A stretch of DNA of 64,000 bases from Thermoproteota archaeon (GCA_026986575.1 JALSOH010000006.1:384001-448000), one strand, 5' to 3'; numbered from the stretch's first letter, positions 1 through 64,000 are shown. Translations and numbers: made by a program. The notes: generated from the sequence alone by a model not told the origin.

Positions 1-34
1 ATCGTGGATAAGTTGAGGGACAGGCCCGGCCTCC

Positions 35-673
35 TCAGGAAAGTAATTCCTTGATAAGGAGAGCCTCTTTCAAAGTAAGCTGACCTGGTGCAGCTGCTTC
101 TCCCAAGAAAGAGTAGATGAGAGGCGATCCTAAGAGAGCAGCCATTCTCCTGCTAAACGAGGCCTTCTCACCCATGGAGAAGGCAACCAGCCTTCCCCGG
201 TGATCCACTCTCTTGTAGAGGTTCAGGACGCGGTACGCCTCGAGTTCGTCCATCGCTAAGGTAACCACTTTGGCCAGCCCGCCAGCACTGAGAAGCCGAT
301 TGGATATCCGCAACAAGACATCCATGTCTGGCGTTCCACTGGGATCGTGCCAGGAATAGATGGCGTTAGCGATCCTAAGGCCTCTCATAGCGAGTTCGAA
401 CTCCACATCCACTAGCCTCGAGATCCTCGCCAGGGATTCTAGGTACTCATGTGAGGGTTCAGATCCCCTTCCCCCATGCCTCTCAGTCCTCCATGTGAGC
501 AGAGTTCTCCCCTCCATCCCCTCTATCAGATCTCTAACCCTCTCGAGATCAGGAGGGGAATCCCAGATGAGGTCCATCCTGAACTCCACGATATCGCTTC
601 CCATCGACAGGGCCCGCTTAGCCTCTTTTCTGGCCTCTTCCAAGTTTCCACTGACGGAGGTGACGATCATCAT
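35..673 (-). CDS. aroD: Type I 3-dehydroquinate dehydratase
   Basis: EFRMD, LTWRT..HGG, SWHD, AKVV, SMG..SR and AAPGQ motifs; overlaps the upstream aroA' gene by 4 bp. Confidence 0.9.
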   Translation of the reverse strand: MMIVTSVSGNLEEARKEAKRALSMGSDIVEFRMDLIWDSPPDLERVRDLIEGMEGRTLLTWRTERHGGRGSEPSHEYLESLARISRLVDVEFELAMRGLRIANAIYSWHDPSGTPDMDVLLRISNRLLSAGGLAKVVTLAMDELEAYRVLNLYKRVDHRGRLVAFSMGEKASFSRRMAALLGSPLIYSFLGEAAAPGQLTLKEALLIKELLS

Positions 674-1449
674 TTCAGGTGCACCGCTGCCTCCTCAGGG
701 TCACATCCCTCGAAGATTATCGAGGCTATGGCTCTCACCATCTTCTCCGGATTCTCATGCTGGAACACGTTCCTCCCAAAGGCCACGCCAGCAGCTCCCG
801 CCTCCATGGCGCCGGCCACCATTTTCAGCACATCCAAGTCGTCCTTCATCTTAGGCCCGCCAGCTATTATGACCGGAACGCTCACCCCCTCTGTGACGAT
901 CTTGAACGTGTCGGGATCGCCTGTGTAGGGAACCTTGACGATATCTGCGCCTAACTCTGCCCCCACCCTAGCCACATGGGCGATGAGGTTTGGATCATAC
1001 TTATCGCTGACGTTGGGGCCCCTAGCGTACATCATCGCGAGCAGAGGCATGCCCAACTCGTCCGCCTCAGACGCCACCTCACCCAACTTGATGAGCATGT
1101 CCGGTTCACTGGGCTCCCCTCCAACGTTCACGTGAACGCTAACACCGTCAGCACCGAGCCTAACTGCCTCGAGGACGTCTCCCACCCTGACCTTCCTGTT
1201 GGGTTCGGGACCGAGGGAAGTGCTGGCCGAGAGGTGCATCAGCACCGGGAGGTGGGCCCCCTTTAGAGCCTTGATCATCCCCTTGTGGAGGACGACGCAT
1301 GTGGCCCCACCAGAGGAGACCCTCTCCACGGCCCTCTCCACGTTCTCTATGCCCCTTATGGGCCCATCGGTCAAACCATGATCCATGGGAACACAGAGGA
1401 TCTTCCCCTCCCTAATTATCCTAGATAACCTCACTTCCTTGCCCCACAT
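670..1449 (-). CDS. 2-amino-3,7-dideoxy-D-threo-hept-6-ulosonate synthase (archaeal AroA', DhnA class I aldolase family)
   Basis: PMDHG, HLSAST, ELGADIVK and GRNVFQH motifs; operonic with aroD. Confidence 0.85.
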   Translation of the reverse strand: MWGKEVRLSRIIREGKILCVPMDHGLTDGPIRGIENVERAVERVSSGGATCVVLHKGMIKALKGAHLPVLMHLSASTSLGPEPNRKVRVGDVLEAVRLGADGVSVHVNVGGEPSEPDMLIKLGEVASEADELGMPLLAMMYARGPNVSDKYDPNLIAHVARVGAELGADIVKVPYTGDPDTFKIVTEGVSVPVIIAGGPKMKDDLDVLKMVAGAMEAGAAGVAFGRNVFQHENPEKMVRAIASIIFEGCDPEEAAVHLK

Positions 1450-1510
1450 GGCGATCGATCACCGGACCGAGAGATGAATTATAAGGGTCCCTGCAACAGA
1501 AGCTGTAGAT

Positions 1511-2599
1511 ATGGAAGCAGCATCCCTCCTACTGAATCTCAGCATCGCAATCCTATCAGCTTACATGCTCTACAACGCCATAGAAAACTTGAGAGGCTTC
1601 AGAAGATTACCTAGACCAGATGAGACCTCATACTGCAGCAAGAGGATCTCCGTTATAATTCCCGCGAGGAACGAGGAGGGGAGGATAGGGAAGGCATTGA
1701 CCTCGATCTTGGGGAAGCTAGATCCGAACGACGAGGTCCTAGTGGTGGACGATGCCAGCTCGGACAATACGTACTCCGAGGCAATGGACCACTGCGACGA
1801 GAGGTGCATCCTGATAAAGGTTCTAGAGAGACCTGATGGGTGGAATGGGAAGCCTTGGGCATGCTATCAAGGTTACTTGCACTCCCGCGGCGATGTCCTC
1901 CTCTTCATGGACGCGGATGTCATCGTCAAGAGGGGAATAGAGGGAGTATGCGGTCTGCTCAATGAATACGACGCGCTTTCTCAGGTTCCAAGGATAAAGT
2001 GCGGCTCGCTGGCATGCGGATCCATAGAGATAGCCTTCACCTCTCTGCTCAGACTCACCTATCCCTACTGGAACATGAGTTATGAGAAGGGCTGGCTCGC
2101 TGGTGCCTTCATGTGGTGGAAGAGGTCGTCCTACGAGATCGTGGGGACCCACGAGTCCGTTAAGGATAGTCCGGTGGAGGACGCGGAGCTAGGCAGGAGG
2201 GCCGCGGGGAAGGGAATGAAGATAGCTTTCTTCACCGGTGAAATAGCGGAAAGCTCTTGGATCTCCTCTTGGCACGAGGGCCTACTCACCCTCACGAGGA
2301 TAATGACTGCTAGGGCGCCAAGGCCATTATCAGCTCTATTGGTGGCGTCAGTACTCATTTACGTGGCATTAGCCTCCTATTTGGTCCCAGTAACAGCGAT
2401 TATGGGTTACACGAATCCGATAATTTCGATCGTTTACTTGGTGTCCGTCTTTGGATATGCAGGCATCTCCTTCAAGGAAGTGGATGCAAATCCATTGTCC
2501 CTCGCTCTAGCGCCTGTCGGTCTCATTTTGCTGTCCGTGGCCATGGTGAGATCATCCCTAGGCGCTGAAATAGAGTGGAAAGGTAGGCTCTTGAAGTGA
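1511..2599 (+). CDS. Membrane-bound family 2 glycosyltransferase (CrtQ/CruC-like lipid or carotenoid GT)
   Basis: IIPARNEE, VVDDAS, GWNGKPWAC, FMDAD and VED motifs; N- and C-terminal TM helices. Confidence 0.85.
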   Translation: MEAASLLLNLSIAILSAYMLYNAIENLRGFRRLPRPDETSYCSKRISVIIPARNEEGRIGKALTSILGKLDPNDEVLVVDDASSDNTYSEAMDHCDERCILIKVLERPDGWNGKPWACYQGYLHSRGDVLLFMDADVIVKRGIEGVCGLLNEYDALSQVPRIKCGSLACGSIEIAFTSLLRLTYPYWNMSYEKGWLAGAFMWWKRSSYEIVGTHESVKDSPVEDAELGRRAAGKGMKIAFFTGEIAESSWISSWHEGLLTLTRIMTARAPRPLSALLVASVLIYVALASYLVPVTAIMGYTNPIISIVYLVSVFGYAGISFKEVDANPLSLALAPVGLILLSVAMVRSSLGAEIEWKGRLLK

Positions 2600-2610
2600 A
2601 CCGGACTCGC

Positions 2611-3884
2611 CTACCCAAGTAGCTCCTCAAACATCTTCTTCTCCTTGCAGGTGGGACAATACCACACGAGCTCCGCGTATCTCTCGTCACCCCTCTTCCT
2701 TATCCTCTGCTCGAGCTTTTGGATCATCCTTACTGTCCCATCAAGCGGAGCGCCGCACCCTCTGCACTTGGCTATCTCGTCCTCAGCTTCCTCCACGAAA
2801 TTCCCAGTTATGAGCAGATGCGGATTTATCTCCCTGCTCAGCTCTATGGCGCTCTCCGGGCAGGATTCCTCACATGCTCCGCATCCTATGCACAGCTGAT
2901 GGGAGAATTCGAGTTTCAGCGTATCCCCCCCTAACAATTTTGAGGGCCTTCGTCGGACACACTTTTGGACAGACGCCGCAAAGCGTGCACTCATCGGAGG
3001 ATACCGACACTCTGAAGAAAGTTTAGGTGCTTCAAGTCAATCCATTCATCCCTGTCCTCCAGCTCGGATGCAATCAGGGCTGCTTCCAGCGATGCGTACT
3101 CGTTGAACCTCTCTATCTGAACGGACCTCCTCTCACCTCTTGGCAAGGTACTGAGCTCCTTCAAGTACGGGTCCAAGAGGTCAAGCCCGATGCCCCTGAA
3201 TTCAACCCCCATCTCCTTGGAGAGCAGTACGGCAACGAGCGGGAAGGACCCCTCTTGGGATCTAATGACGCTCCCATCCCTCACCTCCTCAAGCTTCGAT
3301 AGGGGAACTGCGTGAATGACATCGGATTCCCTCGCAAACCTCCTGAAACCGATGAGCGTGAAGCTAGGGGGTGTCAGATAGCCGACGGGACAAGCATTGA
3401 CGCACACCCCGCACTCCGTGCACCTGCTCAGGTCTATCTTGACAGGTTTCTCCTTAATTATGGCATTCTCAGGGCAGCTGTCGATGCAGAGGTAGCAGTG
3501 ATCGAGACTCGCACACCTGCTATCTACGAGGGGAGCATCCATGTAGTCGAAGGAGGCCTTGGCCATTCTTCTGATGAGTATCCTCCTCTTGAGGGGCTTC
3601 TCACCCATCACCCTGTATGGGGCCTCCGATTCGAGGTACTTGGAGTACTCCACGTACTTATTGGGGTCTTCCCAAGGTGGCGAGTAGACCACTCGGAGCC
3701 AGTTGGCTCCATACTTCCTGATCAGCCTTACAATCACCTTGGCCCTCTCGGGAGGACCCCTCAGCACCACTGAGATACCTTCGTCCAACTTCTGAGCTAT
3801 TTCTAGGGCTAAAGATTCCGCATCGGTCTCCTCACGTACCTCTATCAACTCGACCTCTTGAGACAAAAGTGAGCACCCTTCCAC
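2611..3884 (-). pseudogene. Multi-[4Fe-4S] ferredoxin-like protein broken by two +1 frameshifts (pseudogene or assembly error)
   Basis: ORF 2991-3884 has CTECGVCVNACP and ORF 2611-2994 has CIGCGACEESCP. A third frame at 2954-2989 encodes CTLCGVCPKVCP and links the two; the shifts fall at about 3018-3020 and in the C7 run at 2925-2931. Confidence 0.75.
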
Positions 3885-3921
3885 CGAGACCTAACATCCA
3901 AAAAAGATTGAGGGGCGCCGA

Positions 3922-4359
3922 TCACTCGGCTCCAAGCAGGACCCTCAGCAGCAGCATCGAGGCATCCATGACGTCTCTCATCGAGAGAACGCCGACGGGC
4001 TTGCCCTCCTCATCCACCACGGGTAGGTGGGATATGTCGGCATCCTTCATCTTCCTAGTGGCCTCTTCTACTGGCTCCTCAGGCTTTATGGTAATCGGAT
4101 TCTCGGTCATCACATCCCTGACCGGTATCCCCTTACCGCAAAGGCCCCTGTATCCCGTATACAATATATCCCTCTGGGTGACGATTCCAACGAGCTTACC
4201 ATCCTCATCTACTATGAGTACGCTCCCAACTTGGTTCTCCCACATGGTCTTGATGGCATCATCAACCGTCGCGGTCACCGGGAGTGTGATCGGAGGTTTA
4301 CTCATTATGTCCTCGACTCGAAGGGGGACCTTCCTCTTAGGTTTCCATGCAGGGGACAT
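3922..4359 (-). CDS. Tandem CBS domain protein
   Basis: Two CBS repeats (VEDIMSKPPIT...GKLVGIVT; VRDVMTENPIT...GKPVGVLS). Confidence 0.9.
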   Translation of the reverse strand: MSPAWKPKRKVPLRVEDIMSKPPITLPVTATVDDAIKTMWENQVGSVLIVDEDGKLVGIVTQRDILYTGYRGLCGKGIPVRDVMTENPITIKPEEPVEEATRKMKDADISHLPVVDEEGKPVGVLSMRDVMDASMLLLRVLLGAE

Positions 4360-4531
4360 GCTATCACCTAATCAGCTTGAATAGGCAATAGCTTTAAACA
4401 TCACCGCACCTTGTCGGTTCCGGGAGCTGCGGGGCCTTCTCCCATATCCGGTAGTCTTCCTCTCGACGAACTCCCCTCCCGCTTGGAATAATCAATCGAC
4501 GTACAAACAGTTAATTTTCCTCACTAACGAC

Positions 4532-6505
4532 TTGAATACGGTGACTCGGATGCATAGAATGGGTAAGATCGCAGCGACCGTCCTTCTTATGCTCACATTA
4601 CTGGCGCCTCTAACCTCTGAGGCCTCTAACAGGAGCAGAGCATTCACCAGAGTTCCAGCAGTATATCAGACACCGGAAGGAATATCGATGGGTTCATTGG
4701 GAAACTTAACCGTCGAGGTCGAGCCTGGAGAGGGCTATGTTTACTTCTCCGCTGATCCTCTAACCCAGATAGACACTCAAGGGGCAGCCAGAACTGCTGC
4801 CTTGGTCGCTAGCTACACCTTAGGCAGGGATCCCCTTTCCTACAACTTCTACTATCGGTTGGAGTCCGATAGCATGATAATAGGTGGACCTAGCGCGGGG
4901 GCGGCCATGACCGTAGCTACGATAGCCGCTCTGCTGGGAAAGGAAGTCAGGCAGGATGTCGTGATGACGGGAATGGTGAACCCCGATGGGACGGTGGGGC
5001 CGGTGGGGGGTATACCGGAGAAGCTGGAAGCTGCCGCTAAGGGCGGAGCTAGGGTGTTCTTGGTTCCTGCAGGTCAGAGGGTAGTCGAGAGGACCGTGCC
5101 CAAGCAGGTGAAGATAGGGCCCCTCATAATGACTACCGTGGAGAAGGAGAAGGTGGACCTCGCCGAACTAGGGAAGAAACTAGGAGTGGAGGTCAAGGAG
5201 GTGAGCACAATCGCTGACGCTGCGCGCTACATGATCGGTATAGAGCTGGAGCGCCCAACCGCTAAGGAACCGACCCTCCCGAAGGAGCTCAAAGCGGTGA
5301 TAGAGAGGTGGGTAGATCACTATCTGAAGGAAAGCGAGTCCATAAGGGAGTGGGTGGAGGCGAACCTCAGCAAGCTTAGCTACATGGCTAGGAACGCGGT
5401 CGAGAAGGTTCTGGCATTATCGGAGGAGCTGTCGAACAAGGCCAAGAAGGAGTTGACGAGCGGACTGTATTATACAGCCTCGAGCTCAGCCTTCCAGTCT
5501 ACCTTCGAGGCCGAGTACGCGAGGTCCCTCGTCTACTTCGCCATATCTGGTCCCAAATCCATCGATCTTATAGCTGAGAGGGTGAGTGACAGGATAGATT
5601 CAGTCGGAAGTAAACTGAATGGGACGAGACCCAGCAGCCTGAGCTCTTTGGAGGCGTTGATAGCCGCCAAGACCCGTTACTACATGGCTAGAGACGCCCT
5701 CTCCAGAGCGACCCTGCTGGCATCCAAGAAAGTGTATTTCGACTCCACGGACTGGGGCGCCCTCCACTGGTTGTCCTACGCGTACTGGAGGGCGGAAACG
5801 GCTGAGACTTGGACATGGCTCTTCGGAGTGGGTAAGGGAGAGACAGTGCCGGAATCACGCTTGAGGAAAGTGGCTTCGGTCATGCTATACGAGGCGGAGA
5901 GCGTGGTATCATATGCGGTCAGCCTACTGCAGGACATTGGAGCCACATCCGATCTGCTCAACGAGGCCTCTGATGATCTCGATAGGGCAGGAGCTGCATT
6001 CTCTTCTGGAGACCTGTACGGGAGCTTGGGCCTGACCACCAGCGCCTTGGCGAAGGCGACGGCATCGATACACCAATGGTTCACCAGCGACCCCGAGGCC
6101 GTCCGGGATGCCCTCAGGAAGATGAGCTACTCCTCGATAAACGAACTACTTCGCAAGGGCATAATCCCCGTATTGGCATTAAGCTATGCGGAGACTGCCA
6201 AGATCTATGAGAGGTCAGGGAACCAATTTGATTCGATAGTCTACTTCGAGCTGAGCTCGGCTCACGCCCACATGCTGTCCTTGCTTACCTTGGCGGGTGG
6301 CCAGCCCAAGCAGACCCTTACCACGACGCCTACCGCAACGGGATCAGAGCTCCCCGCAACAACGCCCACCACGGTGATTGTCACAGTACCCCGAACTGTG
6401 ACATCGACCCCAGAGAGAACGGGCCTCCCCACTTCCCAGATGGTTCTGCTACTCGGGGCCCTCCTCATAGGGCTCCTCGCTGGCTACCTACTAGGTAAGC
6501 GATAA
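4532..6505 (+). CDS. Secreted, membrane-anchored S16 (Lon-like) serine protease
   Basis: GGPSAG catalytic Ser, MTGMVNPDGTVGPVGGIPEK Lys motif; signal peptide, Thr-rich linker and C-terminal TM; the true start is probably one of the downstream ATGs. Confidence 0.85.
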   Translation: MNTVTRMHRMGKIAATVLLMLTLLAPLTSEASNRSRAFTRVPAVYQTPEGISMGSLGNLTVEVEPGEGYVYFSADPLTQIDTQGAARTAALVASYTLGRDPLSYNFYYRLESDSMIIGGPSAGAAMTVATIAALLGKEVRQDVVMTGMVNPDGTVGPVGGIPEKLEAAAKGGARVFLVPAGQRVVERTVPKQVKIGPLIMTTVEKEKVDLAELGKKLGVEVKEVSTIADAARYMIGIELERPTAKEPTLPKELKAVIERWVDHYLKESESIREWVEANLSKLSYMARNAVEKVLALSEELSNKAKKELTSGLYYTASSSAFQSTFEAEYARSLVYFAISGPKSIDLIAERVSDRIDSVGSKLNGTRPSSLSSLEALIAAKTRYYMARDALSRATLLASKKVYFDSTDWGALHWLSYAYWRAETAETWTWLFGVGKGETVPESRLRKVASVMLYEAESVVSYAVSLLQDIGATSDLLNEASDDLDRAGAAFSSGDLYGSLGLTTSALAKATASIHQWFTSDPEAVRDALRKMSYSSINELLRKGIIPVLALSYAETAKIYERSGNQFDSIVYFELSSAHAHMLSLLTLAGGQPKQTLTTTPTATGSELPATTPTTVIVTVPRTVTSTPERTGLPTSQMVLLLGALLIGLLAGYLLGKR

Positions 6506-6561
6506 GGGCGCATTACATCTTCCTCTCACCCATTTTATCCCTTCAGCACCGGACACACCTG

Positions 6562-6777
6562 ATGGCAACTCTAATAGATGACCTTGTGGAGTATAGGAGA
6601 GGCAGGAACTGGCTGAAGAGGAACGCTCCCTTGCTCAGGATGAGTTATAGAGGTAAGTATGTGGCGGTACTTGGGAACAGGGTCGTGGACAGCGACGAGG
6701 ACAGGTACAACCTCCTACAGAGACTCTGGTCTAGGGGACTCTATCCTGGACCTGTTATAATTCATCTCGTAGATTGA
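6562..6777 (+). CDS. Small DUF5678-like protein
   Basis: YRGKYVAVLGNRVVDSDED motif. Confidence 0.6.
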   Translation: MATLIDDLVEYRRGRNWLKRNAPLLRMSYRGKYVAVLGNRVVDSDEDRYNLLQRLWSRGLYPGPVIIHLVD

Positions 6778-6963
6778 AGCCGTTTCCCAGCTATTTGAGG
6801 TCCACTGAATCACCTCGATCACTGATAAGCCTGAACAGATCACCATACAGGTTACTCCCTTAGGGACCCCTATTCAGTTAAAGAAAAATCCTAACCTTCC
6901 GGTGAAGTTCGATGGGAAGTAAGGGTTAAAAGCAAGCCGAATTAGGCCAGTTTAGGGTTCATC

Positions 6964-8190
6964 ATGACGAGCCGAAGGGAATTTTTGAAGATAGCGATAG
7001 CCGGTGTTGCCGGCCTTGTTGTCGGCGGAGCGGCCGGCTGGTCGCTTAGAGGACCAGGAATAAGCCCCGAGAAGATAGCTGAGTATGAGAAGGAGATAGA
7101 GAAGCTCAGGAAGCAGCTCGCGGAGAAAGGTGTGGTGACCACCACCGTGACGAAGACGATATCAGCGATGCCCAAGCATGAAGGTGCTTTGCATGTTTAC
7201 AACTGGTCCTATTACATTCAAGAAGCTTTGCTTGACATATTCGCTCAAGAGACAGGCATACCGAGAGATAAGATAGTCTACGATGTGTTCGAAGACCCGG
7301 CCGAGCCCTTCGCCAAGCTCGAGGCTGGTGGTAGCGGCTACGATGTGATAGTCCTTCCTGACAACGACGCGGCCCTCGCCATAAGGAGGGGGTATGTAAG
7401 GAAGCTGGATAAGTCCCTCATACCAAACGCCAAGTTCATGGATCCGAACTTCCTGAACCCACCGTTCGATCCCGGCAACAAGTACAGCTTCGTGTACATG
7501 TGGGGTACCACAGGTTACTCTTGGAGGAACGACCTCTGCCCTGAGGGGGTTAAGACGGTAAAGCAGATATTCGATCCCAATTACGGATTCCTCGAGAAGT
7601 ACAAGAAGAAGATAACCATGCTTCAAGAGGCTATAGAGGTTGTTCTCTCGGCCAAGGCCTATTTAGGCAAGGATCCCAACGACTGGAGCAATAGGACGAT
7701 GGAGGAAGTGAAGGAGGTCCTCATAAAGCAGAAGCCCTACCTCGCAGCCTATGCTGGTACCAGCGAGTACTTCCAAGGACTGGCTAATGGAAGTATATAC
7801 GTGGCTCACGCATATAACGGTGATATAGCAGTCTTTAAGGAGGAGGAACACCCGGAGCTTGCCGATAAGATAAGCTATGGCATACCTGAGGAGGGTGGAA
7901 CCAAGTGGACCGACAACCTCCTAATACCAAAGGACGCCCCGCATCCCATCGCCGCCCACCTGTTCATAAACTTCCTGCTCGACCCAGCAGTCGCGGCCGT
8001 TAACTCGAACTATATAAAATACGCGAACCCCGTGAAGGCATCTCAGCCACTCATGGAGGAGGATGTGCTCAAAGATCCGATAGTGTACCCGCCTGAGGAT
8101 GTGCAGAAGAGGCTGTGGTTCGTGCCAGTACTCACTGACGAACAGAAGGCCAAATTAAATGAGGTGTGGGAGGAGGTCCAGGCGGCTTAG
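6964..8190 (+). CDS. potD: Spermidine/putrescine ABC transporter substrate-binding protein with Tat signal
   Basis: SRREFLK Tat motif; VYNWSYYI, GYDVI, YMWGTTG, PEEGG..WTDN and FINFLLDP. Confidence 0.9.
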   Translation: MTSRREFLKIAIAGVAGLVVGGAAGWSLRGPGISPEKIAEYEKEIEKLRKQLAEKGVVTTTVTKTISAMPKHEGALHVYNWSYYIQEALLDIFAQETGIPRDKIVYDVFEDPAEPFAKLEAGGSGYDVIVLPDNDAALAIRRGYVRKLDKSLIPNAKFMDPNFLNPPFDPGNKYSFVYMWGTTGYSWRNDLCPEGVKTVKQIFDPNYGFLEKYKKKITMLQEAIEVVLSAKAYLGKDPNDWSNRTMEEVKEVLIKQKPYLAAYAGTSEYFQGLANGSIYVAHAYNGDIAVFKEEEHPELADKISYGIPEEGGTKWTDNLLIPKDAPHPIAAHLFINFLLDPAVAAVNSNYIKYANPVKASQPLMEEDVLKDPIVYPPEDVQKRLWFVPVLTDEQKAKLNEVWEEVQAA

Positions 8191-9386
8191 AGGAGTCTCT
8201 CCTCCTCCACGAATATCTTCATTCCCCTCTTTTTCAGCTCCTCGAAGAACGGCAGGGGTTCTATTACCTCCTCTGGGTGCTTCACACCCACGGCCTTAAT
8301 CTTGCCAGTGGCCATCCACTGGACCGTTATCGAGGTCGGCGTTCCGACGGTCACGGCCTGCGCGCTCAGGTTCCACTTCTTGTGCCACTCAGTATGTATG
8401 TCAACGGTGATCCTGACCCTCTTACCTCCTTTCTCACCCTCAGCTATGACCCTCATAACGTCGTAGTCGTTGGGAGGTATCTCCTTACCCTCCAGAGTTT
8501 CCATGACCAGCTTCCTCACCAGATCCCTAGGCACGATTTCAACGTCGCCTACCTTCACTGAGGTCTTCTTGGTGAGTCCCAGATCCGTGAGCAGCTTATA
8601 CTTGAGGAACAGGTCGTCGGGGAACGATATTCTGTAATCCACGAACTTCAGGCCCTTGTGTTTGAACACCTCGCCTACAGTCCAGACCTCAGGGTGCTCG
8701 ATATAGTACATCTTTTGTCTGCCCACTGGCTCGGGGAAGTCCATGACCTCGTAATCCCTGACCGGCTCCACCAGCTTGATTTCCCCGTTCTCCCAAACCT
8801 CCACCGGGTCCATGAACTCGTCGAATATGCAGTCTAGGGAGTAGGGAACGGGGAGCGGTATCCCGAGTTTGTCGTAGTCGTTGAAGTCTACCCATCCCTC
8901 TCTGAGTAGGATCTTCTCGACCCTGTCGAGCAGCTCGACCGCGTATCTAGCCTCCACATTTATCATCCCGGGACATCCGCCCATGCCCGGAATGGCGAGT
9001 AAGCCCGCCTTCCTGTAATCTTCGTCCATTTCCAGCTGCTTCTTCAGTATGGGGACCTCGCTACCCAGATCGGTGTAGTGCACGCCGGCCTTGAGGGCCG
9101 CCTGCATCACTTGGGGTATGAAATAGTAGATTATCCCGTTGACCACGACGTCGGCTCCCTCGAGGAGTTTAGCGGTCTCTTCAACGTTTCTTACATCAAC
9201 TCTGGCATATTCGAGCTTCTTTCTGGTAGTGAACTTCTTTGCATCTTCTACAACGGCCTTCGCCCTCTCCTCGTAGAGGTCAGCTACCAGTATCTCGTCC
9301 ACGTGAGGGCTTACCTCATCATCCGCAAGATCGTAGACTATCGCCGGAGCTACGACCCCAGCTCCCAAAACTACAACGCGAACCAA
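8187..9386 (-). CDS. Saccharopine dehydrogenase / carboxy(nor)spermidine dehydrogenase family NAD(P) oxidoreductase
   Basis: VVVLGAG Rossmann start, HYTDLG, GMGGCPG and HPE motifs; TTG at 9386 is preceded by a GGGGTGA RBS (ORF track starts at 9446). Confidence 0.8.
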   Translation of the reverse strand: MVRVVVLGAGVVAPAIVYDLADDEVSPHVDEILVADLYEERAKAVVEDAKKFTTRKKLEYARVDVRNVEETAKLLEGADVVVNGIIYYFIPQVMQAALKAGVHYTDLGSEVPILKKQLEMDEDYRKAGLLAIPGMGGCPGMINVEARYAVELLDRVEKILLREGWVDFNDYDKLGIPLPVPYSLDCIFDEFMDPVEVWENGEIKLVEPVRDYEVMDFPEPVGRQKMYYIEHPEVWTVGEVFKHKGLKFVDYRISFPDDLFLKYKLLTDLGLTKKTSVKVGDVEIVPRDLVRKLVMETLEGKEIPPNDYDVMRVIAEGEKGGKRVRITVDIHTEWHKKWNLSAQAVTVGTPTSITVQWMATGKIKAVGVKHPEEVIEPLPFFEELKKRGMKIFVEEERLL

Positions 9387-9682
9387 TCGATTCACCCCAA
9401 AGGAGGAAGAGGGGGAAATATAAAAACCCTTCGAATAAAGGGCCATGAATGTCTAGTTATTTTATTAACATTGGCGATAGAAGTAACTATCTTTGTGAAC
9501 TTAGTCCATTATAAATAAATTAGTTGCGTAAGATTCGACTTGTAAAGATTGCAGATGAGCTCGTGGGGATCCTTTCAAGCCCCCCTGGGGGGGAAGAGGG
9601 CTTATCCGACAAAAATCGGATCTATGACGCCCGATTTTATCCTCAAGTATATTTACTAAAAAGGGCAGAAAAGAGGGAAAAA

Positions 9683-10465
9683 TTACTGCTTCTCCATGGT
9701 CAGCTTCGCGTAAATGTAGGCGATTGTCATAGAGATAGCCATGATAACAGTGGTCAGAGCGTTGAGCTCAGGACCGACGCCTCCTCTAGCCGATTGAGAC
9801 CATATTATGAGGGGCAATGTCTGGAAGCCGGGGCCTGTGGTGAACGCGGTCTTTATGAAGTCGTCGAAGGAGAGGGTGAACGCTATCAGAGCTGCCGCTA
9901 TGATGCCGGGCATGGAAAGGGGCAGGGTTATCTTGAGGAATGTCTGAACCTCATTCGCTCCCAAGGTGAGTGAAGCCTCCTCAAGCGATCTGTCGAAGCC
10001 CGCGAGCCTTGCCCTCACCACGACGTAGACGAAGGATATGTCGAAGGCTATGTGACCCAGCAGAACGGTTAGCCAGCCTAGGTCATAGCCGGAGAACTTG
10101 TAGAAGAGGAGTAGAGAGAGTGCCTCCGCTATCTCAGGGATTATTATAGGGACATAGAGCAGGCTGTCTATGGCACCTTTCCCTCCTATATCCAGCCTCA
10201 CCATTCCATAGGCTGCCAAAGTACCCAGAAACAGGGAGACAAGCGTGGTGATCACGGCAACATTAAGGCTGTTGTAGAAAGCCACCCACACGACCTTGTC
10301 CCCCAGTAAGACCTGATACCACTTGAGGGAGAAGCCAGTGAACTGCCCCAACGTTCTGGACTCGTTGAACGAGAATATGATAACTATTATGATCGGCACA
10401 TAGAGGAAGGCGTAGACAAATGCCGAGTAGAGGCCCATCAACTTGTCCCTCAGGCTCATGCTCAT
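9683..10465 (-). CDS. potC: Polyamine ABC transporter permease
   Basis: FLYVPI...FSFN, LEEASLTLGA EAA loop and SFDDF. Confidence 0.9.
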   Translation of the reverse strand: MSMSLRDKLMGLYSAFVYAFLYVPIIIVIIFSFNESRTLGQFTGFSLKWYQVLLGDKVVWVAFYNSLNVAVITTLVSLFLGTLAAYGMVRLDIGGKGAIDSLLYVPIIIPEIAEALSLLLFYKFSGYDLGWLTVLLGHIAFDISFVYVVVRARLAGFDRSLEEASLTLGANEVQTFLKITLPLSMPGIIAAALIAFTLSFDDFIKTAFTTGPGFQTLPLIIWSQSARGGVGPELNALTTVIMAISMTIAYIYAKLTMEKQ

Positions 10466-11328
10466 ATCTCCAACTCACCTACCTTCCTCATGTAGATGAT
10501 CAGGGTGATCAGGACTACTGCTATGTACAGTATGGAGAGAGCAGCGCCGCGCCACCAGTTGTGGAACTTGAGGAAGAGGTCCCAAGTGAGGGTACCTATG
10601 GTAGTGACGCTCACGCCGCCGAGCATTGAGGGAACTACGAACTCTCCTATGGCTGGGACGAACACGAGGATTGTTCCAGAGGCTATACCGGGCTTTGAGA
10701 GAGGTAAGGTAACCTTAAGGAATGTCTTGAACGGGGAGGCACCCAAAGTGTAGGACGCCTCTAGTAGGGACTTATCCAGCTTCTCCAAGTTAGCGTAGAG
10801 CGGCAGCACCATGAAAGGAAGATAGTCGTAGATCATGCCTATCACGACCGCCTCGTAAGTGAACATCATCTTCATCATTGTGAAGATGTTCATTAGGGCG
10901 TAGGTCCTGAGCAGGAAGTCGACCCAATAAGGGACCATGACGCTGACCACGAGGAGGTTCTTCCACTTCTTCGGCGCCTTGACCGCTATGAAGTAAGCTA
11001 CGGGGTAGGCCATTAATATGCTACCCACTGTAGTTATCGCCGCCAGAATCACAGAATTGTAGAAGACCTTCAGGTAGACCCACCTAAGGGCCTGCTGGTA
11101 ATATTTGATGGTGAGCTCCCAAGTGATCACGCCCCTCCTCCCTATGAAGCCGAAACTGTAGAGTATGGTGATTATGAAGGGGGCGAAGAAGTAAACGGCC
11201 AAGTAGATCAGCGGAGGGCCGAGCACCAGCAGGGCCACGAGGAGCTTGTATTTCCTCACAAAGTCTATGAGGGACTCCATCCACGACATGCTACTCGGCC
11301 TCCAGCTCGAAAACCCCAGCCTCATCAC
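10462..11328 (-). CDS. potB: Polyamine ABC transporter permease
   Basis: YLPFMVLPLY, LLEASYTLGA and VFVPAIGEF. Confidence 0.9.
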   Translation of the reverse strand: MMRLGFSSWRPSSMSWMESLIDFVRKYKLLVALLVLGPPLIYLAVYFFAPFIITILYSFGFIGRRGVITWELTIKYYQQALRWVYLKVFYNSVILAAITTVGSILMAYPVAYFIAVKAPKKWKNLLVVSVMVPYWVDFLLRTYALMNIFTMMKMMFTYEAVVIGMIYDYLPFMVLPLYANLEKLDKSLLEASYTLGASPFKTFLKVTLPLSKPGIASGTILVFVPAIGEFVVPSMLGGVSVTTIGTLTWDLFLKFHNWWRGAALSILYIAVVLITLIIYMRKVGELEI

Positions 11329-12457
11329 CAGAATCCCAGCCTATCCTGATAGCCTCGCCCTCCCTGAGCTTCCTTGCCTCTGGGTGAGTGGCCGGGACGT
11401 TCACCTTGACCTCGGTGTCATCCAGCGCGACCATGACTATCAGGACATCTCCCTTGTACACTATCTCCCTTATCTTACCCTCGAATTTGTTATCAGCTCC
11501 CTCAGCCGTCTTACCAACCCTTATTCTCTCGGGTCTGAGGCTCACTACGACCTTCTTACCGCTCTGGATGTCTGAAACCACCTTGACGACTCCGAAGCTC
11601 GTCTCAACAGCACCGTTTCTCAAAACCCCCTCGAAGAAATTGGCCTCTCCGATGAAGTTGGCGACAAACTTGGTTCTCGGCTTCTCGTAAACCTCGTAGG
11701 GTGTGCCCACCTGTTCGACCCTCCCCTCATGGATTACCGCTATCCTATCGGACATGACGAGGGCCTCTCCCTGATCATGGGTGACGTAGACGAACGTTGT
11801 GCCAACGGTCCTCTGAATCCTCTTGAGCTCCAGCATCATGTGCTGCCTTATCTTCAGGTCAAGGGCACCCAGCGGCTCATCCAAGAGTAGCACGGCTGGC
11901 TGAGTCACCAAGGCCCTAGCTATGGCAACTCTTTGCTGCTGACCACCTGAGAGCTGGCTCGGCTTCCTCTCCGCGAACATCTCGTGAGGCATCTTCACCA
12001 GCTCAAGAGCATCGTACACCCTCTTCTTTATCTCATCCTCAGGGAACTTTCTGAGCCTCAAACCGTAAGCTATGTTCTCGAAGACAGTCATGTGGGGGAA
12101 GAGGGCGAGGTGCTGGAAGACCATCCCTATGTTCCTCTTGTAGGGTGGGAGGTTCGTGACATCCTTCCCCTCGAGGATGACGACGCCCTCATCGGGCTTC
12201 TCGAGACCAGCGATTATCCTGAGGAGAGTAGTCTTCCCCGAGCCGCTAGGACCGAGCAGGGAGAAGAATTCATTCCTCTTTATCTCTATGTTGACATGAT
12301 CTGATGCCACAACCTTCCCGAACCGCTTAACGATGTTACGGAGAACGACCATATCCTCGACTTCGGAGGTGATATACTCAGCCTTCTCCATCATCTCCAT
12401 CTCCGAGTCCCAACAGGGGCTTATATTTTGATTTTTCGGATGTCTGAGGCTCCGCAC
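11291..12457 (-). CDS. potA: Polyamine ABC transporter ATP-binding subunit
   Basis: GPSGSGKT, LSGGQQQR, LLDEP and a C-terminal TOBE region; true start probably near 12400. Confidence 0.9.
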   Translation of the reverse strand: MRSLRHPKNQNISPCWDSEMEMMEKAEYITSEVEDMVVLRNIVKRFGKVVASDHVNIEIKRNEFFSLLGPSGSGKTTLLRIIAGLEKPDEGVVILEGKDVTNLPPYKRNIGMVFQHLALFPHMTVFENIAYGLRLRKFPEDEIKKRVYDALELVKMPHEMFAERKPSQLSGGQQQRVAIARALVTQPAVLLLDEPLGALDLKIRQHMMLELKRIQRTVGTTFVYVTHDQGEALVMSDRIAVIHEGRVEQVGTPYEVYEKPRTKFVANFIGEANFFEGVLRNGAVETSFGVVKVVSDIQSGKKVVVSLRPERIRVGKTAEGADNKFEGKIREIVYKGDVLIVMVALDDTEVKVNVPATHPEARKLREGEAIRIGWDSGDEAGVFELEAE

Positions 12458-12537
12458 CTTCAGGAAAAAGAATTAACAGATATGCTCGAGCCAGTCACCG
12501 CAAAAATTTGGGGATTGGAGGGTTCAAGGAGAAGGCC

Positions 12538-14352
12538 TCAGGAGAGCCCGAGATCCCTCGAAAGTTCTAGCCTGTCGAGGGTTTCCCTGAGAGGCACGCC
12601 CTTTCTATCCCATCCCCTGAGCTTATAGTACTCGTCGAGGGCCTTCTCGTACTCCTCCCTCGGGAGCTTGACTCCCTTTATCGGGCCCTTGGTGTGCGCC
12701 TCCTCAAAGAACCTGTCAGGCGGATAGTCGTCCTGTCTCTTGAAGCCAGCTCTCACGTTGTACATCCTGGAGAGGTTCCAGATCCTCTCCCCCACTTCCT
12801 GCAGGTAGGATTCCTTGAAGTCCACATCCAGCGTGGCGCTGAGCAGGTCAGCCATTTCCTTGTACCCGACGATCCAGAAATCGCAGATGATCAGGCTCCA
12901 CTTGACGCTGTTCAGATCCTGCAAATCCTTGGTGAGTTTGGCCTTACCCTCGAAGGTGAGGGGCGGCATGTCCCCGAAGGCCTCGCTCGCTATGGTCCAA
13001 GCCCTGAGGTGACAGGCTCCCCTATCCGAGGTTGCGTAGGCCAAGGCCATTCCCCAGCTGGATCTGGGATCGTAAGCGGGGATCTCAGATCCCTTTATGT
13101 GCATCGCATATTTCTCACTGCCTCTTCCTATTCTCTCAGCAGCCCTCTTTACTCCATCAGCTAGGGTATTGCCGATGCCCTCCCTGTACGCTATCATCCT
13201 CACCAGTTTGGCCAGTGCCTCAGGCTCGCCCCAGTCTACGTGGAACCCTATCTCCTCATCCGTAATTATTTCCCTCTCCCTTATCTCAAGGAGGAATCCA
13301 AGGGTGGCTCCGAGGCTTATAGTATCTAGGCCTAACTGGTCGGCCAGCTCGCCGAGATGAGCCAGTTCATCCATGTCCTTGAGGGAGAGGTTAGATCCCA
13401 TCATCCCTATCGTCTCGTACTCAGGGGCCTTTATCACTCCTCTCCTCGTCTTAATCTTCCTCTTACAGGCGAGTGGGCACGAATGACAGGCGAACCTGCT
13501 GTCTAGCTTGGCCTTCACCACATCGGTGTTTATGTAGTTCGCGTACTCGTAGTAGCCCTCCCTGAAGTTGAGGTGCGGCAGGGCACCCACATTGTTGCTG
13601 AGATCCACTATGACAGGGGTACCGTCGGTCCTAGCCCAAAGATTCGTCTCGGTGAGCACGCTCTCCTTCATCAGCTTGGCTACGGTCTCCCTGAACCTCG
13701 CGGGATTGGGGAAATCTATGCTCCTGTTACTGGCCTCGACCACTATCCCCTTGAGCTTCTTCGACCCGAATACCGCGCCCACACCTCCCCTACCGGCGAT
13801 GAAGTGCTCGTCAACCACCGCTGAGGCCATGTAGCTGAGGTTCTCTCCAGCCGGACCTATCACTAGGGTCCTAGCAAGCTTATCGTGATCCCTCTTCAGT
13901 TCCTCCGTGGCTTCCGGAACGGTTTTCCCCCAAAGATGACTGGCATCCCTTATCTCCACTTCCTCATCTTTTACAGATATGTAGGCGGGTTTCTCCGCCT
14001 TCCCTTGGATTATCATGAGGTCATATCCCGCATACTTGAGCTCGGGACCGAAGGCCCCTCCCACATAACTGTCATTTAATGTGCCCGTTTTCGGGGATTT
14101 GGTCACTACCGTGAACCTTCCGGTGAGCGGGGCCACGGTCCCGGTCAGCGGACCAGTGGCAATTATAATCTTGTTTTCAGGCCATAGAGCCCCTGTGGAC
14201 GGTGGAACTTCCTCATAAAGGTACCTTATTCCCAAACCCCTTCCTCCAAGGTAGAGAGCGGCCCAATCTCTCCTCGTGTTCTCGACAACTATTTTATTCT
14301 CGGACAGGTCTACTCTCAAAACCTTTCCTGCATACGGGGCTACCATGTTCAC
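12538..14352 (-). CDS. aor: Tungsten-dependent aldehyde:ferredoxin oxidoreductase
   Basis: YLGGRGLG, KSPKT, IGPAGE, GRGGVGAVFGSKKLK, CHSCPLAC, EYET, LGLDTIS and DRGACH. Confidence 0.9.
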   Translation of the reverse strand: MNMVAPYAGKVLRVDLSENKIVVENTRRDWAALYLGGRGLGIRYLYEEVPPSTGALWPENKIIIATGPLTGTVAPLTGRFTVVTKSPKTGTLNDSYVGGAFGPELKYAGYDLMIIQGKAEKPAYISVKDEEVEIRDASHLWGKTVPEATEELKRDHDKLARTLVIGPAGENLSYMASAVVDEHFIAGRGGVGAVFGSKKLKGIVVEASNRSIDFPNPARFRETVAKLMKESVLTETNLWARTDGTPVIVDLSNNVGALPHLNFREGYYEYANYINTDVVKAKLDSRFACHSCPLACKRKIKTRRGVIKAPEYETIGMMGSNLSLKDMDELAHLGELADQLGLDTISLGATLGFLLEIREREIITDEEIGFHVDWGEPEALAKLVRMIAYREGIGNTLADGVKRAAERIGRGSEKYAMHIKGSEIPAYDPRSSWGMALAYATSDRGACHLRAWTIASEAFGDMPPLTFEGKAKLTKDLQDLNSVKWSLIICDFWIVGYKEMADLLSATLDVDFKESYLQEVGERIWNLSRMYNVRAGFKRQDDYPPDRFFEEAHTKGPIKGVKLPREEYEKALDEYYKLRGWDRKGVPLRETLDRLELSRDLGLS

Positions 14353-14433
14353 CTACCTCATGGCGTATCGCTCTCTAATAAACCCTGAGGCTAGGTTTTA
14401 TAAGGATCTGGTGGGCCTAGCGTTGGTGGTACT

Positions 14434-15795
14434 TTGGCTGGCTGGTTAGGGGAAGTCCCCGACTTCTTCTCCGAGGAACTCGGGAGGTACACGGAGAGGA
14501 CCCGTAGGTCCGAACAGATCTTTAGAGAGGCTCGAAAATACGTACCTCACGGTGTAAATAGCAATATGAGGTTCTTCGAGCCCTATCCTATCTATATAGC
14601 CAGGGGTAAGGGCGGAAAGGTCTGGGATGTTGACGGTAACGAGTACGTGGACCTCAACCTCGCTATGGGCGCGGTGTTCTCGGGCCACAGCCATCCGGCG
14701 GTGGTTGAGGCAGTTCAGGAGGTGATACAAGAAGGAACTGCCTTTGGAACGGATGTGCCCGAGGCCAGACTCGTCGCAAAGGAGCTGGCTAGGAGATGGG
14801 GTCTCGATAAGGTGAGGTTCAGCAACTCAGGTGCGGAGGCAACGATGCACGCCATAAGGATAGCTAGGGCGTACACGGGCAAGGAGAAGATAGTAAAGTT
14901 CGAGGGGAACTATCACGGAGCTCACGACTACGTCTTGGTGAGCATAAAGTCACCTCCCGGTCAGATGGGCAGGAAGTTCCCGAGAAGGATACCCGTAGGT
15001 CCGGGGATACCCGGCACTACTCTGGAGTCCGTCCTGATAGCCAGGTACAACGACCTAAACTCCGTGGAGAGGCTGTTCAGGAAGCATGAGGAGGAGATAG
15101 CCGCCGTCATAGTGGAGCCCGTGGCTATGAACATAGGCGTCGTTCCTCCCAAGCCTGGTTTCCTCGAGGGACTGAGGAAGCTTACCGATGAGTATGGAGC
15201 CCTCCTGATCTTCGATGAGGTGAAGACTGGCGTTAAACTCGCGCCTGGTGGGGCGACGGAGTTCTTCGGCATAAAGCCAGATCTGGCGGTGACGGCAAAG
15301 AGCATAGGCGGCGGCTTCCCTGTATCGGCGATCATGGGAAGGGAGGAGGTCATGTCCGTCGTGGGTCCGCACAGCGCCGTTCATGCCGGCACATTCAACG
15401 CCAACAGGCTGGTGATGGCCGCAGCTCTAGCGACCCTCACGAAGGTCCTGACCATAGATGCCTACCCGAGAGCCCACAGGCTCTGCGACGAGCTCAGTAG
15501 GGCATTCCAAGACATAGTGGACGACTACAGGATACCCGCGGTGGTCCAGTGGATAGGTCCGAACGGTCACATCTACCCAGGCGCGACGGAACCGGTGGTG
15601 GACCTGCCAACGTTCTACCAGCAAGACGACGCTGCTTGGTGGCGCTATTGGATAGCTATGATGAACAGGGGCGTGTTCATAGAACCCGTGGTAAGCGATG
15701 ACGAGTGGACCGTCAGCGTGGTCCACACGAAGGAGGACATAGAGAGGGCCATAGAGGCCTTCAAAGAGGCCGCTAAGTTCATGAGACCCGCCTAA
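14434..15795 (+). CDS. Class III PLP aminotransferase (glutamate-1-semialdehyde aminomutase-like)
   Basis: WDVDGNEYVD, NSGAEATM, FEGNYHG, FDEVKTG, AKSIGGG and HAGTFN; substrate uncertain. Confidence 0.85.
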   Translation: MAGWLGEVPDFFSEELGRYTERTRRSEQIFREARKYVPHGVNSNMRFFEPYPIYIARGKGGKVWDVDGNEYVDLNLAMGAVFSGHSHPAVVEAVQEVIQEGTAFGTDVPEARLVAKELARRWGLDKVRFSNSGAEATMHAIRIARAYTGKEKIVKFEGNYHGAHDYVLVSIKSPPGQMGRKFPRRIPVGPGIPGTTLESVLIARYNDLNSVERLFRKHEEEIAAVIVEPVAMNIGVVPPKPGFLEGLRKLTDEYGALLIFDEVKTGVKLAPGGATEFFGIKPDLAVTAKSIGGGFPVSAIMGREEVMSVVGPHSAVHAGTFNANRLVMAAALATLTKVLTIDAYPRAHRLCDELSRAFQDIVDDYRIPAVVQWIGPNGHIYPGATEPVVDLPTFYQQDDAAWWRYWIAMMNRGVFIEPVVSDDEWTVSVVHTKEDIERAIEAFKEAAKFMRPA

Positions 15796-15799
15796 ACCC

Positions 15800-15818
15800 T
15801 ACTTTCCTTTTCTTCTTG
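15800..15818 (+). terminator. Pyrimidine/T-rich archaeal terminator after the aminotransferase
   Basis: tactttccttttcttcttg directly after the stop codon. Confidence 0.4.
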
Positions 15819-15918
15819 CCTATACTAGTTCACGATTGGATTGCACCCCCTTAATCTTATCGGGCACTGAAAATACTACATCCATCCGTTTAAGTTCTCC
15901 GAGGAGGGTGACTGCTAA

Positions 15919-16503
15919 TCACTTGAACACACTATCTATTAACCTTCTAAGAGTTTTCCTGACTTTAGGTGGATTGTCCACAGAGATGGGCAACCTCTCA
16001 ATGCTCTTCCTCAGAACCTCCTTCAGGTCAAGATCTAGCTCACTGCTCATCGCTTTCACATACTCCCAGTCGATCCTATCCCCGACCTCCGTGAGTATAA
16101 CCGCTATATCAGCGAGGTCCCTCTCCCTGCGAGCTAGTGCCTTGAGTAAGAGCGCATCCTCGGGCGATATGACCCATACCCTCCTCCCGTCAATTTCCGC
16201 CTCTACGGCCCTCTCTAAGAGCTGCCTCACGCTCAATCCAGAGACTCTCTCCACATAAACGTCTATATCCCCTTTCATCCTATGCTTAAATTCGAGCTTT
16301 CCGAGGCGAGGGTTCTCCAACAAAACATAGCCCATACCAGATAATCCCTGCTTAAGCTTCCAGAGATCTGCCGGATCTACAGCGACATCGACATCATGGG
16401 TGGTCCTGAAAGGCCTGATGGCCGATACAGCCAGAGCTCCAAGTAGCGCGTACCTGACCTTTCTCTCCTCCGCTACGGATAAGAAATCTTCAATAGAGGA
16501 CAT
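15919..16503 (-). CDS. Nucleotidyltransferase, AbiEii-like type IV toxin
   Basis: LLGALAV..RTTHDVDV (G-x-x-A...RxTxDxD) and C-terminal K...RERDLAD. Confidence 0.7.
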   Translation of the reverse strand: MSSIEDFLSVAEERKVRYALLGALAVSAIRPFRTTHDVDVAVDPADLWKLKQGLSGMGYVLLENPRLGKLEFKHRMKGDIDVYVERVSGLSVRQLLERAVEAEIDGRRVWVISPEDALLLKALARRERDLADIAVILTEVGDRIDWEYVKAMSSELDLDLKEVLRKSIERLPISVDNPPKVRKTLRRLIDSVFK

Positions 16504-17155
16504 CAGTCATCTCCTCCACAACTGTAGGGATCTTCCCACCGAGGGCTGCCAGATCCAGAACGCCTCTCCCCAACCAGGTGATGAGCTCCAACTTCAACCT
16601 CTCCTCCGTCACCACCGGCCAACCAGATATAACCTCGCTAGCTGGTAGCTCTCTCACTGGGATGAGGACGAGATCAGCCAGCCCGTGGGCCCTCCTTCCC
16701 AGAGAGATCCATCTCTCTAAGTCCCGCTCCCTCACATAGGCAAAGGCTGCAGACGGTGTCTGGAACCCTGTTCTTATGTAAGCAGCCGTTTCGTAGCATA
16801 GCACGTAGTCATCTCCCTCACTACTTTCCTTAAGGAGCTCCATTGATCTCTTCCAGCCTCCGGCCTGGAGACGCACGGCCCTATCAAACAGCTTCTCTAT
16901 GTGGAAAACTCCCAGTACATCCTCAGCCTCCATTTTACCAATGATCTTGGCCCTATCAGTCGGGATAAAGACATTCTCCTCTCTTCTGAGCCATCCCCTA
17001 TCTTCAAGTTCTCTCATCTTTCTATAGACAGTAGTCTTTGGTAAAGATGCCTCAATAGCAGCTCTAGAGGGAGTTAGGGGTCCCCTGAGGGCGAGCCATA
17101 TGAGGAAGAGGGAGGACTCATCTATTCCCATATATGGTAAGAGACCCACTTTCAT
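16490..17155 (-). CDS. N-terminal wHTH protein, AbiEi-like antitoxin/regulator
   Basis: LTPSRAAIEASLPKTTVYRKMRELEDRGWL HTH; overlaps the downstream NTase gene. Confidence 0.6.
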   Translation of the reverse strand: MKVGLLPYMGIDESSLFLIWLALRGPLTPSRAAIEASLPKTTVYRKMRELEDRGWLRREENVFIPTDRAKIIGKMEAEDVLGVFHIEKLFDRAVRLQAGGWKRSMELLKESSEGDDYVLCYETAAYIRTGFQTPSAAFAYVRERDLERWISLGRRAHGLADLVLIPVRELPASEVISGWPVVTEERLKLELITWLGRGVLDLAALGGKIPTVVEEMTDVLY

Positions 17156-17442
17156 ACCTATAAAATTTTACCATTAATGGATTAACGAAGCTCAAAGTGG
17201 TCTCCCAGATCTGGAAGCTCTTCTCATCCGCCGAGAAGATGAAGATGGTGGGTGTAAAAGTCCATGGACCGTGACTATCGTTTACATCTTCTGATCGTCG
17301 TTCACTCGATGAGGCAGACCATCCTCACTCCCGTCCCGAGGTATCGGACATGGATAGAGAATGCATTCTTTAATGTTAATGGGTCTGGGATCTACAGGCC
17401 ACTGAAACTAATCCTTTTCAATTTTCCCCTAGGAAGCTCCGT

Positions 17443-18759
17443 ATGAACTTGCGTTCCCTGTTAGAGCGCTTGACTAATGAGGAAGACGCATCTATACGTG
17501 TGGCCATTAATGAGTCCTCCGATCCTCCCGTGATAAGGAGAAGCTATTCCCAAATTTTCTATGGAAAGGATCTCCCACCTCAACCGCCTGTGGAGGTAAT
17601 TAAAGCGGGGGACCTGCGGGATGCCGACCTGTTCGTTGCGGTCGACTTGGTAATCTCCCTGACGGGAGCTTCCTCCCCCGATGAGGTCAAATCTGGAGCT
17701 GAATCTCTCCTTAGAGAACTAGCTAGGAAGGTAAGGTTGAGGGCGGAGGACTCGAAGAAGAGCAATGTGGCGCTGGCCCTGCCAGAGAGGCGCCACTTGG
17801 AGGAGGTTAAGGGAAAGTGGACCAAGTGGGTGTGGAAGCGAACTGCCTACGACGGGACCCCAGCTCCAGACTTCAATGGCTGGGTCAGGGACTTGATCTC
17901 TTTGGCAGATGCAATAAGGGGGGAGGGAGTGAGGGTCGTCTTCATGGCTGGCGAGTCCGGCAAGGTTCTGGAGGAGATGGGATACGAGGTCGTCAGTGTG
18001 AGCATCGAGGAGACGCTGCCTAAGCTGGGCTACCCTAGGGATCCCAGCGTAGCGTGGTCCGAGCAGCCGATCCTCATGAACATGGCGCTGGACATAAGGG
18101 GGGGCGAAGAAGAGGTCGCTAGATCCTTCTTTCAGAAGAATGGCTTGACTCCGGTGTTCAGGCCTAGGTGGTGGCGTAATGGTGAGATACTCGTCAGAGC
18201 CAAGGCCGAGGGAGGGAACTTCATACTGGTCGAGGGGGAGGGAGGGAAACGAGCCTTGTTCACCGGAATTGGAGTTAGGGGGAGTAACGTGGCCGCTCCC
18301 AAATTACTCCAAGAGTTCCTCATCTCGCAGGGCCTGAATATCGAGGTTTACGGGGTTCCCCTACCCGGCTACATACGGGATTGGCGAACAGGGGCCGTCC
18401 ATCTCGACGTTGTGATGATGCACGCAGGTCCCGTGACTTTCGTGAGCCCGGGCAGGATGGGGTTCTACTCACTTGTTAAGTACGGCGAGTCCCTCGAGAT
18501 AGTAGAGTTGGGTCAAGTGTTCCGTGACTTGGGCATAACAGTGGACGAGATACCTGCTGAGGGCAGCGAGATCACCATGGTGAACGGTCTCAACTTGGGG
18601 AACGGGAAGATAGTGGTGGATTCCTTCAACAGGGACGCGAACAGGTACTTGGAGAGGGAGTGGGGGCTAGACCTCATTGAGGTGAGCATACCCCAGATAG
18701 AGGCCGGCGGCGGAGGTGCGAGGTGCGCTACTAGGGAGTTCTACGTATCACGCGAGTGA
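17443..18759 (+). CDS. Arginine deiminase / amidinotransferase family protein
   Basis: YPRDP, EGGN, HLDV and C-terminal GGGGARCAT catalytic Cys motif. Confidence 0.85.
   Translation: MNLRSLLERLTNEEDASIRVAINESSDPPVIRRSYSQIFYGKDLPPQPPVEVIKAGDLRDADLFVAVDLVISLTGASSPDEVKSGAESLLRELARKVRLRAEDSKKSNVALALPERRHLEEVKGKWTKWVWKRTAYDGTPAPDFNGWVRDLISLADAIRGEGVRVVFMAGESGKVLEEMGYEVVSVSIEETLPKLGYPRDPSVAWSEQPILMNMALDIRGGEEEVARSFFQKNGLTPVFRPRWWRNGEILVRAKAEGGNFILVEGEGGKRALFTGIGVRGSNVAAPKLLQEFLISQGLNIEVYGVPLPGYIRDWRTGAVHLDVVMMHAGPVTFVSPGRMGFYSLVKYGESLEIVELGQVFRDLGITVDEIPAEGSEITMVNGLNLGNGKIVVDSFNRDANRYLEREWGLDLIEVSIPQIEAGGGGARCATREFYVSRE
18709..18744 (+). repeat. 36-bp direct repeat, left copy (attL-like, in the 3' end of the deiminase gene)
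   Basis: GGCGGAGGTGCGAGGTGCGCTACTAGGGAGTTCTAC, identical to 22514-22549. Confidence 0.9.
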
Positions 18760-18886
18760 GCTATCGTAAAACCCCTCAAGGAACTCATTGCTTTTCTAGA
18801 TGGGAAGAATCGGGCTACTTTACCGCTGATTAGATATACTCAATAGTTCAGCCGTTATTCCGACCCATACCGTAGGAAAAGGGGAA

Positions 18887-20257
18887 TTAGAGAGGAACGT
18901 CGCACAGGTATCTCAACATAAACAGAGAGAGCAGCAAGATGCAAGTATCTATCAGCAGGAAGGCAGAGTACAGCGCACCTACATCCACCACGAACCCGTT
19001 CAGTGATTCCAAGAAGACCATGATGAACACGGACTCGGCCACTACCATGATGGGGGTGAGCTTTAACCACCCAATGGACTGGAAGGTCCACATGGATTCT
19101 CTCTTCGGTAGCAGCCTGCATATCAGGAGATTATACAGGGAGGAGAAGGATATCACGGTAAAGATGAATACTGTGAGGTAGTAGACCAAGTTCCCTCCTG
19201 AGATCAGTGAAAATACGACGATAGGGATGTTTATCGCGAGACATATGATCACGTAAAGGGCGTACTTCGACAGGGAGACCTGTAACTTGGTTAAAGGCAG
19301 GATATAGAGGAGGGAAGAGCCAGAGCCCTCCAAGGAGTACAACCAGATTGTGAAGAGAGGGAGTATCACACCCAGCTCCAAGAGGGAAGCCAAGGTCAGG
19401 TTGAGCAACGCCGCGTTTGAACTTACTTCAGAAGTGTAGATCGTGATGATAGAGTGTGGAAATACGGAAAATAGTATTAAAGCCAGTATCCAAGGTCTCC
19501 TCCTGATCAAGATCAACTCCTTCTTTAGGAGAGTCATGTGAGGCAATTCTGCGTACTCATTCCCGGCAGGAGCGACATTAGGAAACTCATGCAATCTCCC
19601 TATTACTCTACCGAAGGCCATTGCAGTTAAGTAGAAATATCCTATCAGAAGTATACTTCTCTCTAAGATAGACGAGCTAAAGAGAATCGTAAGAAGAGGA
19701 CCTAAATACGTAAAAAGAATAATAGAACCTACCCAACTTAAGGTGATTAACCACGGAACTCTCCTAAATGAAATTTCCACGCAGGCCATTCCCAGTATAG
19801 TACCTAATACAGCTAGAAAACTACTAAGCCATACTAGGATGAAGATAGCATTAAACCGGAAGTCGAGGAGAGTATAGTAGGGGGGGATTAAGAGCGGGGA
19901 GAGGGCAAGACCACCCCAAAGTAAATGCGCAATAATTACTGCTGCAATGACAGTTCTAGGCCTAATAGGCAACATCAGTATTGGCATCAGAGACTTAGTG
20001 TCCTTGATAGATCTGTAATTGATAATAGACAGTGTAAAGAACGAAAATATATAAACCAGTTGACTAACTTTAATGTAAGATTGAATACTATCTCCATCTC
20101 TAACCAATATTATGAGGAAGAAGGACATTATGATAGAGGCTATAAATAGCAAAATATTAGACAATAGAATCCTAACTAAACTAATAGAATTACCACTTCT
20201 ATAGCTTCCTTCGCGGATTATTATCAAAGCTATCCGGAGAGGCAGAGGAATTCTCAA
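18887..20257 (-). CDS. Multi-TM ABC-type exporter permease (paralog of 30849-32327 and 58805-60292)
   Basis: Shared motifs REGSYRS, LWGG.A, GSSLLYILPLT and LLP....WT...IG. Confidence 0.65.
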   Translation of the reverse strand: MRIPLPLRIALIIIREGSYRSGNSISLVRILLSNILLFIASIIMSFFLIILVRDGDSIQSYIKVSQLVYIFSFFTLSIINYRSIKDTKSLMPILMLPIRPRTVIAAVIIAHLLWGGLALSPLLIPPYYTLLDFRFNAIFILVWLSSFLAVLGTILGMACVEISFRRVPWLITLSWVGSIILFTYLGPLLTILFSSSILERSILLIGYFYLTAMAFGRVIGRLHEFPNVAPAGNEYAELPHMTLLKKELILIRRRPWILALILFSVFPHSIITIYTSEVSSNAALLNLTLASLLELGVILPLFTIWLYSLEGSGSSLLYILPLTKLQVSLSKYALYVIICLAINIPIVVFSLISGGNLVYYLTVFIFTVISFSSLYNLLICRLLPKRESMWTFQSIGWLKLTPIMVVAESVFIMVFLESLNGFVVDVGALYSAFLLIDTCILLLSLFMLRYLCDVPL

Positions 20258-20359
20258 GGTTCCATACCCTAAAGATTTACTCGTCTACTTAAAAATTAAT
20301 GGACATTAGTATGACTTGCATTCATCATATCATGGCTGAATAATTTATTAGTTAAAAAG

Positions 20360-20986
20360 TTAATCCAATGTGAAAATAACAACGTTATATATATGGATAT
20401 ATAGCAAAATAGCTAAGGAAAAGATAGCTGAAGATGCACACCTTATATCGAATTTTCCGGATAATTTATATAAGGAACATAGCCAGAAAAAGAAAATTAT
20501 CAAGTCTATTGCTATAAACAGATAAGGGCTAATGATAAGATCAAATTCGGACCTCAATAATATAAAAAAAGAAGGTATTACAAATTCAATTAGTCTAAGT
20601 AGAAAGACCGAACTCTCTCCTATCTGAAGAAATATCAAATAAAATCCGAAGCTTAGGAGCGTGTCTCTTAATTTTATTGTATGTTCCTTACAGAAAGTCG
20701 TAATGGTTAAGTAAAATATCTCAGTAACAAGGAATAGGACGAATAAACTAGCTAACCCATGTGCAAGAAAACCTGCCGCGATCACTAAGAATAATCCTCC
20801 AAGAAAATTCTGAAGAAGCACCGTAAATTCTCTGAGGAGATACATTGTCAAACTTGTAGTATACAATAGAGATGAGATCAGTATAGTTGATAGTAGAATG
20901 ATAACCTTTCGATGAGGGCTAACATTATCTAGAAAAAGACAGAAACCCCAAACTCTATTCAATATCCTGATTACAAGGAATTTCAC
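20360..20986 (-). CDS. Polytopic membrane protein, possibly Yip1-like
   Basis: 208 aa with about 5 TM segments; family inferred from size, topology and context. Confidence 0.5.
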   Translation of the reverse strand: MKFLVIRILNRVWGFCLFLDNVSPHRKVIILLSTILISSLLYTTSLTMYLLREFTVLLQNFLGGLFLVIAAGFLAHGLASLFVLFLVTEIFYLTITTFCKEHTIKLRDTLLSFGFYLIFLQIGESSVFLLRLIEFVIPSFFILLRSEFDLIISPYLFIAIDLIIFFFWLCSLYKLSGKFDIRCASSAIFSLAILLYIHIYNVVIFTLD

Positions 20987-21090
20987 AAGAATGCCTCCTT
21001 TAGACTCATAATACCATGTTCTCTGACCGGTGCGTTGATCTTAAGTAAATTTTTATATATTTGCGCCCTAATTATAAATGTGGTGGTTCC

Positions 21091-21345
21091 GTGGATCAGA
21101 GGAAAATAGTTTCAGTAATCCTGATGTTGCAAATCATATTTCTTGCGGCGCCCTTTTGGATGAGCGGAAAAGCAGGAATGATATGGGGAGCTATAGCATA
21201 TCACGTCCATACACATTATCATAACCATCTAGCTTCGCACGTAGCTTTACATATGGCTATCACTCATATCATGATATACACCTTAGCAGGGTCTGGGTTT
21301 GGACCCATCGGAGCGTTAGCTGGCTTTCTAATAGGAATAGCATAA
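21091..21345 (+). CDS. 84-aa hydrophobic, His-rich peptide; candidate archaeocin/circular-peptide precursor
   Basis: GTG start after a GGTGG RBS; hydrophobic N-terminus, 8 His in 22 residues, Gly/Ala-rich C-terminus GPIGALAGFLIGIA. Confidence 0.6.
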   Translation: MDQRKIVSVILMLQIIFLAAPFWMSGKAGMIWGAIAYHVHTHYHNHLASHVALHMAITHIMIYTLAGSGFGPIGALAGFLIGIA

Positions 21346-21385
21346 ACCTAATTCTCTAACATTTTTATATCTTAGGTGAGGAGAC

Positions 21386-21796
21386 ATGTTATCCAAAAAG
21401 CGAAATCTTGTTGGTATTATGATATTTTTCATACTCATGACAATTTTCTTCGGAGTCTTTTCATATCAGTTGTGGATCTCTGAACCGGAGGATTTCCTCT
21501 TATATTTCGCTGTAGGATTTACCTCTAGCATTCTTATATTCCTACTTTTCTCTGGAGATGTTGATCCTTTGGATATGTCTTGGAGGGGAATAGATGTAAA
21601 AGATAGGAGAACTCTCCTAAAGTATCTAATCTTAATAGGCCTAGTAGGTGCACTGCTAGGATCAGCACTCCCTCATGCTCTTGGATATCAGAATGAATTT
21701 CTGTATATAGCAGCTTGGTATACAGTAGGGCTGGGTGTAGCAGTTGCTTCGCTCTTGATATTGCCCATACTCAGCTATTTTCATAACAGAAAATAA
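21386..21796 (+). CDS. Small 4-TM membrane protein (candidate immunity protein)
   Basis: GGTGAGGAG RBS and four hydrophobic segments; function inferred from context. Confidence 0.6.
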   Translation: MLSKKRNLVGIMIFFILMTIFFGVFSYQLWISEPEDFLLYFAVGFTSSILIFLLFSGDVDPLDMSWRGIDVKDRRTLLKYLILIGLVGALLGSALPHALGYQNEFLYIAAWYTVGLGVAVASLLILPILSYFHNRK

Positions 21797-21811
21797 AGTA
21801 GAAACACGGAG

Positions 21812-22435
21812 GTGGATGTTATAAATATCGGTGAAAAAGGTATTTGGATAGCAGCTCTTCTCCTGTATTTTGTGGGGTTCGGCTTGTCTCTTCTGGACAA
21901 CTCCACCCTGCAACATCCTACTACTCTCCGATGGAAATACATTGACTTAAAACTAAATCGCGAATATTATTTTATAATTACCTATGATTTTTTTAAAATT
22001 TGTCGAATGGATGACTACTCAAAAATTAAACTCATTTTGATAAACAATTTAGAGAGTGTTGTATTGACTGTGATGGGAGGAGTTGCTCTCTCGATACCGA
22101 CCGTCGTATCTACACTGTACAATGGATATCTTTTTGGCTCTTTTATCGGAGGTGCGCTTGCGAGTGGGCTAAGTTTAATCGAAATAATAAAACTAACTGT
22201 GTTTCATGGATTTATAGAGATAGCAGGATTCTTGATGGCGACTGTTGCAGGAATGCGTATCTCACTTTTATTAAAAGATTTATTGATATCATTACCTGAA
22301 GATCAAGATTTCTCTAAGAAGATGCGATTAAAAATTATAAGTATTATGAAACTCTTCCTATACTCTCTAATTTTTATTACTATAGCGGGATTGATAGAGG
22401 TGTACATCTCAATAGACCTAATCCTCTGCGGATAA
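21812..22435 (+). CDS. Stage II sporulation protein M (SpoIIM/DUF95) family membrane protein
   Basis: ILINNL, YNGYLFG, FHGFIEI and IAGLIEVYIS motifs. Confidence 0.85.
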   Translation: MDVINIGEKGIWIAALLLYFVGFGLSLLDNSTLQHPTTLRWKYIDLKLNREYYFIITYDFFKICRMDDYSKIKLILINNLESVVLTVMGGVALSIPTVVSTLYNGYLFGSFIGGALASGLSLIEIIKLTVFHGFIEIAGFLMATVAGMRISLLLKDLLISLPEDQDFSKKMRLKIISIMKLFLYSLIFITIAGLIEVYISIDLILCG

Positions 22436-22513
22436 CTCACCTATATTAATTTTAGGCAAATAATCAGGAGTTTCACTTACCTGCTATTTTGAAACAGCCA
22501 AATTGAGGCTGGA

Positions 22514-22549
22514 GGCGGAGGTGCGAGGTGCGCTACTAGGGAGTTCTAC
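22514..22549 (+). repeat. 36-bp direct repeat, right copy (attR-like)
   Basis: Identical to 18709-18744; local reading QIEAGGGGARCATREFYK* reproduces the deiminase C-terminus. Confidence 0.9.
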
Positions 22550-22601
22550 AAATGAAAATTCGTTAAACTTATATTATCACGGGGTTATATCGGCCGGTGG
22601 G

Positions 22602-23159
22602 ATGTTGGTCAGGCCCATGACCTTGTACGCCTTGGCCTCTTCCTTCGGAGGAGAGTCCATGGCCCACATGCGCTACATCCTCTTCGCCGAGAAGGCGGAG
22701 AGGGAAGGCTTTCCCAACGTCGCCAGATTGTTCAGGGCGATCGCCTATGCTGAGAGGGTCCACGCGAACAACCACTTCAACGCACTCTCCGAACTCAAGG
22801 GAGACCTGAAGGTGGTGGCCGGAGCGACCTTCGGCCCCGGGAGCACCTCCAAGAACTTGGAGCTTGCAATTATGGGGGAGGAATACGAGGTAGAGGAAAT
22901 GTATCCTGCATACATATCGGTGGCCGAGCTTCAGGGGGAGAGGAGAGCTGCTACAAGCTTCAAATGGGCCTTGGAGGCTGAGAAAATACATGCTGAGCTG
23001 TTCAGAGAGGCGAAGGATTATGTGGACAGGGGAGAGGATTACCCATTGGATGGGAAGATCTGGATATGTCCCGTATGCGGGCATACTCACGTGGGCCCGG
23101 AACCTCCGGAGAGATGCCCGGTCTGCGGGGCGCCTAGGGATAGGTACGAGGGTTTCTGA
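22602..23159 (+). CDS. rbr: Rubrerythrin
   Basis: GES.A..RY, EKAEREGF, AERVHA, E.YE...MYP, AEKIH and C-terminal CPVCG...CPVCG; the ORF extension to 22503 runs through the att repeat and is spurious. Confidence 0.9.
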   Translation: MLVRPMTLYALASSFGGESMAHMRYILFAEKAEREGFPNVARLFRAIAYAERVHANNHFNALSELKGDLKVVAGATFGPGSTSKNLELAIMGEEYEVEEMYPAYISVAELQGERRAATSFKWALEAEKIHAELFREAKDYVDRGEDYPLDGKIWICPVCGHTHVGPEPPERCPVCGAPRDRYEGF

Positions 23160-23224
23160 TCCCTCTATCCCTTCTTTAGTTGGTGGGGATTTGAAAGCGC
23201 GTAAGTTAACTTATTACTGAACCG

Positions 23225-24154
23225 GTGATCTTGAGGCGTATGAAACCAAATGGCCTGACGATCATCCTCCTGCTGGTAGTCGCGCTATCCCTCTCCCAGC
23301 TCATGTCTCAGAGCATCACCGCCCGAATAGAGCCCTCTTACATAGAAGCTTCTCCAGGGGAGAGCGTTGATCTGAGGTTGATCGTGAGGAACTTGGGCTC
23401 TAAGGAGATAGAGGTCACCGGGCTGAGGGTTTACGTCACTTCGGAGGAGGTGTTCTTCCTACCCATCCGCGCCAACTTCGGCGAGTATCAGATCCCCTTC
23501 GACGAGCCCACTAAGGTGGCACCCGGCGAGGAGGAGGCGATTCACAAGACCATCGAGGTCCCTGACGTGCCCGTCTTCGGCAAATTCCTCCTCAAGATCC
23601 GAGTGGAGACCACGGGCGGGAATGCTTTCTCCCTGCTGAGGGTCGATCTCAAACATTCGAACACTTCCATAGGGGTCTTCCTCTTCCTCCTGCTGGTACT
23701 CCTGCTCATAGTCTACGCGTTGATCAGGATGGTTAGGGGCAGGCTCTCCAGCGCTGGGAGGTTCAAGAGGAGGGTGAGCAAGGTCGATGCCCTCCTTGCC
23801 GAGAAGGAGAGGATCTTGGAACTGATGAGGAGGCTGGAGGAAAAGAGAGGGGAAGGGAAAGTAGGGGAGACTGAGTACAGGAGACTCAAGGAGGAGTACG
23901 AGAGGTCCCTCCGGGAGGTGCAGGCTAAGCTGGACTCGTACTTGGAACCGTTCAAATCCATGCTGGCGAACATAGAGCAGGAGATAGAGAAGCTCAAGGA
24001 GGATAGGGAGGTGGTGAGGGCCAAGATGGAGGTGGGCGATCTCTCCAAGGGAGAAGGGAAGAGAGCACTCAAAGAGAAGAATAGGGCCATCAAATCGCTG
24101 GAAGAAAGGGCTAGGGTCCTGAGGGACAGGATAGAGAGGATAGAGAGGACCTGA
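23225..24154 (+). CDS. Single-pass membrane protein with Ig-like ectodomain and cytoplasmic coiled coil
   Basis: Signal peptide, beta-rich domain, TM helix and E/K/R-rich coiled-coil C-terminus. Confidence 0.65.
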   Translation: MILRRMKPNGLTIILLLVVALSLSQLMSQSITARIEPSYIEASPGESVDLRLIVRNLGSKEIEVTGLRVYVTSEEVFFLPIRANFGEYQIPFDEPTKVAPGEEEAIHKTIEVPDVPVFGKFLLKIRVETTGGNAFSLLRVDLKHSNTSIGVFLFLLLVLLLIVYALIRMVRGRLSSAGRFKRRVSKVDALLAEKERILELMRRLEEKRGEGKVGETEYRRLKEEYERSLREVQAKLDSYLEPFKSMLANIEQEIEKLKEDREVVRAKMEVGDLSKGEGKRALKEKNRAIKSLEERARVLRDRIERIERT

Positions 24155-24197
24155 CTCCTCCTTCAATTATTTTAACTTGTTCCTACCGCGTAGCCCT

Positions 24198-25661
24198 ATG
24201 GATCGGATCGTCTCTCCAGAAGTGAAGGAGCTGGTCAGGAGGTACAGGGACATTAGATCCCTCGGCTACGCCCTCTCCCTCTTGGGATGGGACATGGAGA
24301 CCTACATGCCCCCCGGTGCCTTCAGGGAGAGGGGAGAGATAAGGGGAATCCTCAGGACCCAGGTCCAGAGGCTGTACACCCATCCAGAGTTCATATCCTT
24401 GGTTGAGAGTGCTAAGCCGCAGAACGACCTCGAGAGGGGCATAATCCGGGTTCTGAAAAGGTGGATAAAATACTACACTAAAATACCTAGGGAGTTCATA
24501 GAGGAGGAGGAACGTACCACTGCTGAGGCCTTCCAGGTTTGGAGGGAGGCGAAGGCTAAGTCGAATTTTGAGATGTTCAGGCCGGTACTCGAGAAGATCG
24601 TGGAGCTGGAGAGGAGGAAGGCCGACTACCTAGGGTACGAGGATCATCCCTACGATGCCCTGCTTGACCTGTACGAGGAGGGTCTCACGGTCAAGAAGTG
24701 CGAGAGGATGTTCTCAAAGGTCCCCCGGATATCTGATCTGTTCAAGAAGGTGAAGGATCGATATCCAGAGAGGCATCCTCTAGAGGACGAATCCTACGAT
24801 GAGACCTTCCTGAGGAGGCTAATAGAATACGTCTTGGGGGTTCTAGGGTTCGACTTCAACAGAGGCAGGGTGGACACGTCACCTCACCCCTTCACAGTCG
24901 AGATGGGCCTCTATGACATCAGGATCACCGTGAGGTTCGAGGGAAAGGACTTCAGGAGGGCCCTCATGGCTGTTGTACACGAGTTCGGCCACGCCACCTA
25001 CGAGATGAACATAAGCGAGGATCTGTGGATGACTCCCGTTCAGACGGGTGTCTCGCTTGGAGTTCACGAATCACAGTCTAGGTTCTGGGAGAACGTGGTG
25101 GGGAGGTCCAGGGCGTTCGTCAGGAGGTTCAGGAACGAGATGATCATGGCCCTCCCGTTCCTCAAGGGATACGATGAGGAGGAGATGTACAGGTACCTCA
25201 CGCTTGTCAGGCCCGAGCTGATAAGGGTGGAAGCGGACGAGGTGCAGTATGTCCTCCACATATACCTCAGGTACAAGCTGGAGAGGGCGATGATCGAGGG
25301 AAGCGTGAACGTAAAGGAGCTTCCTGAGATATGGAACGACACGATGGAGGAGCTAGTCGGGGTAAGGCCACCCAACGACTCCTTGGGCGTGCTGCAGGAT
25401 ATTCACTGGGCTCATGCTTCCATAGGCTACTTCCCCACGTACGCTATCGGCACAATGCTCGCGGCCCAGTACTATAGGAGGCTCGACTTGAGGGAGGCTG
25501 TGGATAGAGCAGAATTCTCTACCCTGATGAGCGTCCTGAGAGAGAGGATACATAGGTGGGGGGCCGTCTATCCACCCGATGAGCTAATAGTCAGGGCCAC
25601 AGGCGAGGAGTTCAATCCCGAGCACTTCCTCCATTACTTGGAGGAGAAGTACCTGTCCTAG
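24198..25661 (+). CDS. Carboxypeptidase M32 (Taq/Pfu type)
   Basis: LLGWD.ETYMP, HPF, HEFGHA, HESQSR, IRVEADE, QDIHW and GYFPTY. Confidence 0.95.
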   Translation: MDRIVSPEVKELVRRYRDIRSLGYALSLLGWDMETYMPPGAFRERGEIRGILRTQVQRLYTHPEFISLVESAKPQNDLERGIIRVLKRWIKYYTKIPREFIEEEERTTAEAFQVWREAKAKSNFEMFRPVLEKIVELERRKADYLGYEDHPYDALLDLYEEGLTVKKCERMFSKVPRISDLFKKVKDRYPERHPLEDESYDETFLRRLIEYVLGVLGFDFNRGRVDTSPHPFTVEMGLYDIRITVRFEGKDFRRALMAVVHEFGHATYEMNISEDLWMTPVQTGVSLGVHESQSRFWENVVGRSRAFVRRFRNEMIMALPFLKGYDEEEMYRYLTLVRPELIRVEADEVQYVLHIYLRYKLERAMIEGSVNVKELPEIWNDTMEELVGVRPPNDSLGVLQDIHWAHASIGYFPTYAIGTMLAAQYYRRLDLREAVDRAEFSTLMSVLRERIHRWGAVYPPDELIVRATGEEFNPEHFLHYLEEKYLS

Positions 25662-27084
25662 CCCTCCACCATTTTCTCACCACAAGCGTCGCCACGAGGA
25701 GTGCTGCCAACAGCAGAACTATCCAATACAACCCCGTCACCTCAGGAACCTCCTTACCCTCCGTGGCTGTGCTCTCGGAGGTAGTGGGAGCGGAAGTGGA
25801 AGTAATAGCGCTGGTGCTGGTGGTCGGTGAGGCGACCTTAGTCCGTGTTGGGGATTGAGTAGCTGGGGTTTTACTAGTTTGCGTTTCTCCAACTTTCTTC
25901 TCGGGGATTTCGCTGTTTAAAACTGCAGTTATCTTCCCATAGCTCGCCACCAGCTTGCCCTCCCCTCTAACCTCCAGGGTCACATTGAAAGGTGGAACCC
26001 CGACTACCTCGGTGGCGTTCACGCGCAAGTCACCGAAGGGGGTCAGCTTCACCCTTATTGAAATGTCGGCCCCTCCCAGCCTCTTCACCACAAGTTTTAC
26101 CTTCCCACTACCGTTTATCTCCTCAGGGCTGAACGATAGCGACACCTCCGGGGCCTTCACTCTCACCTTCACCACGACTAGACTAGGTCCCGACTTAGCG
26201 ATGGCGGTCCTGTAGTACTCGCTCTCCACCCTCACCTCGTGCACTCCCTCGCTTATATTGGTCTCTAGGATCCCATTCCTATCGGTGAAACCGTAAAACA
26301 CTCCATCCACATAAACGGACGCATTTCTGACCGGATAACCTGCTTCAGTGACTACTTTGACGGTCAGATTCCTGTACTCAGGCTGGGGCCTCCTCTCCCG
26401 CGAGACCGCCGTAAAGTCACAGCAGCCGACGGTCGATTCTCCCATGCTCTCAGCTAGAATGCAGACCCTCCTCTCACCCTCAGGCCCATCATCCAATCGG
26501 GAGATGGAGTAAAGCCCAGCCTTTAGAGATCCCTCGAATAGAACAATGGTATTGGTCCCTCGCTCCAGTACTACAGTGACGTTGGAGTCCCTGCTCACGA
26601 AGAACAGGAAGGTAATATTACTTCCGACATCGATCTCATTACCGCATCCTTGGAGGATCCGTATTCCAGCCTCCATCACGTTCCTCAGTTTCTTGAGGTA
26701 ATGATCGCCGCACTCCAAGATCACGGTCTGCCTGCAGCACTTGGTCTCCAAGTATCCCTTGACCTCCACGAAGTCTCCAACCTCTACGGCGTCAATGTGG
26801 GGGATTCCAGAGCAGCTATCCTTGCCTTTTAATACTTCGATAACACCCCCCTCTGTGAGAGGACCCTCCAGCACTTCCTCAACCCATACGATCGCGTAAC
26901 CTTTACCCACAGCACCAACGTGACCCCTGAAGATTACCGTGGAGGAACCTTGGGTGGTGATTAGGGGTATCATGAGGAGGGACGCTAGGACGGCCACCTT
27001 AGCTAGGTTCATCATGCAGGGTATTGGGGAACCTCTATTAACCCTTTTGCTGCATATTAGTAAGTAAGATGGAGTAAGATTCAT
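25612..27084 (-). CDS. Cell-surface protein with PEGA/carboxypeptidase-regulatory-like domain, Thr/Ser linker and C-terminal TM anchor
   Basis: NASVYVDGVFYGFTD motif; signal peptide; true start probably near 27014. Confidence 0.7.
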   Translation of the reverse strand: MNLTPSYLLICSKRVNRGSPIPCMMNLAKVAVLASLLMIPLITTQGSSTVIFRGHVGAVGKGYAIVWVEEVLEGPLTEGGVIEVLKGKDSCSGIPHIDAVEVGDFVEVKGYLETKCCRQTVILECGDHYLKKLRNVMEAGIRILQGCGNEIDVGSNITFLFFVSRDSNVTVVLERGTNTIVLFEGSLKAGLYSISRLDDGPEGERRVCILAESMGESTVGCCDFTAVSRERRPQPEYRNLTVKVVTEAGYPVRNASVYVDGVFYGFTDRNGILETNISEGVHEVRVESEYYRTAIAKSGPSLVVVKVRVKAPEVSLSFSPEEINGSGKVKLVVKRLGGADISIRVKLTPFGDLRVNATEVVGVPPFNVTLEVRGEGKLVASYGKITAVLNSEIPEKKVGETQTSKTPATQSPTRTKVASPTTSTSAITSTSAPTTSESTATEGKEVPEVTGLYWIVLLLAALLVATLVVRKWWRARTGTSPPSNGGSARD

Positions 27085-27367
27085 AGTTCCCCAAAAAAGA
27101 GGTCATCTAATCGTTTCTCATATGACAGCGGTTGAAGTTAGCTAGGAAACCTTCTTCCGCTTTTTTACCCAAAATAATTGCTCGCAATACCCGAAGTTAG
27201 GATTTCTAATTTATGAAAAACTTGATATGAAAAAAGAGGGCAGTTCCCTTTATAAGACCCATTCGCCGGTTTAGTGAGGGTAACACCCCCACAGCGCCGT
27301 CCTAATCTTTTTTCTTCCATTTTTTCTCCTCAGGACCCTCTATCAATAAAAAGGGAACCAAAAATAG

Positions 27368-28240
27368 TCATATAATGCCTGATAGGTGTCTACTACGCTG
27401 GGGGAGTAGATGGGTTCCGTCGCATGAAGGGGCTCTCAGCAGGTCCCTAAATCCCTCTCTACACACAGAGGCGGTCATTCCTAGTTTAAGAGCCTCTTCG
27501 ACTGCATGTTTCAGTAGGCGATACCTCTTAGATGTGGGCATGTACCTATATCCCCTCACTATAACCCCCTCATCGTAGTAAAGGCGTCTCCACACATTGG
27601 CCAAATTCGGGAAGGAGAGAACCATCCTCGTGAAATTATCGGGTTTTGCCTTGTACGTGGAGAAGACCACGTGCTCAGCCCCCGAGTCCCTTATCTCCCT
27701 GAGCAGCTCCTTCAGATCTCTAGGATCGTCTGTGAGCTCGGGTATTATGGGATCCACTCGAGCCCCCTTCCTCACCTCCATTGATGCTAGGGCATCGAGC
27801 CTAGAACTGGGTGGGGGGGCGAAAGGTTCGAGTTTTGAGGCCAATTCCCTATCCAGTGTGGTAATGGTGACCATCAACCCGTCAAATAATCCCTGATCTC
27901 TCATGAAACCCACTCCCTTCGTGGTTAGGAGGACCCTGAATCCTTTAGAGCGGAGCACCTCGAGAGAGGCTCTAGTCAGTCCTAGGACCATCTCCTCTGG
28001 GGGATATGGGTCGCTGCTCGTGGACATGTCGACCGGGAGGGAAGGATCAACCCTCTCAAGGTCCCTCTTCAACCTCTTCAGGAAGTCCTTTTTGGGCCTG
28101 CTGGGCTTTCGACCCACATAGGATGTGGCGTAGCAGTAGAGGCAGTAGTGAGAACAGCCCGTGTAGGGATGTAGGGAGTACTTGGGAGGGCATGTGCAGA
28201 GGGGGCTCTTCCAAGGATCGAAAGGTCGGAGAACATCCAT
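27368..28240 (-). CDS. Spore-photoproduct-lyase-like radical SAM protein
   Basis: PYTGCSHYCLYCYA, STSSDPYP, LLTTK, LEP.APPP..RL and RVDPIIP. Confidence 0.85.
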   Translation of the reverse strand: MDVLRPFDPWKSPLCTCPPKYSLHPYTGCSHYCLYCYATSYVGRKPSRPKKDFLKRLKRDLERVDPSLPVDMSTSSDPYPPEEMVLGLTRASLEVLRSKGFRVLLTTKGVGFMRDQGLFDGLMVTITTLDRELASKLEPFAPPPSSRLDALASMEVRKGARVDPIIPELTDDPRDLKELLREIRDSGAEHVVFSTYKAKPDNFTRMVLSFPNLANVWRRLYYDEGVIVRGYRYMPTSKRYRLLKHAVEEALKLGMTASVCREGFRDLLRAPSCDGTHLLPQRSRHLSGII

Positions 28241-28270
28241 CGTTAAGAGGCTGAGTGACCCTACTTATAG

Positions 28271-28819
28271 GTGCGCGCAATGGACAGGAAGGCGCTGCTG
28301 TTGTGTATCGCGGTGATCGCTATAATACTGGTCCAATTCAACCATCTGCTACCCAAGGGAAAAAATACAGGGAGCGATCAAGCAAGGGTCAGCGCTTACT
28401 TCTGCCCGGAGGACGGTTGCAGCCAAGTAGTCATTCGGTGGATCGAGAGGGCCAACAAATCGATTGATCTGGCGATGTACTCCTTCACACTGGATTCCAT
28501 AGGGGAGACCTTGGTGAGGGCGAAGGAGAGGGGCATCCGGGTCAGGGTGATACTCGAATCTGAGAGGATCGACAGGTACAGCGAATACGGAAGGCTCAGG
28601 GCAGCTGGCGTGGAAGTTGAGCTCGATCGGAACAGCTACCTGATGCACAATAAATTCATGGTAATCGATGGGGGCGTGGTGCTGACGGGCAGCTTCAACT
28701 ACACTTGGTCAGGGGATAAGAAGAATGACGAGAACTTGGTGGTCATAGTGGATGAGGGGATTGCCTCAGCATTCGAGTCAGAGTTCAATGAGATGTGGTC
28801 GGGGATCTTCGGGAAGTGA
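28271..28819 (+). CDS. Phospholipase D-family (Nuc-like) nuclease with N-terminal membrane anchor
   Basis: MHNKFMVID...TGSFNYT...NDEN HKD motif. Confidence 0.85.
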   Translation: MRAMDRKALLLCIAVIAIILVQFNHLLPKGKNTGSDQARVSAYFCPEDGCSQVVIRWIERANKSIDLAMYSFTLDSIGETLVRAKERGIRVRVILESERIDRYSEYGRLRAAGVEVELDRNSYLMHNKFMVIDGGVVLTGSFNYTWSGDKKNDENLVVIVDEGIASAFESEFNEMWSGIFGK

Positions 28820-28889
28820 TCAATCAGGTGTAAAAACCTCAAGCGGGTACAAAGCGTGGGAACTGCCACGAGTCCCTATTTTTGATCCT

Positions 28890-30779
28890 TCAACCCCGCT
28901 TGGTACTGAGCAGGGAGCGCAAGAAGTCGAAGGGCCTGTAGGCCCGCCTCACCATCTCCACATACCTCTGCGCATCATATCCCCCTCTTCCCATCTCCAC
29001 CGGATAGGGAAAGGTCGCCTCAATGTACCTAATCGATCCACCGCTCGCATTGATCAAGGAGGCTGCTCTCCAGTGGCTGATCTCCCTACTATAGGGAGGA
29101 TCAATCCTCTTCTCCATTACTAGGAGCTCTTCAGGCACCTTGTAACGTATCAGGGAGTTCTCAGTATCTTCAAACATCCTTTGAACCTTCATAAGAGCCG
29201 ATAGTAGGGTACTGGGATCTCCTGCCTCTCCTAACAGGTCAAGCGATCTCTCCACGAGGTGCCTGAGCAGAGGAGGCATGTCCCTCCTGACGATCCCCTT
29301 GGCCTTTATGCCACCCTCCACCAACCTCCCCAAGTATCTAGAGGGCACCCCCAACTCACCTCCCTCCTCCGGCGGGAAGAACACCAGCCAGCTGTAAACA
29401 GAATCGACCCTTATCTTGTATCCCAGCTCGTTCTCTATCTCCTCAGCTAGAGAATGGGGATCGGGGGTCCTCACGAAGAGGGAATCCACCAGGAAGTGGA
29501 TCACCTCACCCCTCCTAGATGCCACTTCCATAGCTCTGAATGCGAGATGCCTCGCCATGGCGGTGACGCTCTCATATGATTCTATGCTACCGAACCTCGC
29601 GTTTCTATACCCTAGATATCCGAAGCAGGCCACCAATACCCATTTTATCGCTTCTAACCTGTCAGAATCGCCCATTGACTTGTATAACCTCTTCCTTCTC
29701 ACTAGTTCGCTTACTGCCTCCGATACCAATCCTCTCCTCTCCCTGCATATCCTGTGGCCCACCCCAGGGATCTCGAACCAGTCAGAGCATGAGGGATCGT
29801 TTACTGTCTCCGGGCTTATGTTCTCCTGACTTATTATTGATGGGAAGAAGGAGTCGAAGTCCAGCTGGGCTACGCCCCAGTAGATCCCCGCTTTGGGAGT
29901 GAGAATGAGGCCTCCCCTATCTGCTCTCACCAGCTCCCCGATGCTCTTCCATCCCTCTACCCTCACGGCCACGTTCGGTACCAAGTATTTCCTCTCCATG
30001 GCCTTGAAGGCTTCCACGCTGGTAAGCACCTTCCCTATCGTGTAGCCGGACGCCAGCCTGATCGGAGCATGAGAGAGGGAGCTCCACTCCATGAGTCCCC
30101 TCACGGTAACGCCCAGCGGTAAGGAGTCTACTAGCACGCCTCTCTTCAAGGCAGATCTGACTCCGGGAATCGAGAGGGCTAGCTTCCTCCACTTAGAGCC
30201 CTCCAGAACAATCACATGAGGCGAGTAAGATTCGACGATATCACCCGCCTCTCTCGGGCCCAGCGTGATGAGATCACCGTTAAGGGAGACCTCCACCTCC
30301 CTGACATACCTCCAAGAGGGAACGTTGGGAGGGCCGGCCCATCCCCTGAAACCCATCCTCACGTACTTGGGCTCGGGTATATCTCCACCGCACGAGGAGG
30401 GGATGAGGCCAGATCTCCACAGGACCTGCTGAAGCTGAGGTGGAAAGGTGTTCCACAGCTCCACCTTGTCGCGAAGAGCCCTAAAAACGCGCCTGTAGAG
30501 GCTTGGCTCTACTTCGATGACGGCCACATGGAGCGAGCTCCTGTAAAGTGGGGGTTTGATCCATTCCTCCACCCTCATGTCTAGATCATGGGCATCAACG
30601 AACTCCTCCAGCCACCTCTCATAAGAGGCGTATATCTCTAACGAGATCCTCCTCCTTTCAATCCTACGCCCATCCCCGTTGACGAAGAGGAGCTCCAATT
30701 CGTCACCTAACTTGGCGTCCAGCAGCCACTCGCACACATTCCGCAGTCGGCAGTCATAATTCAAAGGGAACGTTTTCAC
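28890..30779 (-). CDS. polB2: Family B DNA polymerase, PolB2/Dpo2 clade
   Basis: DRGG, DFDSFFPSII, NISPET and KWVLVACFGYLGY; YGDTDS replaced by HFLVDSLF; no intact exonuclease motifs seen. Confidence 0.85.
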   Translation of the reverse strand: MKTFPLNYDCRLRNVCEWLLDAKLGDELELLFVNGDGRRIERRRISLEIYASYERWLEEFVDAHDLDMRVEEWIKPPLYRSSLHVAVIEVEPSLYRRVFRALRDKVELWNTFPPQLQQVLWRSGLIPSSCGGDIPEPKYVRMGFRGWAGPPNVPSWRYVREVEVSLNGDLITLGPREAGDIVESYSPHVIVLEGSKWRKLALSIPGVRSALKRGVLVDSLPLGVTVRGLMEWSSLSHAPIRLASGYTIGKVLTSVEAFKAMERKYLVPNVAVRVEGWKSIGELVRADRGGLILTPKAGIYWGVAQLDFDSFFPSIISQENISPETVNDPSCSDWFEIPGVGHRICRERRGLVSEAVSELVRRKRLYKSMGDSDRLEAIKWVLVACFGYLGYRNARFGSIESYESVTAMARHLAFRAMEVASRRGEVIHFLVDSLFVRTPDPHSLAEEIENELGYKIRVDSVYSWLVFFPPEEGGELGVPSRYLGRLVEGGIKAKGIVRRDMPPLLRHLVERSLDLLGEAGDPSTLLSALMKVQRMFEDTENSLIRYKVPEELLVMEKRIDPPYSREISHWRAASLINASGGSIRYIEATFPYPVEMGRGGYDAQRYVEMVRRAYRPFDFLRSLLSTKRG

Positions 30780-30848
30780 ACATATCGGGAAAGTTTTGTA
30801 GCTCCTAACAACGTTAATAAGGCCTCGCCGATCATCTCAATTGGAGGC

Positions 30849-32327
30849 ATGCATTGGAGGAGGGCTGCAGAGATCATAGCCATGGAAGCAGCCTACAGAT
30901 CAGCCAGAAAGCATGGAAAGGGTAGGGAGTTCATCAGGATAACAGGGAGGAGCGCCCTGAGGTATAACATCCTCCTAGCCGTCATGTTCTCCCTACTATC
31001 TTCTTCCCTCGGACTGGGAGCACTCCTCGGGAGGGAGGTATCATATCTCCTCCTCTCCATGCTCTTTATGATGGATGTGGTCATGGGAATCCTCACAATG
31101 GCCCTGAACCTTCAGATGCTCATCTCTGACAGGCTGCTGGATCCCCTCAAGCAGCTCCCCATAGATGAAGGGGGAGTCAGGAGCATCTTGCTCTGGATAG
31201 GCTTATACTGGGGAGGCGCCGCTCTTCCCTTTCTCCTCATGCCGGCTGGTCTGATATCCTCCCTCATATTGAGGGACCTGTCCACACTGCTAGCAAGCGT
31301 GCTGATGTCATTCTCGTCGCTCAACCTTTCCCTTGGACTGGGGTACCTAGCCGGGTCGTACAGCGCTAACTACACGAAGAGCGGGAAGGGGCTATTGAGA
31401 TCGACCCTCGCTTGGCTGTCTCTATTGAGTTTAGGATTCGCTATAGGTCCCGTCGCGTCATGGTTCCTGAGCTCCATCGAGACAGGAGCCCGCATACCTG
31501 AATGGATGGTCCCCTTGAGCTTCTGCTACCTCACCTCACCACGCGCCCTCATCTCATCCTCGGCGCTCCTCTTCCTGTCAGTGGCTATCATGACCCTCGG
31601 CTCCAAGAGGTTCTGGAGGAAGATATCGGTCGGGGAGGTCTCGGCACCCCCGCGTCCCCCGAAGTGGAGCCTGACCAGTGGACTGTGGGCGGCTCTGCTC
31701 AGGGAGATGAGAATAGTCCTCAGGACCCCGAGAGTCCTAGCCTCCCTGATAATATATTCCTTGGTCTTCCCGGTATCCCTCATATCACCCCAGAAGACCT
31801 TCCTAGGCGGCTTCCTAGGTCCGAACTATACATCTCTGTTTATGCTCTCGGTTGGGGGGCTTGGGGGATTCTCAGTGGTCTACCTCTATATATCCGAGTC
31901 CTCTGGGGCCAAGGCCCTGTACCTGCTTCCCCTGACCAGATCTAGAGTGGCAGCCATCAAGACACTCGCCTTCCTCCTCCTCAACCTGCCGCTCCTCTTA
32001 GCAGTCGCGCTCGTTCTGTGGATCGCGTCCGGGTGGAAGGGGATCTCCAACGCCCTAATATACGTGGCCTCCTTTTCGGGATCCTCCCTGCTTAACTCCT
32101 CCGTCTACGCGGTGATGCTCCCTGATGCCCCGTCCCACTGGACCTCCGAGACCTTCGGAAGGAACCTGATAGCTGCGATCTTCAGCGTGGAATCGGGTTT
32201 CTACTTCTTCCTAGGTCTAGCTCCCCTCTTGCTAGGCTTAAGAGAGGGAAGCATCGTGCTGGGAACATTGGCAGCTGTCTGGCTCGCTGATGCCATCCTG
32301 CTAATGATGGGCAGGAGGATCCTATAG
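30849..32327 (+). CDS. Multi-TM ABC-type exporter permease (no adjacent ATPase)
   Basis: Closely similar to 58805-60292 (EAAYRS, YWGGAALPF, GAK.LY.LPLT, PSHW..ETFGR). Confidence 0.7.
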   Translation: MHWRRAAEIIAMEAAYRSARKHGKGREFIRITGRSALRYNILLAVMFSLLSSSLGLGALLGREVSYLLLSMLFMMDVVMGILTMALNLQMLISDRLLDPLKQLPIDEGGVRSILLWIGLYWGGAALPFLLMPAGLISSLILRDLSTLLASVLMSFSSLNLSLGLGYLAGSYSANYTKSGKGLLRSTLAWLSLLSLGFAIGPVASWFLSSIETGARIPEWMVPLSFCYLTSPRALISSSALLFLSVAIMTLGSKRFWRKISVGEVSAPPRPPKWSLTSGLWAALLREMRIVLRTPRVLASLIIYSLVFPVSLISPQKTFLGGFLGPNYTSLFMLSVGGLGGFSVVYLYISESSGAKALYLLPLTRSRVAAIKTLAFLLLNLPLLLAVALVLWIASGWKGISNALIYVASFSGSSLLNSSVYAVMLPDAPSHWTSETFGRNLIAAIFSVESGFYFFLGLAPLLLGLREGSIVLGTLAAVWLADAILLMMGRRIL

Positions 32328-32384
32328 TGAAAGTTTCCTAGGTGCCGAGATTAATTCCGCAGATGTGCACTGTTTCAACTCACG

Positions 32385-33023
32385 GTGAGCCCTCAATGCG
32401 TGGACCACCTGTCTACTGGCATACCAGATCTAGACGAGTTGCTAGGCGGTGGCGTGGAGAGGAACTCATTCACGGAGTTCTATTCCTCCAGCTTCAACGT
32501 TCTCAGGCTGCTCTACCACAGGCTCATCCTCTCCTTGGTGGGTAGTGGAGTGATCTCGGTTCATGTCCAAGAATTCTCCGGATTGGATCCCTACCTACTC
32601 AGATCCATAGCTAAGAGGCTGGGAGTCGACTGGAATCTGGTGGAGAAGAACTTCAGGATAGCTAGGGGCTTCAAGGTCGAGGATGTGATGGCCTTAGTTG
32701 ACACGGTCGCTCACCTGAGCGTCCCCGTGGTGCTGATATTCGATCCCTTCCTCCACGGAGGGGGTCCAGATCTCAGCTGGAAGATCAGGGATCTAATCAA
32801 GGGGACTACCGTGGTGTCTATCAACAGGGGCTCAACCCACCCTAGGGGAGGGAGGTACCATTCTCACACGGTCCACGCTCTGATCAGAATGAGTCCGTTG
32901 GGAGAGATCGTGAGGGTCGAGCTGGTGAAGCATCCCTCTCTTCCCAGTTCCACGACCTACATCACGATGAGGGAGCTGATGGGAGAATGGGGAGGTCAGC
33001 GCCCACTCTTAGAATGGCTGTGA
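32385..33023 (+). CDS. RadA-like protein with degenerate Walker A (PolB2-associated type)
   Basis: LSTGIPDLDELLGGG start with no GKT/S; C-terminal GQRPLLEW PIP-box-like tail. Confidence 0.75.
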   Translation: MSPQCVDHLSTGIPDLDELLGGGVERNSFTEFYSSSFNVLRLLYHRLILSLVGSGVISVHVQEFSGLDPYLLRSIAKRLGVDWNLVEKNFRIARGFKVEDVMALVDTVAHLSVPVVLIFDPFLHGGGPDLSWKIRDLIKGTTVVSINRGSTHPRGGRYHSHTVHALIRMSPLGEIVRVELVKHPSLPSSTTYITMRELMGEWGGQRPLLEWL

Positions 33024-33235
33024 GATGTGAGCTGGAGAGGTTGAGGCGGATCTCCAAAGTGGAGAGGGATCCCGAAATTAGAAGGTCCTTGGAAGAGGTT
33101 CTCAGGGTTGGTGAGAAACTTCTGGACGCTTACTCGGTCGAACCACCCACTGATGCGATGGAGGTAGTGCTGTTAAGTGCCATAGTGGAACTCTTCTCTA
33201 GGTGTCGCGACCTATCGGTCAATGGAACAAATTAG
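32987..33235 (+). CDS. Small helical protein, arCOG07300-like PolB2 partner
   Basis: MGRSAPTLR N-terminus; overlaps the RadA-like gene. Confidence 0.6.
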   Translation: MGRSAPTLRMAVRCELERLRRISKVERDPEIRRSLEEVLRVGEKLLDAYSVEPPTDAMEVVLLSAIVELFSRCRDLSVNGTN

Positions 33236-33842
33236 AACAATAAAATAAATTTATCTTACTTTTAAGTCACGAGACCCGGAAAGTAGGGTAGAGCGATGAG
33301 CGGTGCTGAGGCAGCTGCCATCGTTCTCATAGTCATAGCAGCCCCGATCTTATTACATAATTTAACTTATGATTATTTACTCTCGAGGTGAGAACAGAGG
33401 CCAGCAACATCTTTCTCGCAGTCCTTCACACCTAGGCTTAAGCCAAACCGAAGCAAAAACTGGGCCTAAACAGAAGCCAGCCCCCGACCATGTCACCGCA
33501 GAGGACCCTTAGAGGAGTGAGATGGAGATCTGGTACGATAAGGCGACTGGCGAGTGCGTCAAAGCGGCTTTATACATTCCCGGGGTTGGAAGGATACAGG
33601 TCTTGGATATCCAAGCATGGACTGCTCGTCAAGTGGACCTCTTAAGAGTAGAAGGGGTTCTTGTGGCCTACGTGTGATCTTAAGACGTAAAGACGTATTC
33701 AAATACAGGTAGCCTCTAGCGGGACCTAGCTGGCTGAGCCCCTCCTGGAACTAAGAGTTCCCACGAGCGACTCTCATGAATCGTTAAAGATCGTTGGATG
33801 GGGGAATCCAAACGACCGGACCGGAAAGGAAAAAAGGCCTCC

Positions 33843-36269
33843 ATGTATAAACTCAAGGATGGACACATAGAGAGGCTCTCAACTGGAGTCAAGGAGCTAG
33901 ATAGAATACTTGGAGGTGGAATACCGAGGGGCTTCCTCGTGGCAGTCGCGGGAGAGCCAGGGACTGGGAAGACGGTACTTTGCATTCGCTTCTCATGGCA
34001 GGGTATCTTGGACGGTGATAAGGTGATCTACGTGACCACAGAGGAGTCTAGGGAATCAGTAATAAGGCAAGCTGAGACCTTGGGCATGAGGCTGGGCGAT
34101 GCGGTGACAAGAGGGAAGGCAATAGTAATTGACGCTCTCTTGGGGAGCGACAGATGGAGCCTCAGGTCCTTGAACCCCGAGGACATGGTGGAGAAGGTAG
34201 TGGAGGCGAAGAGGGAACTCGGCTATGGGAGGGCGCGACTGGTCATAGACAGCATGAGCGCCTTCTGGCTCGATAAGCCAGCAATGGCCCGCAAGTACTC
34301 CTACTACCTGAAGAAGGTGCTCCATAAGTGGGATTTCACTATTCTGGCCACTACTCAATACGCTATTACGACCTCTATCACCGGTAACCAGCTCGTCGCC
34401 GTGAAGGGAGAGAAGGAAGTGGAAGTGCTACCCATTAGGGAGCTCAGAGAAAAATTCGGGAACTCTTCCTCCAATTTAACATGCCTTTCCTTGAGGAGCG
34501 ACTTGGAGGCTGGGTGGTCTAGGATACTAGCAATAAGCGAGCACGAATCTAGGGAGCCCATCTATAAGATCAGGCTCGAGGGCGGCAGGTCGATTGAGGT
34601 AACGGGAGATCACAGCATATACGTTTGGCGAAACGGAATCGAGGTGATACCCGCTAGGGAGATCAGGGTGGGTGATTTCCTGATATCCCTACGGAGGTTC
34701 GCTGTTCCGGGAATCGGGAAGGCAAAGATAGATGTCGTCTCCTCCTTGATGGATTCCGGCCTGGATCCCTCTCTCATATACCTCAGGGGAGTTGACGACA
34801 TATCCCTGAATGATCCGAGGGTACTGAATGTGATCAGGGCTAAGAAAAGCGGTCACGATACCCTTAGGTACTACTGGCGCGGGCAGAAGGTTCTACCTCT
34901 GGAGGTCCTCCTCTCGGCCGGAGTCACCGGGTTCAGCGCGAGCAAGGTATCGATCGCGTTTAGGAGTGAGAGAGGAAGGGTAATAGTCATGAAGAAGGGA
35001 GTGAAATCTAGTATACAGGTGGACGGAAGGCTGGGGAGGCTTTTAGGGTACTACGTCGCTGAGGGCCATCTGAAGGATAACAAGACAGTCCTGACATTCG
35101 GAAGTCACGAAGTAAGTTACGCAAGGGATGCCGCAGATCTGTTCAAGGAGGTCTTTGGTGTGGACGCCAAGGTAAGAAGCGTGGGATCCAAACTGGTGGT
35201 TGAGGTCGATAGTGCGGTGGTGAGAATGGTCCTAGAGGATATCCTTGGAGTCAAGACAGGAGCTCACGCGAAGGAAGTTCCTCCCTTCATATTCCTAGCT
35301 CCTCGCGATGTAAAGATGAATTTCTTGATAGGGCTGTACAGGGGAGACGGTCACTTGAGGAGGAGTGGGCGGGACTTGACCCTGACGACGGCTAGTGAGA
35401 GGCTCTTAAACGGAGTCATCTTGCTCTTGCTCGAGCAGGGGATCGTTCCACACATATCTAGGAGGGGAAACGCGTATAACCTAGTTATATCCTACGCGGG
35501 CGGCTTGAAGAGGCTCAAGGAGGTCGTTGAGGCCATCCGTCCTGATGTCAGGATGAGGGACGGTCTAACTAGCTCGGCTCTCGAGGGTATACCTAGGGAA
35601 TTACTCGTCGAGATCCTCTCCTCACTGGGTACCCCAAGGAGCGGGACTTACACAAACCTGAACAAGGTGAGGGTCTCCTATTGGAGAGCTAAGAAGTCGC
35701 TGAACTCCGGTCCTGTGAAGAGGTTCTTGGAATTCGTCGATGGTAAAGGAAGCTCCAAGATCAGGAAGGAACTTCGGAGGAAGGGGCTGATCAATGCAAA
35801 TGAGGAGCTCACTGAAAAGGGCCTCAAACTTATGGAGAAGGTAGAAATCGCTAAATCTCTGATGGATTCAGATGTTATGTTCTTGAGGGTCAAGGAGATC
35901 GAAGTGTTGGAGGGACGCCATCCAGTTTACGATGTGGCGGTGGAGGGAGAGCAGAACTTCTTCGCTGGCTTGGGCTGGATACTCTGCCACAATTCAGAGG
36001 CGTTTGGCTTCGGTTTAGAGCATATAGCCGATGGGATCATCAGGTTCAGGAGAGTAGTTAGGGGAGGGAGGCTGAAGAGGTTCCTCTTGGTGGAGAAGAT
36101 GAGACAGACCCCCCATGACCTGAGGATGTATGAAGTGGTGATAGAGCCTAGCAGGGGGATGAGGCTCGTGGGACCCGTGGGTCTGAGAGCTGAAGATTTC
36201 GCACTGCCCCAGAGCGTCACCAAGAGGATACTCGAAGCTAAGAAGAGGTCGGAGGAGGAGCTCTCGTGA
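33843..36269 (+). CDS. KaiC-family ATPase (PAE1156-like) interrupted by an intein
   Basis: RLSTG..ELD..LGGGIP, GEPGTGKT, YVTTEES and LVIDS; the QYAITT-S-EAFGFGLEHIADGII motif is restored once the intein is removed. Confidence 0.85.
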   Translation: MYKLKDGHIERLSTGVKELDRILGGGIPRGFLVAVAGEPGTGKTVLCIRFSWQGILDGDKVIYVTTEESRESVIRQAETLGMRLGDAVTRGKAIVIDALLGSDRWSLRSLNPEDMVEKVVEAKRELGYGRARLVIDSMSAFWLDKPAMARKYSYYLKKVLHKWDFTILATTQYAITTSITGNQLVAVKGEKEVEVLPIRELREKFGNSSSNLTCLSLRSDLEAGWSRILAISEHESREPIYKIRLEGGRSIEVTGDHSIYVWRNGIEVIPAREIRVGDFLISLRRFAVPGIGKAKIDVVSSLMDSGLDPSLIYLRGVDDISLNDPRVLNVIRAKKSGHDTLRYYWRGQKVLPLEVLLSAGVTGFSASKVSIAFRSERGRVIVMKKGVKSSIQVDGRLGRLLGYYVAEGHLKDNKTVLTFGSHEVSYARDAADLFKEVFGVDAKVRSVGSKLVVEVDSAVVRMVLEDILGVKTGAHAKEVPPFIFLAPRDVKMNFLIGLYRGDGHLRRSGRDLTLTTASERLLNGVILLLLEQGIVPHISRRGNAYNLVISYAGGLKRLKEVVEAIRPDVRMRDGLTSSALEGIPRELLVEILSSLGTPRSGTYTNLNKVRVSYWRAKKSLNSGPVKRFLEFVDGKGSSKIRKELRRKGLINANEELTEKGLKLMEKVEIAKSLMDSDVMFLRVKEIEVLEGRHPVYDVAVEGEQNFFAGLGWILCHNSEAFGFGLEHIADGIIRFRRVVRGGRLKRFLLVEKMRQTPHDLRMYEVVIEPSRGMRLVGPVGLRAEDFALPQSVTKRILEAKKRSEEELS
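34374..35993 (+). mobile_element. 540-aa intein with LAGLIDADG homing endonuclease
   Basis: N-terminal SITGNQ, block B VTGDHS, LAGLIDADG helices LLGYYVAEG and FLIGLYRGDG, block F VYDVAVE, C-terminal CHN followed by +1 Ser. Confidence 0.9.
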
Positions 36270-36313
36270 ATCTGGGGGGTGACCGTTTTTTATCGCATCA
36301 CACCACCCTGTAA

Positions 36314-37192
36314 GTGGTGCTTCAGGTGCCGGACCTCTCCAAATACTTAGACGATCACGACGCACAGCTCGTCAGGGAGCACTACTCCAGACCTGACGTT
36401 AAAAGCGAGGTCGTGAGGTTCTCCAGAGGTCGCTGGCTGGCCTTGGCTGGCGAGAGATGGATAAGACACTTCGGTAGGGCGCCTCTCACCATAGACTCCC
36501 TGAAGCTGCCGGGCACCCTGCTGGCCACCGGAACTAGGTCCATCTATGCAACCACATCCGTTTATAGGAGACTCAAATCCCGTGAGGATCCCTACGACGA
36601 CTCCAACGTTGTGGCAGTCACACCTTACCTAGACATCGACAATGAACTAGAGGCCTGGAGGGCGACGATAGAAGCGGCGAGGGCAATAACTGACGAGCTG
36701 GAGAGACTCGGCGTGATCAAGTCGGTCTACATCCTGTGGTCGGGGAACGGAGCTCATGTTAGGGTGCATGAACATGCCCTCTCTAAAGAGTTCAGGGATC
36801 TGGACCACGCTTGGGCTCTCGCCGAGTACCTCAGGATCAGGGTTGAGGTGAGAGTGGCCGAGATAAGGGCGAGACGCGAGGTCCTCGAGATGAAGGTCGA
36901 GAACCAGATCAAACCCCGATCCCTCTTCACGGTCCCGCTTAGTCTGCATCGAGGAATAGATCGAGTTGCGGTCTGCTTCAAGCCTGAAAGCCTAGATGAC
37001 TTCGATCCATCTTGGACCTCACCGAACGATTTCAGGCACGACCTCTCTTGGGATGACCACGAGGTTGGGGAGGCGGATGAGGCCTCCAAAGTCGCTATGG
37101 AAGTAGTGGGCGGATATCCAATAAGGAGGAGCTGGAAGAGGAAGGAACCCCCAGTGGATGAGATGGTGAGGAGGTGGAATGACCTTGACTGA
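36314..37192 (+). CDS. Archaeo-eukaryotic primase (AEP) superfamily protein
   Basis: Motif I YLDID and motif II WSGNGAHV; P.SLH in the C-terminal part. Confidence 0.7.
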   Translation: MVLQVPDLSKYLDDHDAQLVREHYSRPDVKSEVVRFSRGRWLALAGERWIRHFGRAPLTIDSLKLPGTLLATGTRSIYATTSVYRRLKSREDPYDDSNVVAVTPYLDIDNELEAWRATIEAARAITDELERLGVIKSVYILWSGNGAHVRVHEHALSKEFRDLDHAWALAEYLRIRVEVRVAEIRARREVLEMKVENQIKPRSLFTVPLSLHRGIDRVAVCFKPESLDDFDPSWTSPNDFRHDLSWDDHEVGEADEASKVAMEVVGGYPIRRSWKRKEPPVDEMVRRWNDLD

Positions 37193-37565
37193 CAGGGAAA
37201 AAGCCATCGTCGTATCTCTGATACTTCAAGGAAGGGTGGAAGAAGCTTTGGAACTCGTATGCTCCGCCTACGGGAAGGTGCCTCCCAAGGTGAAGGTCGG
37301 CAGGGTGAAGGGACACGACAAGGCCCTGGCAGTATATGATGCTAAGAGGGAAACGATCTTCGTTTCTAGAGGAGATCTACTCAGGAATCCCTTCATAATC
37401 CTGCATGAGACCTATCATCACATCAGGATGTTCGCTGGAAGGCATAGGGGTACGGAAAAGCACGCTGACAGATTCGCCCAGTCGTTCTTAGAAGCCTACT
37501 GCCATGTGGTTGGGAGCGAGATGGGATACCAACCTCCTTGGTGCCGGGCCTTGGGATCTACTTGA
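37179..37565 (+). CDS. Small HExxH zinc metallopeptidase-like protein
   Basis: ILHETYHH with downstream E..AD.FA; overlaps the AEP gene. Confidence 0.6.
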   Translation: MTLTDREKAIVVSLILQGRVEEALELVCSAYGKVPPKVKVGRVKGHDKALAVYDAKRETIFVSRGDLLRNPFIILHETYHHIRMFAGRHRGTEKHADRFAQSFLEAYCHVVGSEMGYQPPWCRALGST

Positions 37566-37624
37566 GGTGTAAAGTCGTAAACCGATAGTCGTATCATCTT
37601 TTTCTCCTCGAGAGGTAGGAACCA

Positions 37625-38860
37625 ATGATGAGGTACCTCCTCCCCGCACTACTCTTAACGCTCTTAATTGTGATGGGCTCGGTCCGAGCCGATCCGGAGA
37701 CCAATACTCCCGAGACGAGCCCCCAAAGACAACTGGCAGATGTCTGGTCAGACAGGGGAGGGAAGGGACTCAACGTCAGCTGTGGGCACTACAGGGTTGG
37801 GGAGGAGGTGACTCTTTACTTCCAAGTCTCCAAAGTGATGTACATAGAGCTTTATATCATAAGGCCCGACGGGAGCAAGATCAGGCTCATGAACATCTCC
37901 ATGACTGGTCCAGGGGTCGTGTACAAGACACCACCCATACTCCTGATAGATGAGGGTCCTAGGACCGTCCAGCTCGTGGGAGCTAGGAGCCATCAAGTCC
38001 TCGACTCCTGCAACTTCTACGTGACGAAGGAAGTGGTGGGTGGAGACGTGTGGACCGACGAAGGTGGGAGGGGGCGTGGGACTCCCGGTGGGACCTTTCC
38101 CCCACTGAAACCTATCAGGGTCGCGCTTAGAATCAACTCCACCGCTGAAGTCGAGCTTAGGGCCATCACATCTAGGGGAGAGCAGGTGCTCTTCAAGGGT
38201 AAACTAGAGGCCAACGAGGTGAGGTACGTTTACTTGGAAGCCCTTCAGGAGGGTGTGATCACGCTGAAACTACTGCACGATGGCAAGGAGCTCGACACCT
38301 GCCGCCTCCTCATCACCCTACCGGTCGAGGAGAACCCCCCTATACTGGAGGTTAATGGGATCTCAGTGTCCGGTCTCACTGTGACTGTGAACGGAAAGGT
38401 GGAACCGGGGACCCCTAACGCGACAGTTATCCTCCGATGGATGTGGGGGGACGGAACCGAGGACGAAGGTGAATTTCCCAAGTCCCACACGTACAGCAAG
38501 GGAGGCAAGTACACGATAACCGTAATAGCAGAGCAGAGCGATGGTCTCTCATCCAATTTCACCTATACCATCCAAGTGAGCTCTCCTGAAACCGCGACCG
38601 AGGTGAAGGGGGAGTCAGGGGCGATGGAGACTTCCACAAGCAGTCGACCCCTAATACCCCCCACTATCACTAGGGTGATCACCGTAACGCCTGAACGCAT
38701 CGAAACTTCCTCATCACCCTATCCGGCGCTGTCGTTCCTTCTGGGATCGGTAGTTACGGTATTCTCCTTCCTGATAATCTCGCGCCTCTTGAGGAGGCAG
38801 GACACGGGAGAGGGGATGCCTGGGTCGGGCCAAGGTGACACGGGAGCAGGTGAAGATTAA
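37625..38860 (+). CDS. PKD-domain cell-surface protein
   Basis: Signal peptide, two repeated DVW.D.GG.G modules, WMWGDG...HTY..GGKYTI PKD motif and C-terminal TM. Confidence 0.8.
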   Translation: MMRYLLPALLLTLLIVMGSVRADPETNTPETSPQRQLADVWSDRGGKGLNVSCGHYRVGEEVTLYFQVSKVMYIELYIIRPDGSKIRLMNISMTGPGVVYKTPPILLIDEGPRTVQLVGARSHQVLDSCNFYVTKEVVGGDVWTDEGGRGRGTPGGTFPPLKPIRVALRINSTAEVELRAITSRGEQVLFKGKLEANEVRYVYLEALQEGVITLKLLHDGKELDTCRLLITLPVEENPPILEVNGISVSGLTVTVNGKVEPGTPNATVILRWMWGDGTEDEGEFPKSHTYSKGGKYTITVIAEQSDGLSSNFTYTIQVSSPETATEVKGESGAMETSTSSRPLIPPTITRVITVTPERIETSSSPYPALSFLLGSVVTVFSFLIISRLLRRQDTGEGMPGSGQGDTGAGED

Positions 38861-38876
38861 TATCTTCTACCGTATT

Positions 38877-39290
38877 ATGACGCGGATAATAGTGAAGGAC
38901 GTATTCGAGATAGGTTACCGGTACCTGATGCCCTTCCTCAGGGCCACCCTAGTTAGGATGCTCGTGGAAAGAGGGTTGAGCGAGGTTAAGATTGCTTCCA
39001 TACTCGTCATGACCCAGTCAGCGGTTTCACGCTACGCCAACATGAAGAGAGGCAGCGTGGTGGATCTCTCGAATAGGAAGGATGTGATGGAGAGGGTCCA
39101 GTCGTTGGCCAGCAGGATAGTCGAGGAGGAGCTGGACCCCTTCACGATTCAGATGGAGCTGACGAAGATAGCCCTTTATTCGTTGGCCAAGGGTTATGTC
39201 TGTGAATTTCACGAGAAGATAGATCCGAGGATAGATCCGGACAAGTGCAACGTCTGTAAAACGTTGTTTAAAGAGTTTGTCACTTTATAA
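38877..39290 (+). CDS. Predicted transcriptional regulator (COG2522-like HTH with C-terminal Cys/His cluster)
   Basis: GLSEVKIASILVMTQSAVSRY HTH; CEFH...CNVC. Confidence 0.75.
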   Translation: MTRIIVKDVFEIGYRYLMPFLRATLVRMLVERGLSEVKIASILVMTQSAVSRYANMKRGSVVDLSNRKDVMERVQSLASRIVEEELDPFTIQMELTKIALYSLAKGYVCEFHEKIDPRIDPDKCNVCKTLFKEFVTL

Positions 39291-39473
39291 GTTGATTATT
39301 TTTGCTCCCCATGGTGTACTGGTTTTCATCACAGTTCAGCGCTTCCAGCGATATATTGAGGATGCGTTGAAACCCAACTGATAAAAAGGATATCGATATC
39401 TTATAAGAGGCCCGGTCGGCCCGTGATAGGGCCCGGGTGACCCAACCAACTCGCCCCCGTCCAGGCCGCTTAT

Positions 39474-41498
39474 TCAACCACAAGGGCGATTTAACTCTTT
39501 CTCATTTATTATCTCCAGAGCCCGTTCAACAGCTCCCATTCCATATTTCCCATCAGGTGCCCTCTCGTAGGCTACCACTCTATCTGACTCCCCCTCTGGA
39601 ACTATGAAGTCCAGATCCTGGGATGCAGGTTGTAGATTGGTTTCCAGTGAAATGAACTCGTCGCTCCACTTGAATCCCCTCCCGAACCTCCTGTCAGCGA
39701 ATATGAAATAGATAGCTGGACTAGTGAATTCTCTCCTGTAATTGTCCAGCAGGGGAAGTTGGATCTCGAACTTCTCCTTCCACTTTGCGTAAATGCCAAC
39801 CACTCCGATGGATAGGAGCCACTTAGGCAGTTTAGCTGATCTCCACCTAAGATCGTATCTCCCCTTGCCAGTTCTGACCCTGACAACTGGGTTCGGTTTT
39901 GATCCAGATCTCTCCCTCATTTCGTAGACGAGGGACTCCATGAGATCAGAGTACCATACCTTGAGCTCGTGTTGTTTCGATATCGCCATAACCGTGGACG
40001 CCACCTTCATGAGAGGTAGTGATAGCTCCTCACCGTCATCTGATGCCGAACTAACCCTTACTGTGGAGGTCAGATAGATTTTAGGGACTTCAAACCGCTG
40101 ATCTCCTCTTTCTATAGCCGTGAACTTCCTGTGAAATTCTTTGTCAGCGCAAGGGGAGATGTAAGAGGTGAAGAAATCAGCTCTTTTGCTCTTAGCCACT
40201 TCTAAAAAGGGAGGCAGGTTTTCCTTTCCATTCCTCAGGTTCAAACCATTTGAAAAGACACTTGAGATCTCTCTCCTCGCCCATGGCAGGTCCACATTGA
40301 AGAAGATCCCATGGGAGCCGTATCTCCTAGCTAGCCTGCCCAGCCTCTGGACCACTTTCATAACGCTCATTGAGTTCACCGAGACCATGGAGGCGGGATA
40401 CACGTCCAGATCCTCAAGCTCTATTCCCACTTCACCCACACTGGTCATCAAGATCGTGTCGGCCCCTTCTATCCGCTCAATATATCTCTCCCACAGCTTC
40501 CTAGGCATCTGAGAGTGGAGAATGACGGACTCCCCTCCTAATCTCTCTTGGAGGGATACAAGCATGTTAACGCTGTCAGCGTAGATTATCCGGGGAGCCT
40601 CCAACTCATTAACCAGTTCAACCAATCCCTCGAAATCGGAACGACCAAACGAGATGAGCTTATCCCCGGCCTCTCTATCTACTAGCTCCAGATTCCTCCT
40701 CTCTAGCGGGACAGACCTATTGATCACTCTAGTTCCAAACAGGTCCTCGAGCGAGCGAAGAGCCCTCTCTATGGAAAGAGGATCCATCGTGGCGCTTATG
40801 AAGAGGAGGAAAGTAGGCCCGCTCAGGGGTGCCGATATCTTCCATCTACCTATTTCTAGGAGAAGTGTCAGGAGCCTCACGAAGCTCTTGCCCGTGTAGA
40901 AGTGGGGCTCATCTATTATGTAGAGGTCCACCTCCGCAAGCCCTGAGATCAAGTTGAAAGGGGTTATCCTATCTCCTATCCCCAAGCTAGATGATCTTCT
41001 GACTGCTAGCGATGCCAGCATCTGCGGATTGGTGAGAACTAACCTCATCTCCTCCTTCAACTTGGAGAAAGCTCTCATCACTCTTTCAGCCTTGTCCTCA
41101 CGATTCATATCCCCTCTTATCTCGATGACCTCCACATCGCCTAGGGCATCCCTCATACCCCTATAGAGATCCAACGATCTCCCTCCCATCTGAGAGGCTA
41201 GGAACTTGGTAGGCGCTATGTAGACCGAGTTTAACTTGCTCAATCCCAATGAGAGCTGCTTTGCCACGGCTGCAGCGGCGATTAGGGAAAGGTGGCTCTT
41301 TCCAGCCCCAGTGTCTGCTGACACGTAGAGGGGGATGACGGAGTTGCTTTCCCTGACCTCCTCGGACAGTCTCAAGATTTCTGCCAGCACCTCATGCTGT
41401 GACTTGGTTAGAGAGAGGCTCAATCCCCCGTAATTTCTCTCGAGAAACTCCCTTCTCAGCGGAGGCTCCCAGTAGGCTCCCAACTCCCTGTAGGCCAA
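39474..41498 (-). CDS. cas3: Cas3' helicase without HD domain (type I-D-like)
   Basis: SF2 motifs DTGAGKS, YIAPT, IIDEPH, ISAT, LHS and QRLGRLAR; last gene of the Cascade operon. Confidence 0.75.
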   Translation of the reverse strand: MAYRELGAYWEPPLRREFLERNYGGLSLSLTKSQHEVLAEILRLSEEVRESNSVIPLYVSADTGAGKSHLSLIAAAAVAKQLSLGLSKLNSVYIAPTKFLASQMGGRSLDLYRGMRDALGDVEVIEIRGDMNREDKAERVMRAFSKLKEEMRLVLTNPQMLASLAVRRSSSLGIGDRITPFNLISGLAEVDLYIIDEPHFYTGKSFVRLLTLLLEIGRWKISAPLSGPTFLLFISATMDPLSIERALRSLEDLFGTRVINRSVPLERRNLELVDREAGDKLISFGRSDFEGLVELVNELEAPRIIYADSVNMLVSLQERLGGESVILHSQMPRKLWERYIERIEGADTILMTSVGEVGIELEDLDVYPASMVSVNSMSVMKVVQRLGRLARRYGSHGIFFNVDLPWARREISSVFSNGLNLRNGKENLPPFLEVAKSKRADFFTSYISPCADKEFHRKFTAIERGDQRFEVPKIYLTSTVRVSSASDDGEELSLPLMKVASTVMAISKQHELKVWYSDLMESLVYEMRERSGSKPNPVVRVRTGKGRYDLRWRSAKLPKWLLSIGVVGIYAKWKEKFEIQLPLLDNYRREFTSPAIYFIFADRRFGRGFKWSDEFISLETNLQPASQDLDFIVPEGESDRVVAYERAPDGKYGMGAVERALEIINEKELNRPCG

Positions 41499-42364
41499 GA
41501 GAGGTCCCCCTCAGTCACTAAGTAAGTTTCACCATCCATCACGGCGTAGTACCCAGATGAAGCTTCGAACTCTCCCCAAACAGCAGGTATCACCTCGGCC
41601 TTGGGTTGATACCCCTTCATCCTCTGGAAGATCTTCATCGTTCCAACGGGTCTGAGACCGTTCTCCTCGAGGCACTCGCTCACACCCTCCCCACACAAGA
41701 GCGGTTGTATGAGCCTACCCCTTACCTTATCGCCGACCCTCACGAGTTTGACCTTCTTCACCACAATGGGATGCATCTTGCCCCTGAAGGAGTGCTTGGC
41801 ACCGAATCCGAATTCCCTCATGGCGCTCTCCAATAAAATGAGGGCCCTCTCCAGTTCGTTCCTATCGTATGATAGTAGGGAGAATCTCCAGATGGCTCCA
41901 GGTGCCCAGAAGTAGTGTACGGTGTAGTTGATTACCCTCCTAGTGAGGTCTGAGTCAAGCCCGAATAACTGGTACCCGTACACCTTTAAGGGACCCATCC
42001 CAGCCCTCTTTATCGTGCCTAATGCCGTCGCAGTTCCATCCAAGATTACGTTGAAGTCCTCCCTGATCACCTTGCTTGATCTGAGCATGACCCCATCAGT
42101 CACGCCAACACGGGGTAACTTGCGCGACAGGAGTGTGCTATATTCCATGCCTATCTCGCTTTTGGAATTCACCCACCTGTTGTAGTAAGAGTAGAAGTTC
42201 TCCCCTTGGACGCTCATCACGACCCTCAGCATGGCTCCGGCCACTGCCGTCCTATAAATGAATCCCCCAGGCCTGAAGACATTCACCTTCATGGTGGTCT
42301 GGGTGGAGCACACGGGCTCGACATTAACGGCCCTTATGAAATAGAGATAGGGCTGGGAGGTCAA
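41456..42364 (-). CDS. cas5: Cas5-group RAMP (Csc1-like)
   Basis: Position after cas7; PGAIWRF and G-rich loop FGFGAK..RG; divergent. Confidence 0.6.
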   Translation of the reverse strand: MTSQPYLYFIRAVNVEPVCSTQTTMKVNVFRPGGFIYRTAVAGAMLRVVMSVQGENFYSYYNRWVNSKSEIGMEYSTLLSRKLPRVGVTDGVMLRSSKVIREDFNVILDGTATALGTIKRAGMGPLKVYGYQLFGLDSDLTRRVINYTVHYFWAPGAIWRFSLLSYDRNELERALILLESAMREFGFGAKHSFRGKMHPIVVKKVKLVRVGDKVRGRLIQPLLCGEGVSECLEENGLRPVGTMKIFQRMKGYQPKAEVIPAVWGEFEASSGYYAVMDGETYLVTEGDLSWPTGSWEPTGSLR

Positions 42365-43677
42365 CCGATTCCCCCCTCTCTCCCCCTTTTCTTCTGCTGT
42401 TGGGGAGCGAGATCCTTTATTGCATCATTATAGTTATTCCTGGCCCTCTTCGGCTTTCCCAGAAAATCTATAACCGAGGCAGCGTGTTCCACGAGCAGCC
42501 TGAACGCGTCATCCCTCTCCAAGAGGGACATCCCCTCACTCATGTAGTCTTCGAGCCTTTTTATCGCCTTCTCCCCTACATACCTTACCAGCACCGACTT
42601 CTCTCCTAACTTAGCCACGCATATTCCCCTACAATCGCCTACGACGTCGAAGAATGTGGCCTTATATCCAGCTTCTGGGTCCCTTACATCTATGGGCATC
42701 GACGGAGGCGGTGGATTTGCTAGATAACCCTCTACTGAGAAGACCTCATCCACGACTATCAGAGGGATACCCTCCTTCACACAGTGATCCCAAACGCCGG
42801 CGCCCGATGAGGTCTTGGCCCCCTTCCTGACATCTTTCACGAGATGCTCGTAGGCGAGCATGGCCAGCTCCAGTTTGGTAGGATTGAAGAGAGTTGTCTT
42901 GAAATATCCAGGCCCTTTGAACATGTACTCTACGAAGAACATCATTTCCTCACTAGTTCCCCCCTCCTGAGTCGTGCCAGCCCTAGGAACCCTGTTCCTC
43001 ACGATCTTCTCCAGTAGTGAGGGCTCGAGTATCCGACTGCCGGCAGGCAGGCCCAGCTCCTTCGCAGCTGACTTCACCGTGAAGTAAGTCTTGAAGTCGG
43101 TCTCCTTGTACTTCTTCTCCCAGTTGACCGGAACGGCTCCCTGCGTGGCGGTTGAGGCGGCAGCCCCCTCAGCTATGCAAGCTGGGCAAACCCCGCATGG
43201 ATCAAGAGGGGTGCAAGAGGCCATCTTCATCACCACATTCCAAAGAGCCCTCTTAGCTGCGTCGTCCTCTAGAATATCATTGGCGACCTCCTCCACTATC
43301 TTCAAGTACTCCTTGGCCTCCCTCCCACTCTTGTCATTGGCTATGGCATCTAGAAATGGGTGCATGATCCTTCGGAGCGTCTCCCTGAAGAAGCTCTCCC
43401 TGACGTAGTTGAACTTGGTGGCCCTTATCCTCGCCCTAGAATCGAACTCGTACTTTCCGTCCTTCTCGTAGAGGAAGGGTTCCAGATCTGTTACTGCTTC
43501 GTTTATTTCCAACCTCTCATTACCTGAAAAGGCCCTATCGAACTGTATGCATCCCCATACTCTCACAGCCGGTATGGAAGGGAGTAACCCTATCTCCCTT
43601 CCGAGGCCGGACGGTACCTTCGAGAGGATGTCCGGCAACTCGCCGGGATCGCTCACAACCTCCCACTTGAACTCCAT
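42361..43677 (-). CDS. cas7: Cas7 backbone subunit (Csc2-like, enlarged to 438 aa)
   Basis: Zn motif C....PCGVCPAC..EG, TL.NPT..EL and GAKTSS.G resemble Csc2 signatures; strong AGGAGGTG RBS. Confidence 0.7.
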   Translation of the reverse strand: MEFKWEVVSDPGELPDILSKVPSGLGREIGLLPSIPAVRVWGCIQFDRAFSGNERLEINEAVTDLEPFLYEKDGKYEFDSRARIRATKFNYVRESFFRETLRRIMHPFLDAIANDKSGREAKEYLKIVEEVANDILEDDAAKRALWNVVMKMASCTPLDPCGVCPACIAEGAAASTATQGAVPVNWEKKYKETDFKTYFTVKSAAKELGLPAGSRILEPSLLEKIVRNRVPRAGTTQEGGTSEEMMFFVEYMFKGPGYFKTTLFNPTKLELAMLAYEHLVKDVRKGAKTSSGAGVWDHCVKEGIPLIVVDEVFSVEGYLANPPPPSMPIDVRDPEAGYKATFFDVVGDCRGICVAKLGEKSVLVRYVGEKAIKRLEDYMSEGMSLLERDDAFRLLVEHAASVIDFLGKPKRARNNYNDAIKDLAPQQQKKRGREGGIG

Positions 43678-43694
43678 AAAACCACCTCCTTATA

Positions 43695-44273
43695 CTAATC
43701 ACTTAAACCGGCCTGAAACGGGAGAGGAACAGGAGAGGAGTTAGAACCAGCTTGACTCTGACTGGAACATCCCAAGCCCCTCTTGGAGCTGTCAAACAGA
43801 GAACTGAGCCTACCGTCCCAGCCGAAGTGCACGTAGATGTATGAGACGTCTCTAACCCCCATGATCCCTATCACCACCTTCCTCGCCCTTTCAGATCGAT
43901 TTGATAGCTCCTTCACGAGAACATCAGTTAACTTAGCCAGCGACTTTTCCGCCACGCAGCTGATCGACCCCCTCAGCTTTGACCTTATCTTATCCATGGC
44001 GTAATTCAGGAACTTACCAGAGTAGTTCTTCAAGGTCCTTACTGGGTCTAGCTTGGGATCAACGCAGGAGGCGAATCTCATGAAGAGTGAAAATTTCTCC
44101 GTCTGACTGCTGTCACTGCCCAGCAGGTTGGCGCTTCTTGACACCAAGAAGAGCAAGGCTCCCAGCGTAAAGGATATCTCCTCGCTTTCCAACTCTCCCA
44201 AGGATTTGAGCCTCCTCTCCAGCTCCTCGAACGAGGACGGGATGATCTCAACCCCACTTAGGCCCTCACCCAT
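43695..44273 (-). CDS. Putative small subunit (Cas11d-like / C-terminal part of Cas10d)
   Basis: Helical 192-aa ORF between cas10d and cas7 with its own GGAGGTG RBS; assigned by position. Confidence 0.5.
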   Translation of the reverse strand: MGEGLSGVEIIPSSFEELERRLKSLGELESEEISFTLGALLFLVSRSANLLGSDSSQTEKFSLFMRFASCVDPKLDPVRTLKNYSGKFLNYAMDKIRSKLRGSISCVAEKSLAKLTDVLVKELSNRSERARKVVIGIMGVRDVSYIYVHFGWDGRLSSLFDSSKRGLGCSSQSQAGSNSSPVPLPFQAGLSD

Positions 44274-46257
44274 TTTTGTTCAGCACCTCCCTGACCATCC
44301 TCAATGCCCCCAGCTCCCGAGACTCTCGCAAGTATTCCACGAGATCCATGAACTTCTCGAGCGTCAACCCCTTGGGAATCTTACCATCCATCTCCTTCAG
44401 TAGGATGGCCCCTATCTGAGCCCTGTCACCTTCCAACTTATGAACCATCCCTTCAGGCTTCAATCCCAGGTTTCTGAGCTTCTTGATGGATTTCCCTATT
44501 CTCTCCAGCAATTCAACGTAGTCCTCCGGATCCCACACCCCCCTCACGAGGATGTGGTCCCAGACCTGTCCCGGAGACATGGGCCCGTTCCCGATTCTCA
44601 GCCCCCATTCGAACTTGTAAGTCACGCGACCACAGGGAAGAACCACCTTCTCCTCCCCTAGCCCTTCCATCAAATCTGAGAGGAGAGAATTTAGCTCCCC
44701 CAAGAGATCCTCTCCTCTCGATTTCATGAGGGAAACCATGACGCTCAATCCGTACCTCCTGAAATCCCTCGAAGTGAAGGATGATCTGAGTTTAGAGAGC
44801 ATAAGTTCCCTGAGGTAGTAGGAGAATACCTCGACAACTAGGGGGTCCGTGTCCCCCGAGCAAGGAGGTGAAGTGATCTCCATGATCCTCTCGGTCCCGT
44901 AGAGAACGAAGGTCACTGGGACACCGCTATCATAGGAGCTCCTGCTGAAGAGCCAGAGGCATGTCGGGCAGAGGGGTCTATCGTTATGCTCAAGTCTGCC
45001 CTTGTAGTTGTAAATGCTATCGGATACGGCCCTCAGGTAACCTAGCTGCATGCTCTTCTCGAGAGTTACCATTTCACCGCTTAATCCCCTTGAGACTCCC
45101 TCACTATCGCCTAGATATTCCCTCAGCTCCTTTGTGTCCAGTACTTTAGCCATCGGCCTTCCGCAGGAGTAGCAGGGAAAGCCTTTATCCGTAGGAACAG
45201 GCCTGAAACCAGAGTGCAAGGCGTCTACCAGGGCATCCCTGAGCCTTACATCGAAGTTTTCCTTCCCCGCCACAAGGTTTATCTTCCAGTGACGGAGCGT
45301 TACTAGGTCCTCGAGTATATTGTTGGGAACGTTACTGAACTCCTTTCTCAAATTGAATTCCTCTTCAGGAGCTCCCAACCAGACGGCTACAATGATTGAG
45401 CTATTATCTTCTACCACCGAGCCCCTCAGGAGGGATAAACCGCCCCACTCGGTTCTCACTATTTCCTTGTCAACGATCTTCCTCAATGAATCATAGAAAC
45501 CTAAGAAAGCAGATACAACTGCCGTGGGCCTGGCTTCAAATAATGCGCGGTTGAGGGATAGAGAGATGACATGTATCGCCGGCTCACCCACCATCTGCTG
45601 GAGTGATCTTATCATCTCCACAATCTCGGTCACATCCGATTTGAAGGAGGGACCTCCCTCCCAAGCTGATGCTATGGAGTCAGCAACCCTCAAGCTCATG
45701 GAGTGGGCCTTGGCTAGGGGGATGGGATCTGGAAGGGGACATCCGATCTCATCAAAGAAGGAACCCAATGCCTCGGCAACCATTTCTATCTTCTCGGGCG
45801 TCCTCATTCCCTCATGAGATGCGTTAGCAGCTCTCAACACGTTCTCAATTATGGAGCCTTCCACCTCCCTCAGGAGGTCCCGTACCGAGCTCGGTAGGAT
45901 CGCCATCTCCTCATCCAGCAAGGATGACATGAGCAACCTTAGGGCCTCCTTATTCCTCTCCACATCCAAATTGCCGTGTCCATCGAACCTTCTCATTGCA
46001 TCCATATCTCTGACCATGTCCTCCGGCACAAACAGCTTATCGTAATCGTGGTAAAGGCTCTCCAAGAAGACTAGATCGCTGTAGGAATCCAGCAGCTCTT
46101 GGCCCATACCGCATTCCTTCGCGTGACGGGCGATCACGTATTGAGAGGGAAGGTTAAATATGGTTCTGAGGGTGTATACAGCTATCCCATGCTCGTAGAA
46201 GGTCTGGGTATTCCTTCCCCACTTACCCAGATTGGCCCTAATCATCGCCGGGGGCAT
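44266..46257 (-). CDS. cas10d: Cas10d-like large subunit with N-terminal HD nuclease
   Basis: HD motifs YEH, YHDYDK, SHEG and VADSIAS; Zn finger CYSCG...CPTC; heads the cas7-cas5-cas3' operon. Confidence 0.7.
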   Translation of the reverse strand: MPPAMIRANLGKWGRNTQTFYEHGIAVYTLRTIFNLPSQYVIARHAKECGMGQELLDSYSDLVFLESLYHDYDKLFVPEDMVRDMDAMRRFDGHGNLDVERNKEALRLLMSSLLDEEMAILPSSVRDLLREVEGSIIENVLRAANASHEGMRTPEKIEMVAEALGSFFDEIGCPLPDPIPLAKAHSMSLRVADSIASAWEGGPSFKSDVTEIVEMIRSLQQMVGEPAIHVISLSLNRALFEARPTAVVSAFLGFYDSLRKIVDKEIVRTEWGGLSLLRGSVVEDNSSIIVAVWLGAPEEEFNLRKEFSNVPNNILEDLVTLRHWKINLVAGKENFDVRLRDALVDALHSGFRPVPTDKGFPCYSCGRPMAKVLDTKELREYLGDSEGVSRGLSGEMVTLEKSMQLGYLRAVSDSIYNYKGRLEHNDRPLCPTCLWLFSRSSYDSGVPVTFVLYGTERIMEITSPPCSGDTDPLVVEVFSYYLRELMLSKLRSSFTSRDFRRYGLSVMVSLMKSRGEDLLGELNSLLSDLMEGLGEEKVVLPCGRVTYKFEWGLRIGNGPMSPGQVWDHILVRGVWDPEDYVELLERIGKSIKKLRNLGLKPEGMVHKLEGDRAQIGAILLKEMDGKIPKGLTLEKFMDLVEYLRESRELGALRMVREVLNKNG

Positions 46258-46557
46258 CCAATCACCCTACTATCAGCTATTATAAGATTTTGATGCATTT
46301 GTTTCAAAAAATGGGGGGGAGATGAAACGCTCGACAAACGATCCTCCCTCACTGAGGGATGGGCTTCGGACTGGGAGGGAACTTCGGTCCCATGGTCTCA
46401 CTAATAGCTTTAATGAGGTTCCTGGAAAATCAAAGTTCCCTGACAGCTTAATTCTCTAAATTAACGGATGATGGGACTCTAGAGATCATTAAAATCTACG
46501 GGATCGCTATTTCAATTGGGCGGATATTTATTAAAATCGGGAACCTCCAAGCCCAGA

Positions 46558-48084
46558 ATGCGCCTCCTGAAACGCCTTCTCTCTGAGATCAGGAGAGCTT
46601 CTTCGATCATGAGAGTGGATCCCCTGAGATCATCACCTAGGGAGGTGATGCTTGAAAACTTCGATCCAACCCCTGGCTACAGGTACGGGGTTGCTACCTC
46701 TGAAGGTAGGATGAGGATCTCCTCCAAGCTCAGCGACGAGCTCATAGAGTTAGTTATCAGGAGAGAGGCTTTTATACATCTCTTACCCGAAGGAGAGGGT
46801 GAGCTCCCCCAGATAATTGACCTGGCTTGGGCATACTCAGAACCCCCTGAAGACCTGTGGAAATCATGCTACTCAGCTCCAAAGTACGCCATGTTCCAGA
46901 ACTATGAGCCTTTCAAGATGTTCTATACCCTGCCAAGCAGGAAAAAGAGAATGGAAGCCTTAAGGCGTATTTTACTGGCTGTCAGGTCTCTCTCATCCCA
47001 AAGGGCATTGGATTTCCCTAGATACCATTATATCCTGAGGAGGATGCTTGCTCCCTTCTTTAAACCTACTCCAGCCGATAACAAGATGTTAAAGGTGCTC
47101 AAAAAGGACCCGTATGCCAGCAGGGACAAGTTGAGGAGGGAGACCGGTCTAAGCCCGGCATCGATATCTAGGAGTTTGAGCAGGCTGAGAGACATGGGAT
47201 TCATCTCCGGTCCTGCCAATGTTGACCTGAGCAAGTTGGGGCTACTTACGCTGGTCGTGACCTTTCCCAACAGAAGGGAACTAAGGGATTCCTTAATGAC
47301 CTTCCCCTTCACATACAGGGTGTTTGAACCAGTCTCAAGGGATGTGGACGCTCACGCTTTTCTGCTGATACCCAGGGAGGCCCTCAATTACATGGAATCT
47401 CTTGAGGAAATGGGACTTGGTGTGTATCAGGTGATCAAGCAGAAATTCATCCTGAACCTCTCACCCCCTAAGAATCCCATGGAGCTCCTGCTTGAGGCCC
47501 TTCAGGAGGAGCATGCCGATGTGGAATCAGGAATTGAGGTGAGCTGGCCCAAGAGAAAGATCAGTAGGGAGGATTTAAGGGTCTTGAACGTAGCTCTACT
47601 GAAAGGGGAGGTTAAGCCGTCCCATTTGAAGGAGATTGGCGTCTCTTCCCCGAGATACAAGCTCAGGAAACTCAAGGAGGAAGGGATCTTATCCCATTTC
47701 TACACTCTAGGCGTACCTCCTGCTGGTGATGACCTCCTCCTAAGGTTGGAGCTTGAGGAAAACCAGTTCAGGAGATTGGTCGAGGCTATAGGGAAGGTAT
47801 CCACCGTTATAGCTGCTTACATACGGGGTTCCTCATGGGAGGGGTCCATGGGGAGCCTCCTACCCAAGGATTATCTCAGGGGGAGGCTGGTCAGGGGGCT
47901 GAAACTTCTGCTGGGGGATAGGCTCATTTTGGCAGAGGATGCTATAGATTATTTGGGCGAGTGGACCATTCCCTTGCACCTATGGGATGAGGAGAAGCAG
48001 AGGTTCATGTGGGAGGATGATCTGAGCCTGCTACTCACTAGGATCAGGTTGGCCGTCAGGGAAGGCGTCTTGGGATTTTCTTAG
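46558..48084 (+). CDS. Large Lrp/AsnC-like protein with two wHTH domains
   Basis: DNKMLKVLKKDPYAS..KL..ETGLSPASISRSLSRL...G and EDLRVLN...YKLRKLKEEGIL; divergent from cas10d. Confidence 0.7.
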   Translation: MRLLKRLLSEIRRASSIMRVDPLRSSPREVMLENFDPTPGYRYGVATSEGRMRISSKLSDELIELVIRREAFIHLLPEGEGELPQIIDLAWAYSEPPEDLWKSCYSAPKYAMFQNYEPFKMFYTLPSRKKRMEALRRILLAVRSLSSQRALDFPRYHYILRRMLAPFFKPTPADNKMLKVLKKDPYASRDKLRRETGLSPASISRSLSRLRDMGFISGPANVDLSKLGLLTLVVTFPNRRELRDSLMTFPFTYRVFEPVSRDVDAHAFLLIPREALNYMESLEEMGLGVYQVIKQKFILNLSPPKNPMELLLEALQEEHADVESGIEVSWPKRKISREDLRVLNVALLKGEVKPSHLKEIGVSSPRYKLRKLKEEGILSHFYTLGVPPAGDDLLLRLELEENQFRRLVEAIGKVSTVIAAYIRGSSWEGSMGSLLPKDYLRGRLVRGLKLLLGDRLILAEDAIDYLGEWTIPLHLWDEEKQRFMWEDDLSLLLTRIRLAVREGVLGFS

Positions 48085-49492
48085 AGATCAGGGATTTGAG
48101 CCAGTTAACGTAATCACTGTCCACATCTGGGAGATATATACTCACTTCAGGATGACCACTGCCCTCCCTTTTGGCCAGCTCCGCGCGCACGAGGCCCTCC
48201 CTCATCAGGGCTTCCATGACCCTCCTCCTGCTTAGTATCCCCCTAGGATTCGAGAACCTGCCCCCAAGAAGGACCTCAATCTCCTCGACGGAAAGGCCCT
48301 TCTCCCTCTTCCTATCACTTATCTTCTTGGACAGGGATTTTTCGCACTCCTCTCCGGGATTGTATTCAGAGCACAGCCTCCTGCTCACTATCCTAGCAAA
48401 AATCTTTGAGCCTTTATAATCGGAGTCTAGGGCGTCCTTCATGCAAAGCATGGTGAGGACGAGAGCCTCCAAGTCTGAAAGCAAAGGGGTCCTGAACATA
48501 GGTGTTCTAAGCCCCAGCCTCGACATGGTCAGAAGAACCCTGTGGAGATCCTTGATTCTGACGCCAGAGAGGAACTCCCCGTGTATATATGAGTATGCCT
48601 CGTACCCCCTCCTTATTTCTGACTTGAAGGGCTCTGACAACCTCTTATAGGCGGAGTACATCCTCCTAGAAGGATAGAGGATCTTTGATGTCCAGAGGTC
48701 CGGGTTGAGATACACCAGACCCACGAACGCAGCCCAAGAATCCGATTCTTCTCTCCAGAGAGATGGGTTCGTGTAGAAAACCTTCTGCCCGAGTACGATG
48801 TCCGCCGCCATACGGAGTATCCGCCTCATCTTCCTCCTAGTATCCCTGTGAACACTCCCTGATTTCACCAATTGAGTTAGAAAGCCGTCCTTTGAGACTA
48901 AAGTTATATCCTTATATCTTAGCGGTTTCGATGGAAGAGGAACTTCTTTAAACGGAGATATTAGCTTCTCAGCGTCTCTCCTTCTGACATGGGCCAAAGA
49001 TCCCTCTAGGACGTAAATTTCAGTGTAAAAATTGGATGACCTGCTGCCCGGTAGGTCTGACAGCTTTCTATTCAGATATCCTCTAAAAGCATGAGAAAGG
49101 ATTCTCCATCTGGATATCAGGCTATCTAAATTCATATTTTTTCTGAGGAAAACGTTAACGGCCAATCTTACTGAAAAGAGCCCAAAGGAGTAGGAGTGCT
49201 CCATAAGGATTGGCAGCTCCGGTGAGGGAAGGCCCACGCGGTTGGGATCCAAACTGAAACCCTCCTCCAAGTTTACCTCATTGCCGCTCAGCCGCCTCAC
49301 TTTCCTCTCCACCAAGAAGCCTGCACACGGGAATTCCGGCCCGGGATTTCCATCTCTCAACTCCTTACTCTTGACGGCTCTACCCACCCCTCTCACGTCG
49401 TCCTTGGTCAAGGAGAGACATACCTCAGCAATTCTACTCATCATCCCACTTGGGTCAACCTTGTAGAACCTAGGCCTGAGACCAGCTCTCAT
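48056..49492 (-). CDS. Hypothetical protein with probable C-terminal wHTH, downstream of cas6
   Basis: 478-aa ORF with GLSVEEIE...VMEALMREGLV; starts 23 bp after the cas6 stop. Confidence 0.6.
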   Translation of the reverse strand: MRAGLRPRFYKVDPSGMMSRIAEVCLSLTKDDVRGVGRAVKSKELRDGNPGPEFPCAGFLVERKVRRLSGNEVNLEEGFSLDPNRVGLPSPELPILMEHSYSFGLFSVRLAVNVFLRKNMNLDSLISRWRILSHAFRGYLNRKLSDLPGSRSSNFYTEIYVLEGSLAHVRRRDAEKLISPFKEVPLPSKPLRYKDITLVSKDGFLTQLVKSGSVHRDTRRKMRRILRMAADIVLGQKVFYTNPSLWREESDSWAAFVGLVYLNPDLWTSKILYPSRRMYSAYKRLSEPFKSEIRRGYEAYSYIHGEFLSGVRIKDLHRVLLTMSRLGLRTPMFRTPLLSDLEALVLTMLCMKDALDSDYKGSKIFARIVSRRLCSEYNPGEECEKSLSKKISDRKREKGLSVEEIEVLLGGRFSNPRGILSRRRVMEALMREGLVRAELAKREGSGHPEVSIYLPDVDSDYVNWLKSLISKKIPRRLP

Positions 49493-49515
49493 TAAAGTTA
49501 GAAGGACCTTCCTTA

Positions 49516-50442
49516 TCAGGCGGATCCCCTCTTCGATCTTCCCTTGCGATGAGGGTGCAATCTCACTGCCACCACGCCGAAACCCATGGTCGTCCTCCTC
49601 CCAAGCCCCGAGAACTCGGCAAATCTCATTAAAGCTGCAGCCATCCTCCCAACGTAGGCATCCAGCCTTCTCATGCTGTAAGAGAGCCTTCCCAGCCAGC
49701 TCTCCCTAACGACTCTCTCATCGCCGAACCACAGCTCCACCACGGCTTCCTTGAACCAAGTGGGATTTTCGGGCTCGGCTAGGTAGAGGTGCCTCACTAG
49801 TGTACCGGGGAGTCTAAGTTCCTCCGGCGCATTCGAGTTCCAGGCCTCGAATGGCCTCTCAAGTACGTGAGGCAGGGGCGGAGGGAACTCCTTGTCAAGT
49901 ATGGTGTTTGTGATGAGCTTGAAAATAACTCTCCTCGCTACCGGAGACCTGAGGAGGAGGTTCTCGTAATCCTTCCTTCCTATCTTAACTTCAGCTACCT
50001 CCAGTGGGACACCATTAACCTCGAGGTCGGCCTTTAGTATTCCCTCGACCAGAGGATCAACGAACTCATCTCTCAGGAGTTTAAAGGTAGCCCTTACTTC
50101 TCCCCCCTTGGGGACCGAGGCGTACCTTCCCCTAACGAACTCCCTAGCGGTCGTGAGCCTGGTTACCGAGTAGGGAGCACCCATTCCGAGAGAGGAACTG
50201 AGATCATGTAACTTCCTCGATAGATCCTTAGACTCAGCCGATAATGATCTGAAAAGCATGGATTGCACCAGTCTTCCTGAAGAAGGAAGTTCATACAGCA
50301 ATCTATCACTGGCCAGTAGGTAAGCTGTAATCATCGCGGGCAATTGACCCACCCTAATGGCTCCGTGATGTAGTTCGACTAATGCATAAAAAGTATTGTT
50401 CCATTGTTTCAAAAAGGACCGCAATCTTGAAACTATTGACAA
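49516..50442 (-). CDS. cas6: CRISPR RNA endoribonuclease Cas6
   Basis: PYSV motif and C-terminal FAEFSGLGRRTTMGFG (GhGxxxxxGhG). Confidence 0.85.
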   Translation of the reverse strand: MSIVSRLRSFLKQWNNTFYALVELHHGAIRVGQLPAMITAYLLASDRLLYELPSSGRLVQSMLFRSLSAESKDLSRKLHDLSSSLGMGAPYSVTRLTTAREFVRGRYASVPKGGEVRATFKLLRDEFVDPLVEGILKADLEVNGVPLEVAEVKIGRKDYENLLLRSPVARRVIFKLITNTILDKEFPPPLPHVLERPFEAWNSNAPEELRLPGTLVRHLYLAEPENPTWFKEAVVELWFGDERVVRESWLGRLSYSMRRLDAYVGRMAAALMRFAEFSGLGRRTTMGFGVVAVRLHPHRKGRSKRGSA

Positions 50443-50477
50443 ATTACCTCTTTTTATTCACCGAAGGTAATCGAGAG

Positions 50478-51770
50478 ATGGCCATCCCAGAGACACTCGC
50501 CTCGGTCCTCAATGAGAAATTCAACTCCCTTAGCTTGGTTGAGAGGAGGAAGAGGGATCTCCTAGACCTAGCTGAGGGAATGCTGAAAGAGATAGCCACA
50601 TCGTTGGGAAGTGATGGGAGAAGGATAAAATACGTGAAGAAGGGGATCCTTCTCGATGACAGATACCTGATCTTCCTCGCGGAGAAGATGGACTCCATCC
50701 TGATAGAGAAGCTGAGCGCGAGGTACAGTCCCGAGGAGATGTTTCTCATCTGCTGGTATTCAACGGAATCGGCTGTTAGCCTCGCTAGGGAACGAAGGGC
50801 CAGTCTACTCATTCTATCCAGATCCCAAGTTCTGAGCACGGATACTGAGTTCTCCAAGGCCATACTGAAGCTCTGGGAGGAGAAAGGATTCTATTTAGAA
50901 TATTTCAGGAGTCTAAGCTCTGAGGAAAACATTTTCGATCAAGAGACCTTTTTCCTTGCGGAACTCATCGCTCTCAGGGAGTTCTACAGAGAAGAGGTGT
51001 CGAAAAATCTAGATTCCAAGGTCATTGAACTACTTGACGACTTGGAGGAAATGGTGTTGAAAGAGGAAGATGAAACCGAAATTAATAGACTCCTCATCGC
51101 CATACTAGAGGCCTATCCAGCGAAGATAGATGAGAGGAACTCGGCCAAGCCTGGCAAACCGGATGTAATAGCATACTCACCACTTTGGACCTTATTTGAA
51201 CTAAAGAACGAGGAAGCAAATAGGTCTCACGTAGATCAGGCCAGAAAATATGCCAGTGAGTATAGAGGAACCTCTAGATCTCCCTTAGGCGTACCTTGGA
51301 GGACCGTCTTGATAGCGACCGAGGTTTCCCCTGATGTCCACTCCTATGCGCTCAAGAAAGGCATTAGGACTATGACTTGGGGGGTTCTGATAGGCTTTTT
51401 GAGGGATGTATACTCGAAAGGAGTGCCGCTGGAGCTTCTGAGGGACTCACTTGATAGCACCGATCCACAAAACACCTTGGTTTCCCGGGTGGACGATTAC
51501 CTTGAGGCATTGAGGGCCCGAGCTGAATTGCTTAAGGAGATCCTCTCTGTGAACGGAATTGACAGGAGAGAATTGGATAGGATAGTGGCATCGAAAGACT
51601 ATCCGTGGATCGGAGAGCTGGAGGAGATGATTCACGAGCTATCTGGTCCTTTAATCGGTTTCTTAGTCGTAGAAGAGGACCTAATCTCCTACAGAGGGCC
51701 CCATTCCATTAGCAGGGCCCTCAGGGCTCTCGGCTATTTAGGGGGTATGGTAAATGATGGACTCTGGTAG
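50478..51770 (+). CDS. PD-(D/E)xK nuclease domain protein (NucS/Mrr-like catalytic signature)
   Basis: GKPDVIA...LFELK...A....VDQARKY; ATG at 50478 avoids overlap with cas6. Confidence 0.7.
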   Translation: MAIPETLASVLNEKFNSLSLVERRKRDLLDLAEGMLKEIATSLGSDGRRIKYVKKGILLDDRYLIFLAEKMDSILIEKLSARYSPEEMFLICWYSTESAVSLARERRASLLILSRSQVLSTDTEFSKAILKLWEEKGFYLEYFRSLSSEENIFDQETFFLAELIALREFYREEVSKNLDSKVIELLDDLEEMVLKEEDETEINRLLIAILEAYPAKIDERNSAKPGKPDVIAYSPLWTLFELKNEEANRSHVDQARKYASEYRGTSRSPLGVPWRTVLIATEVSPDVHSYALKKGIRTMTWGVLIGFLRDVYSKGVPLELLRDSLDSTDPQNTLVSRVDDYLEALRARAELLKEILSVNGIDRRELDRIVASKDYPWIGELEEMIHELSGPLIGFLVVEEDLISYRGPHSISRALRALGYLGGMVNDGLW

Positions 51771-52464
51771 TGTGTACATCCCCTCCTACACGTACCCCGG
51801 CCTAGATGTGATCTACCGTGTGAGGGAAGAGGCCAAGGGTATAACAGCTAGACGAATCTCTAAAAGGCTCAATGTGAAGGAATGGAAGGTGAAATCAGCT
51901 CTGGGTATTCTCAGGGTTATGGGACTGATTAGGTCAGAAAGGAAGGGTGGAAGGACGGTCTACACATCTCAGGGAAACGGGTTGACGGAGGCCTACGCTG
52001 GAACCTTCTTCAGGGCTCTTCTGAGGCTTGAGGAAGCTAAGACCTTGGATCTGATAATAAAGGATCTCTGGCCCCGTGATAAGAGAGCGACAGCCCGCAA
52101 GAGGGCCACTTACCTGTTAGCGATGGGGAGGGATCTGGACCTTATAGAACGAAAAGATGGGACCTACACCCTCTCTCCAGTTGGCTTGAGATTGTCTGTT
52201 GCAAGGGCTCTGGAGGAGATCTACGCCATGGAATTGGGTGGGAAGCTTGGAGACTTTGTGAGTCTAACAAAGATCCTGAGCAGACTATCTGAATGGGGGA
52301 TGAAAAGGAAGACAGCCAAGAGGGCCATAATCTCGGCTCTTGAGGAGCTGGAAGCGGACCTCACACCATCCCCGAATCTCTCCTCCAAAGTGAGGAGGGA
52401 CGGTATAATGACGGAAAGGGGATACCTCTACTACCTCACCCTCTGGAACTGGAGGTGGAGGTGA
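51754..52464 (+). CDS. Basic multi-wHTH DNA-binding protein
   Basis: GITARRISKRL...VKSALGILRVMGLI and RATYLLAMGRDLDLIE...YTLS..G wHTH-like repeats. Confidence 0.6.
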   Translation: MMDSGSVYIPSYTYPGLDVIYRVREEAKGITARRISKRLNVKEWKVKSALGILRVMGLIRSERKGGRTVYTSQGNGLTEAYAGTFFRALLRLEEAKTLDLIIKDLWPRDKRATARKRATYLLAMGRDLDLIERKDGTYTLSPVGLRLSVARALEEIYAMELGGKLGDFVSLTKILSRLSEWGMKRKTAKRAIISALEELEADLTPSPNLSSKVRRDGIMTERGYLYYLTLWNWRWR

Positions 52465-52465
52465 A

Positions 52466-53836
52466 ATGGCCGACTACAGGAAGTACGGCCTCATCAGGAA
52501 CCCCTTCCCTCTGCACGGTTCCTTTCCCTTGGACGACAAATACGAGGAGAGATACGCCAAGCTTCTGATAGGAAGAGATAATCTGAAGGAGTTGCTAAGG
52601 AAGAAACTGGAGAACCTTAGAGCCGGTGAGTCCTCTGCTGTTTTACTTTTACTCGGAGATTATGGCACCGGGAAGACTCACTGCCTGAAGTTCATGCAGC
52701 ATTGGGCTATAAGAAAGTATAGGAACATAATTCCCCTGTACTTCAAGGGTCTCCCCGGGCCGAAAATGAGAGACCTTCTCAGAACCTTCTTAGACTCTTT
52801 GGAAGGGATCTTGGGAAGAGACTACCTGATGAAACTTGCATCAGAATCCCTTAACGTCGAGAGGAGCGGTCTAGTGGATACCAAGAACTTCCTGTTGGCC
52901 CTGGCCTCCAAGAACAGGAGCAAGGTCATCCCGGCCCTCAGGTGGGCCAAGGGTTACGGGCTATCCGATCAGATGAGGGAGAAACTTGGTCTCGTATCGG
53001 ACCTTGATGAATCAGTCGCTAGGGACGTTCTCTCGACCCTCCTAGAGATTATATGGGAGGTGAGGGGTACCAAGACACTGCTTCTAATAGATGAAGTTGA
53101 GGAATTGCTCAAATATGACCAGGAGGATCTTTACGACTTCTATTCCGGTCTCAGAAACCTCATAGACACGGTCTCCACGGGAATGATGATGGTCCTAGCT
53201 TCTACACCCTCCCTACTAAGGGACGAGGAGAAGGGCATCGCAGCTCTAAACCCAGCTTTGAATAGCAGGATCTCGGACGAAAACACCATTATCCTCTCGC
53301 CCCTTGACTCCATAGGAATAAGGGCCATGATAATCTCTTATCTCAGGGAGTTCAGGATACCCAGCGTTAAGAAGCTTATGAGCACATACCCCTTCACTGA
53401 GGAGGCCATCAACCTGATCGCTGATCTGAGCAGGGGAATACCAAGAAACGCCCTGATGCTCGCGAGCATAGCTCTGAGGGAGGCCCTATCCAAGGGAAAG
53501 AAGCAGATAGATGACGCATTCATCAGAACGATCCTAGAGCTAAGGAAGGATGAGTTAGCAGACTTCTTATTGGAATTTAAAGGTGAGGGAGAGGAAAGAA
53601 GAGATTTCAAGGAGAAACCAGTTGGACCAGCTCCTGTGGACGAGAGGACGGCTCTGAAGGTGAAGGTGATCAAAATATTGGAGGAACTCGGCGGAGTGTC
53701 CCCGAGATCTAGGATCCAGCAGAGAGTCAAGGAGATCTCCAGAAAGAAGTTCTACAGGTTGCTCGAGGAGATGAGAGATGAGGGAATGATTGATCTGATC
53801 AAGGTAAGGGGAGGGTACAGGGTGGTCCTCAAATGA
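52466..53836 (+). CDS. P-loop/AAA-type ATPase with C-terminal wHTH
   Basis: YGL..NPF N-terminus, Walker A GDYGTGKT, Walker B LLLIDEVE, ALNSRI, GIPR and terminal HTH. Confidence 0.8.
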   Translation: MADYRKYGLIRNPFPLHGSFPLDDKYEERYAKLLIGRDNLKELLRKKLENLRAGESSAVLLLLGDYGTGKTHCLKFMQHWAIRKYRNIIPLYFKGLPGPKMRDLLRTFLDSLEGILGRDYLMKLASESLNVERSGLVDTKNFLLALASKNRSKVIPALRWAKGYGLSDQMREKLGLVSDLDESVARDVLSTLLEIIWEVRGTKTLLLIDEVEELLKYDQEDLYDFYSGLRNLIDTVSTGMMMVLASTPSLLRDEEKGIAALNPALNSRISDENTIILSPLDSIGIRAMIISYLREFRIPSVKKLMSTYPFTEEAINLIADLSRGIPRNALMLASIALREALSKGKKQIDDAFIRTILELRKDELADFLLEFKGEGEERRDFKEKPVGPAPVDERTALKVKVIKILEELGGVSPRSRIQQRVKEISRKKFYRLLEEMRDEGMIDLIKVRGGYRVVLK

Positions 53837-54849
53837 AGAAAGTGCTCGTGGTGGATCTACCTGGTGTGGGGCTCAGGCTCACTGAGGAGAGGCTGGTCAT
53901 GGCGAGCAGGGGCAGGAGAGAGGAGGTACCCATCAGCGACCTAGAGGAGGTCCGTATCTCCCCAAGGGTATCCCTATCATCCGATGTCCTGATTTCCCTG
54001 ATGGAGAAGGGTGTACTGGTTACTCTGGTGGACGAGAAAGGAGATCCAAGGGGAATAGTGGTAGTTCCCACCTTCGGAGGTACGGTCAGGACTAGAAGGG
54101 AGCAGCTCCTTAGTTACTATGATAAGAGAGGACTCAAGCTAGCCAAGAGCTTCGTGGAGGCCGCGACCCTCTTCAGGACGTGGGTCCTTAGGAAGCTCTC
54201 TATTAGCAGGCCCGAGAAATCGGAGAAGCTGTTATCATTGAAGGAAGATGTAGAATCAGTCGTACCTAGCATTAGAGCTCTCGATGGTTCTAACGTGGAC
54301 GAGGTTCGAGGCGAGCTTATGGCCTTGGAGGGCACGGCCTCATCCAAGTACTTCGAGGCCCTCTCCTTGGTCATCTCGGGGGAATTCTTCTCCGGTACGA
54401 GGACTAGGAGACCTCCTAGAGACCCGCTCAATGCCGCCATAAGCTATGGAAACTCCCTTATATATACAGAAACTTTGAAGTGCATCATATTCTCCGGACT
54501 GGATCCCTTCGCAGGTTTCCTACATGTGGATAGGCCGGGGAGATTCTCCCTAGCCCTAGACCTGGCCGAGGAGTTCATAGTTTATGCCTCCCATTGGCCA
54601 GTCATAACACTCTTCTCCAAGAGAATGATTGGGCGTGAGGACTTCAGGGGTTCGCCAGAGACGGGTGTCTACCTAAACTACGAGGGAAGGGAGAAAGTCT
54701 TCAGGGCTGTCTCATCCACCCTGACGAGGCACGTGAGTTACAGGGGTAAGAAGTGGAGATTGAGGGATCTCATGCTCTTGAGGGCTAGGAACGTCGTCAC
54801 CTTCGTGAGGGGAGAGTCTGATTACGAGGTCTTGGTGCCTTGGGAATGA
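53833..54849 (+). CDS. cas1: CRISPR-associated endonuclease Cas1
   Basis: LMALEG....YF, RRPPRDPLNAAISYG, GLDPFAGFLH and SLALDLAEEF. Confidence 0.95.
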   Translation: MKKVLVVDLPGVGLRLTEERLVMASRGRREEVPISDLEEVRISPRVSLSSDVLISLMEKGVLVTLVDEKGDPRGIVVVPTFGGTVRTRREQLLSYYDKRGLKLAKSFVEAATLFRTWVLRKLSISRPEKSEKLLSLKEDVESVVPSIRALDGSNVDEVRGELMALEGTASSKYFEALSLVISGEFFSGTRTRRPPRDPLNAAISYGNSLIYTETLKCIIFSGLDPFAGFLHVDRPGRFSLALDLAEEFIVYASHWPVITLFSKRMIGREDFRGSPETGVYLNYEGREKVFRAVSSTLTRHVSYRGKKWRLRDLMLLRARNVVTFVRGESDYEVLVPWE

Positions 54850-55142
54850 TGACACTCGTGATCTACGACATCAGCGACGATGATATCAGGAAATCCGTGG
54901 AGAAGGTATGCAAGAACTATGGACTCAGACACATACAGAGGAGCGCCTTCATCGGCCTCCTATCCAGAGGAGACAGATACAGTCTCTACAAGGAGCTGAA
55001 AAGGCTGCTCTGGGAGGAAAAAGGATCTATACGAATATATGTGATGAATCGGAGGCTCTACAACATGAGGATGTCTGTGGGCGTCTTGGAGGGCTTCGAT
55101 GATGACCCAGAATACGATGAAGAGGTTTATATCAGGCCCTGA
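54846..55142 (+). CDS. cas2: CRISPR-associated endonuclease Cas2
   Basis: LVIYDISDD and GL.HIQRSAF.G. Confidence 0.95.
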   Translation: MMTLVIYDISDDDIRKSVEKVCKNYGLRHIQRSAFIGLLSRGDRYSLYKELKRLLWEEKGSIRIYVMNRRLYNMRMSVGVLEGFDDDPEYDEEVYIRP

Positions 55143-55677
55143 GGTCAGGGCATCCGACCTGAGGCAGTGGTACTATTGCCCACGCTTAATATACTGGAGA
55201 TACACTTTCAGGGCACCTTGGAGGCCAGGTAGAATCACGAAACTTGATGAGAAGCACGATCCCAGCTGGGTGGGGAGGTTGAAGGCCTTCAGTGGCTGTG
55301 AGGTGGAGAGGAACGTGTGCCTTAGATCAAAAACCCTCAACCTAGTGGGATGCATGGATGCCCTCCTGATGTGCGGCGATGAACTCATCCCTTTGGAGAT
55401 GAAGAGAGGAACCATCAGAGATGGGCACGACGTTCAGCTGTGTGCATACGCTATGCTGATAGAGGAGAACTTCGAAGTGAAAGTGACGAGAGGATACCTA
55501 TACTATCCCGGTGAAAAACTGGAGGAAGTTCCTATGGACAACGCGCTGAGAAAGAAGGTCTTGAGGACTTTAGATCTCATCAGGAGAATCCTAGAGGAAG
55601 GCATGATGCCGGAGCCAACGAAGGATAAGTGGAAGTGCAGAGTGTGTGATCACTACACTTATTGTGGCGGTGTCTGA
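55099..55677 (+). CDS. cas4: CRISPR-associated exonuclease Cas4
   Basis: YYCPR, G.MD...PLEMK, QLCAYA and C-terminal KCRVC.H...C; start possibly 55117. Confidence 0.95.
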   Translation: MMTQNTMKRFISGPEVRASDLRQWYYCPRLIYWRYTFRAPWRPGRITKLDEKHDPSWVGRLKAFSGCEVERNVCLRSKTLNLVGCMDALLMCGDELIPLEMKRGTIRDGHDVQLCAYAMLIEENFEVKVTRGYLYYPGEKLEEVPMDNALRKKVLRTLDLIRRILEEGMMPEPTKDKWKCRVCDHYTYCGGV

Positions 55678-55691
55678 TCCCCTTTCTTTTC

Positions 55692-57755
55692 GAGCCCTGA
55701 TTGCTTCGGAGGAGATCGCTAAGTTACTTGAGCAAGCTACGGAGACTTTCAATCTTCGCTCCTTAGGAGCCCTGATTGCTTCTTCAGGCACTCTGTTTTC
55801 TTGTGAAGAGCGATAGAAAAGCTTTCAATCTTCGCTCCTTAGGAGCCCTGATTGCTTCCTCTGTTGTGGCACTAGCATGTGTACATACCCATTCACCTCA
55901 ACTTTCAATCTTCGCTCCTTAGGAGCCCTGATTGCTTCTAGCTTTCTCAAGCTGCTGCCTCAACTGAGATTCCATCTCCAAGATAAGCTTTCAATCTTCG
56001 CTCCTTAGGAGCCCTGATTGCTTCCTGTTGCCGCCCGCCTTCCCTCCCATTTATACACCAAATTCATGAAGCTTTCAATCTTCGCTCCTTAGGAGCCCTG
56101 ATTGCTTCGGGCCACTAGAGGGATGGTGACAGAGTTTCTACCGCCCTTAGCGACGGCTTTCAATCTTCGCTCCTTAGGAGCCCTGATTGCTTCGTTCCGA
56201 GTTTCTAGCTCTAGTTCGCTTCCTTATACGCTTTTCTTTCAATCTTCGCTCCTTAGGAGCCCTGATTGCTTCATCTCAAGAGAGGGGGCTCTAGAGACAG
56301 GAGGTACTTCAGAACTTTCAATCTTCGCTCCTTAGGAGCCCTGATTGCTTCAGGAGTATGCCCGTGCATATGATCAGATCGAGGATGTTGTCGAGTTCAA
56401 GTTGGGTTTGGTCTTTCAATCTTCGCTCCTTAGGAGCCCTGATTGCTTCTCTGCATTTGGAGGGTGACCCCCCCATCTCCCTTCTCTTTCAATCTTCGCT
56501 CCTTAGGAGCCCTGATTGCTTCGAGTTCTCTTAGCTGATTTGATCTTCACCCAAGGAGGTAAGCTTTCAATCTTCGCTCCTTAGGAGCCCTGATTGCTTC
56601 AAGAGGATAGAGCATTATTCTCTCTAGATCTCCCTCCATCTTCTCAGCTTTCAATCTTCGCTCCTTAGGAGCCCTGATTGCTTCGTGTAAGCAAAGATGA
56701 GAGTCTTAGATCTCTTTTTTGGCATGGGTCTTTCAATCTTCGCTCCTTAGGAGCCCTGATTGCTTCAGGGATTACTTTGGGTATCCCTACTTTGATGTGT
56801 CTTTCTTTGGAACCTTTCAATCTTCGCTCCTTAGGAGCCCTGATTGCTTCGGTAAGCTCGACCCAGTCCTCGTCCATGCGATCGAGGTGCAGCTTCTCTT
56901 TCAATCTTCGCTCCTTAGGAGCCCTGATTGCTTCTACAAGCAGAAGAGGTGGCTGACTAAGAAAGAGCTGGCCGAAAGCTTTCAATCTTCGCTCCTTAGG
57001 AGCCCTGATTGCTTCATCTTGACTGGAGGGTGCTCGGCTATCAACCAGATGTCGTGTACTCTTCTTTCAATCTTCGCTCCTTAGGAGCCCTGATTGCTTC
57101 TATAAATCAGCCTTCTTTCGGTGAGGGAGAGATAAAAAGGATTTTCCTTTCAATCTTCGCTCCTTAGGAGCCCTGATTGCTTCGGCCGAAATACAGGATA
57201 AAATAGCGAAAAAGCTCCAGCTAGCGACCTTTCAATCTTCGCTCCTTAGGAGCCCTGATTGCTTCTGCCAGCCTACACATCAGTAGACAGGGAAAGGGGA
57301 TGGGTGTACTCCGACTTTCAATCTTCGCTCCTTAGGAGCCCTGATTGCTTCAAGGCATTCCTCATTGAGATAAAGAGGACTAGGGGAAGCTTTCAATCTT
57401 CGCTCCTTAGGAGCCCTGATTGCTTCAATCGTGAATCTGACCCCGCACAACATATCCGTCTTCGTCGCTGGCTTTCAATCTTCGCTCCTTAGGAGCCCTG
57501 ATTGCTTCGCGAGGAAGGACAGGGGCTACCTCACTCAGTCTCAGAAGGAACTTTCAATCTTCGCTCCTTAGGAGCCCTGATTGCTTCGTACAGAAAAAGT
57601 GTCTCACCGAAGGAGATCATTGTTGTGTTAAGACTTTCAATCTTCGCTCCTTAGGAGCCCTGATTGCTTCGAAGGAGCTGGCTAAGGCCAAAGCTGGTAC
57701 GGTACCCACTCCTCCTGACTTTCAATCTTCGCTCCTTAGGAGCCCTGATTGCTTC
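55692..57755 (-). CRISPR. CRISPR array: 25 identical 37-bp repeats plus one degenerate terminal repeat, 25 spacers of 36-61 bp
   Basis: Repeat (minus strand) GAAGCAATCAGGGCTCCTAAGGAGCGAAGATTGAAAG with a GCTCC/GGAGC hairpin and ATTGAAAG 3' end; full copies from 55746 to 57755; partial copy 55692-55707. Confidence 0.97.
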
Positions 57756-58050
57756 CGATGCTGGGATATCCTCTTACTAAATAAAGACAACTATCCGCCT
57801 GTTTCACTAATATTATACAGTTATGAAATGTCCTCGTATCTTGCTTGTATATAAAGGGATTATGAGAAGATTAGGGACAAATGCATTTGCCAGTAATGAA
57901 ACAAATAAGGCCACCATAACGTAAAGACTCTATAAATAATCCGAATTAGATTTAATCAATTTTAGTTAATGCTTGGTCTTATTGTTAATTCATTAATTGT
58001 TGAATCCCGTGCAGGAAGATAAAGATTATCTCGCTTTACACCTACTAACT
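57756..58050 (-). promoter_or_regulatory. CRISPR leader
   Basis: AT-rich non-coding region at the end opposite the degenerate repeat; minus-strand TATA-like TTTATTTA at 57778-57785. Confidence 0.75.
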
Positions 58051-58055
58051 AGTCT

Positions 58056-58796
58056 ATGCTCAAGTATGAGAATGTGACCAAAAGCTACGGGGCCGTACAT
58101 GCGCTCAGAGGAGTATCTGTCCATTTTCAACCAAGTAAAATACACGCTATCCTTGGTCCAAACGGTTCGGGCAAGTCTACATTAATGAAAATGGCTATTG
58201 GTCTCGTTAAACCGGATTTGGGGACAGTTAGGGTGTATGGGATAGATCCGGTGGAGGATCCTATATCGGCTAGGAAGATAGTGGGGTACGCTCCCGAGGA
58301 GATAGTGATATACGAGAGCCTCACGCCAGCAGAGTACCTCAGCTTCCTCGGCTACATTTACGGCATCCCGAAGGATGGGCTGGAGATCCGATTGAAGACT
58401 CTGATCAAGATCTTCAAGATGGAGGAGCACATGGGGAAGCTGGGAGGGGAACTCAGCCACGGCAACAGGAGGAAGCTCCTCATCATGTCCGCCCTGATAC
58501 ACGATCCGAAGGTACTCATACTGGACGAGCCCTTCTCTGGACTCGATCCCGAGATAGCGAGAGTTCTGAAGGAGCTAATGAGGAAGTACGCGGAGGAAGG
58601 GAGGATCGTCATCTTCTCCACTCACATACTGGAACTGGCTGAGGCGGTGGCTGACGAGGTCACCATAATGCACTTGGGCGAGGTTGTGGCGAAGGGACCA
58701 ATGGAGGAACTCAGGGGAAAGAAGGACCTCGAAACCTACTTCCTCGAGGTCACGGGCCTAACCTCAGAGCTGGAGGAGTTGTTGAAGGCCCTCTAG
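58056..58796 (+). CDS. ABC-2 type exporter ATP-binding protein
   Basis: GPNGSGKST, LSHGNRRK, ILDEP and STH. Confidence 0.9.
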   Translation: MLKYENVTKSYGAVHALRGVSVHFQPSKIHAILGPNGSGKSTLMKMAIGLVKPDLGTVRVYGIDPVEDPISARKIVGYAPEEIVIYESLTPAEYLSFLGYIYGIPKDGLEIRLKTLIKIFKMEEHMGKLGGELSHGNRRKLLIMSALIHDPKVLILDEPFSGLDPEIARVLKELMRKYAEEGRIVIFSTHILELAEAVADEVTIMHLGEVVAKGPMEELRGKKDLETYFLEVTGLTSELEELLKAL

Positions 58797-58804
58797 GTGA
58801 TCTC

Positions 58805-60292
58805 ATGTCTTGGCGGAGGATAGCTGAGGTCGTTGCTAGGGAAGCAGCCTACAGGTCGAGGAGGGAGGCTGAAAGGAGCCTCCGCTTCTTCAGGATGAGC
58901 GGAGGGAGCATGCTCAAGTACAACGCGTTCCTCCTCGCTGTGTTTACCTTCATGTCCTCCATGATCGGCCTGAGCGCCTTCAGCGGGCCCGAGGTGGCAT
59001 ATCTAACCCTGATAATGCTGTTCCTGATGGAGATCCTTATGGGAGTGCTATTCATGGCCCTCAACCTCCAAGTACTCGTCTCGGACAGGCTCCTCGATCC
59101 GATATTCCACCTCCCGGTGAGCGAGCCTGAGATAAGGAGGGCGCTCCTCTGGGTGGGCATCTACTGGGGAGGCGCCGCCTTACCCTTCGTCCTGATTCCC
59201 GGGGCTGCCGTGGAGTCCTACCTCTTAAGAGATCCCCTCATCCTGGTGGGGGCGATAATGGGCTCACTCATCGCCTTGGTCCTGTCAATGGCCCTCGGCT
59301 ACTTGGCAGGTTCTCTAGCCACTAGGTACACGAGGAGTCTTAAGGGAAGGGCCGTCTCCACGGTAGTTTGGCTCCTAGTCCTGAGCGTGGGATTCATCAT
59401 GGGCCCCCTTATGGACGCTGTCTCCCAGCTCTACGAGGGCGGAGCCGTTCAAGCTCTGTACATGGTACCCCCGATAAGCTTTGCAGTGATGTTCGAGAGC
59501 TCCGGGGCCCTGTTGTCCTCTCTTCTCCTAGTTCTAGTCTCATATATCCTATTCAGGACTGGTACATCCAGATTCTGGAGGGTGGTCACGAGAGGAGAAG
59601 TCCCCTTGCCCAAGAGACCGGCTAAATGGAGCCTGAGTTTCGGTTTCACTGCCGCCTTAATGAAGGAGGTGAAGATGGCCACTAGGACACCCAGGATCTT
59701 CGCATCCATCATAATGTATTCCTTTATCTTCCCACTCGTCTTTATATTCCCCTTCTTCAGCGAGGGACTGCCACAGGGGTTTTCGGGTTTCCTCGCCCCC
59801 CTGGTCCTCGCGGTAGGGGGTCTCGGTGGCTTCTCCATCCTTTACCTTTACGTGATGGAAGCCTCTGGAGCCAAAACCCTATACTCGCTCCCCCTCACGA
59901 GGGGCAGGGTAGCCTTGGTGAAGTTTTACACATTCCTGACGGTAAACATGCCCGTAGCGATTCTGATAGCGGCAGCGCTCGCTGTGCTAATGCCCAACGG
60001 TGCAATACCCGCCCTCATATATCTGGCAGCCCTCTCCGGATCAGCCCTACTAAATTCACTGACCTACGCTCTTCTCTTACCGAAGGAACCCTCCCACTGG
60101 TCCACCGAGACCTTCGGCAGAACTCTCGTGGCGGTACTCTTCCTGATAGAGGGGATGGCCTACTTCTCCGTGGGAATCGCCTCCCTCTTCCTGCCTAATG
60201 GGCTCCGGGCTACTACTTCCCTCATCACCTTAGCAGCGATCTGGATCGTGGATTCGATCCTCCTCACCGTGAGTGGAAGGAGGGCCTTGTAA
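58805..60292 (+). CDS. Multi-TM ABC exporter permease
   Basis: About 12 TM helices, directly downstream of the ATPase. Confidence 0.8.
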   Translation: MSWRRIAEVVAREAAYRSRREAERSLRFFRMSGGSMLKYNAFLLAVFTFMSSMIGLSAFSGPEVAYLTLIMLFLMEILMGVLFMALNLQVLVSDRLLDPIFHLPVSEPEIRRALLWVGIYWGGAALPFVLIPGAAVESYLLRDPLILVGAIMGSLIALVLSMALGYLAGSLATRYTRSLKGRAVSTVVWLLVLSVGFIMGPLMDAVSQLYEGGAVQALYMVPPISFAVMFESSGALLSSLLLVLVSYILFRTGTSRFWRVVTRGEVPLPKRPAKWSLSFGFTAALMKEVKMATRTPRIFASIIMYSFIFPLVFIFPFFSEGLPQGFSGFLAPLVLAVGGLGGFSILYLYVMEASGAKTLYSLPLTRGRVALVKFYTFLTVNMPVAILIAAALAVLMPNGAIPALIYLAALSGSALLNSLTYALLLPKEPSHWSTETFGRTLVAVLFLIEGMAYFSVGIASLFLPNGLRATTSLITLAAIWIVDSILLTVSGRRAL

Positions 60293-61679
60293 CTTCCCTC
60301 TCCCCCTTACTCTCCATCTCCGACTCTGAAGAGGGCCAAAGCAGGTCCTCCCTGAGGGAGCCCATCAGGCACACGTATGATATGAAGATCCCCAAGCTCA
60401 TTACCATTAGTGAGGGCTCCACCAAGTAGGTCAGCCAGACGTTCCCGTATGGATTGGGGGAGTAAGGACCGGGCGGGTTCCCGAGCATGTACAGGTTCAC
60501 GGATATGGCCGCTGCACCGAAGCCCAGCAAGGAGAACCATCCTCCTAGCTTGACCCACTTGGACGTCCCTAGGAGGTCGGCGGGCCAGCTCAGGTATATC
60601 AAGAGGACGATGATCCCCCACATGCCCACCAGGATGTGCCAGTGTCCCACGTTGTAGGCCAGCTCGGCCCAATCCCACAGGGGATCTCTGAAGGGTGGGT
60701 TGAAGAAGAGGGGCTTCCTCAAGCTCATGGCTACCAAGGCACCGGGAATCGTGACCGACAGCCACATTATCGCATTACCGGTGAGGAGCCCCCACTTCAA
60801 ACTATCTCCCTTTGCCTTGAGGCTGAGGAGAGTTGTCCCTACCAGCAGGATGAGGGCTGCTGGAGTTATGATCACATGGGCCACCTTTCCGAACGGCCAG
60901 ACGGCGAAGCTAGCCACTGCAGCCATTAGCTGTCCCAGCCATATCAGGTGGAGGGCTAGCCTAGACACCCCCCTCTCTTCCACCCTCAGGAGGCTCACTG
61001 CTACCAGGAAGACCAAGCTAAGGGCTAGGAGAAGCATCGCGTGCTCGTGAGCAGTAAGAGCCCTCCAAAGGGAATCCTCCTCCGCAAGATCGGGATTGAA
61101 CCGCGCCTCGATGAGGGCCTTCAATAAACCCGATCTCCCCTCCATGAAACTGGATCCTAGGTAACCTCCGATCACGGAGCCAGCGAGCATGAGAACGCCA
61201 GATAACCTTAGGTTGGATTCAAGCAGGTTATGGGGATGAAGCCTCAAAACTGTCAGCAATCCGGCTAGGAATATGGCAGCAAGGCCTGTTATGAATAGCC
61301 CATGCCACAGGTGGAAGGATCCGGCGTAGGAGTAAGCGAGCCCCCCTAAAACTGTAAGGACAGAGCCCACGGAGAACAGGTTTATTAAATCATTTCCCAG
61401 TCTCATCCTCGTTATCAAAGGTATCATGGAGGCATAAATGAGTAGAGAGAAGATTGTGTGGTAGATGAAGGTTATCCTGGCTAAGTACTCTTCTCCTTCA
61501 TTTATCGAAATTATCTCAGCCGCCCCTACGCTCTCATTATATCTACTACCTGGGAGGTGAACGGGCAATCCCAAGTGAACCCTCACTTCGGTGAACTGTG
61601 GAGAGAGAATTACTAGAAAGCCTACTACTAGGACCAGTAGTGTCGACGAGAGAGCAATGTGGAAGCGGAGTTCATTCAT
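60264..61679 (-). CDS. Polytopic membrane protein with several intramembrane His (possible heme/metal binding)
   Basis: About 12 TM helices; YHT, WHG, AHEH, AHV and GHWH. Confidence 0.6.
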   Translation of the reverse strand: MNELRFHIALSSTLLVLVVGFLVILSPQFTEVRVHLGLPVHLPGSRYNESVGAAEIISINEGEEYLARITFIYHTIFSLLIYASMIPLITRMRLGNDLINLFSVGSVLTVLGGLAYSYAGSFHLWHGLFITGLAAIFLAGLLTVLRLHPHNLLESNLRLSGVLMLAGSVIGGYLGSSFMEGRSGLLKALIEARFNPDLAEEDSLWRALTAHEHAMLLLALSLVFLVAVSLLRVEERGVSRLALHLIWLGQLMAAVASFAVWPFGKVAHVIITPAALILLVGTTLLSLKAKGDSLKWGLLTGNAIMWLSVTIPGALVAMSLRKPLFFNPPFRDPLWDWAELAYNVGHWHILVGMWGIIVLLIYLSWPADLLGTSKWVKLGGWFSLLGFGAAAISVNLYMLGNPPGPYSPNPYGNVWLTYLVEPSLMVMSLGIFISYVCLMGSLREDLLWPSSESEMESKGEREVTRPSFHSR

Positions 61680-61716
61680 GAGATCCCCCTCTTCTTCCTG
61701 TTCAGACTTATTAACA

Positions 61717-61728
61717 TGACACCTGTCA
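61717..61728. promoter_or_regulatory. Palindromic operator TGACA-CC-TGTCA
   Basis: 38-49 bp upstream of the 61679 start; matches 62273-62284. Confidence 0.5.
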
Positions 61729-61795
61729 AATTGATGTAAGCTCGATGACCGATACGCTTCGGCGAGTAGTGAATCGAACTATCGGTTTGAACAGA

Positions 61796-62089
61796 TTATC
61801 TCTTGAGGCGATTCTCCAACTCATTCAATACTTCATCAAAATCCTTACCTCTCCTAATGAGATCACCGATCTGGATCACCAATCTTTCTATCTCCGAGAA
61901 CGTACCCTCGTCAAATTTCGTGTTAAGAATATAGTTTATGAGGGCGCCTATCCTCTCCGGATCCCCTGAGATCTCTTGCAGGTTTCTTAGTTCCTCAACT
62001 ATAGCGCTTTCCCTCATCCTTCTGTATTTGTCCTCGCTATCACTTCTCAAAGCTTCCTCCCAAGATTTGAAGAAGCCCATATTCATCAT
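61796..62089 (-). CDS. Hypothetical small acidic helical protein
   Basis: 97-aa ORF with protein-like composition filling the gap; no motif. Confidence 0.5.
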   Translation of the reverse strand: MMNMGFFKSWEEALRSDSEDKYRRMRESAIVEELRNLQEISGDPERIGALINYILNTKFDEGTFSEIERLVIQIGDLIRRGKDFDEVLNELENRLKR

Positions 62090-62270
62090 GAATAGGCGAA
62101 AGCTAGACTTAATAATGTAATCTTAGGCGCGCATTCCTCATGAAAACGAGGCTGGACAAGAATGGAGGTGAGATGATCTCCTGGGGTCCTAGAAAGAAAG
62201 TGTGAGATTACTAACAATATAAACCTGAACCTAGAATTTGAATTAGGTTAACCTAAACTTTAATAGGTAA

Positions 62271-62286
62271 TATGACACATGTCATA
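62271..62286. promoter_or_regulatory. Palindromic operator TATGACA-CA-TGTCATA
   Basis: Perfect inverted repeat just downstream of a TTTAATA box and just before the DUF438 start. Confidence 0.55.
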
Positions 62287-63606
62287 ATGATGGCTATGAG
62301 CAGGCAGGAGTGGATGGAGGAGAAGCTTGATCAGGTGAGGGAGATCCTTAAGGAGCTACACAAGGGTGCAGATTTTGAGGAACTCAAAGAGAGGTTCAGG
62401 GAGGTACTTCGCGGCGTATCCCCATGGGAAATACCCTTGGTGGAGCAGGAACTGGTGGCCCAAGGCATCTCTCCCCTTGAGATAGCCGCTCTCTGCGATC
62501 TCCACGTCGCCCTCTTCAGGGAATCTCTTATGGACTCCCGCTTGGAGGGTATCGAACCGGGTCACCCTCTGGACACATTCCTTAGGGAGAACGAGGAGAT
62601 CCTCAAAGACTCTGAGAAGCTCATGCTCTACGCGAACTCCCTCCCCAAGGTAGAGGGAGGCAGCAGGAAGGAGGTGTTCGATCAACTCAGTAAACTCGCC
62701 TCGGAGCTGAGGGGGATAAGGAGGCACTTTGTTCGATTACAGTTCCTTCTCTTCCCCTACATAGAGAGGAGAGGACTAACTGCGGTTCCGAGAGTTCTCT
62801 GGACGAAGCAGGATCAGGTAATGGCAAAGATAAGGAAACTGAACCAGATACTATCCGAGGGGAAGTTGGAGGATGCGGAGTACATATTGGAACTCAGGTC
62901 CCTCTCGGACGAGCTCTCTAGGGCATTGGTGGACATGGTGTTCAGGGAGAACAGGATACTCTATCCGACTGTCAGGATCCTACTGAGCGAGGAAGAGTGG
63001 TCCGCCGTCAAGCTGGAAGAGCCCGAGGTGGGTTACTACAAGGTCGAGCCTAGAGAGGGCTGGGAGCCCAAGGATCCGGTGTACCCTCACGAGGTGGAGT
63101 CGGGCATAACCGAGGAGCAGATATCCCGCATGCCCGAGGAAATGAAGGCTATGACCTCCCTCATGGAAAAAAGGGACGATCACGTACTGGTGAGGGCTGG
63201 CGACTTGGAGCTGAAAAACGGTTACATCTCCCTGAAGGAGATGGACGCCCTCCTGAGGACCTTACCCTTTGAGATAACCTTCGTGGATGCTGATGACAGG
63301 CTCCGCTACTACAATTACAGGCCGGGACTCATATTCTACCGCTCGAGGACGGTGCTGGGGAGAAAGGTGGAACTCTGCCACCCGCCGGGCAGCGTCCACA
63401 TAGTGAAGAAGATCGTGGAGGAGTTCAGAGCGGGCAAGAGGGATGTGGCTGAGTTCTGGATAGATATGGGGGGAAGAAAAGTGTACATAAGGTACTTCCC
63501 CGTCAGGGGGGAGGACGGCGAGTACCTTGGAACGGTGGAGGTGGTTCAGGACATTACCGACATAAAGGGGATAGAAGGGGAGAAGAGACTTCTAGGCGAG
63601 GCCTGA
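62287..63606 (+). CDS. DUF438 + hemerythrin-like + PAS domain protein
   Basis: SPWEIPLVEQEL, LCDLH, GHPL..F.REN, MVFREN.ILYP and FVDADD...GRKVELCHPP. Confidence 0.85.
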   Translation: MMAMSRQEWMEEKLDQVREILKELHKGADFEELKERFREVLRGVSPWEIPLVEQELVAQGISPLEIAALCDLHVALFRESLMDSRLEGIEPGHPLDTFLRENEEILKDSEKLMLYANSLPKVEGGSRKEVFDQLSKLASELRGIRRHFVRLQFLLFPYIERRGLTAVPRVLWTKQDQVMAKIRKLNQILSEGKLEDAEYILELRSLSDELSRALVDMVFRENRILYPTVRILLSEEEWSAVKLEEPEVGYYKVEPREGWEPKDPVYPHEVESGITEEQISRMPEEMKAMTSLMEKRDDHVLVRAGDLELKNGYISLKEMDALLRTLPFEITFVDADDRLRYYNYRPGLIFYRSRTVLGRKVELCHPPGSVHIVKKIVEEFRAGKRDVAEFWIDMGGRKVYIRYFPVRGEDGEYLGTVEVVQDITDIKGIEGEKRLLGEA

Positions 63607-63632
63607 AATCGTGAAAATGCATTGGATGAAGG

Positions 63633-63992
63633 CTACCCCTCCAGATGGGCTCTCCTGCCCGAGACCTCCACATCACATCCTCCTTTCTTCACAGATACGA
63701 TGGCCAGCTCGTTCTCAGCGAGCTCCCTCAGGGAGAGCGATAACGTCCCACAGGAGAGCTTAACCGTGCTCGTCCAGTTCAGGACGTAAATGCCATCCAT
63801 CAATTTGATGTACTTGAGGCCTTGGACGGGCTGCCTCCAGTTGGTAAATATGCCCCTCGTATATATCACCTGGGGAGGGACTAGCCTGTGTTCAGAGCAA
63901 TCTGGGATCTCCACGGATTCATTGGCCACTTTGACCGCAGCGCCCTCAGGCATCCTGAGGAGCAGGACGGGTGTGTGGACGTACATGTCCAT
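63633..63992 (-). CDS. 3' part of a hypothetical protein (probably continues beyond the window)
   Basis: Open frame up to the window edge; no motif. Confidence 0.4.
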   Translation of the reverse strand: MDMYVHTPVLLLRMPEGAAVKVANESVEIPDCSEHRLVPPQVIYTRGIFTNWRQPVQGLKYIKLMDGIYVLNWTSTVKLSCGTLSLSLRELAENELAIVSVKKGGCDVEVSGRRAHLEG

Positions 63993-64000
63993 GAGCCTCT

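Follow-up and report, generated by a model that had tools for sequence, protein, structure and literature searches.

A mobile peptide and SpoIIM/DUF95 cassette of bacteriocin-like architecture in a hot-vent archaeon

Could a small mobile cassette in the genome of a hot-vent archaeon work like the gene clusters that produce circular (head-to-tail cyclised) bacteriocins in Gram-positive bacteria? The question is raised by five neighbouring genes in a 64,000-nucleotide stretch of this genome, hereafter called the window, for which an earlier note had proposed such a function. Circular bacteriocins are described in excerpts of PMC6131525 as experimentally known from bacteria only, mainly Bacillota, with the cutting and ligation of their precursors unsolved, and their clusters as having at base a precursor gene, a small immunity protein, an ABC ATPase with a membrane protein, and a DUF95 protein. 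According to the same excerpts, a SpoIIM/DUF95 gene is present in all known clusters, the leaders share no common motif, and direct experimental evidence for a ligation role of DUF95 is absent even in bacteria; excerpts of PMC13289728 and PMC5695211 describe DUF95 as the class-defining gene. As detailed below, we regard the cassette in the window as a bacteriocin-like peptide/DUF95 cassette by virtue of its architecture, with cyclisation and activity being putative.

The cassette is a discrete low-GC insertion of about 3.75-3.8 kb. Its GC content is 38.7% across positions 18745-22497, compared to 52.6% in the remainder of the window, and when calculated per kb it is 32-45% within the island and about 53% around it, in good agreement with the AT-rich island that had been claimed. 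All five open reading frames of the earlier note were also present and located as described, forming two divergent units. On the minus strand are a 456-aa polytopic membrane protein (18887-20257), which appears to be a 12-TM permease of the ABC-partner type without an ATPase of its own, and a membrane protein of 208 aa (20360-20986), which has about 5-6 hydrophobic segments and is Yip1-like by language-model features only. The plus strand carries the gene for a candidate precursor peptide of 84 aa (21091-21345, with the frame open from 21061, giving 94 codons), followed by the genes for a 136-aa protein with four hydrophobic segments (21386-21796), belonging to no family and a candidate accessory or immunity protein, and for a 207-aa SpoIIM/DUF95 membrane protein (21812-22435). 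In AT-rich DNA, frames of 136-456 codons would not arise by chance. Ribosome-binding motifs of the GGAGG type could be read in the sequence 5' of the 208-aa and 136-aa frames, that of the former being placed 8 nt ahead of its GTG, and GRAVY values of 0.85-1.24 mark every one of the five products as strongly hydrophobic.

The borders of the island are given by 52-nt direct repeats, the two copies of which are 92% identical with the last 37 nt being fully so. The left, att-like copy (18693-18744, plus strand) lies at the 3' end of an amidinotransferase/arginine-deiminase-like gene (17443-18759), the last codons of which are altered by the insertion, while the right copy (22498-22549, plus strand) overlaps the listed start of a rubrerythrin frame (22503-23159). 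A 36-nt core of the repeat was found at two sites in the whole genome, these being the two flanks of the island. All six relatives that were fetched had an empty site with a single copy of the repeat and no island, and none of 20 other genomes of the genus contained island DNA. These observations showed that a 3.75-kb low-GC segment entered by recombination at a 52-nt site at the 3' end of a housekeeping gene, and that the island is accessory and mobile. A junction from 18748 to 23080 in run X4 (depth 4.6, side 45) weakly resembles an island-free relative. Profile searches gave no integrase or recombinase domain among the five frames, and PADLOC had zero matches for the island. Comparing the 24 spacers of the CRISPR array in the window with the island gave chance matches of 9-10 nt only, except for one spacer with an 18-nt match having 2 mismatches (E 0.11).

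To what extent do the proteins bear out the functions suggested for them? The 207-aa protein is a genuine member of the SpoIIM/DUF95 family (PF01944, E 1.1e-17, 64.9 bits with a cut-off of 26.9), as had been anticipated, and is of a stand-alone accessory type, distinct from the RDD-SpoIIM fusion of the host; pairwise scores between SpoIIM proteins did not separate bacteriocin-linked from housekeeping copies. The suggested Yip1 nature of the 208-aa protein was retained only as a likeness in language-model features, with clusters named 'putative Yip1 domain-containing protein' as neighbours at 0.94 and 0.92, to be taken as a lead only. The Yip1 HMM gave no match to it at E 1, a genome-wide PF04893 search at E 10 found two other genes but not this one, and hhalign against four Yip1 proteins gave a probability of 0.3%. 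The 'ABC-type permease' label of the 456-aa protein likewise survived in part. Its matches to 12TM_1 (PF09847) were below threshold, one at 0.0026 with 17.4 bits over profile positions 185-439 and a second at 18.7 bits, the cut-off being 33.2 bits, and PF09847 is also its precomputed label in a protein library. Its nearest paralog is a 495-aa 12-TM protein (58805-60292), with 25% identity over 441 columns (E 3e-9), which makes the two distant paralogs. The 495-aa protein is encoded directly 3' of an ABC ATPase (58056-58796), the two genes forming a plus-strand unit at 58056-60292 that is separate from the island. No ABC_tran domain was found by Pfam among the five island proteins, confirming the local absence of an ATPase noted earlier; ATPases do occur outside the island, such as that at 58056-58796, having its own permease directly downstream, and one in the C4 cassette described below. 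It is possible that the former is lent in trans to the island permease. The 136-aa protein, finally, though hydrophobic, is not small, nor is it clearly cationic (pI 7.98, 10 K+R and 9 D+E), and it is the sole candidate for a dedicated immunity protein in the island, where no clear case of a small cationic one was recognised. When 5.8 billion proteins were searched by word index, the SpoIIM, 456-aa and 208-aa proteins each found only themselves, and the metagenome, genome and viral contigs that were searched held no loci related to the island proteins.

The candidate peptide lies on the same strand as SpoIIM, 466 nt ahead of the SpoIIM start, and its 84-aa form, starting at GTG 21091, is also the form found in protein libraries. 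It has an N-terminal hydrophobic stretch of about 30 aa and a core of 53-55 aa with zero K, R, D or E and with 8 His, five of which are spaced i+4, ending in a Gly-rich, hydrophobic C-terminus that extends to the stop codon. Among 1.84 billion representatives it had no homologue but itself, it had zero matches in Pfam or NCBIfam at E 1, and searches with each of PF12173, PF09221 and PF16942 at E 10 gave zero matches in the whole genome. These three families were nonetheless among its language-model neighbours, with PF12173 at rank 1 (0.89, 170 of 256 features), PF09221 at rank 3 (0.87) and PF16942 at rank 7 (0.81), scores that are all below 0.9, may reflect composition and serve as a lead. One weak PHROGs match (0.0052) was to a family of unknown function, and triosephosphate isomerase, considered as a PDB sequence match, was dismissed as its rows were at chance level only. 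Single-sequence AlphaFold models gave helices at 3-22, 27-43, 46-66 and 71-83 for the 84-aa form (pLDDT 66.9) and a helical hairpin with helices 2-39 and 42-54 for the 55-aa core (pLDDT 85.3). The saposin-like fold that had been envisaged was not seen in these predictions, the models being either a hairpin or three helices after the leader and not a compact bundle of 4-5 helices. Foldseek against the PDB gave nothing at E 0.001 and no circular bacteriocin in its list, the weak structural neighbours of the core model being transmembrane hairpins only. A predicted complex of SpoIIM with the peptide scored 0.00 in a run made without controls, a value that weighs on neither side. A second frame of 48 codons (21078-21224) overlaps the 5' part of the peptide ORF, with its ATG about 23 nt downstream of a TATA-like box.

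Run X4 carries a variant of the island at about 90% identity. In one contig of this variant (depth 5.6), the 83 bases ahead of 21082 are replaced and one base is missing at 21185 within the peptide ORF, a loss that would break the 84-aa frame. Reading by hand, we found that the same deletion would place the C-terminal 53 codons in frame with an ATG-started reading frame of the replaced segment, and tentatively the variant may thus have a swapped leader and a retained core instead of being a dead gene. Other differences in the variant include a set of indels at 21980-21988 with a net loss of one base, which affects the N-terminal portion of the SpoIIM frame, and two insertions that spare the reading frames, one of 9 nt inside the 456-aa ORF (20071), the other of 7 nt and located 2 codons ahead of the stop of the 136-aa ORF.

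Whether the pairing of a small peptide gene with SpoIIM has any meaning could be judged from the remainder of this small phylum, in which 13 stand-alone SpoIIM genes were found in 5 of 27 genomes. With small hydrophobic ORFs defined as having at most 115 aa and a GRAVY of at least 0.5, such an ORF was located immediately upstream of 12 of these 13 genes, the thirteenth being cut by a contig end; in the greedy ORF set of the present genome, 58 of 2314 ORFs are of this kind. Homologous DUF95 loci thereby do have the variable small peptide genes whose lack was to have spoken against the earlier proposal. The RDD-SpoIIM fusion, a housekeeping gene found in 27 of 27 genomes of the phylum, has no such neighbour, nor has the stand-alone housekeeping SpoIIM of three other archaea. 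The arrangement in which a stand-alone SpoIIM, located in accessory DNA of low GC, is immediately preceded by a small hydrophobic ORF was in this way shown to recur in five or more further cassette types that are unrelated to one another; additional genes found among these types code for an ABC transporter, an M48 peptidase or a TM protein of 235-248 aa. One of them, the C4 cassette at about 149.4-153 kb of the same genome, encodes a peptide, SpoIIM, a TM protein, an ABC ATPase and two permeases, and its peptide is conserved in two other species (94% and 53% identity). These sister cassettes resemble that of the window in having a stand-alone SpoIIM of 170-225 aa, an upstream hydrophobic ORF of at most 115 aa, low GC and a patchy distribution, but SpoIIM is their only homologous component (14-51 bits), and none of them has a counterpart of the window peptide or of any of the 136-aa, 208-aa and 456-aa proteins. 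As BLASTP gave zero similarity between the window peptide and those of the other cassettes, the term 'variable peptide family' here signifies a common architecture and does not imply homology. The N-termini of all these peptides read as signal-peptide-like, with a short basic start followed by 15-20 hydrophobic and then small residues. Their interpretation as type IV pilin-like was rejected on reading the sequences, since the window peptide has no Lys/Arg-Gly/Ala cleavage motif and all of the small ORFs are too short for pilins.

The reading that we favour, giving it slightly less than an even chance, is that this small mobile cassette works like the circular bacteriocin clusters of Gram-positive bacteria. 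The 84-aa product would be a precursor, brought to the membrane by its N-terminal hydrophobic stretch, whereupon SpoIIM, perhaps together with the 4-TM protein, would be responsible for removal of the leader and for maturation of the 53-55-aa core and/or shielding of the cell from it. The Yip1-like protein and the permease would serve in export of the core or in immunity, powered by an ABC ATPase encoded elsewhere, and the core would target the membranes of competitors having no island. Should this bacteriocin-like reading be right, closure of the core into a ring would be about as probable as its remaining open. Owing to its lack of fixed charges and the His stripe on one helix face, the core would carry no charge at neutral pH but a strongly positive one in acid. 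A bolder proposal, which we consider unlikely, is that this phylum of vent archaea harbours diversifying mobile 'peptide + DUF95' cassettes of six or more types, the present genome having four, that make cyclised membrane-active peptides, with the charge-free, His-striped core of the window being switched by acid from inert to cationic and lytic, and with M48 as a possible leader peptidase.

Other explanations need to be weighed against the bacteriocin-like one. The strong hydrophobicity of all five products would also suit an accessory membrane module with no secreted peptide, in which the small ORF would be a subunit of 2-3 helices, its His stripe handling protons or metal ions, in complex with SpoIIM and the other proteins and in a non-antagonistic function (stress, metal or envelope). 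In a prediction of fair confidence the core forms one long and one short helix, with transmembrane hairpins as its weak neighbours. Runs of the HxHxHxHxH kind are typical of metal-binding segments, and the His run of the core is of that type. DUF95 is furthermore widespread and a housekeeping protein in archaea that have no bacteriocin, and the island is without an export ATPase. Such a module would leave unexplained why the upstream small ORF is confined to stand-alone, sporadic SpoIIM copies, why the peptides diverge completely between cassette types, why one type has a full ABC exporter, and why the language-model neighbours of the peptide and the 208-aa protein are cyclic bacteriocins and Yip1, respectively; we find this explanation rather unlikely.

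A toxin/immunity or recognition cassette with a linear peptide, having a Sec-type signal or anchor and a core that is released or displayed unligated, with SpoIIM and the other proteins serving immunity or export only, seems improbable to us. It would agree with the signal-peptide-like N-termini seen across the cassettes, when set against the absence of a common motif in circular-bacteriocin leaders, and with the shortage of direct experimental evidence for DUF95 in ligation (both in excerpts of PMC6131525), as well as with the models, in which no compact fold with adjacent termini was predicted. The class-defining status of DUF95 among circular bacteriocins (excerpts of PMC13289728 and PMC5695211) speaks against it, as does, weakly, the finding that the hydrophobic helix of the peptide ends exactly at the stop codon, as would be expected for a ligation partner. 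A comparably small chance is given to the island being the decaying remnant of a larger integrated element, with orphan, non-functional cargo, a lost ATPase and integrase, and a small ORF that is fortuitous or, in some strains, frameshifted. That neither an integrase nor an ATPase lies between the repeats, that four of the five island proteins are ORFans and the 136-aa protein has no family, that the peptide and SpoIIM ORFs of the X4 variant have a 1-base deletion and net -1 indels, respectively, and that a second frame overlaps the 5' part of the peptide ORF would all be in line with decay. Such decay accords less well with five long ORFs remaining intact in 39%-GC DNA, two of them with good ribosome-binding motifs, with the two X4 insertions that spare reading frames, and tentatively with the deletion at 21185, which may give a swapped leader with a retained core.

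What is new here is the delimitation of the island as a discrete insertion between 52-nt direct repeats, with an empty site in six of six relatives. If the cassettes do make cyclised peptides, the circular class would reach a second domain of life as well as high temperature, these would be the first circular 'archaeocins', and the role of DUF95 could be dissected using very small self-contained gene sets, some of which include an M48 peptidase. The M48 metallopeptidase of some sister cassettes could then be the enzyme, long sought, that removes the leaders in this class, and the peptides could be new heat-stable, possibly pH-switchable, membrane-active compounds. Even without cyclisation, an island so cleanly bounded, and with relatives in which its site is empty, offers a good natural test case that could reveal the role of accessory DUF95 genes and the means by which uncultured vent archaea compete, strain against strain.

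How, then, does the cassette compare with known systems? The literature searched, to which the 2019 survey of archaeal antimicrobials by Makarova and colleagues did not belong, gave no report of an archaeal circular-bacteriocin cluster. Circular bacteriocin cores are cationic and of 58-70 aa. Unlike the Bacillota clusters, the cassette resides in an archaeal host, its peptide matches none of the known precursor families and has a long, signal-peptide-like N-terminal stretch, its core is of 53-55 aa with zero Lys or Arg and with 8 His, and the island lacks an ATPase, a clear small cationic immunity gene and a predicted saposin-like fold. The 456-aa protein is like the 12TM_1 (PF09847)/ABC-partner permeases by its sub-threshold match and paralogy, and unlike them in having no adjacent ATPase. 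In gene content, the analogy with circular bacteriocins that had first been proposed fared better than anticipated and is supported in part: the peptide family HMMs, the predicted fold, the search for a small cationic immunity gene and that for a local ATPase lend it no support, whereas the peptide ORF upstream of a true SpoIIM, the language-model neighbours and a plasmid match speak in its favour. The latter, the sole PLSDB match of the island SpoIIM, is the SpoIIM of the Bacillus thuringiensis plasmid NZ_CP017573.1 (29.6% identity, 69% covered, E 4e-3), encoded directly 3' of a gene annotated as 'circular bacteriocin, circularin A/uberolysin family' in a cluster with the order Yip1, Yip1, bacteriocin, SpoIIM, a 583-aa membrane protein and an ABC ATPase. 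No sequence similarity links the Yip1-like protein and the large membrane protein of the window to their counterparts in that cluster, but the two loci share a small hydrophobic peptide gene just 5' of SpoIIM/DUF95 on the same strand, a Yip1-like protein of 5-6 TM segments, a large polytopic membrane protein and a location in mobile DNA.

The AT-rich island at about 18.7–22.5 kb of the window is a discrete insertion, a feature seen newly in this analysis. It is bounded by a 52-nt direct repeat (18693–18744 and 22498–22549) whose copies are 92% identical, with the final 37 nt being identical, and the 36-nt core of which occurs just these two times in the whole genome. An amidinotransferase/arginine-deiminase-like gene, present in 16 of the 21 genomes of the genus, G000 (the genome holding the window) counted, has the left copy as its 3′ end. 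Comparing the surroundings of this gene in the six closest relatives, we found an empty site in all six, with a match up to 18744–18748 that continues directly at 22498 or 22505 and with a single repeat copy, one of these matches ending at a contig end after 45 nt. Island DNA was seen in none of the other 20 genus genomes, and the sequence that the repeats enclose (3,753 bases) has a GC content of 38.7%, as compared with 52.6% in the remainder of the window. Domain and profile searches revealed no integrase among the island ORFs.

The insertion-bearing gene (17443–18759) has its final codons altered in G000, where the insertion landed, and its counterparts in two related genomes (G011:C35 and G020:C62) have one in-frame TGA in the matching frame. 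Just 5′ of it, at 15919–17155, lie a nucleotidyltransferase (DUF6036/NTP_transf_5) and a TrmB/IclR-type HTH protein, which may constitute a toxin–antitoxin-like pair. Elsewhere in the window, a Cas4-like gene (PF01930, 55099–55677) is found together with a CRISPR array having 25 copies of a ≈37-nt repeat (≈55747–57720), the spacers of which gave no match to the island.

The window (G000:C6:384001–448000) belongs to a 1.9-Mb archaeal genome from a hydrothermal-vent metagenome, and its GC content per kb is 32–45% at 18.9–22.5 kb against ≈53% around. All five long ORFs of the island are very hydrophobic. The reverse strand holds those of a 456-aa protein (18887–20257) and a 208-aa protein with a GGAGG-type motif before its start (20360–20986). 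The forward strand holds a peptide ORF (21061–21345, a 94-codon frame, which protein libraries list with the GTG at 21091 as its start and a length of 84 aa), a 136-aa protein that has four hydrophobic segments and likewise a GGAGG-type motif (21386–21796), and a 207-aa SpoIIM/DUF95 protein (21812–22435; PF01944, 1.1e-17). A TATA-like box can be read from the sequence at 21050–21059, in the divergent intergenic region. Since the five ORFs, the GC dip and a clear SpoIIM were all present, the observation of an earlier note, made without database searches, of five such ORFs in an AT-rich island was confirmed.

That note had labelled two of the five products as an ABC-type permease and a Yip1-like protein. 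The 456-aa protein had no relative in a word-indexed protein search and only a sub-threshold match to 12TM_1. It aligns over 441 columns at 25% identity (E 3e-9) with a 495-aa membrane protein (58805–60292) that follows an ABC ATPase (58056–58796) after an 8-nt gap. On the basis of this alignment we read it as an ABC-partner-type 12-TM permease lacking an ATPase of its own. The ATPase at 58056–58796, which had been named as a possible supplier, does exist, but it already has its own partner in the 495-aa protein. The Yip1 label of the 208-aa protein could not be upheld, as the protein did not match the Yip1 profile (PF04893) and reached a probability of 0.3% with hhalign against four Yip1 proteins. 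What likeness there is comes from a language model, the nearest ESM-Atlas clusters being 'putative Yip1 domain-containing protein' at 0.94 (207/256 features) and 0.92, and a further cluster at 0.91 having PF04893 on 16% of its members; according to the tool, a value of 0.9 is attained by 4–10% of shuffled proteins. The 136-aa protein could be placed in no Pfam or NCBIfam family, and comparison of the island proteins with PADLOC and PHROGs gave nothing informative.

The candidate precursor peptide has a short basic start followed by about 18 hydrophobic residues and then a part of 53–55 residues, with zero Lys, Arg, Asp or Glu and with eight His (an HxHxHxHxH run; five at i+4 spacing), the C-terminal end being Gly-rich and hydrophobic up to the stop codon. 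Searched exhaustively with HMMER against 1.84 billion representatives, the peptide found only itself; no Pfam or NCBIfam match was obtained at E 1, and three circular-bacteriocin families (PF12173, PF09221 and PF16942) had zero matches in a genome-wide search at E 10. Judged by its sequence, the peptide falls outside every known circular-bacteriocin peptide family. Its nearest language-model cluster, at 0.89 with 170 features, was one of class IIc cyclic bacteriocins in which 44% of members have PF12173; a PF09221 cluster reached 0.87 and, at rank 7, a PF16942 cluster named 'putative cyclic bacteriocin' reached 0.81. We take these scores as leads; a Gly/Ala/Ile/Leu-rich composition in common may explain them. 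AlphaFold without alignment gave an all-helical model of the 84-aa form (helices 3–22, 27–43, 46–66 and 71–83; pLDDT 66.9) and helices 2–39 and 42–54 for the 55-aa core alone (pLDDT 85.3). Foldseek of these models against the PDB yielded no significant match and no circular bacteriocin, and the suggested saposin-like fold was therefore not supported.

We surveyed 27 genomes of the phylum, each of at least 90% completeness, with the SpoIIM profile. All 27 gave a match, nearly always in an open frame of ≈475–577 aa. This is an RDD–SpoIIM fusion (RDD PF06271), the phylum-wide 'housekeeping' SpoIIM found in 27 of 27 genomes, which in G000 lies among ordinary genes (G000:C4:794398–795780; L035:700–2082). 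Two short frames (235 and 291 aa) are the sole copies in their genomes and sit on short loci, for which reason we took them to be this gene truncated at contig ends. Extra stand-alone copies (≈170–225 aa) were found in five genomes, 13 in total (four in G000, five in G003, two in G020 and one each in G019 and G044). Directly upstream of 12 of these lies a same-strand ORF of 61–113 aa with a GRAVY of at least 0.5, the 13th being at a contig end; equally small and hydrophobic ORFs make up 58 of 2314 in a greedy ORF set of G000. The 13 copies are not independent, since several are orthologs, and they fall into about six distinct cassette types, all having the upstream small ORF. The prospect, raised beforehand, that homologous DUF95 loci would lack variable small peptide genes was thus not borne out. 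The stand-alone SpoIIM genes of three archaea that are more distant had housekeeping surroundings and no small hydrophobic neighbour.

SpoIIM is the sole homologous component between cassette types, and BLASTP between their peptides gave no similarity. Besides that of the window, the types are type A (peptide, SpoIIM, a 190-aa TM protein, an ABC ATPase and two permeases), found in G000 (C4, ≈149.4–153.0 kb; L010:4286–7974), G020 and G003; type B (81-aa peptide, M48 peptidase, SpoIIM and a 199-aa TM protein), found in G000 (C4, ≈163.7–166.0 kb; L011:5696–8035), G020 and G003; type C (86–91-aa peptide, further small TM ORFs, SpoIIM and a 235–248-aa TM protein), found in G000 (C1), G019 and G003; a type of G003 that combines SpoIIM and M48 with three small TM ORFs; and a G044 type of its own with its stand-alone SpoIIM. 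The type A peptide (≈103 aa) is 94% identical in G020 and 53% in G003, and this conservation between species argues that this small ORF, at least, is a real gene.

In G000 the type A cluster lies beside an rRNA operon, has an Arg/Lys-rich mature part in its peptide, a TM protein of 197 aa and an ABC ATPase matching PF00005 at 1.6e-30, and is a more complete circular-bacteriocin-like cluster than that of the window. The cassettes pairing SpoIIM with a membrane-bound M48/M56-type metallopeptidase (L011:5696–8035; L046:13222–15561 in G020; L009:8395–10183 in G003) have an HExxH motif in that enzyme, a candidate leader peptidase (PF01435, 3e-22 to 2e-24), a Gly/Ala-rich, hydrophobic 81-aa peptide and tRNA-like high-GC stretches nearby. 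The fourth peptide–SpoIIM cassette of G000 (G000:C1:33499–33989 and L047:7243–8504) has hydrophobic ORFs of 86 and 61 aa, 95% and 89% identical to their G019 counterparts, with a 189-aa SpoIIM and a 235-aa TM protein.

By architecture and context, the island is perhaps a small mobile bacteriocin-like peptide/DUF95 cassette, a reading to which we give slightly less than an even chance; if it holds, the peptide would be cyclised with about equal probability either way. A non-secreted membrane module is the less likely reading of these very hydrophobic proteins, and a linear toxin/immunity or recognition system is more doubtful still. That the island is a decaying remnant we hold equally improbable, and here a variant in sequencing run X4, with contigs 88–96% identical to parts of the island, is pertinent. 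Two of its indels spare the frames: the 456-aa ORF gains 9 nt at 20071, and the 136-aa ORF gains 7 nt, two codons ahead of its stop. Within the peptide ORF, one contig (depth 5.6) is one G short in the GGGG run at 21185, and it has 29 other letters in place of 20999–21081; indels at 21980, 21983 and 21988 give a net −1 in the SpoIIM ORF, in its N-terminal part outside the Pfam domain. Both of these sets of changes speak against conservation. The replaced segment would give an ATG in the frame of a 48-codon ORF (21078–21224) that the deletion would shift into the peptide frame, so keeping the same C-terminal 53 codons behind a different, hydrophilic N-terminal part. As the greater part of that contig's differences went unlisted, this reading is tentative, and it makes the N-terminus of the window peptide, as given, putative. 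The 37-nt AT-rich stretch at 21962–21998, in the N-terminal part of the SpoIIM ORF, is where the X4 contigs diverge; it matches short contigs of two other runs, X1 and X2, with 5 mismatches and may be a short repeat or recombination spot.

With regard to known systems, the SpoIIM/DUF95 gene is taken to define the class of circular bacteriocins in the accounts of PMC13289728 and PMC5695211, and PMC6131525 lists as cluster parts a precursor, a small cationic immunity protein, an ABC ATPase with a membrane protein, and DUF95. In its treatment of maturation, PMC6131525 gives leaders of 2–48 residues without a common motif and describes direct evidence for DUF95 in ligation as absent so far. In the papers searched, a set that lacks the mBio survey of 2019 on antimicrobial systems in archaea, circular-bacteriocin clusters of archaea were nowhere reported, and the words 'circular' and 'head-to-tail' are absent from the archaeal lanthipeptide survey PMC10105419. 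Compared with circular-bacteriocin clusters, the island is without two of the four basic features, having neither the ATPase nor an immunity protein that is clearly small and cationic. Pairwise SpoIIM scores did not separate bacteriocin-linked from housekeeping copies. Using the SpoIIM of the window in tblastn of PLSDB gave a single record, a Bacillus thuringiensis plasmid, on which the matching SpoIIM lies 92 nt 3′ of a gene that carries the annotation 'circular bacteriocin, circularin A/uberolysin family'. Two Yip1 genes come before that bacteriocin gene, and genes for a membrane protein of 583 aa and an ABC ATPase come after it. While the remaining proteins of the window resemble none of the partners in that cluster, the two SpoIIM proteins are alike (pairwise E 4.5e-10).

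Follow-up and report, generated by a model that had tools for sequence, protein, structure and literature searches.

Much about how archaeal CRISPR systems source their prespacers and locate the leader is still to be worked out, and to our knowledge RecBCD is absent from archaea. In Sulfolobales, the type I-A adaptation cassette runs in the order csa3a, csa1, cas1, cas2, cas4. Archaeal plasmids and viruses can have Orc1/Cdc6-type proteins as their replication initiators. Tn7 TnsA, the partner of TnsC, combines a restriction-enzyme-like nuclease and a winged-helix domain, and many ATPases of the COG1672 type carry a C-terminal wHTH and a restriction-endonuclease-like DUF234, placing three functions in a single chain. 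An excerpt of one study states that a type I-A system requires unidentified host factors for specific integration (PMC5815122), and an excerpt of another describes BrxD of BREX as an ORC-Cdc6 AAA+ ATPase (PMC12839542).

Here we analyze a 64,000-nucleotide stretch of DNA from a Thermoproteota archaeon (the window), in which genes for a nuclease, a winged-helix (wHTH) protein and an ATPase (the trio) are built into a cas1-cas2-cas4 operon. The constant location of the trio in the spacer-acquisition gene cluster suggests a probable, so far undescribed role in helping these microbes capture viral DNA. We read it, with a probability of about 0.5, as an ATP-dependent DNA-handling accessory of a particular Cas1-Cas2-Cas4 spacer-acquisition module.

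Results

ORF calling placed six co-directional genes on the plus strand between 50478 and 55677, with borders that overlap or abut, as the first-pass annotation had described.

50478..51770, plus strand: nuclease gene (gene 1), 430 aa; alternative upstream start at 50382
51754..52464, plus strand: wHTH gene (gene 2), 236 aa, presumed adaptor
52466..53836, plus strand: ATPase gene (gene 3), 456 aa
53833..54849, plus strand: cas1 (Pfam 5.7e-67; TIGR00287 231 bits)
54840..55142, plus strand: cas2, TTG start before the end of cas1 at 54849 (Pfam 6.7e-17)
55099..55677, plus strand: cas4, start before the end of cas2 at 55142 (Pfam 8.2e-16; TIGR00372 1e-37)

The nuclease start at 50478 is favored because homologues begin at that position. 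The nuclease stop codon (TAG, 51768-51770) lies 17 nt into the wHTH gene, whose ATG is at 51754, and the wHTH stop codon (TGA, 52462-52464) is followed by the ATPase ATG at 52466. An ATGA at 53833-53836 is common to the ATPase TGA and the cas1 ATG, exactly the overlap noticed at first reading, and Pfam bore out the original calls of cas1, cas2 and cas4. Such stop/start overlaps of the trio with the cas genes argue for a single expression unit.

The gap to the divergent cas6 had been given as 35 bp, a figure that follows from the longest cas6 ORF, with a TTG start at 50442. The start is probably the TTG at 50343, which matches the start of three homologues, and the divergent intergenic region is therefore probably 134 bp long. 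A TATA-like element within it is, on sequence grounds, a candidate promoter of the trio operon. A search for RNA runs containing this DNA found none.

49516..50343, minus strand: cas6, divergent from the trio (Pfam 3e-8); TTG start at 50343 from alignment with three homologues
50344..50477, no strand: divergent intergenic region, with TATA-like TTTTTATT ~20 nt before the nuclease start codon (ATG)

A CRISPR array lies downstream of the operon. The reverse complement of its repeat ends in ATTGAAAG, which we take to be a handle motif, so transcription probably proceeds on the minus strand, with a leader near 57756-58055. This putative leader would be separated from the operon by ~2 kb, on the distal side of the array.

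55746..57755, minus strand: CRISPR array, 25 repeats of 37 nt
55685-55707: degenerate partial repeat beside the array

The nuclease carries a PD-(D/E)xK domain that is FokI/N.BspD6I/NucS-like in the predicted model m006724cdda82 (best fold Z 15.3).

51000..51512, plus strand: nuclease domain, residues ~175-345, the confidently modelled part of m006724cdda82
51162..51251, plus strand: catalytic motif, PD(229) ... E(241)-L-K(243) ... Q(254)xxxY(258)

In VIA-align, the domain matched N.BspD6I (Z 15.3, rmsd 2.9, 165 aligned), the FokI cleavage domain (Z 13.7), the R.BspD6I small subunit (Z 12.9), Hna (Z 10.4) and NucS (Z 9.4); the fold matches include the defense nucleases Hna, Shedu, NucC and MspJI. 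The PD..ELK..QxxxY signature that had led to the nuclease call held up across 20 aligned family members, in which D229 and E241 are invariant and E199, K243, Q254 and Y258 are kept in at least 90%. Both the (E)...PD...(D/E)xK residues and the alpha-beta core fold of the PD-(D/E)xK superfamily are thus present. NucS_C (Pfam) matched 6 of the 20 members and Mrr_cat 3, while the window nuclease itself matched 0 families in Pfam, NCBIfam and PADLOC at E ≤ 0.01. Csa1 and Cas4 were considered and rejected as identities, because neither gave a profile match in these three collections whereas the genuine cas4 in this locus is a strong match. The family comprises 17 cluster representatives among 1.84 billion (1.84e9) proteins, which indicates a narrow reach in nature. 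The C-terminal region is helical and possibly a wHTH. The N-terminal ~1-175 residues are poorly modelled (pLDDT < 50) with no fold assigned, and may hold a still unread domain that changes the reading.

The product of gene 2 had been called a multi-wHTH protein. A wHTH character is consistent with one weak Pfam match (Fe_dep_repress, 7.4e-5, residues 17-66) and with structure rows in the Atlas, which are MarR/ArsR-type wHTH proteins at TM 0.3-0.56; the multi-wHTH call is borne out in part. The Csa3/CARF3 models of PADLOC matched weakly, in the wHTH part alone. Each trio locus carries an orthologue, with 22-44% identity along the full length.

Pfam assigned the ATPase to BrxC_BrxD (9.8e-18) as well as AAA_22 and AAA_16. 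Its predicted model (mean pLDDT 85.8) aligned best in VIA-align with A. pernix ORC2 (Z 20.0) and S. solfataricus Orc1/Cdc6 (Z 19.5), with P. aerophilum Cdc6 at Z 17.9 (rmsd 3.0, 262 aligned), while other AAA+ folds scored Z 15.4-16.8 (TnsC), 15.2 (MuB) and 15.1 (BrxC).

52655..52678, plus strand: Walker A, G64-x-Y-G-x-G-K70-T71; G64, G67, G69, K70 and T71 invariant in 12 sequences
53090..53095, plus strand: Walker B, D209 E210, invariant in 12 sequences
53642..53833, plus strand: ATPase C-terminal winged-helix domain, residues 393-456, model order H-E-H-H-E-E

The original description as a P-loop ATPase with a C-terminal wHTH therefore stands, with invariant Walker A and B motifs and a winged helix in the model. 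The alignments to Orc1/Cdc6 chains run full length, to residue 456. A long helical insert separates the strand at 88-94 from the Walker B strand at 203-209. R268 and R327 are invariant in the 12 sequences and presumably act as arginine finger and sensor 2. Its model places the ATPase in the Orc1/Cdc6 clade of AAA+ proteins, as a switch of the DNA-binding type. An identity as an McrB-like or translocase-type motor was rejected, since the fold lies in the Orc1/Cdc6 initiator clade; of the earlier comparison with McrBC and BREX, the McrB half thus falls away and a BREX likeness survives at the level of Pfam BrxC/BrxD only. Judging from the conserved catalytic residues and Walker A/B motifs, the nuclease and the ATPase are likely enzymatically active.

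Scoring trio homologues for linkage to cas1, as had been proposed, we found cas1, cas2 or cas4 in the cluster of the ATPase orthologue at 9/9 loci with visible neighbors: the window, G019:C98 (=L004), G003:C61 (=L005), G025:C1, G031:C8, G027:C46, G028:C140, L037 and L038. The trio was never observed away from cas1-cas2-cas4 in these nine loci, and a search of viral contigs found none. Three gene orders occur, trio-cas1-cas2-cas4, cas1-cas2-cas4-trio (L037) and cas1(divergent)|trio-cas2-cas4 (L038), the last with the trio between cas1 and cas2. Internal order is kept throughout, with the nuclease before the wHTH gene in 11/11 visible cases and the wHTH gene before the ATPase in 8/8.

The neighboring effector modules vary. 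An unrecognizable type I module adjoins the unit in the window, and I-A plus III-B modules occur elsewhere; the trio-cas unit of G025 adjoins I-A and III-B modules, and that of G031 lies near a III-B module. The 438-aa effector protein of the window is present in G019 and G003 and was not found in G025, G031 or G027. A viperin-like gene ~20 kb from the G025 unit suggests a defense island there.

The trio-linked Cas1 proteins form one group. Seven full-length examples share 41-65% identity with the window Cas1 (43% for the partial G027 Cas1), against 25-34% for 17 other Cas1s of the same phylum. In a tree of 24 rows they make up one side of a branch with support 100/99, and the grouping was kept (SH-aLRT 100) when the six nearest non-trio Cas1s from 401 archaeal genomes were added. 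Linkage at 9/9 loci in three orders, with varied effectors and a single Cas1 group, is the pattern expected of a CRISPR-Cas adaptation accessory. Since one Cas1 lineage spans all trio loci, the linkage may also reflect a single origin and joint inheritance thereafter; the case for selection on it comes solely from the three rearrangements and the exchanged effector modules. The trio diverges faster than the neighboring cas genes. When the window is compared with L004, identity is 38% for the nuclease, 44% for the wHTH protein and 49% for the ATPase, compared with 65% for Cas1, 66% for Cas2 and 71% for the effector protein.

Discussion

The first-pass annotation had left a choice between a module serving adaptation and an innate defense system co-regulated with it. 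The trio is non-core and unmatched, is repeatedly linked to cas1-cas2-cas4 beside varied effectors, and accompanies one Cas1 group; together these favor a module that serves adaptation. In such a module, the Orc1/Cdc6-type AAA+ protein in its ATP state would use its AAA+ insert and C-terminal winged helix to bind double-stranded DNA, the wHTH protein would link the ATPase to the nuclease, and the FokI-like, sequence-independent cleavage domain would cut the DNA that the ATPase holds. Fragments would be passed to Cas4-Cas1-Cas2 for trimming and integration, and ATP hydrolysis would reset the switch.

The trio could instead be a self-standing innate defense, an ATP-dependent DNA sensor plus nuclease embedded in, and co-regulated with, the adaptation operon and feeding adaptation at most indirectly through its cleavage products. 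A nuclease, an NTPase and a DNA-binding adaptor make a common defense design, the ATPase shares PF10923 with BrxC/BrxD and its fold lies near BrxC (Z 15.1), and the nuclease fold matches Hna, Shedu, NucC and MspJI. The trio also evolves faster than its cas neighbors, as a front-line defense would, and the viperin-like gene lies ~20 kb away in G025. We nonetheless consider this unlikely, as the trio never parts from cas1-cas2-cas4 in nine loci and sits within cas1/cas2 in L038, tracks one Cas1 group rather than effector modules, fits no PADLOC system model and was not found on viral contigs. Somewhat less likely again is an integration-site factor: bound at the leader-repeat junction, the ATPase and wHTH protein would shape it and bring in Cas1-Cas2, comparable to IHF in E. 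coli or to TnsC/MuB for transposases, with the nuclease secondary. The ATPase fold lies as near to TnsC (Z 15.4-16.8) and MuB (Z 15.2) as it does to many ORC subunits, its L038 orthologue matches TniB (1.5e-5), winged helices in three proteins suggest sequence- or shape-specific DNA binding, and specific integration in a type I-A system needs host factors according to the excerpt cited above (PMC5815122). Such a role leaves the fully conserved catalytic residues of the nuclease unexplained; the ~2 kb between the operon and the putative leader weighs in neither direction.

A nuclease with a conserved active site would be unexpected in a transcription regulator of the cas operon or array. This reading, together with that of a module that replicates or maintains a mobile element carrying adaptation genes, appears improbable to us, despite the weak matches to Csa3/CasR-regulator-like wHTH domains and the use of Orc1/Cdc6 homologues as initiators by archaeal plasmids and viruses. 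A likely housekeeping Orc1/Cdc6 (~378 aa) is encoded on a separate contig, a scan of the 25 flanking ORFs turned up neither an integrase nor any other mobile-element gene, and the stop/start overlaps with the cas genes argue for a shared expression unit.

The adaptation accessory that we favor has a more far-reaching form, which we offer tentatively and think rather doubtful. The trio would serve naive adaptation as a self-contained front end driven by ATP, in which the AAA+ switch and wHTH adaptor mark DNA, position the FokI-like nuclease to excise prespacer-sized fragments, and recruit Cas1-Cas2-Cas4 as TnsC/MuB recruit transposases. If so, an archaeal cas operon would itself encode what bacteria obtain by borrowing RecBCD and IHF, and the trio would represent a Cas protein complex of a new class and an evolutionary bridge from replication-initiator or transposition ATPases to CRISPR integration. 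More generally, the trio forms part of the cas1-cas2-cas4 operon, passes with it between effector types and has its own Cas1 group, which makes it a concrete candidate for a host factor of the kind required in a type I-A system. If active, it would be a new accessory module for CRISPR adaptation, and spacer capture would join replication, BREX and transposition, the settings known to date, as a process connected with Orc1/Cdc6-type switches.

How does the trio compare with known systems? The first-pass view that none of its genes is a core type I gene agrees with our searches, which found the trio outside the core cas set and matched no described defense system in PADLOC, NCBIfam or Pfam; no PADLOC defense model fits it, these three collections hold no named model for the nuclease or the whole trio, and we found no description of the trio in the literature searched. 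As originally noted, there is no methyltransferase (no match in the locus, Pfam and PADLOC) and no DDE transposase (no transposase family in the 25 ORFs of 28-64 kb, Pfam). Classical restriction-modification and McrBC were rejected on the lack of a methyltransferase match in the locus and on the initiator-clade fold of the NTPase.

With Orc1/Cdc6 initiators, the ATPase shares the AAA+ base, lid and C-terminal winged helix (Z 17.9-20.0) and the Walker motifs. It differs in scoring 17.6 bits against a cut-off of 181.3 (TIGR02928) and 15.2 against 501 (PRK00411), in its long helical insert and in lying in a cas operon. A second Orc1/Cdc6-like ORF of ~378 aa, a weak match on another contig of the genome, is likely the housekeeping Orc1/Cdc6. 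The likeness to BREX BrxC/BrxD lies in PF10923, which the ATPase passes with 64.7 bits against a gathering cut-off of 22.2, as do its orthologues in L037 (38.2 bits) and L038 (34.6 bits). Against the NCBIfam BrxD equivalog, however, it reaches 53.1 bits of the 350 required, over residues 159-270 alone. An excerpt of PMC12839542 presents BrxD without an extra DNA-binding domain, whereas this ATPase has a C-terminal winged helix. PADLOC found no PglZ, PglX, BrxC, BrxHI or PglW among 14 locus proteins; weak BrxHI rows fall on the Cas3' helicase only.

TnsC, TniB and MuB resemble the ATPase in AAA+ fold (Z 15.2-16.8) and in the AAA_22 match, the L038 orthologue matches TniB in Pfam (1.5e-5), and those proteins too act beside a DNA integrase. 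Unlike in Tn7-like systems, the trio is partnered by Cas1-Cas2-Cas4 and a CRISPR array, and no DDE transposase occurs in the ORFs scanned. TnsA is not among the best 50 structural rows for the nuclease. The nuclease shares its fold with N.BspD6I, FokI and NucS (Z 15.3, 13.7 and 9.4) and the E..PD..ExK motif with FokI/N.BspD6I, NucS/EndoMS and Mrr, but it has no known restriction recognition domain or methyltransferase partner, has its own N-terminal and helical C-terminal domains, and belongs to a separate, very small family.

Like the Sulfolobales type I-A cassette, the locus encodes a second PD-(D/E)xK nuclease and a wHTH protein with cas1-cas2-cas4, and in genus g2 the trio-cas unit adjoins a I-A effector module. 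The wHTH protein differs from Csa3 in giving no CARF-domain alignment, its Csa3/CARF model matches being confined to the wHTH part, and the cassette has no ATPase. PF01637 matched one distant ATPase relative only (P0014). The COG1672-type ATPases PAB2304 and SSO1545 share the fold of the trio ATPase (Z 15.3 and 14.5), and what that type often joins in a single chain, the trio splits over three genes.

Six genes form one tightly packed unit beside a CRISPR array

In the window (G000:C6:384001-448000; source genome of 1.9 Mb in 11 contigs), genes for a nuclease, a winged-helix (wHTH) protein and an ATPase directly precede cas1-cas2-cas4. The first-pass annotation had described six genes with overlapping or abutting ends, and the junctions are exactly as it stated: in order, a 17-nt overlap, a 1-nt gap, an ATGA overlap, a 10-nt overlap and a 44-nt overlap.

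Features of the window around the six-gene unit
50478-51770, plus strand, nuclease ORF, 430 aa
51754-52464, plus strand, wHTH protein ORF, 236 aa
52466-53836, plus strand, ATPase ORF, 456 aa
53833-54849, plus strand, cas1 ORF, identified by Pfam/NCBIfam profiles
54840-55142, plus strand, cas2 ORF, identified by profiles
55099-55677, plus strand, cas4 ORF, identified by profiles
55746-57755, downstream of cas4, CRISPR array of 25 repeats
41456-49492 (minus strand), together with 39474-41498, effector operon behind cas6, proteins of 478, 663, 192, 438 and 302 aa

The cas6 gene lies upstream of the unit and is divergent from it. Its longest ORF (TTG 50442) begins 35 bp from the nuclease ATG, and the earlier claim of a 35-bp gap rests on this ORF. 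Three cas6 homologues, however, have start sites that line up with an in-frame TTG at 50343, so the divergent intergenic region is more likely 134 bp. The cas6 5' extension (50343-50442) would overlap an alternative long nuclease ORF starting at 50382.

In reverse complement, the array repeat has the 3' end ATTGAAAG, which we take to be the crRNA handle, so that the array would presumably be transcribed on the minus strand, towards cas4. A degenerate partial repeat at 55685-55707, directly past the cas4 stop, is consistent with this being the array's old (trailer) end and with a leader on the opposite side, near 57756-58055. Elsewhere, the window carries a family-B DNA polymerase-like ORF (28890-30779), a Rad51-like ORF (32385-33023) and a KaiC/RadA-like ATPase gene (33798-36269, plus strand) into which an intein bearing a LAGLIDADG domain is inserted. 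Two sequencing runs, X1 and X2, contain all of 50300-55700 and may come from the source samples, one of them being labelled a hydrothermal vent metagenome; no RNA run is listed for this interval.

The trio stays with the adaptation genes across rearranged loci

The context of the ATPase orthologue is visible in nine loci: the window, G019:C98 (apparently one contig with L004, since both measure 19,113 bp and share a layout), G003:C61 (locus L005), G025:C1, G031:C8, G027:C46, G028:C140, and the low-GC metagenome contigs L037 and L038. Linkage to cas1, which the first-pass annotation had proposed scoring in homologues, was borne out, with cas1, cas2 or cas4 contiguous with trio genes in 9/9 loci. 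The order trio-cas1-cas2-cas4 occurs in the seven loci from the family of the window's genome, as far as contigs extend (in G027 the contig breaks off past cas1, and in G003 and G028 it ends short of the nuclease and wHTH genes). L037 has the order cas1-cas2-cas4-trio, and L038 has a divergent cas1 followed by trio-cas2-cas4. Within the trio the order is constant, nuclease then wHTH in all 11 visible cases and wHTH then ATPase in 8/8.

The trio proteins of the two metagenome contigs are orthologous to the window's over all or nearly all of their length, at 26-35% identity for the nuclease, 22-25% for the wHTH protein and 33-35% for the ATPase (Cas1, 41-42%); the BLASTP match between the window and L038 nucleases spans 27% of the window's protein, and L038 aligns over 63-88% with family members L021 and L037. 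One member of the L037-type nuclease cluster is named from an Aenigmatarchaeota MAG, so the unit is not confined to one phylum.

The neighbouring effector modules vary. A cas6-led operon that closes with a Cas3' helicase faces the unit in the window and in G019, the helicase of the window's operon being closest to I-D models. The operon's proteins of 478, 663, 192 and 438 aa had no match at E <= 0.01 in Pfam, NCBIfam or PADLOC (no Cas7, Cas5, Cas8 or Cas11), the 302-aa protein matched Cmr6 faintly (E 0.0095), and PDB sequence searches with three effector-module proteins returned nothing useful. The operon may represent a type I variant that is either highly divergent or unclassified. The 438-aa protein has 71% identity to its counterpart in G019 and 69% to that in G003, and as a query it was not found in G025, G031 or G027. 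In G025, ~3.5 kb separates the unit, cas6 and array from a type I-A module (Cas3a, Cas8a, Cas5a, Cas7a, Csa3), followed by III-B; in G031, a III-B module lies ~17 kb from the unit. Since effector modules differ between loci, the trio keeps company with cas1-cas2-cas4 rather than with any particular effector.

Several further genes accompany these modules. On the strand opposite the window's effector operon, in its middle, lies a gene (46516-48084, plus strand) for a 522-aa protein with a CasR/Csa3-like wHTH (residues ~185-243); L004 has the same arrangement with a 503-aa protein. The I-A and III-B modules of G025 (L045, G025:C1:88000-107999) stand back to back immediately downstream of the six genes, and a viperin-like (pVip) gene lies ~20 kb upstream of it (L044:13802-14983).

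Trio-linked Cas1 proteins form one group

Matches to cas1 were found in 21 of the 43 genomes covered for the phylum. Seven full-length trio-linked Cas1s, the window's excluded, are 41-65% identical to the window's, and the partial Cas1 of G027 (L079) is 43% identical; the 17 other Cas1s found in the phylum reach 25-34%. In an IQ-TREE phylogeny of 24 rows, a branch supported at 100/99 sets the eight trio-linked Cas1s apart from all other rows. Left out of this tree were L078 and L079 (<250 aa), L080 (no BLASTP hit), the fragment L085 and a broken second cas1 of the window's genome. The grouping held (SH-aLRT 100 by a quick method on 30 rows) upon addition of the six best non-trio Cas1s (31-38% identity) from 401 archaeal genomes, and a nuclease profile search found no match in the six genomes supplying them. 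A single Cas1 group makes a single origin possible, and co-inheritance alone could give the pattern; it is the rearranged gene orders and the effector swaps that speak for linkage being maintained. The broken second cas1 (G000:C4:880243-880935; L002, L003) consists of two matches in different frames with an internal TGA.

The trio proteins are rare

A word-index search returned three nuclease homologues besides the query itself, and an exhaustive search with the nuclease profile returned 17 cluster representatives at E <= 0.001 among 1,835,955,588. The ATPase has six close relatives and one distant; a word-index search with a wide ATPase alignment, its candidates pre-filtered by shared words, gave 10 proteins. 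Of 401 archaeal genomes sampled around that of the window, seven carry a full-length nuclease gene, all of them in the window's own family (7/36 including G000). A further 53 of the 401 have short catalytic-core matches only (query ~233-291; ORFs mostly 250-270 aa), which we take to be NucS-type proteins and not members of the nuclease family. In metagenomes, distant nuclease members recovered L037-L040 and the close ATPase alignment recovered no relative; scans of viral contigs with ATPase and nuclease alignments found none.

Predicted folds suggest a FokI-like nuclease and an Orc1/Cdc6-type ATPase

The nuclease had no family match at E <= 0.01 in Pfam, NCBIfam or PADLOC, and its identification as Csa1/Cas4 was ruled out because those profiles do not match. 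Its AlphaFold model, built with five sequences, is poor overall (pLDDT 55.9) and good at residues ~180-350; the N-terminal ~175 residues have no readable fold in the model. By VIA-align, the modelled domain matches the N.BspD6I cleavage domain (Z 15.3, rmsd 2.9, 165 residues), FokI (Z 13.7), the R.BspD6I small subunit (Z 12.9), Hna (10.4) and NucS (9.4). Foldseek found no PDB match at E <= 0.001, its top rows being PD-(D/E)xK nucleases, and ESM Atlas leads were Mrr_cat and FokI cleavage-domain clusters at 0.83-0.85. Across an alignment of 20 nuclease-family members, D229 and E241 are invariant, and E199, K243, Q254 and Y258 are kept in at least 90%; Pfam matches NucS_C in 6/20 and Mrr_cat in 3/20.

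The 236-aa middle protein has one weak wHTH profile match and structural matches to MarR/ArsR-like proteins, with no named family in the ESM Atlas. The ATPase scores 64.7 bits against Pfam BrxC_BrxD, above the cut-off, and fails the BrxD equivalog (53 bits vs 350 required). The closest folds to its model (pLDDT 85.8) are archaeal Orc1/Cdc6 proteins (Z 20.0, 19.5 and 17.9), matched over the full length including the C-terminal winged helix, and next come TnsC (15.4-16.8), MuB, BrxC and DnaA. All 12 sequences compared keep Walker A, Walker B and two arginines unchanged. Searching PDB sequences with an ATPase profile gave weak rows only (RuvB, FleQ and TnsC; best E 0.024). Prediction of a Cas1-ATPase complex scored 0.00 in both runs, which speaks neither for nor against binding.

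A proposed accessory role in spacer acquisition

We give roughly even odds (about 0.5) to a trio that generates or delivers prespacer DNA for Cas4-Cas1-Cas2. What is shown is an operon-like unit with conserved active sites, the folds and the linkage. In the proposed mechanism, the Orc1/Cdc6-type ATPase would be a switch whose DNA binding is gated by ATP, the winged-helix protein would form a bridge, and the FokI-like domain would cut independently of sequence; jointly, the three proteins would make or hand over prespacer DNA.

Alternatively, the operon could harbour the trio as an innate defence system. The speed at which the trio diverges speaks for this: its proteins share 38-49% identity between the window and L004, as against 65-66% for Cas1 and Cas2 and 71% for the 438-aa effector protein, with Cas4 at 55%. 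Fast evolution of the trio or module exchange could produce this unevenness, and we regard embedded defence as unlikely. Somewhat less probable still is a factor that targets the leader in the manner of IHF, TnsC or MuB, and a role in regulation or mobile-element replication appears the most doubtful. The first-pass interpretation is upheld in part: linkage and the Cas1 group support a real, conserved module tied to adaptation, and between its two proposed roles prespacer supply is weighed well ahead of defence.

Comparison with known systems

Descriptions of the trio were not found in the literature searched, mostly outside subscription journals, nor in the accessible portions of PMC12669027 (the 2025 classification), 10.1101/270033 (CRISPR-linked genes), PMC3973734 (an archaeal CRISPR survey) and PMC12839542; supplementary tables may list such families without treating them in the text. 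The trio is a real, conserved and apparently undescribed CRISPR-linked module tied to adaptation, with a predicted activity. Classical restriction-modification was rejected for want of a methyltransferase in the locus, CAST or Tn7 as the 25 ORFs scanned showed no transposase, and BREX as its usual neighbour genes were not found and the equivalog score fell short. BrxD is itself classed as an ORC-Cdc6 AAA+ ATPase in the accessible part of PMC12839542, a classification that reconciles the BrxC_BrxD match of the trio ATPase with its Orc1/Cdc6 fold.
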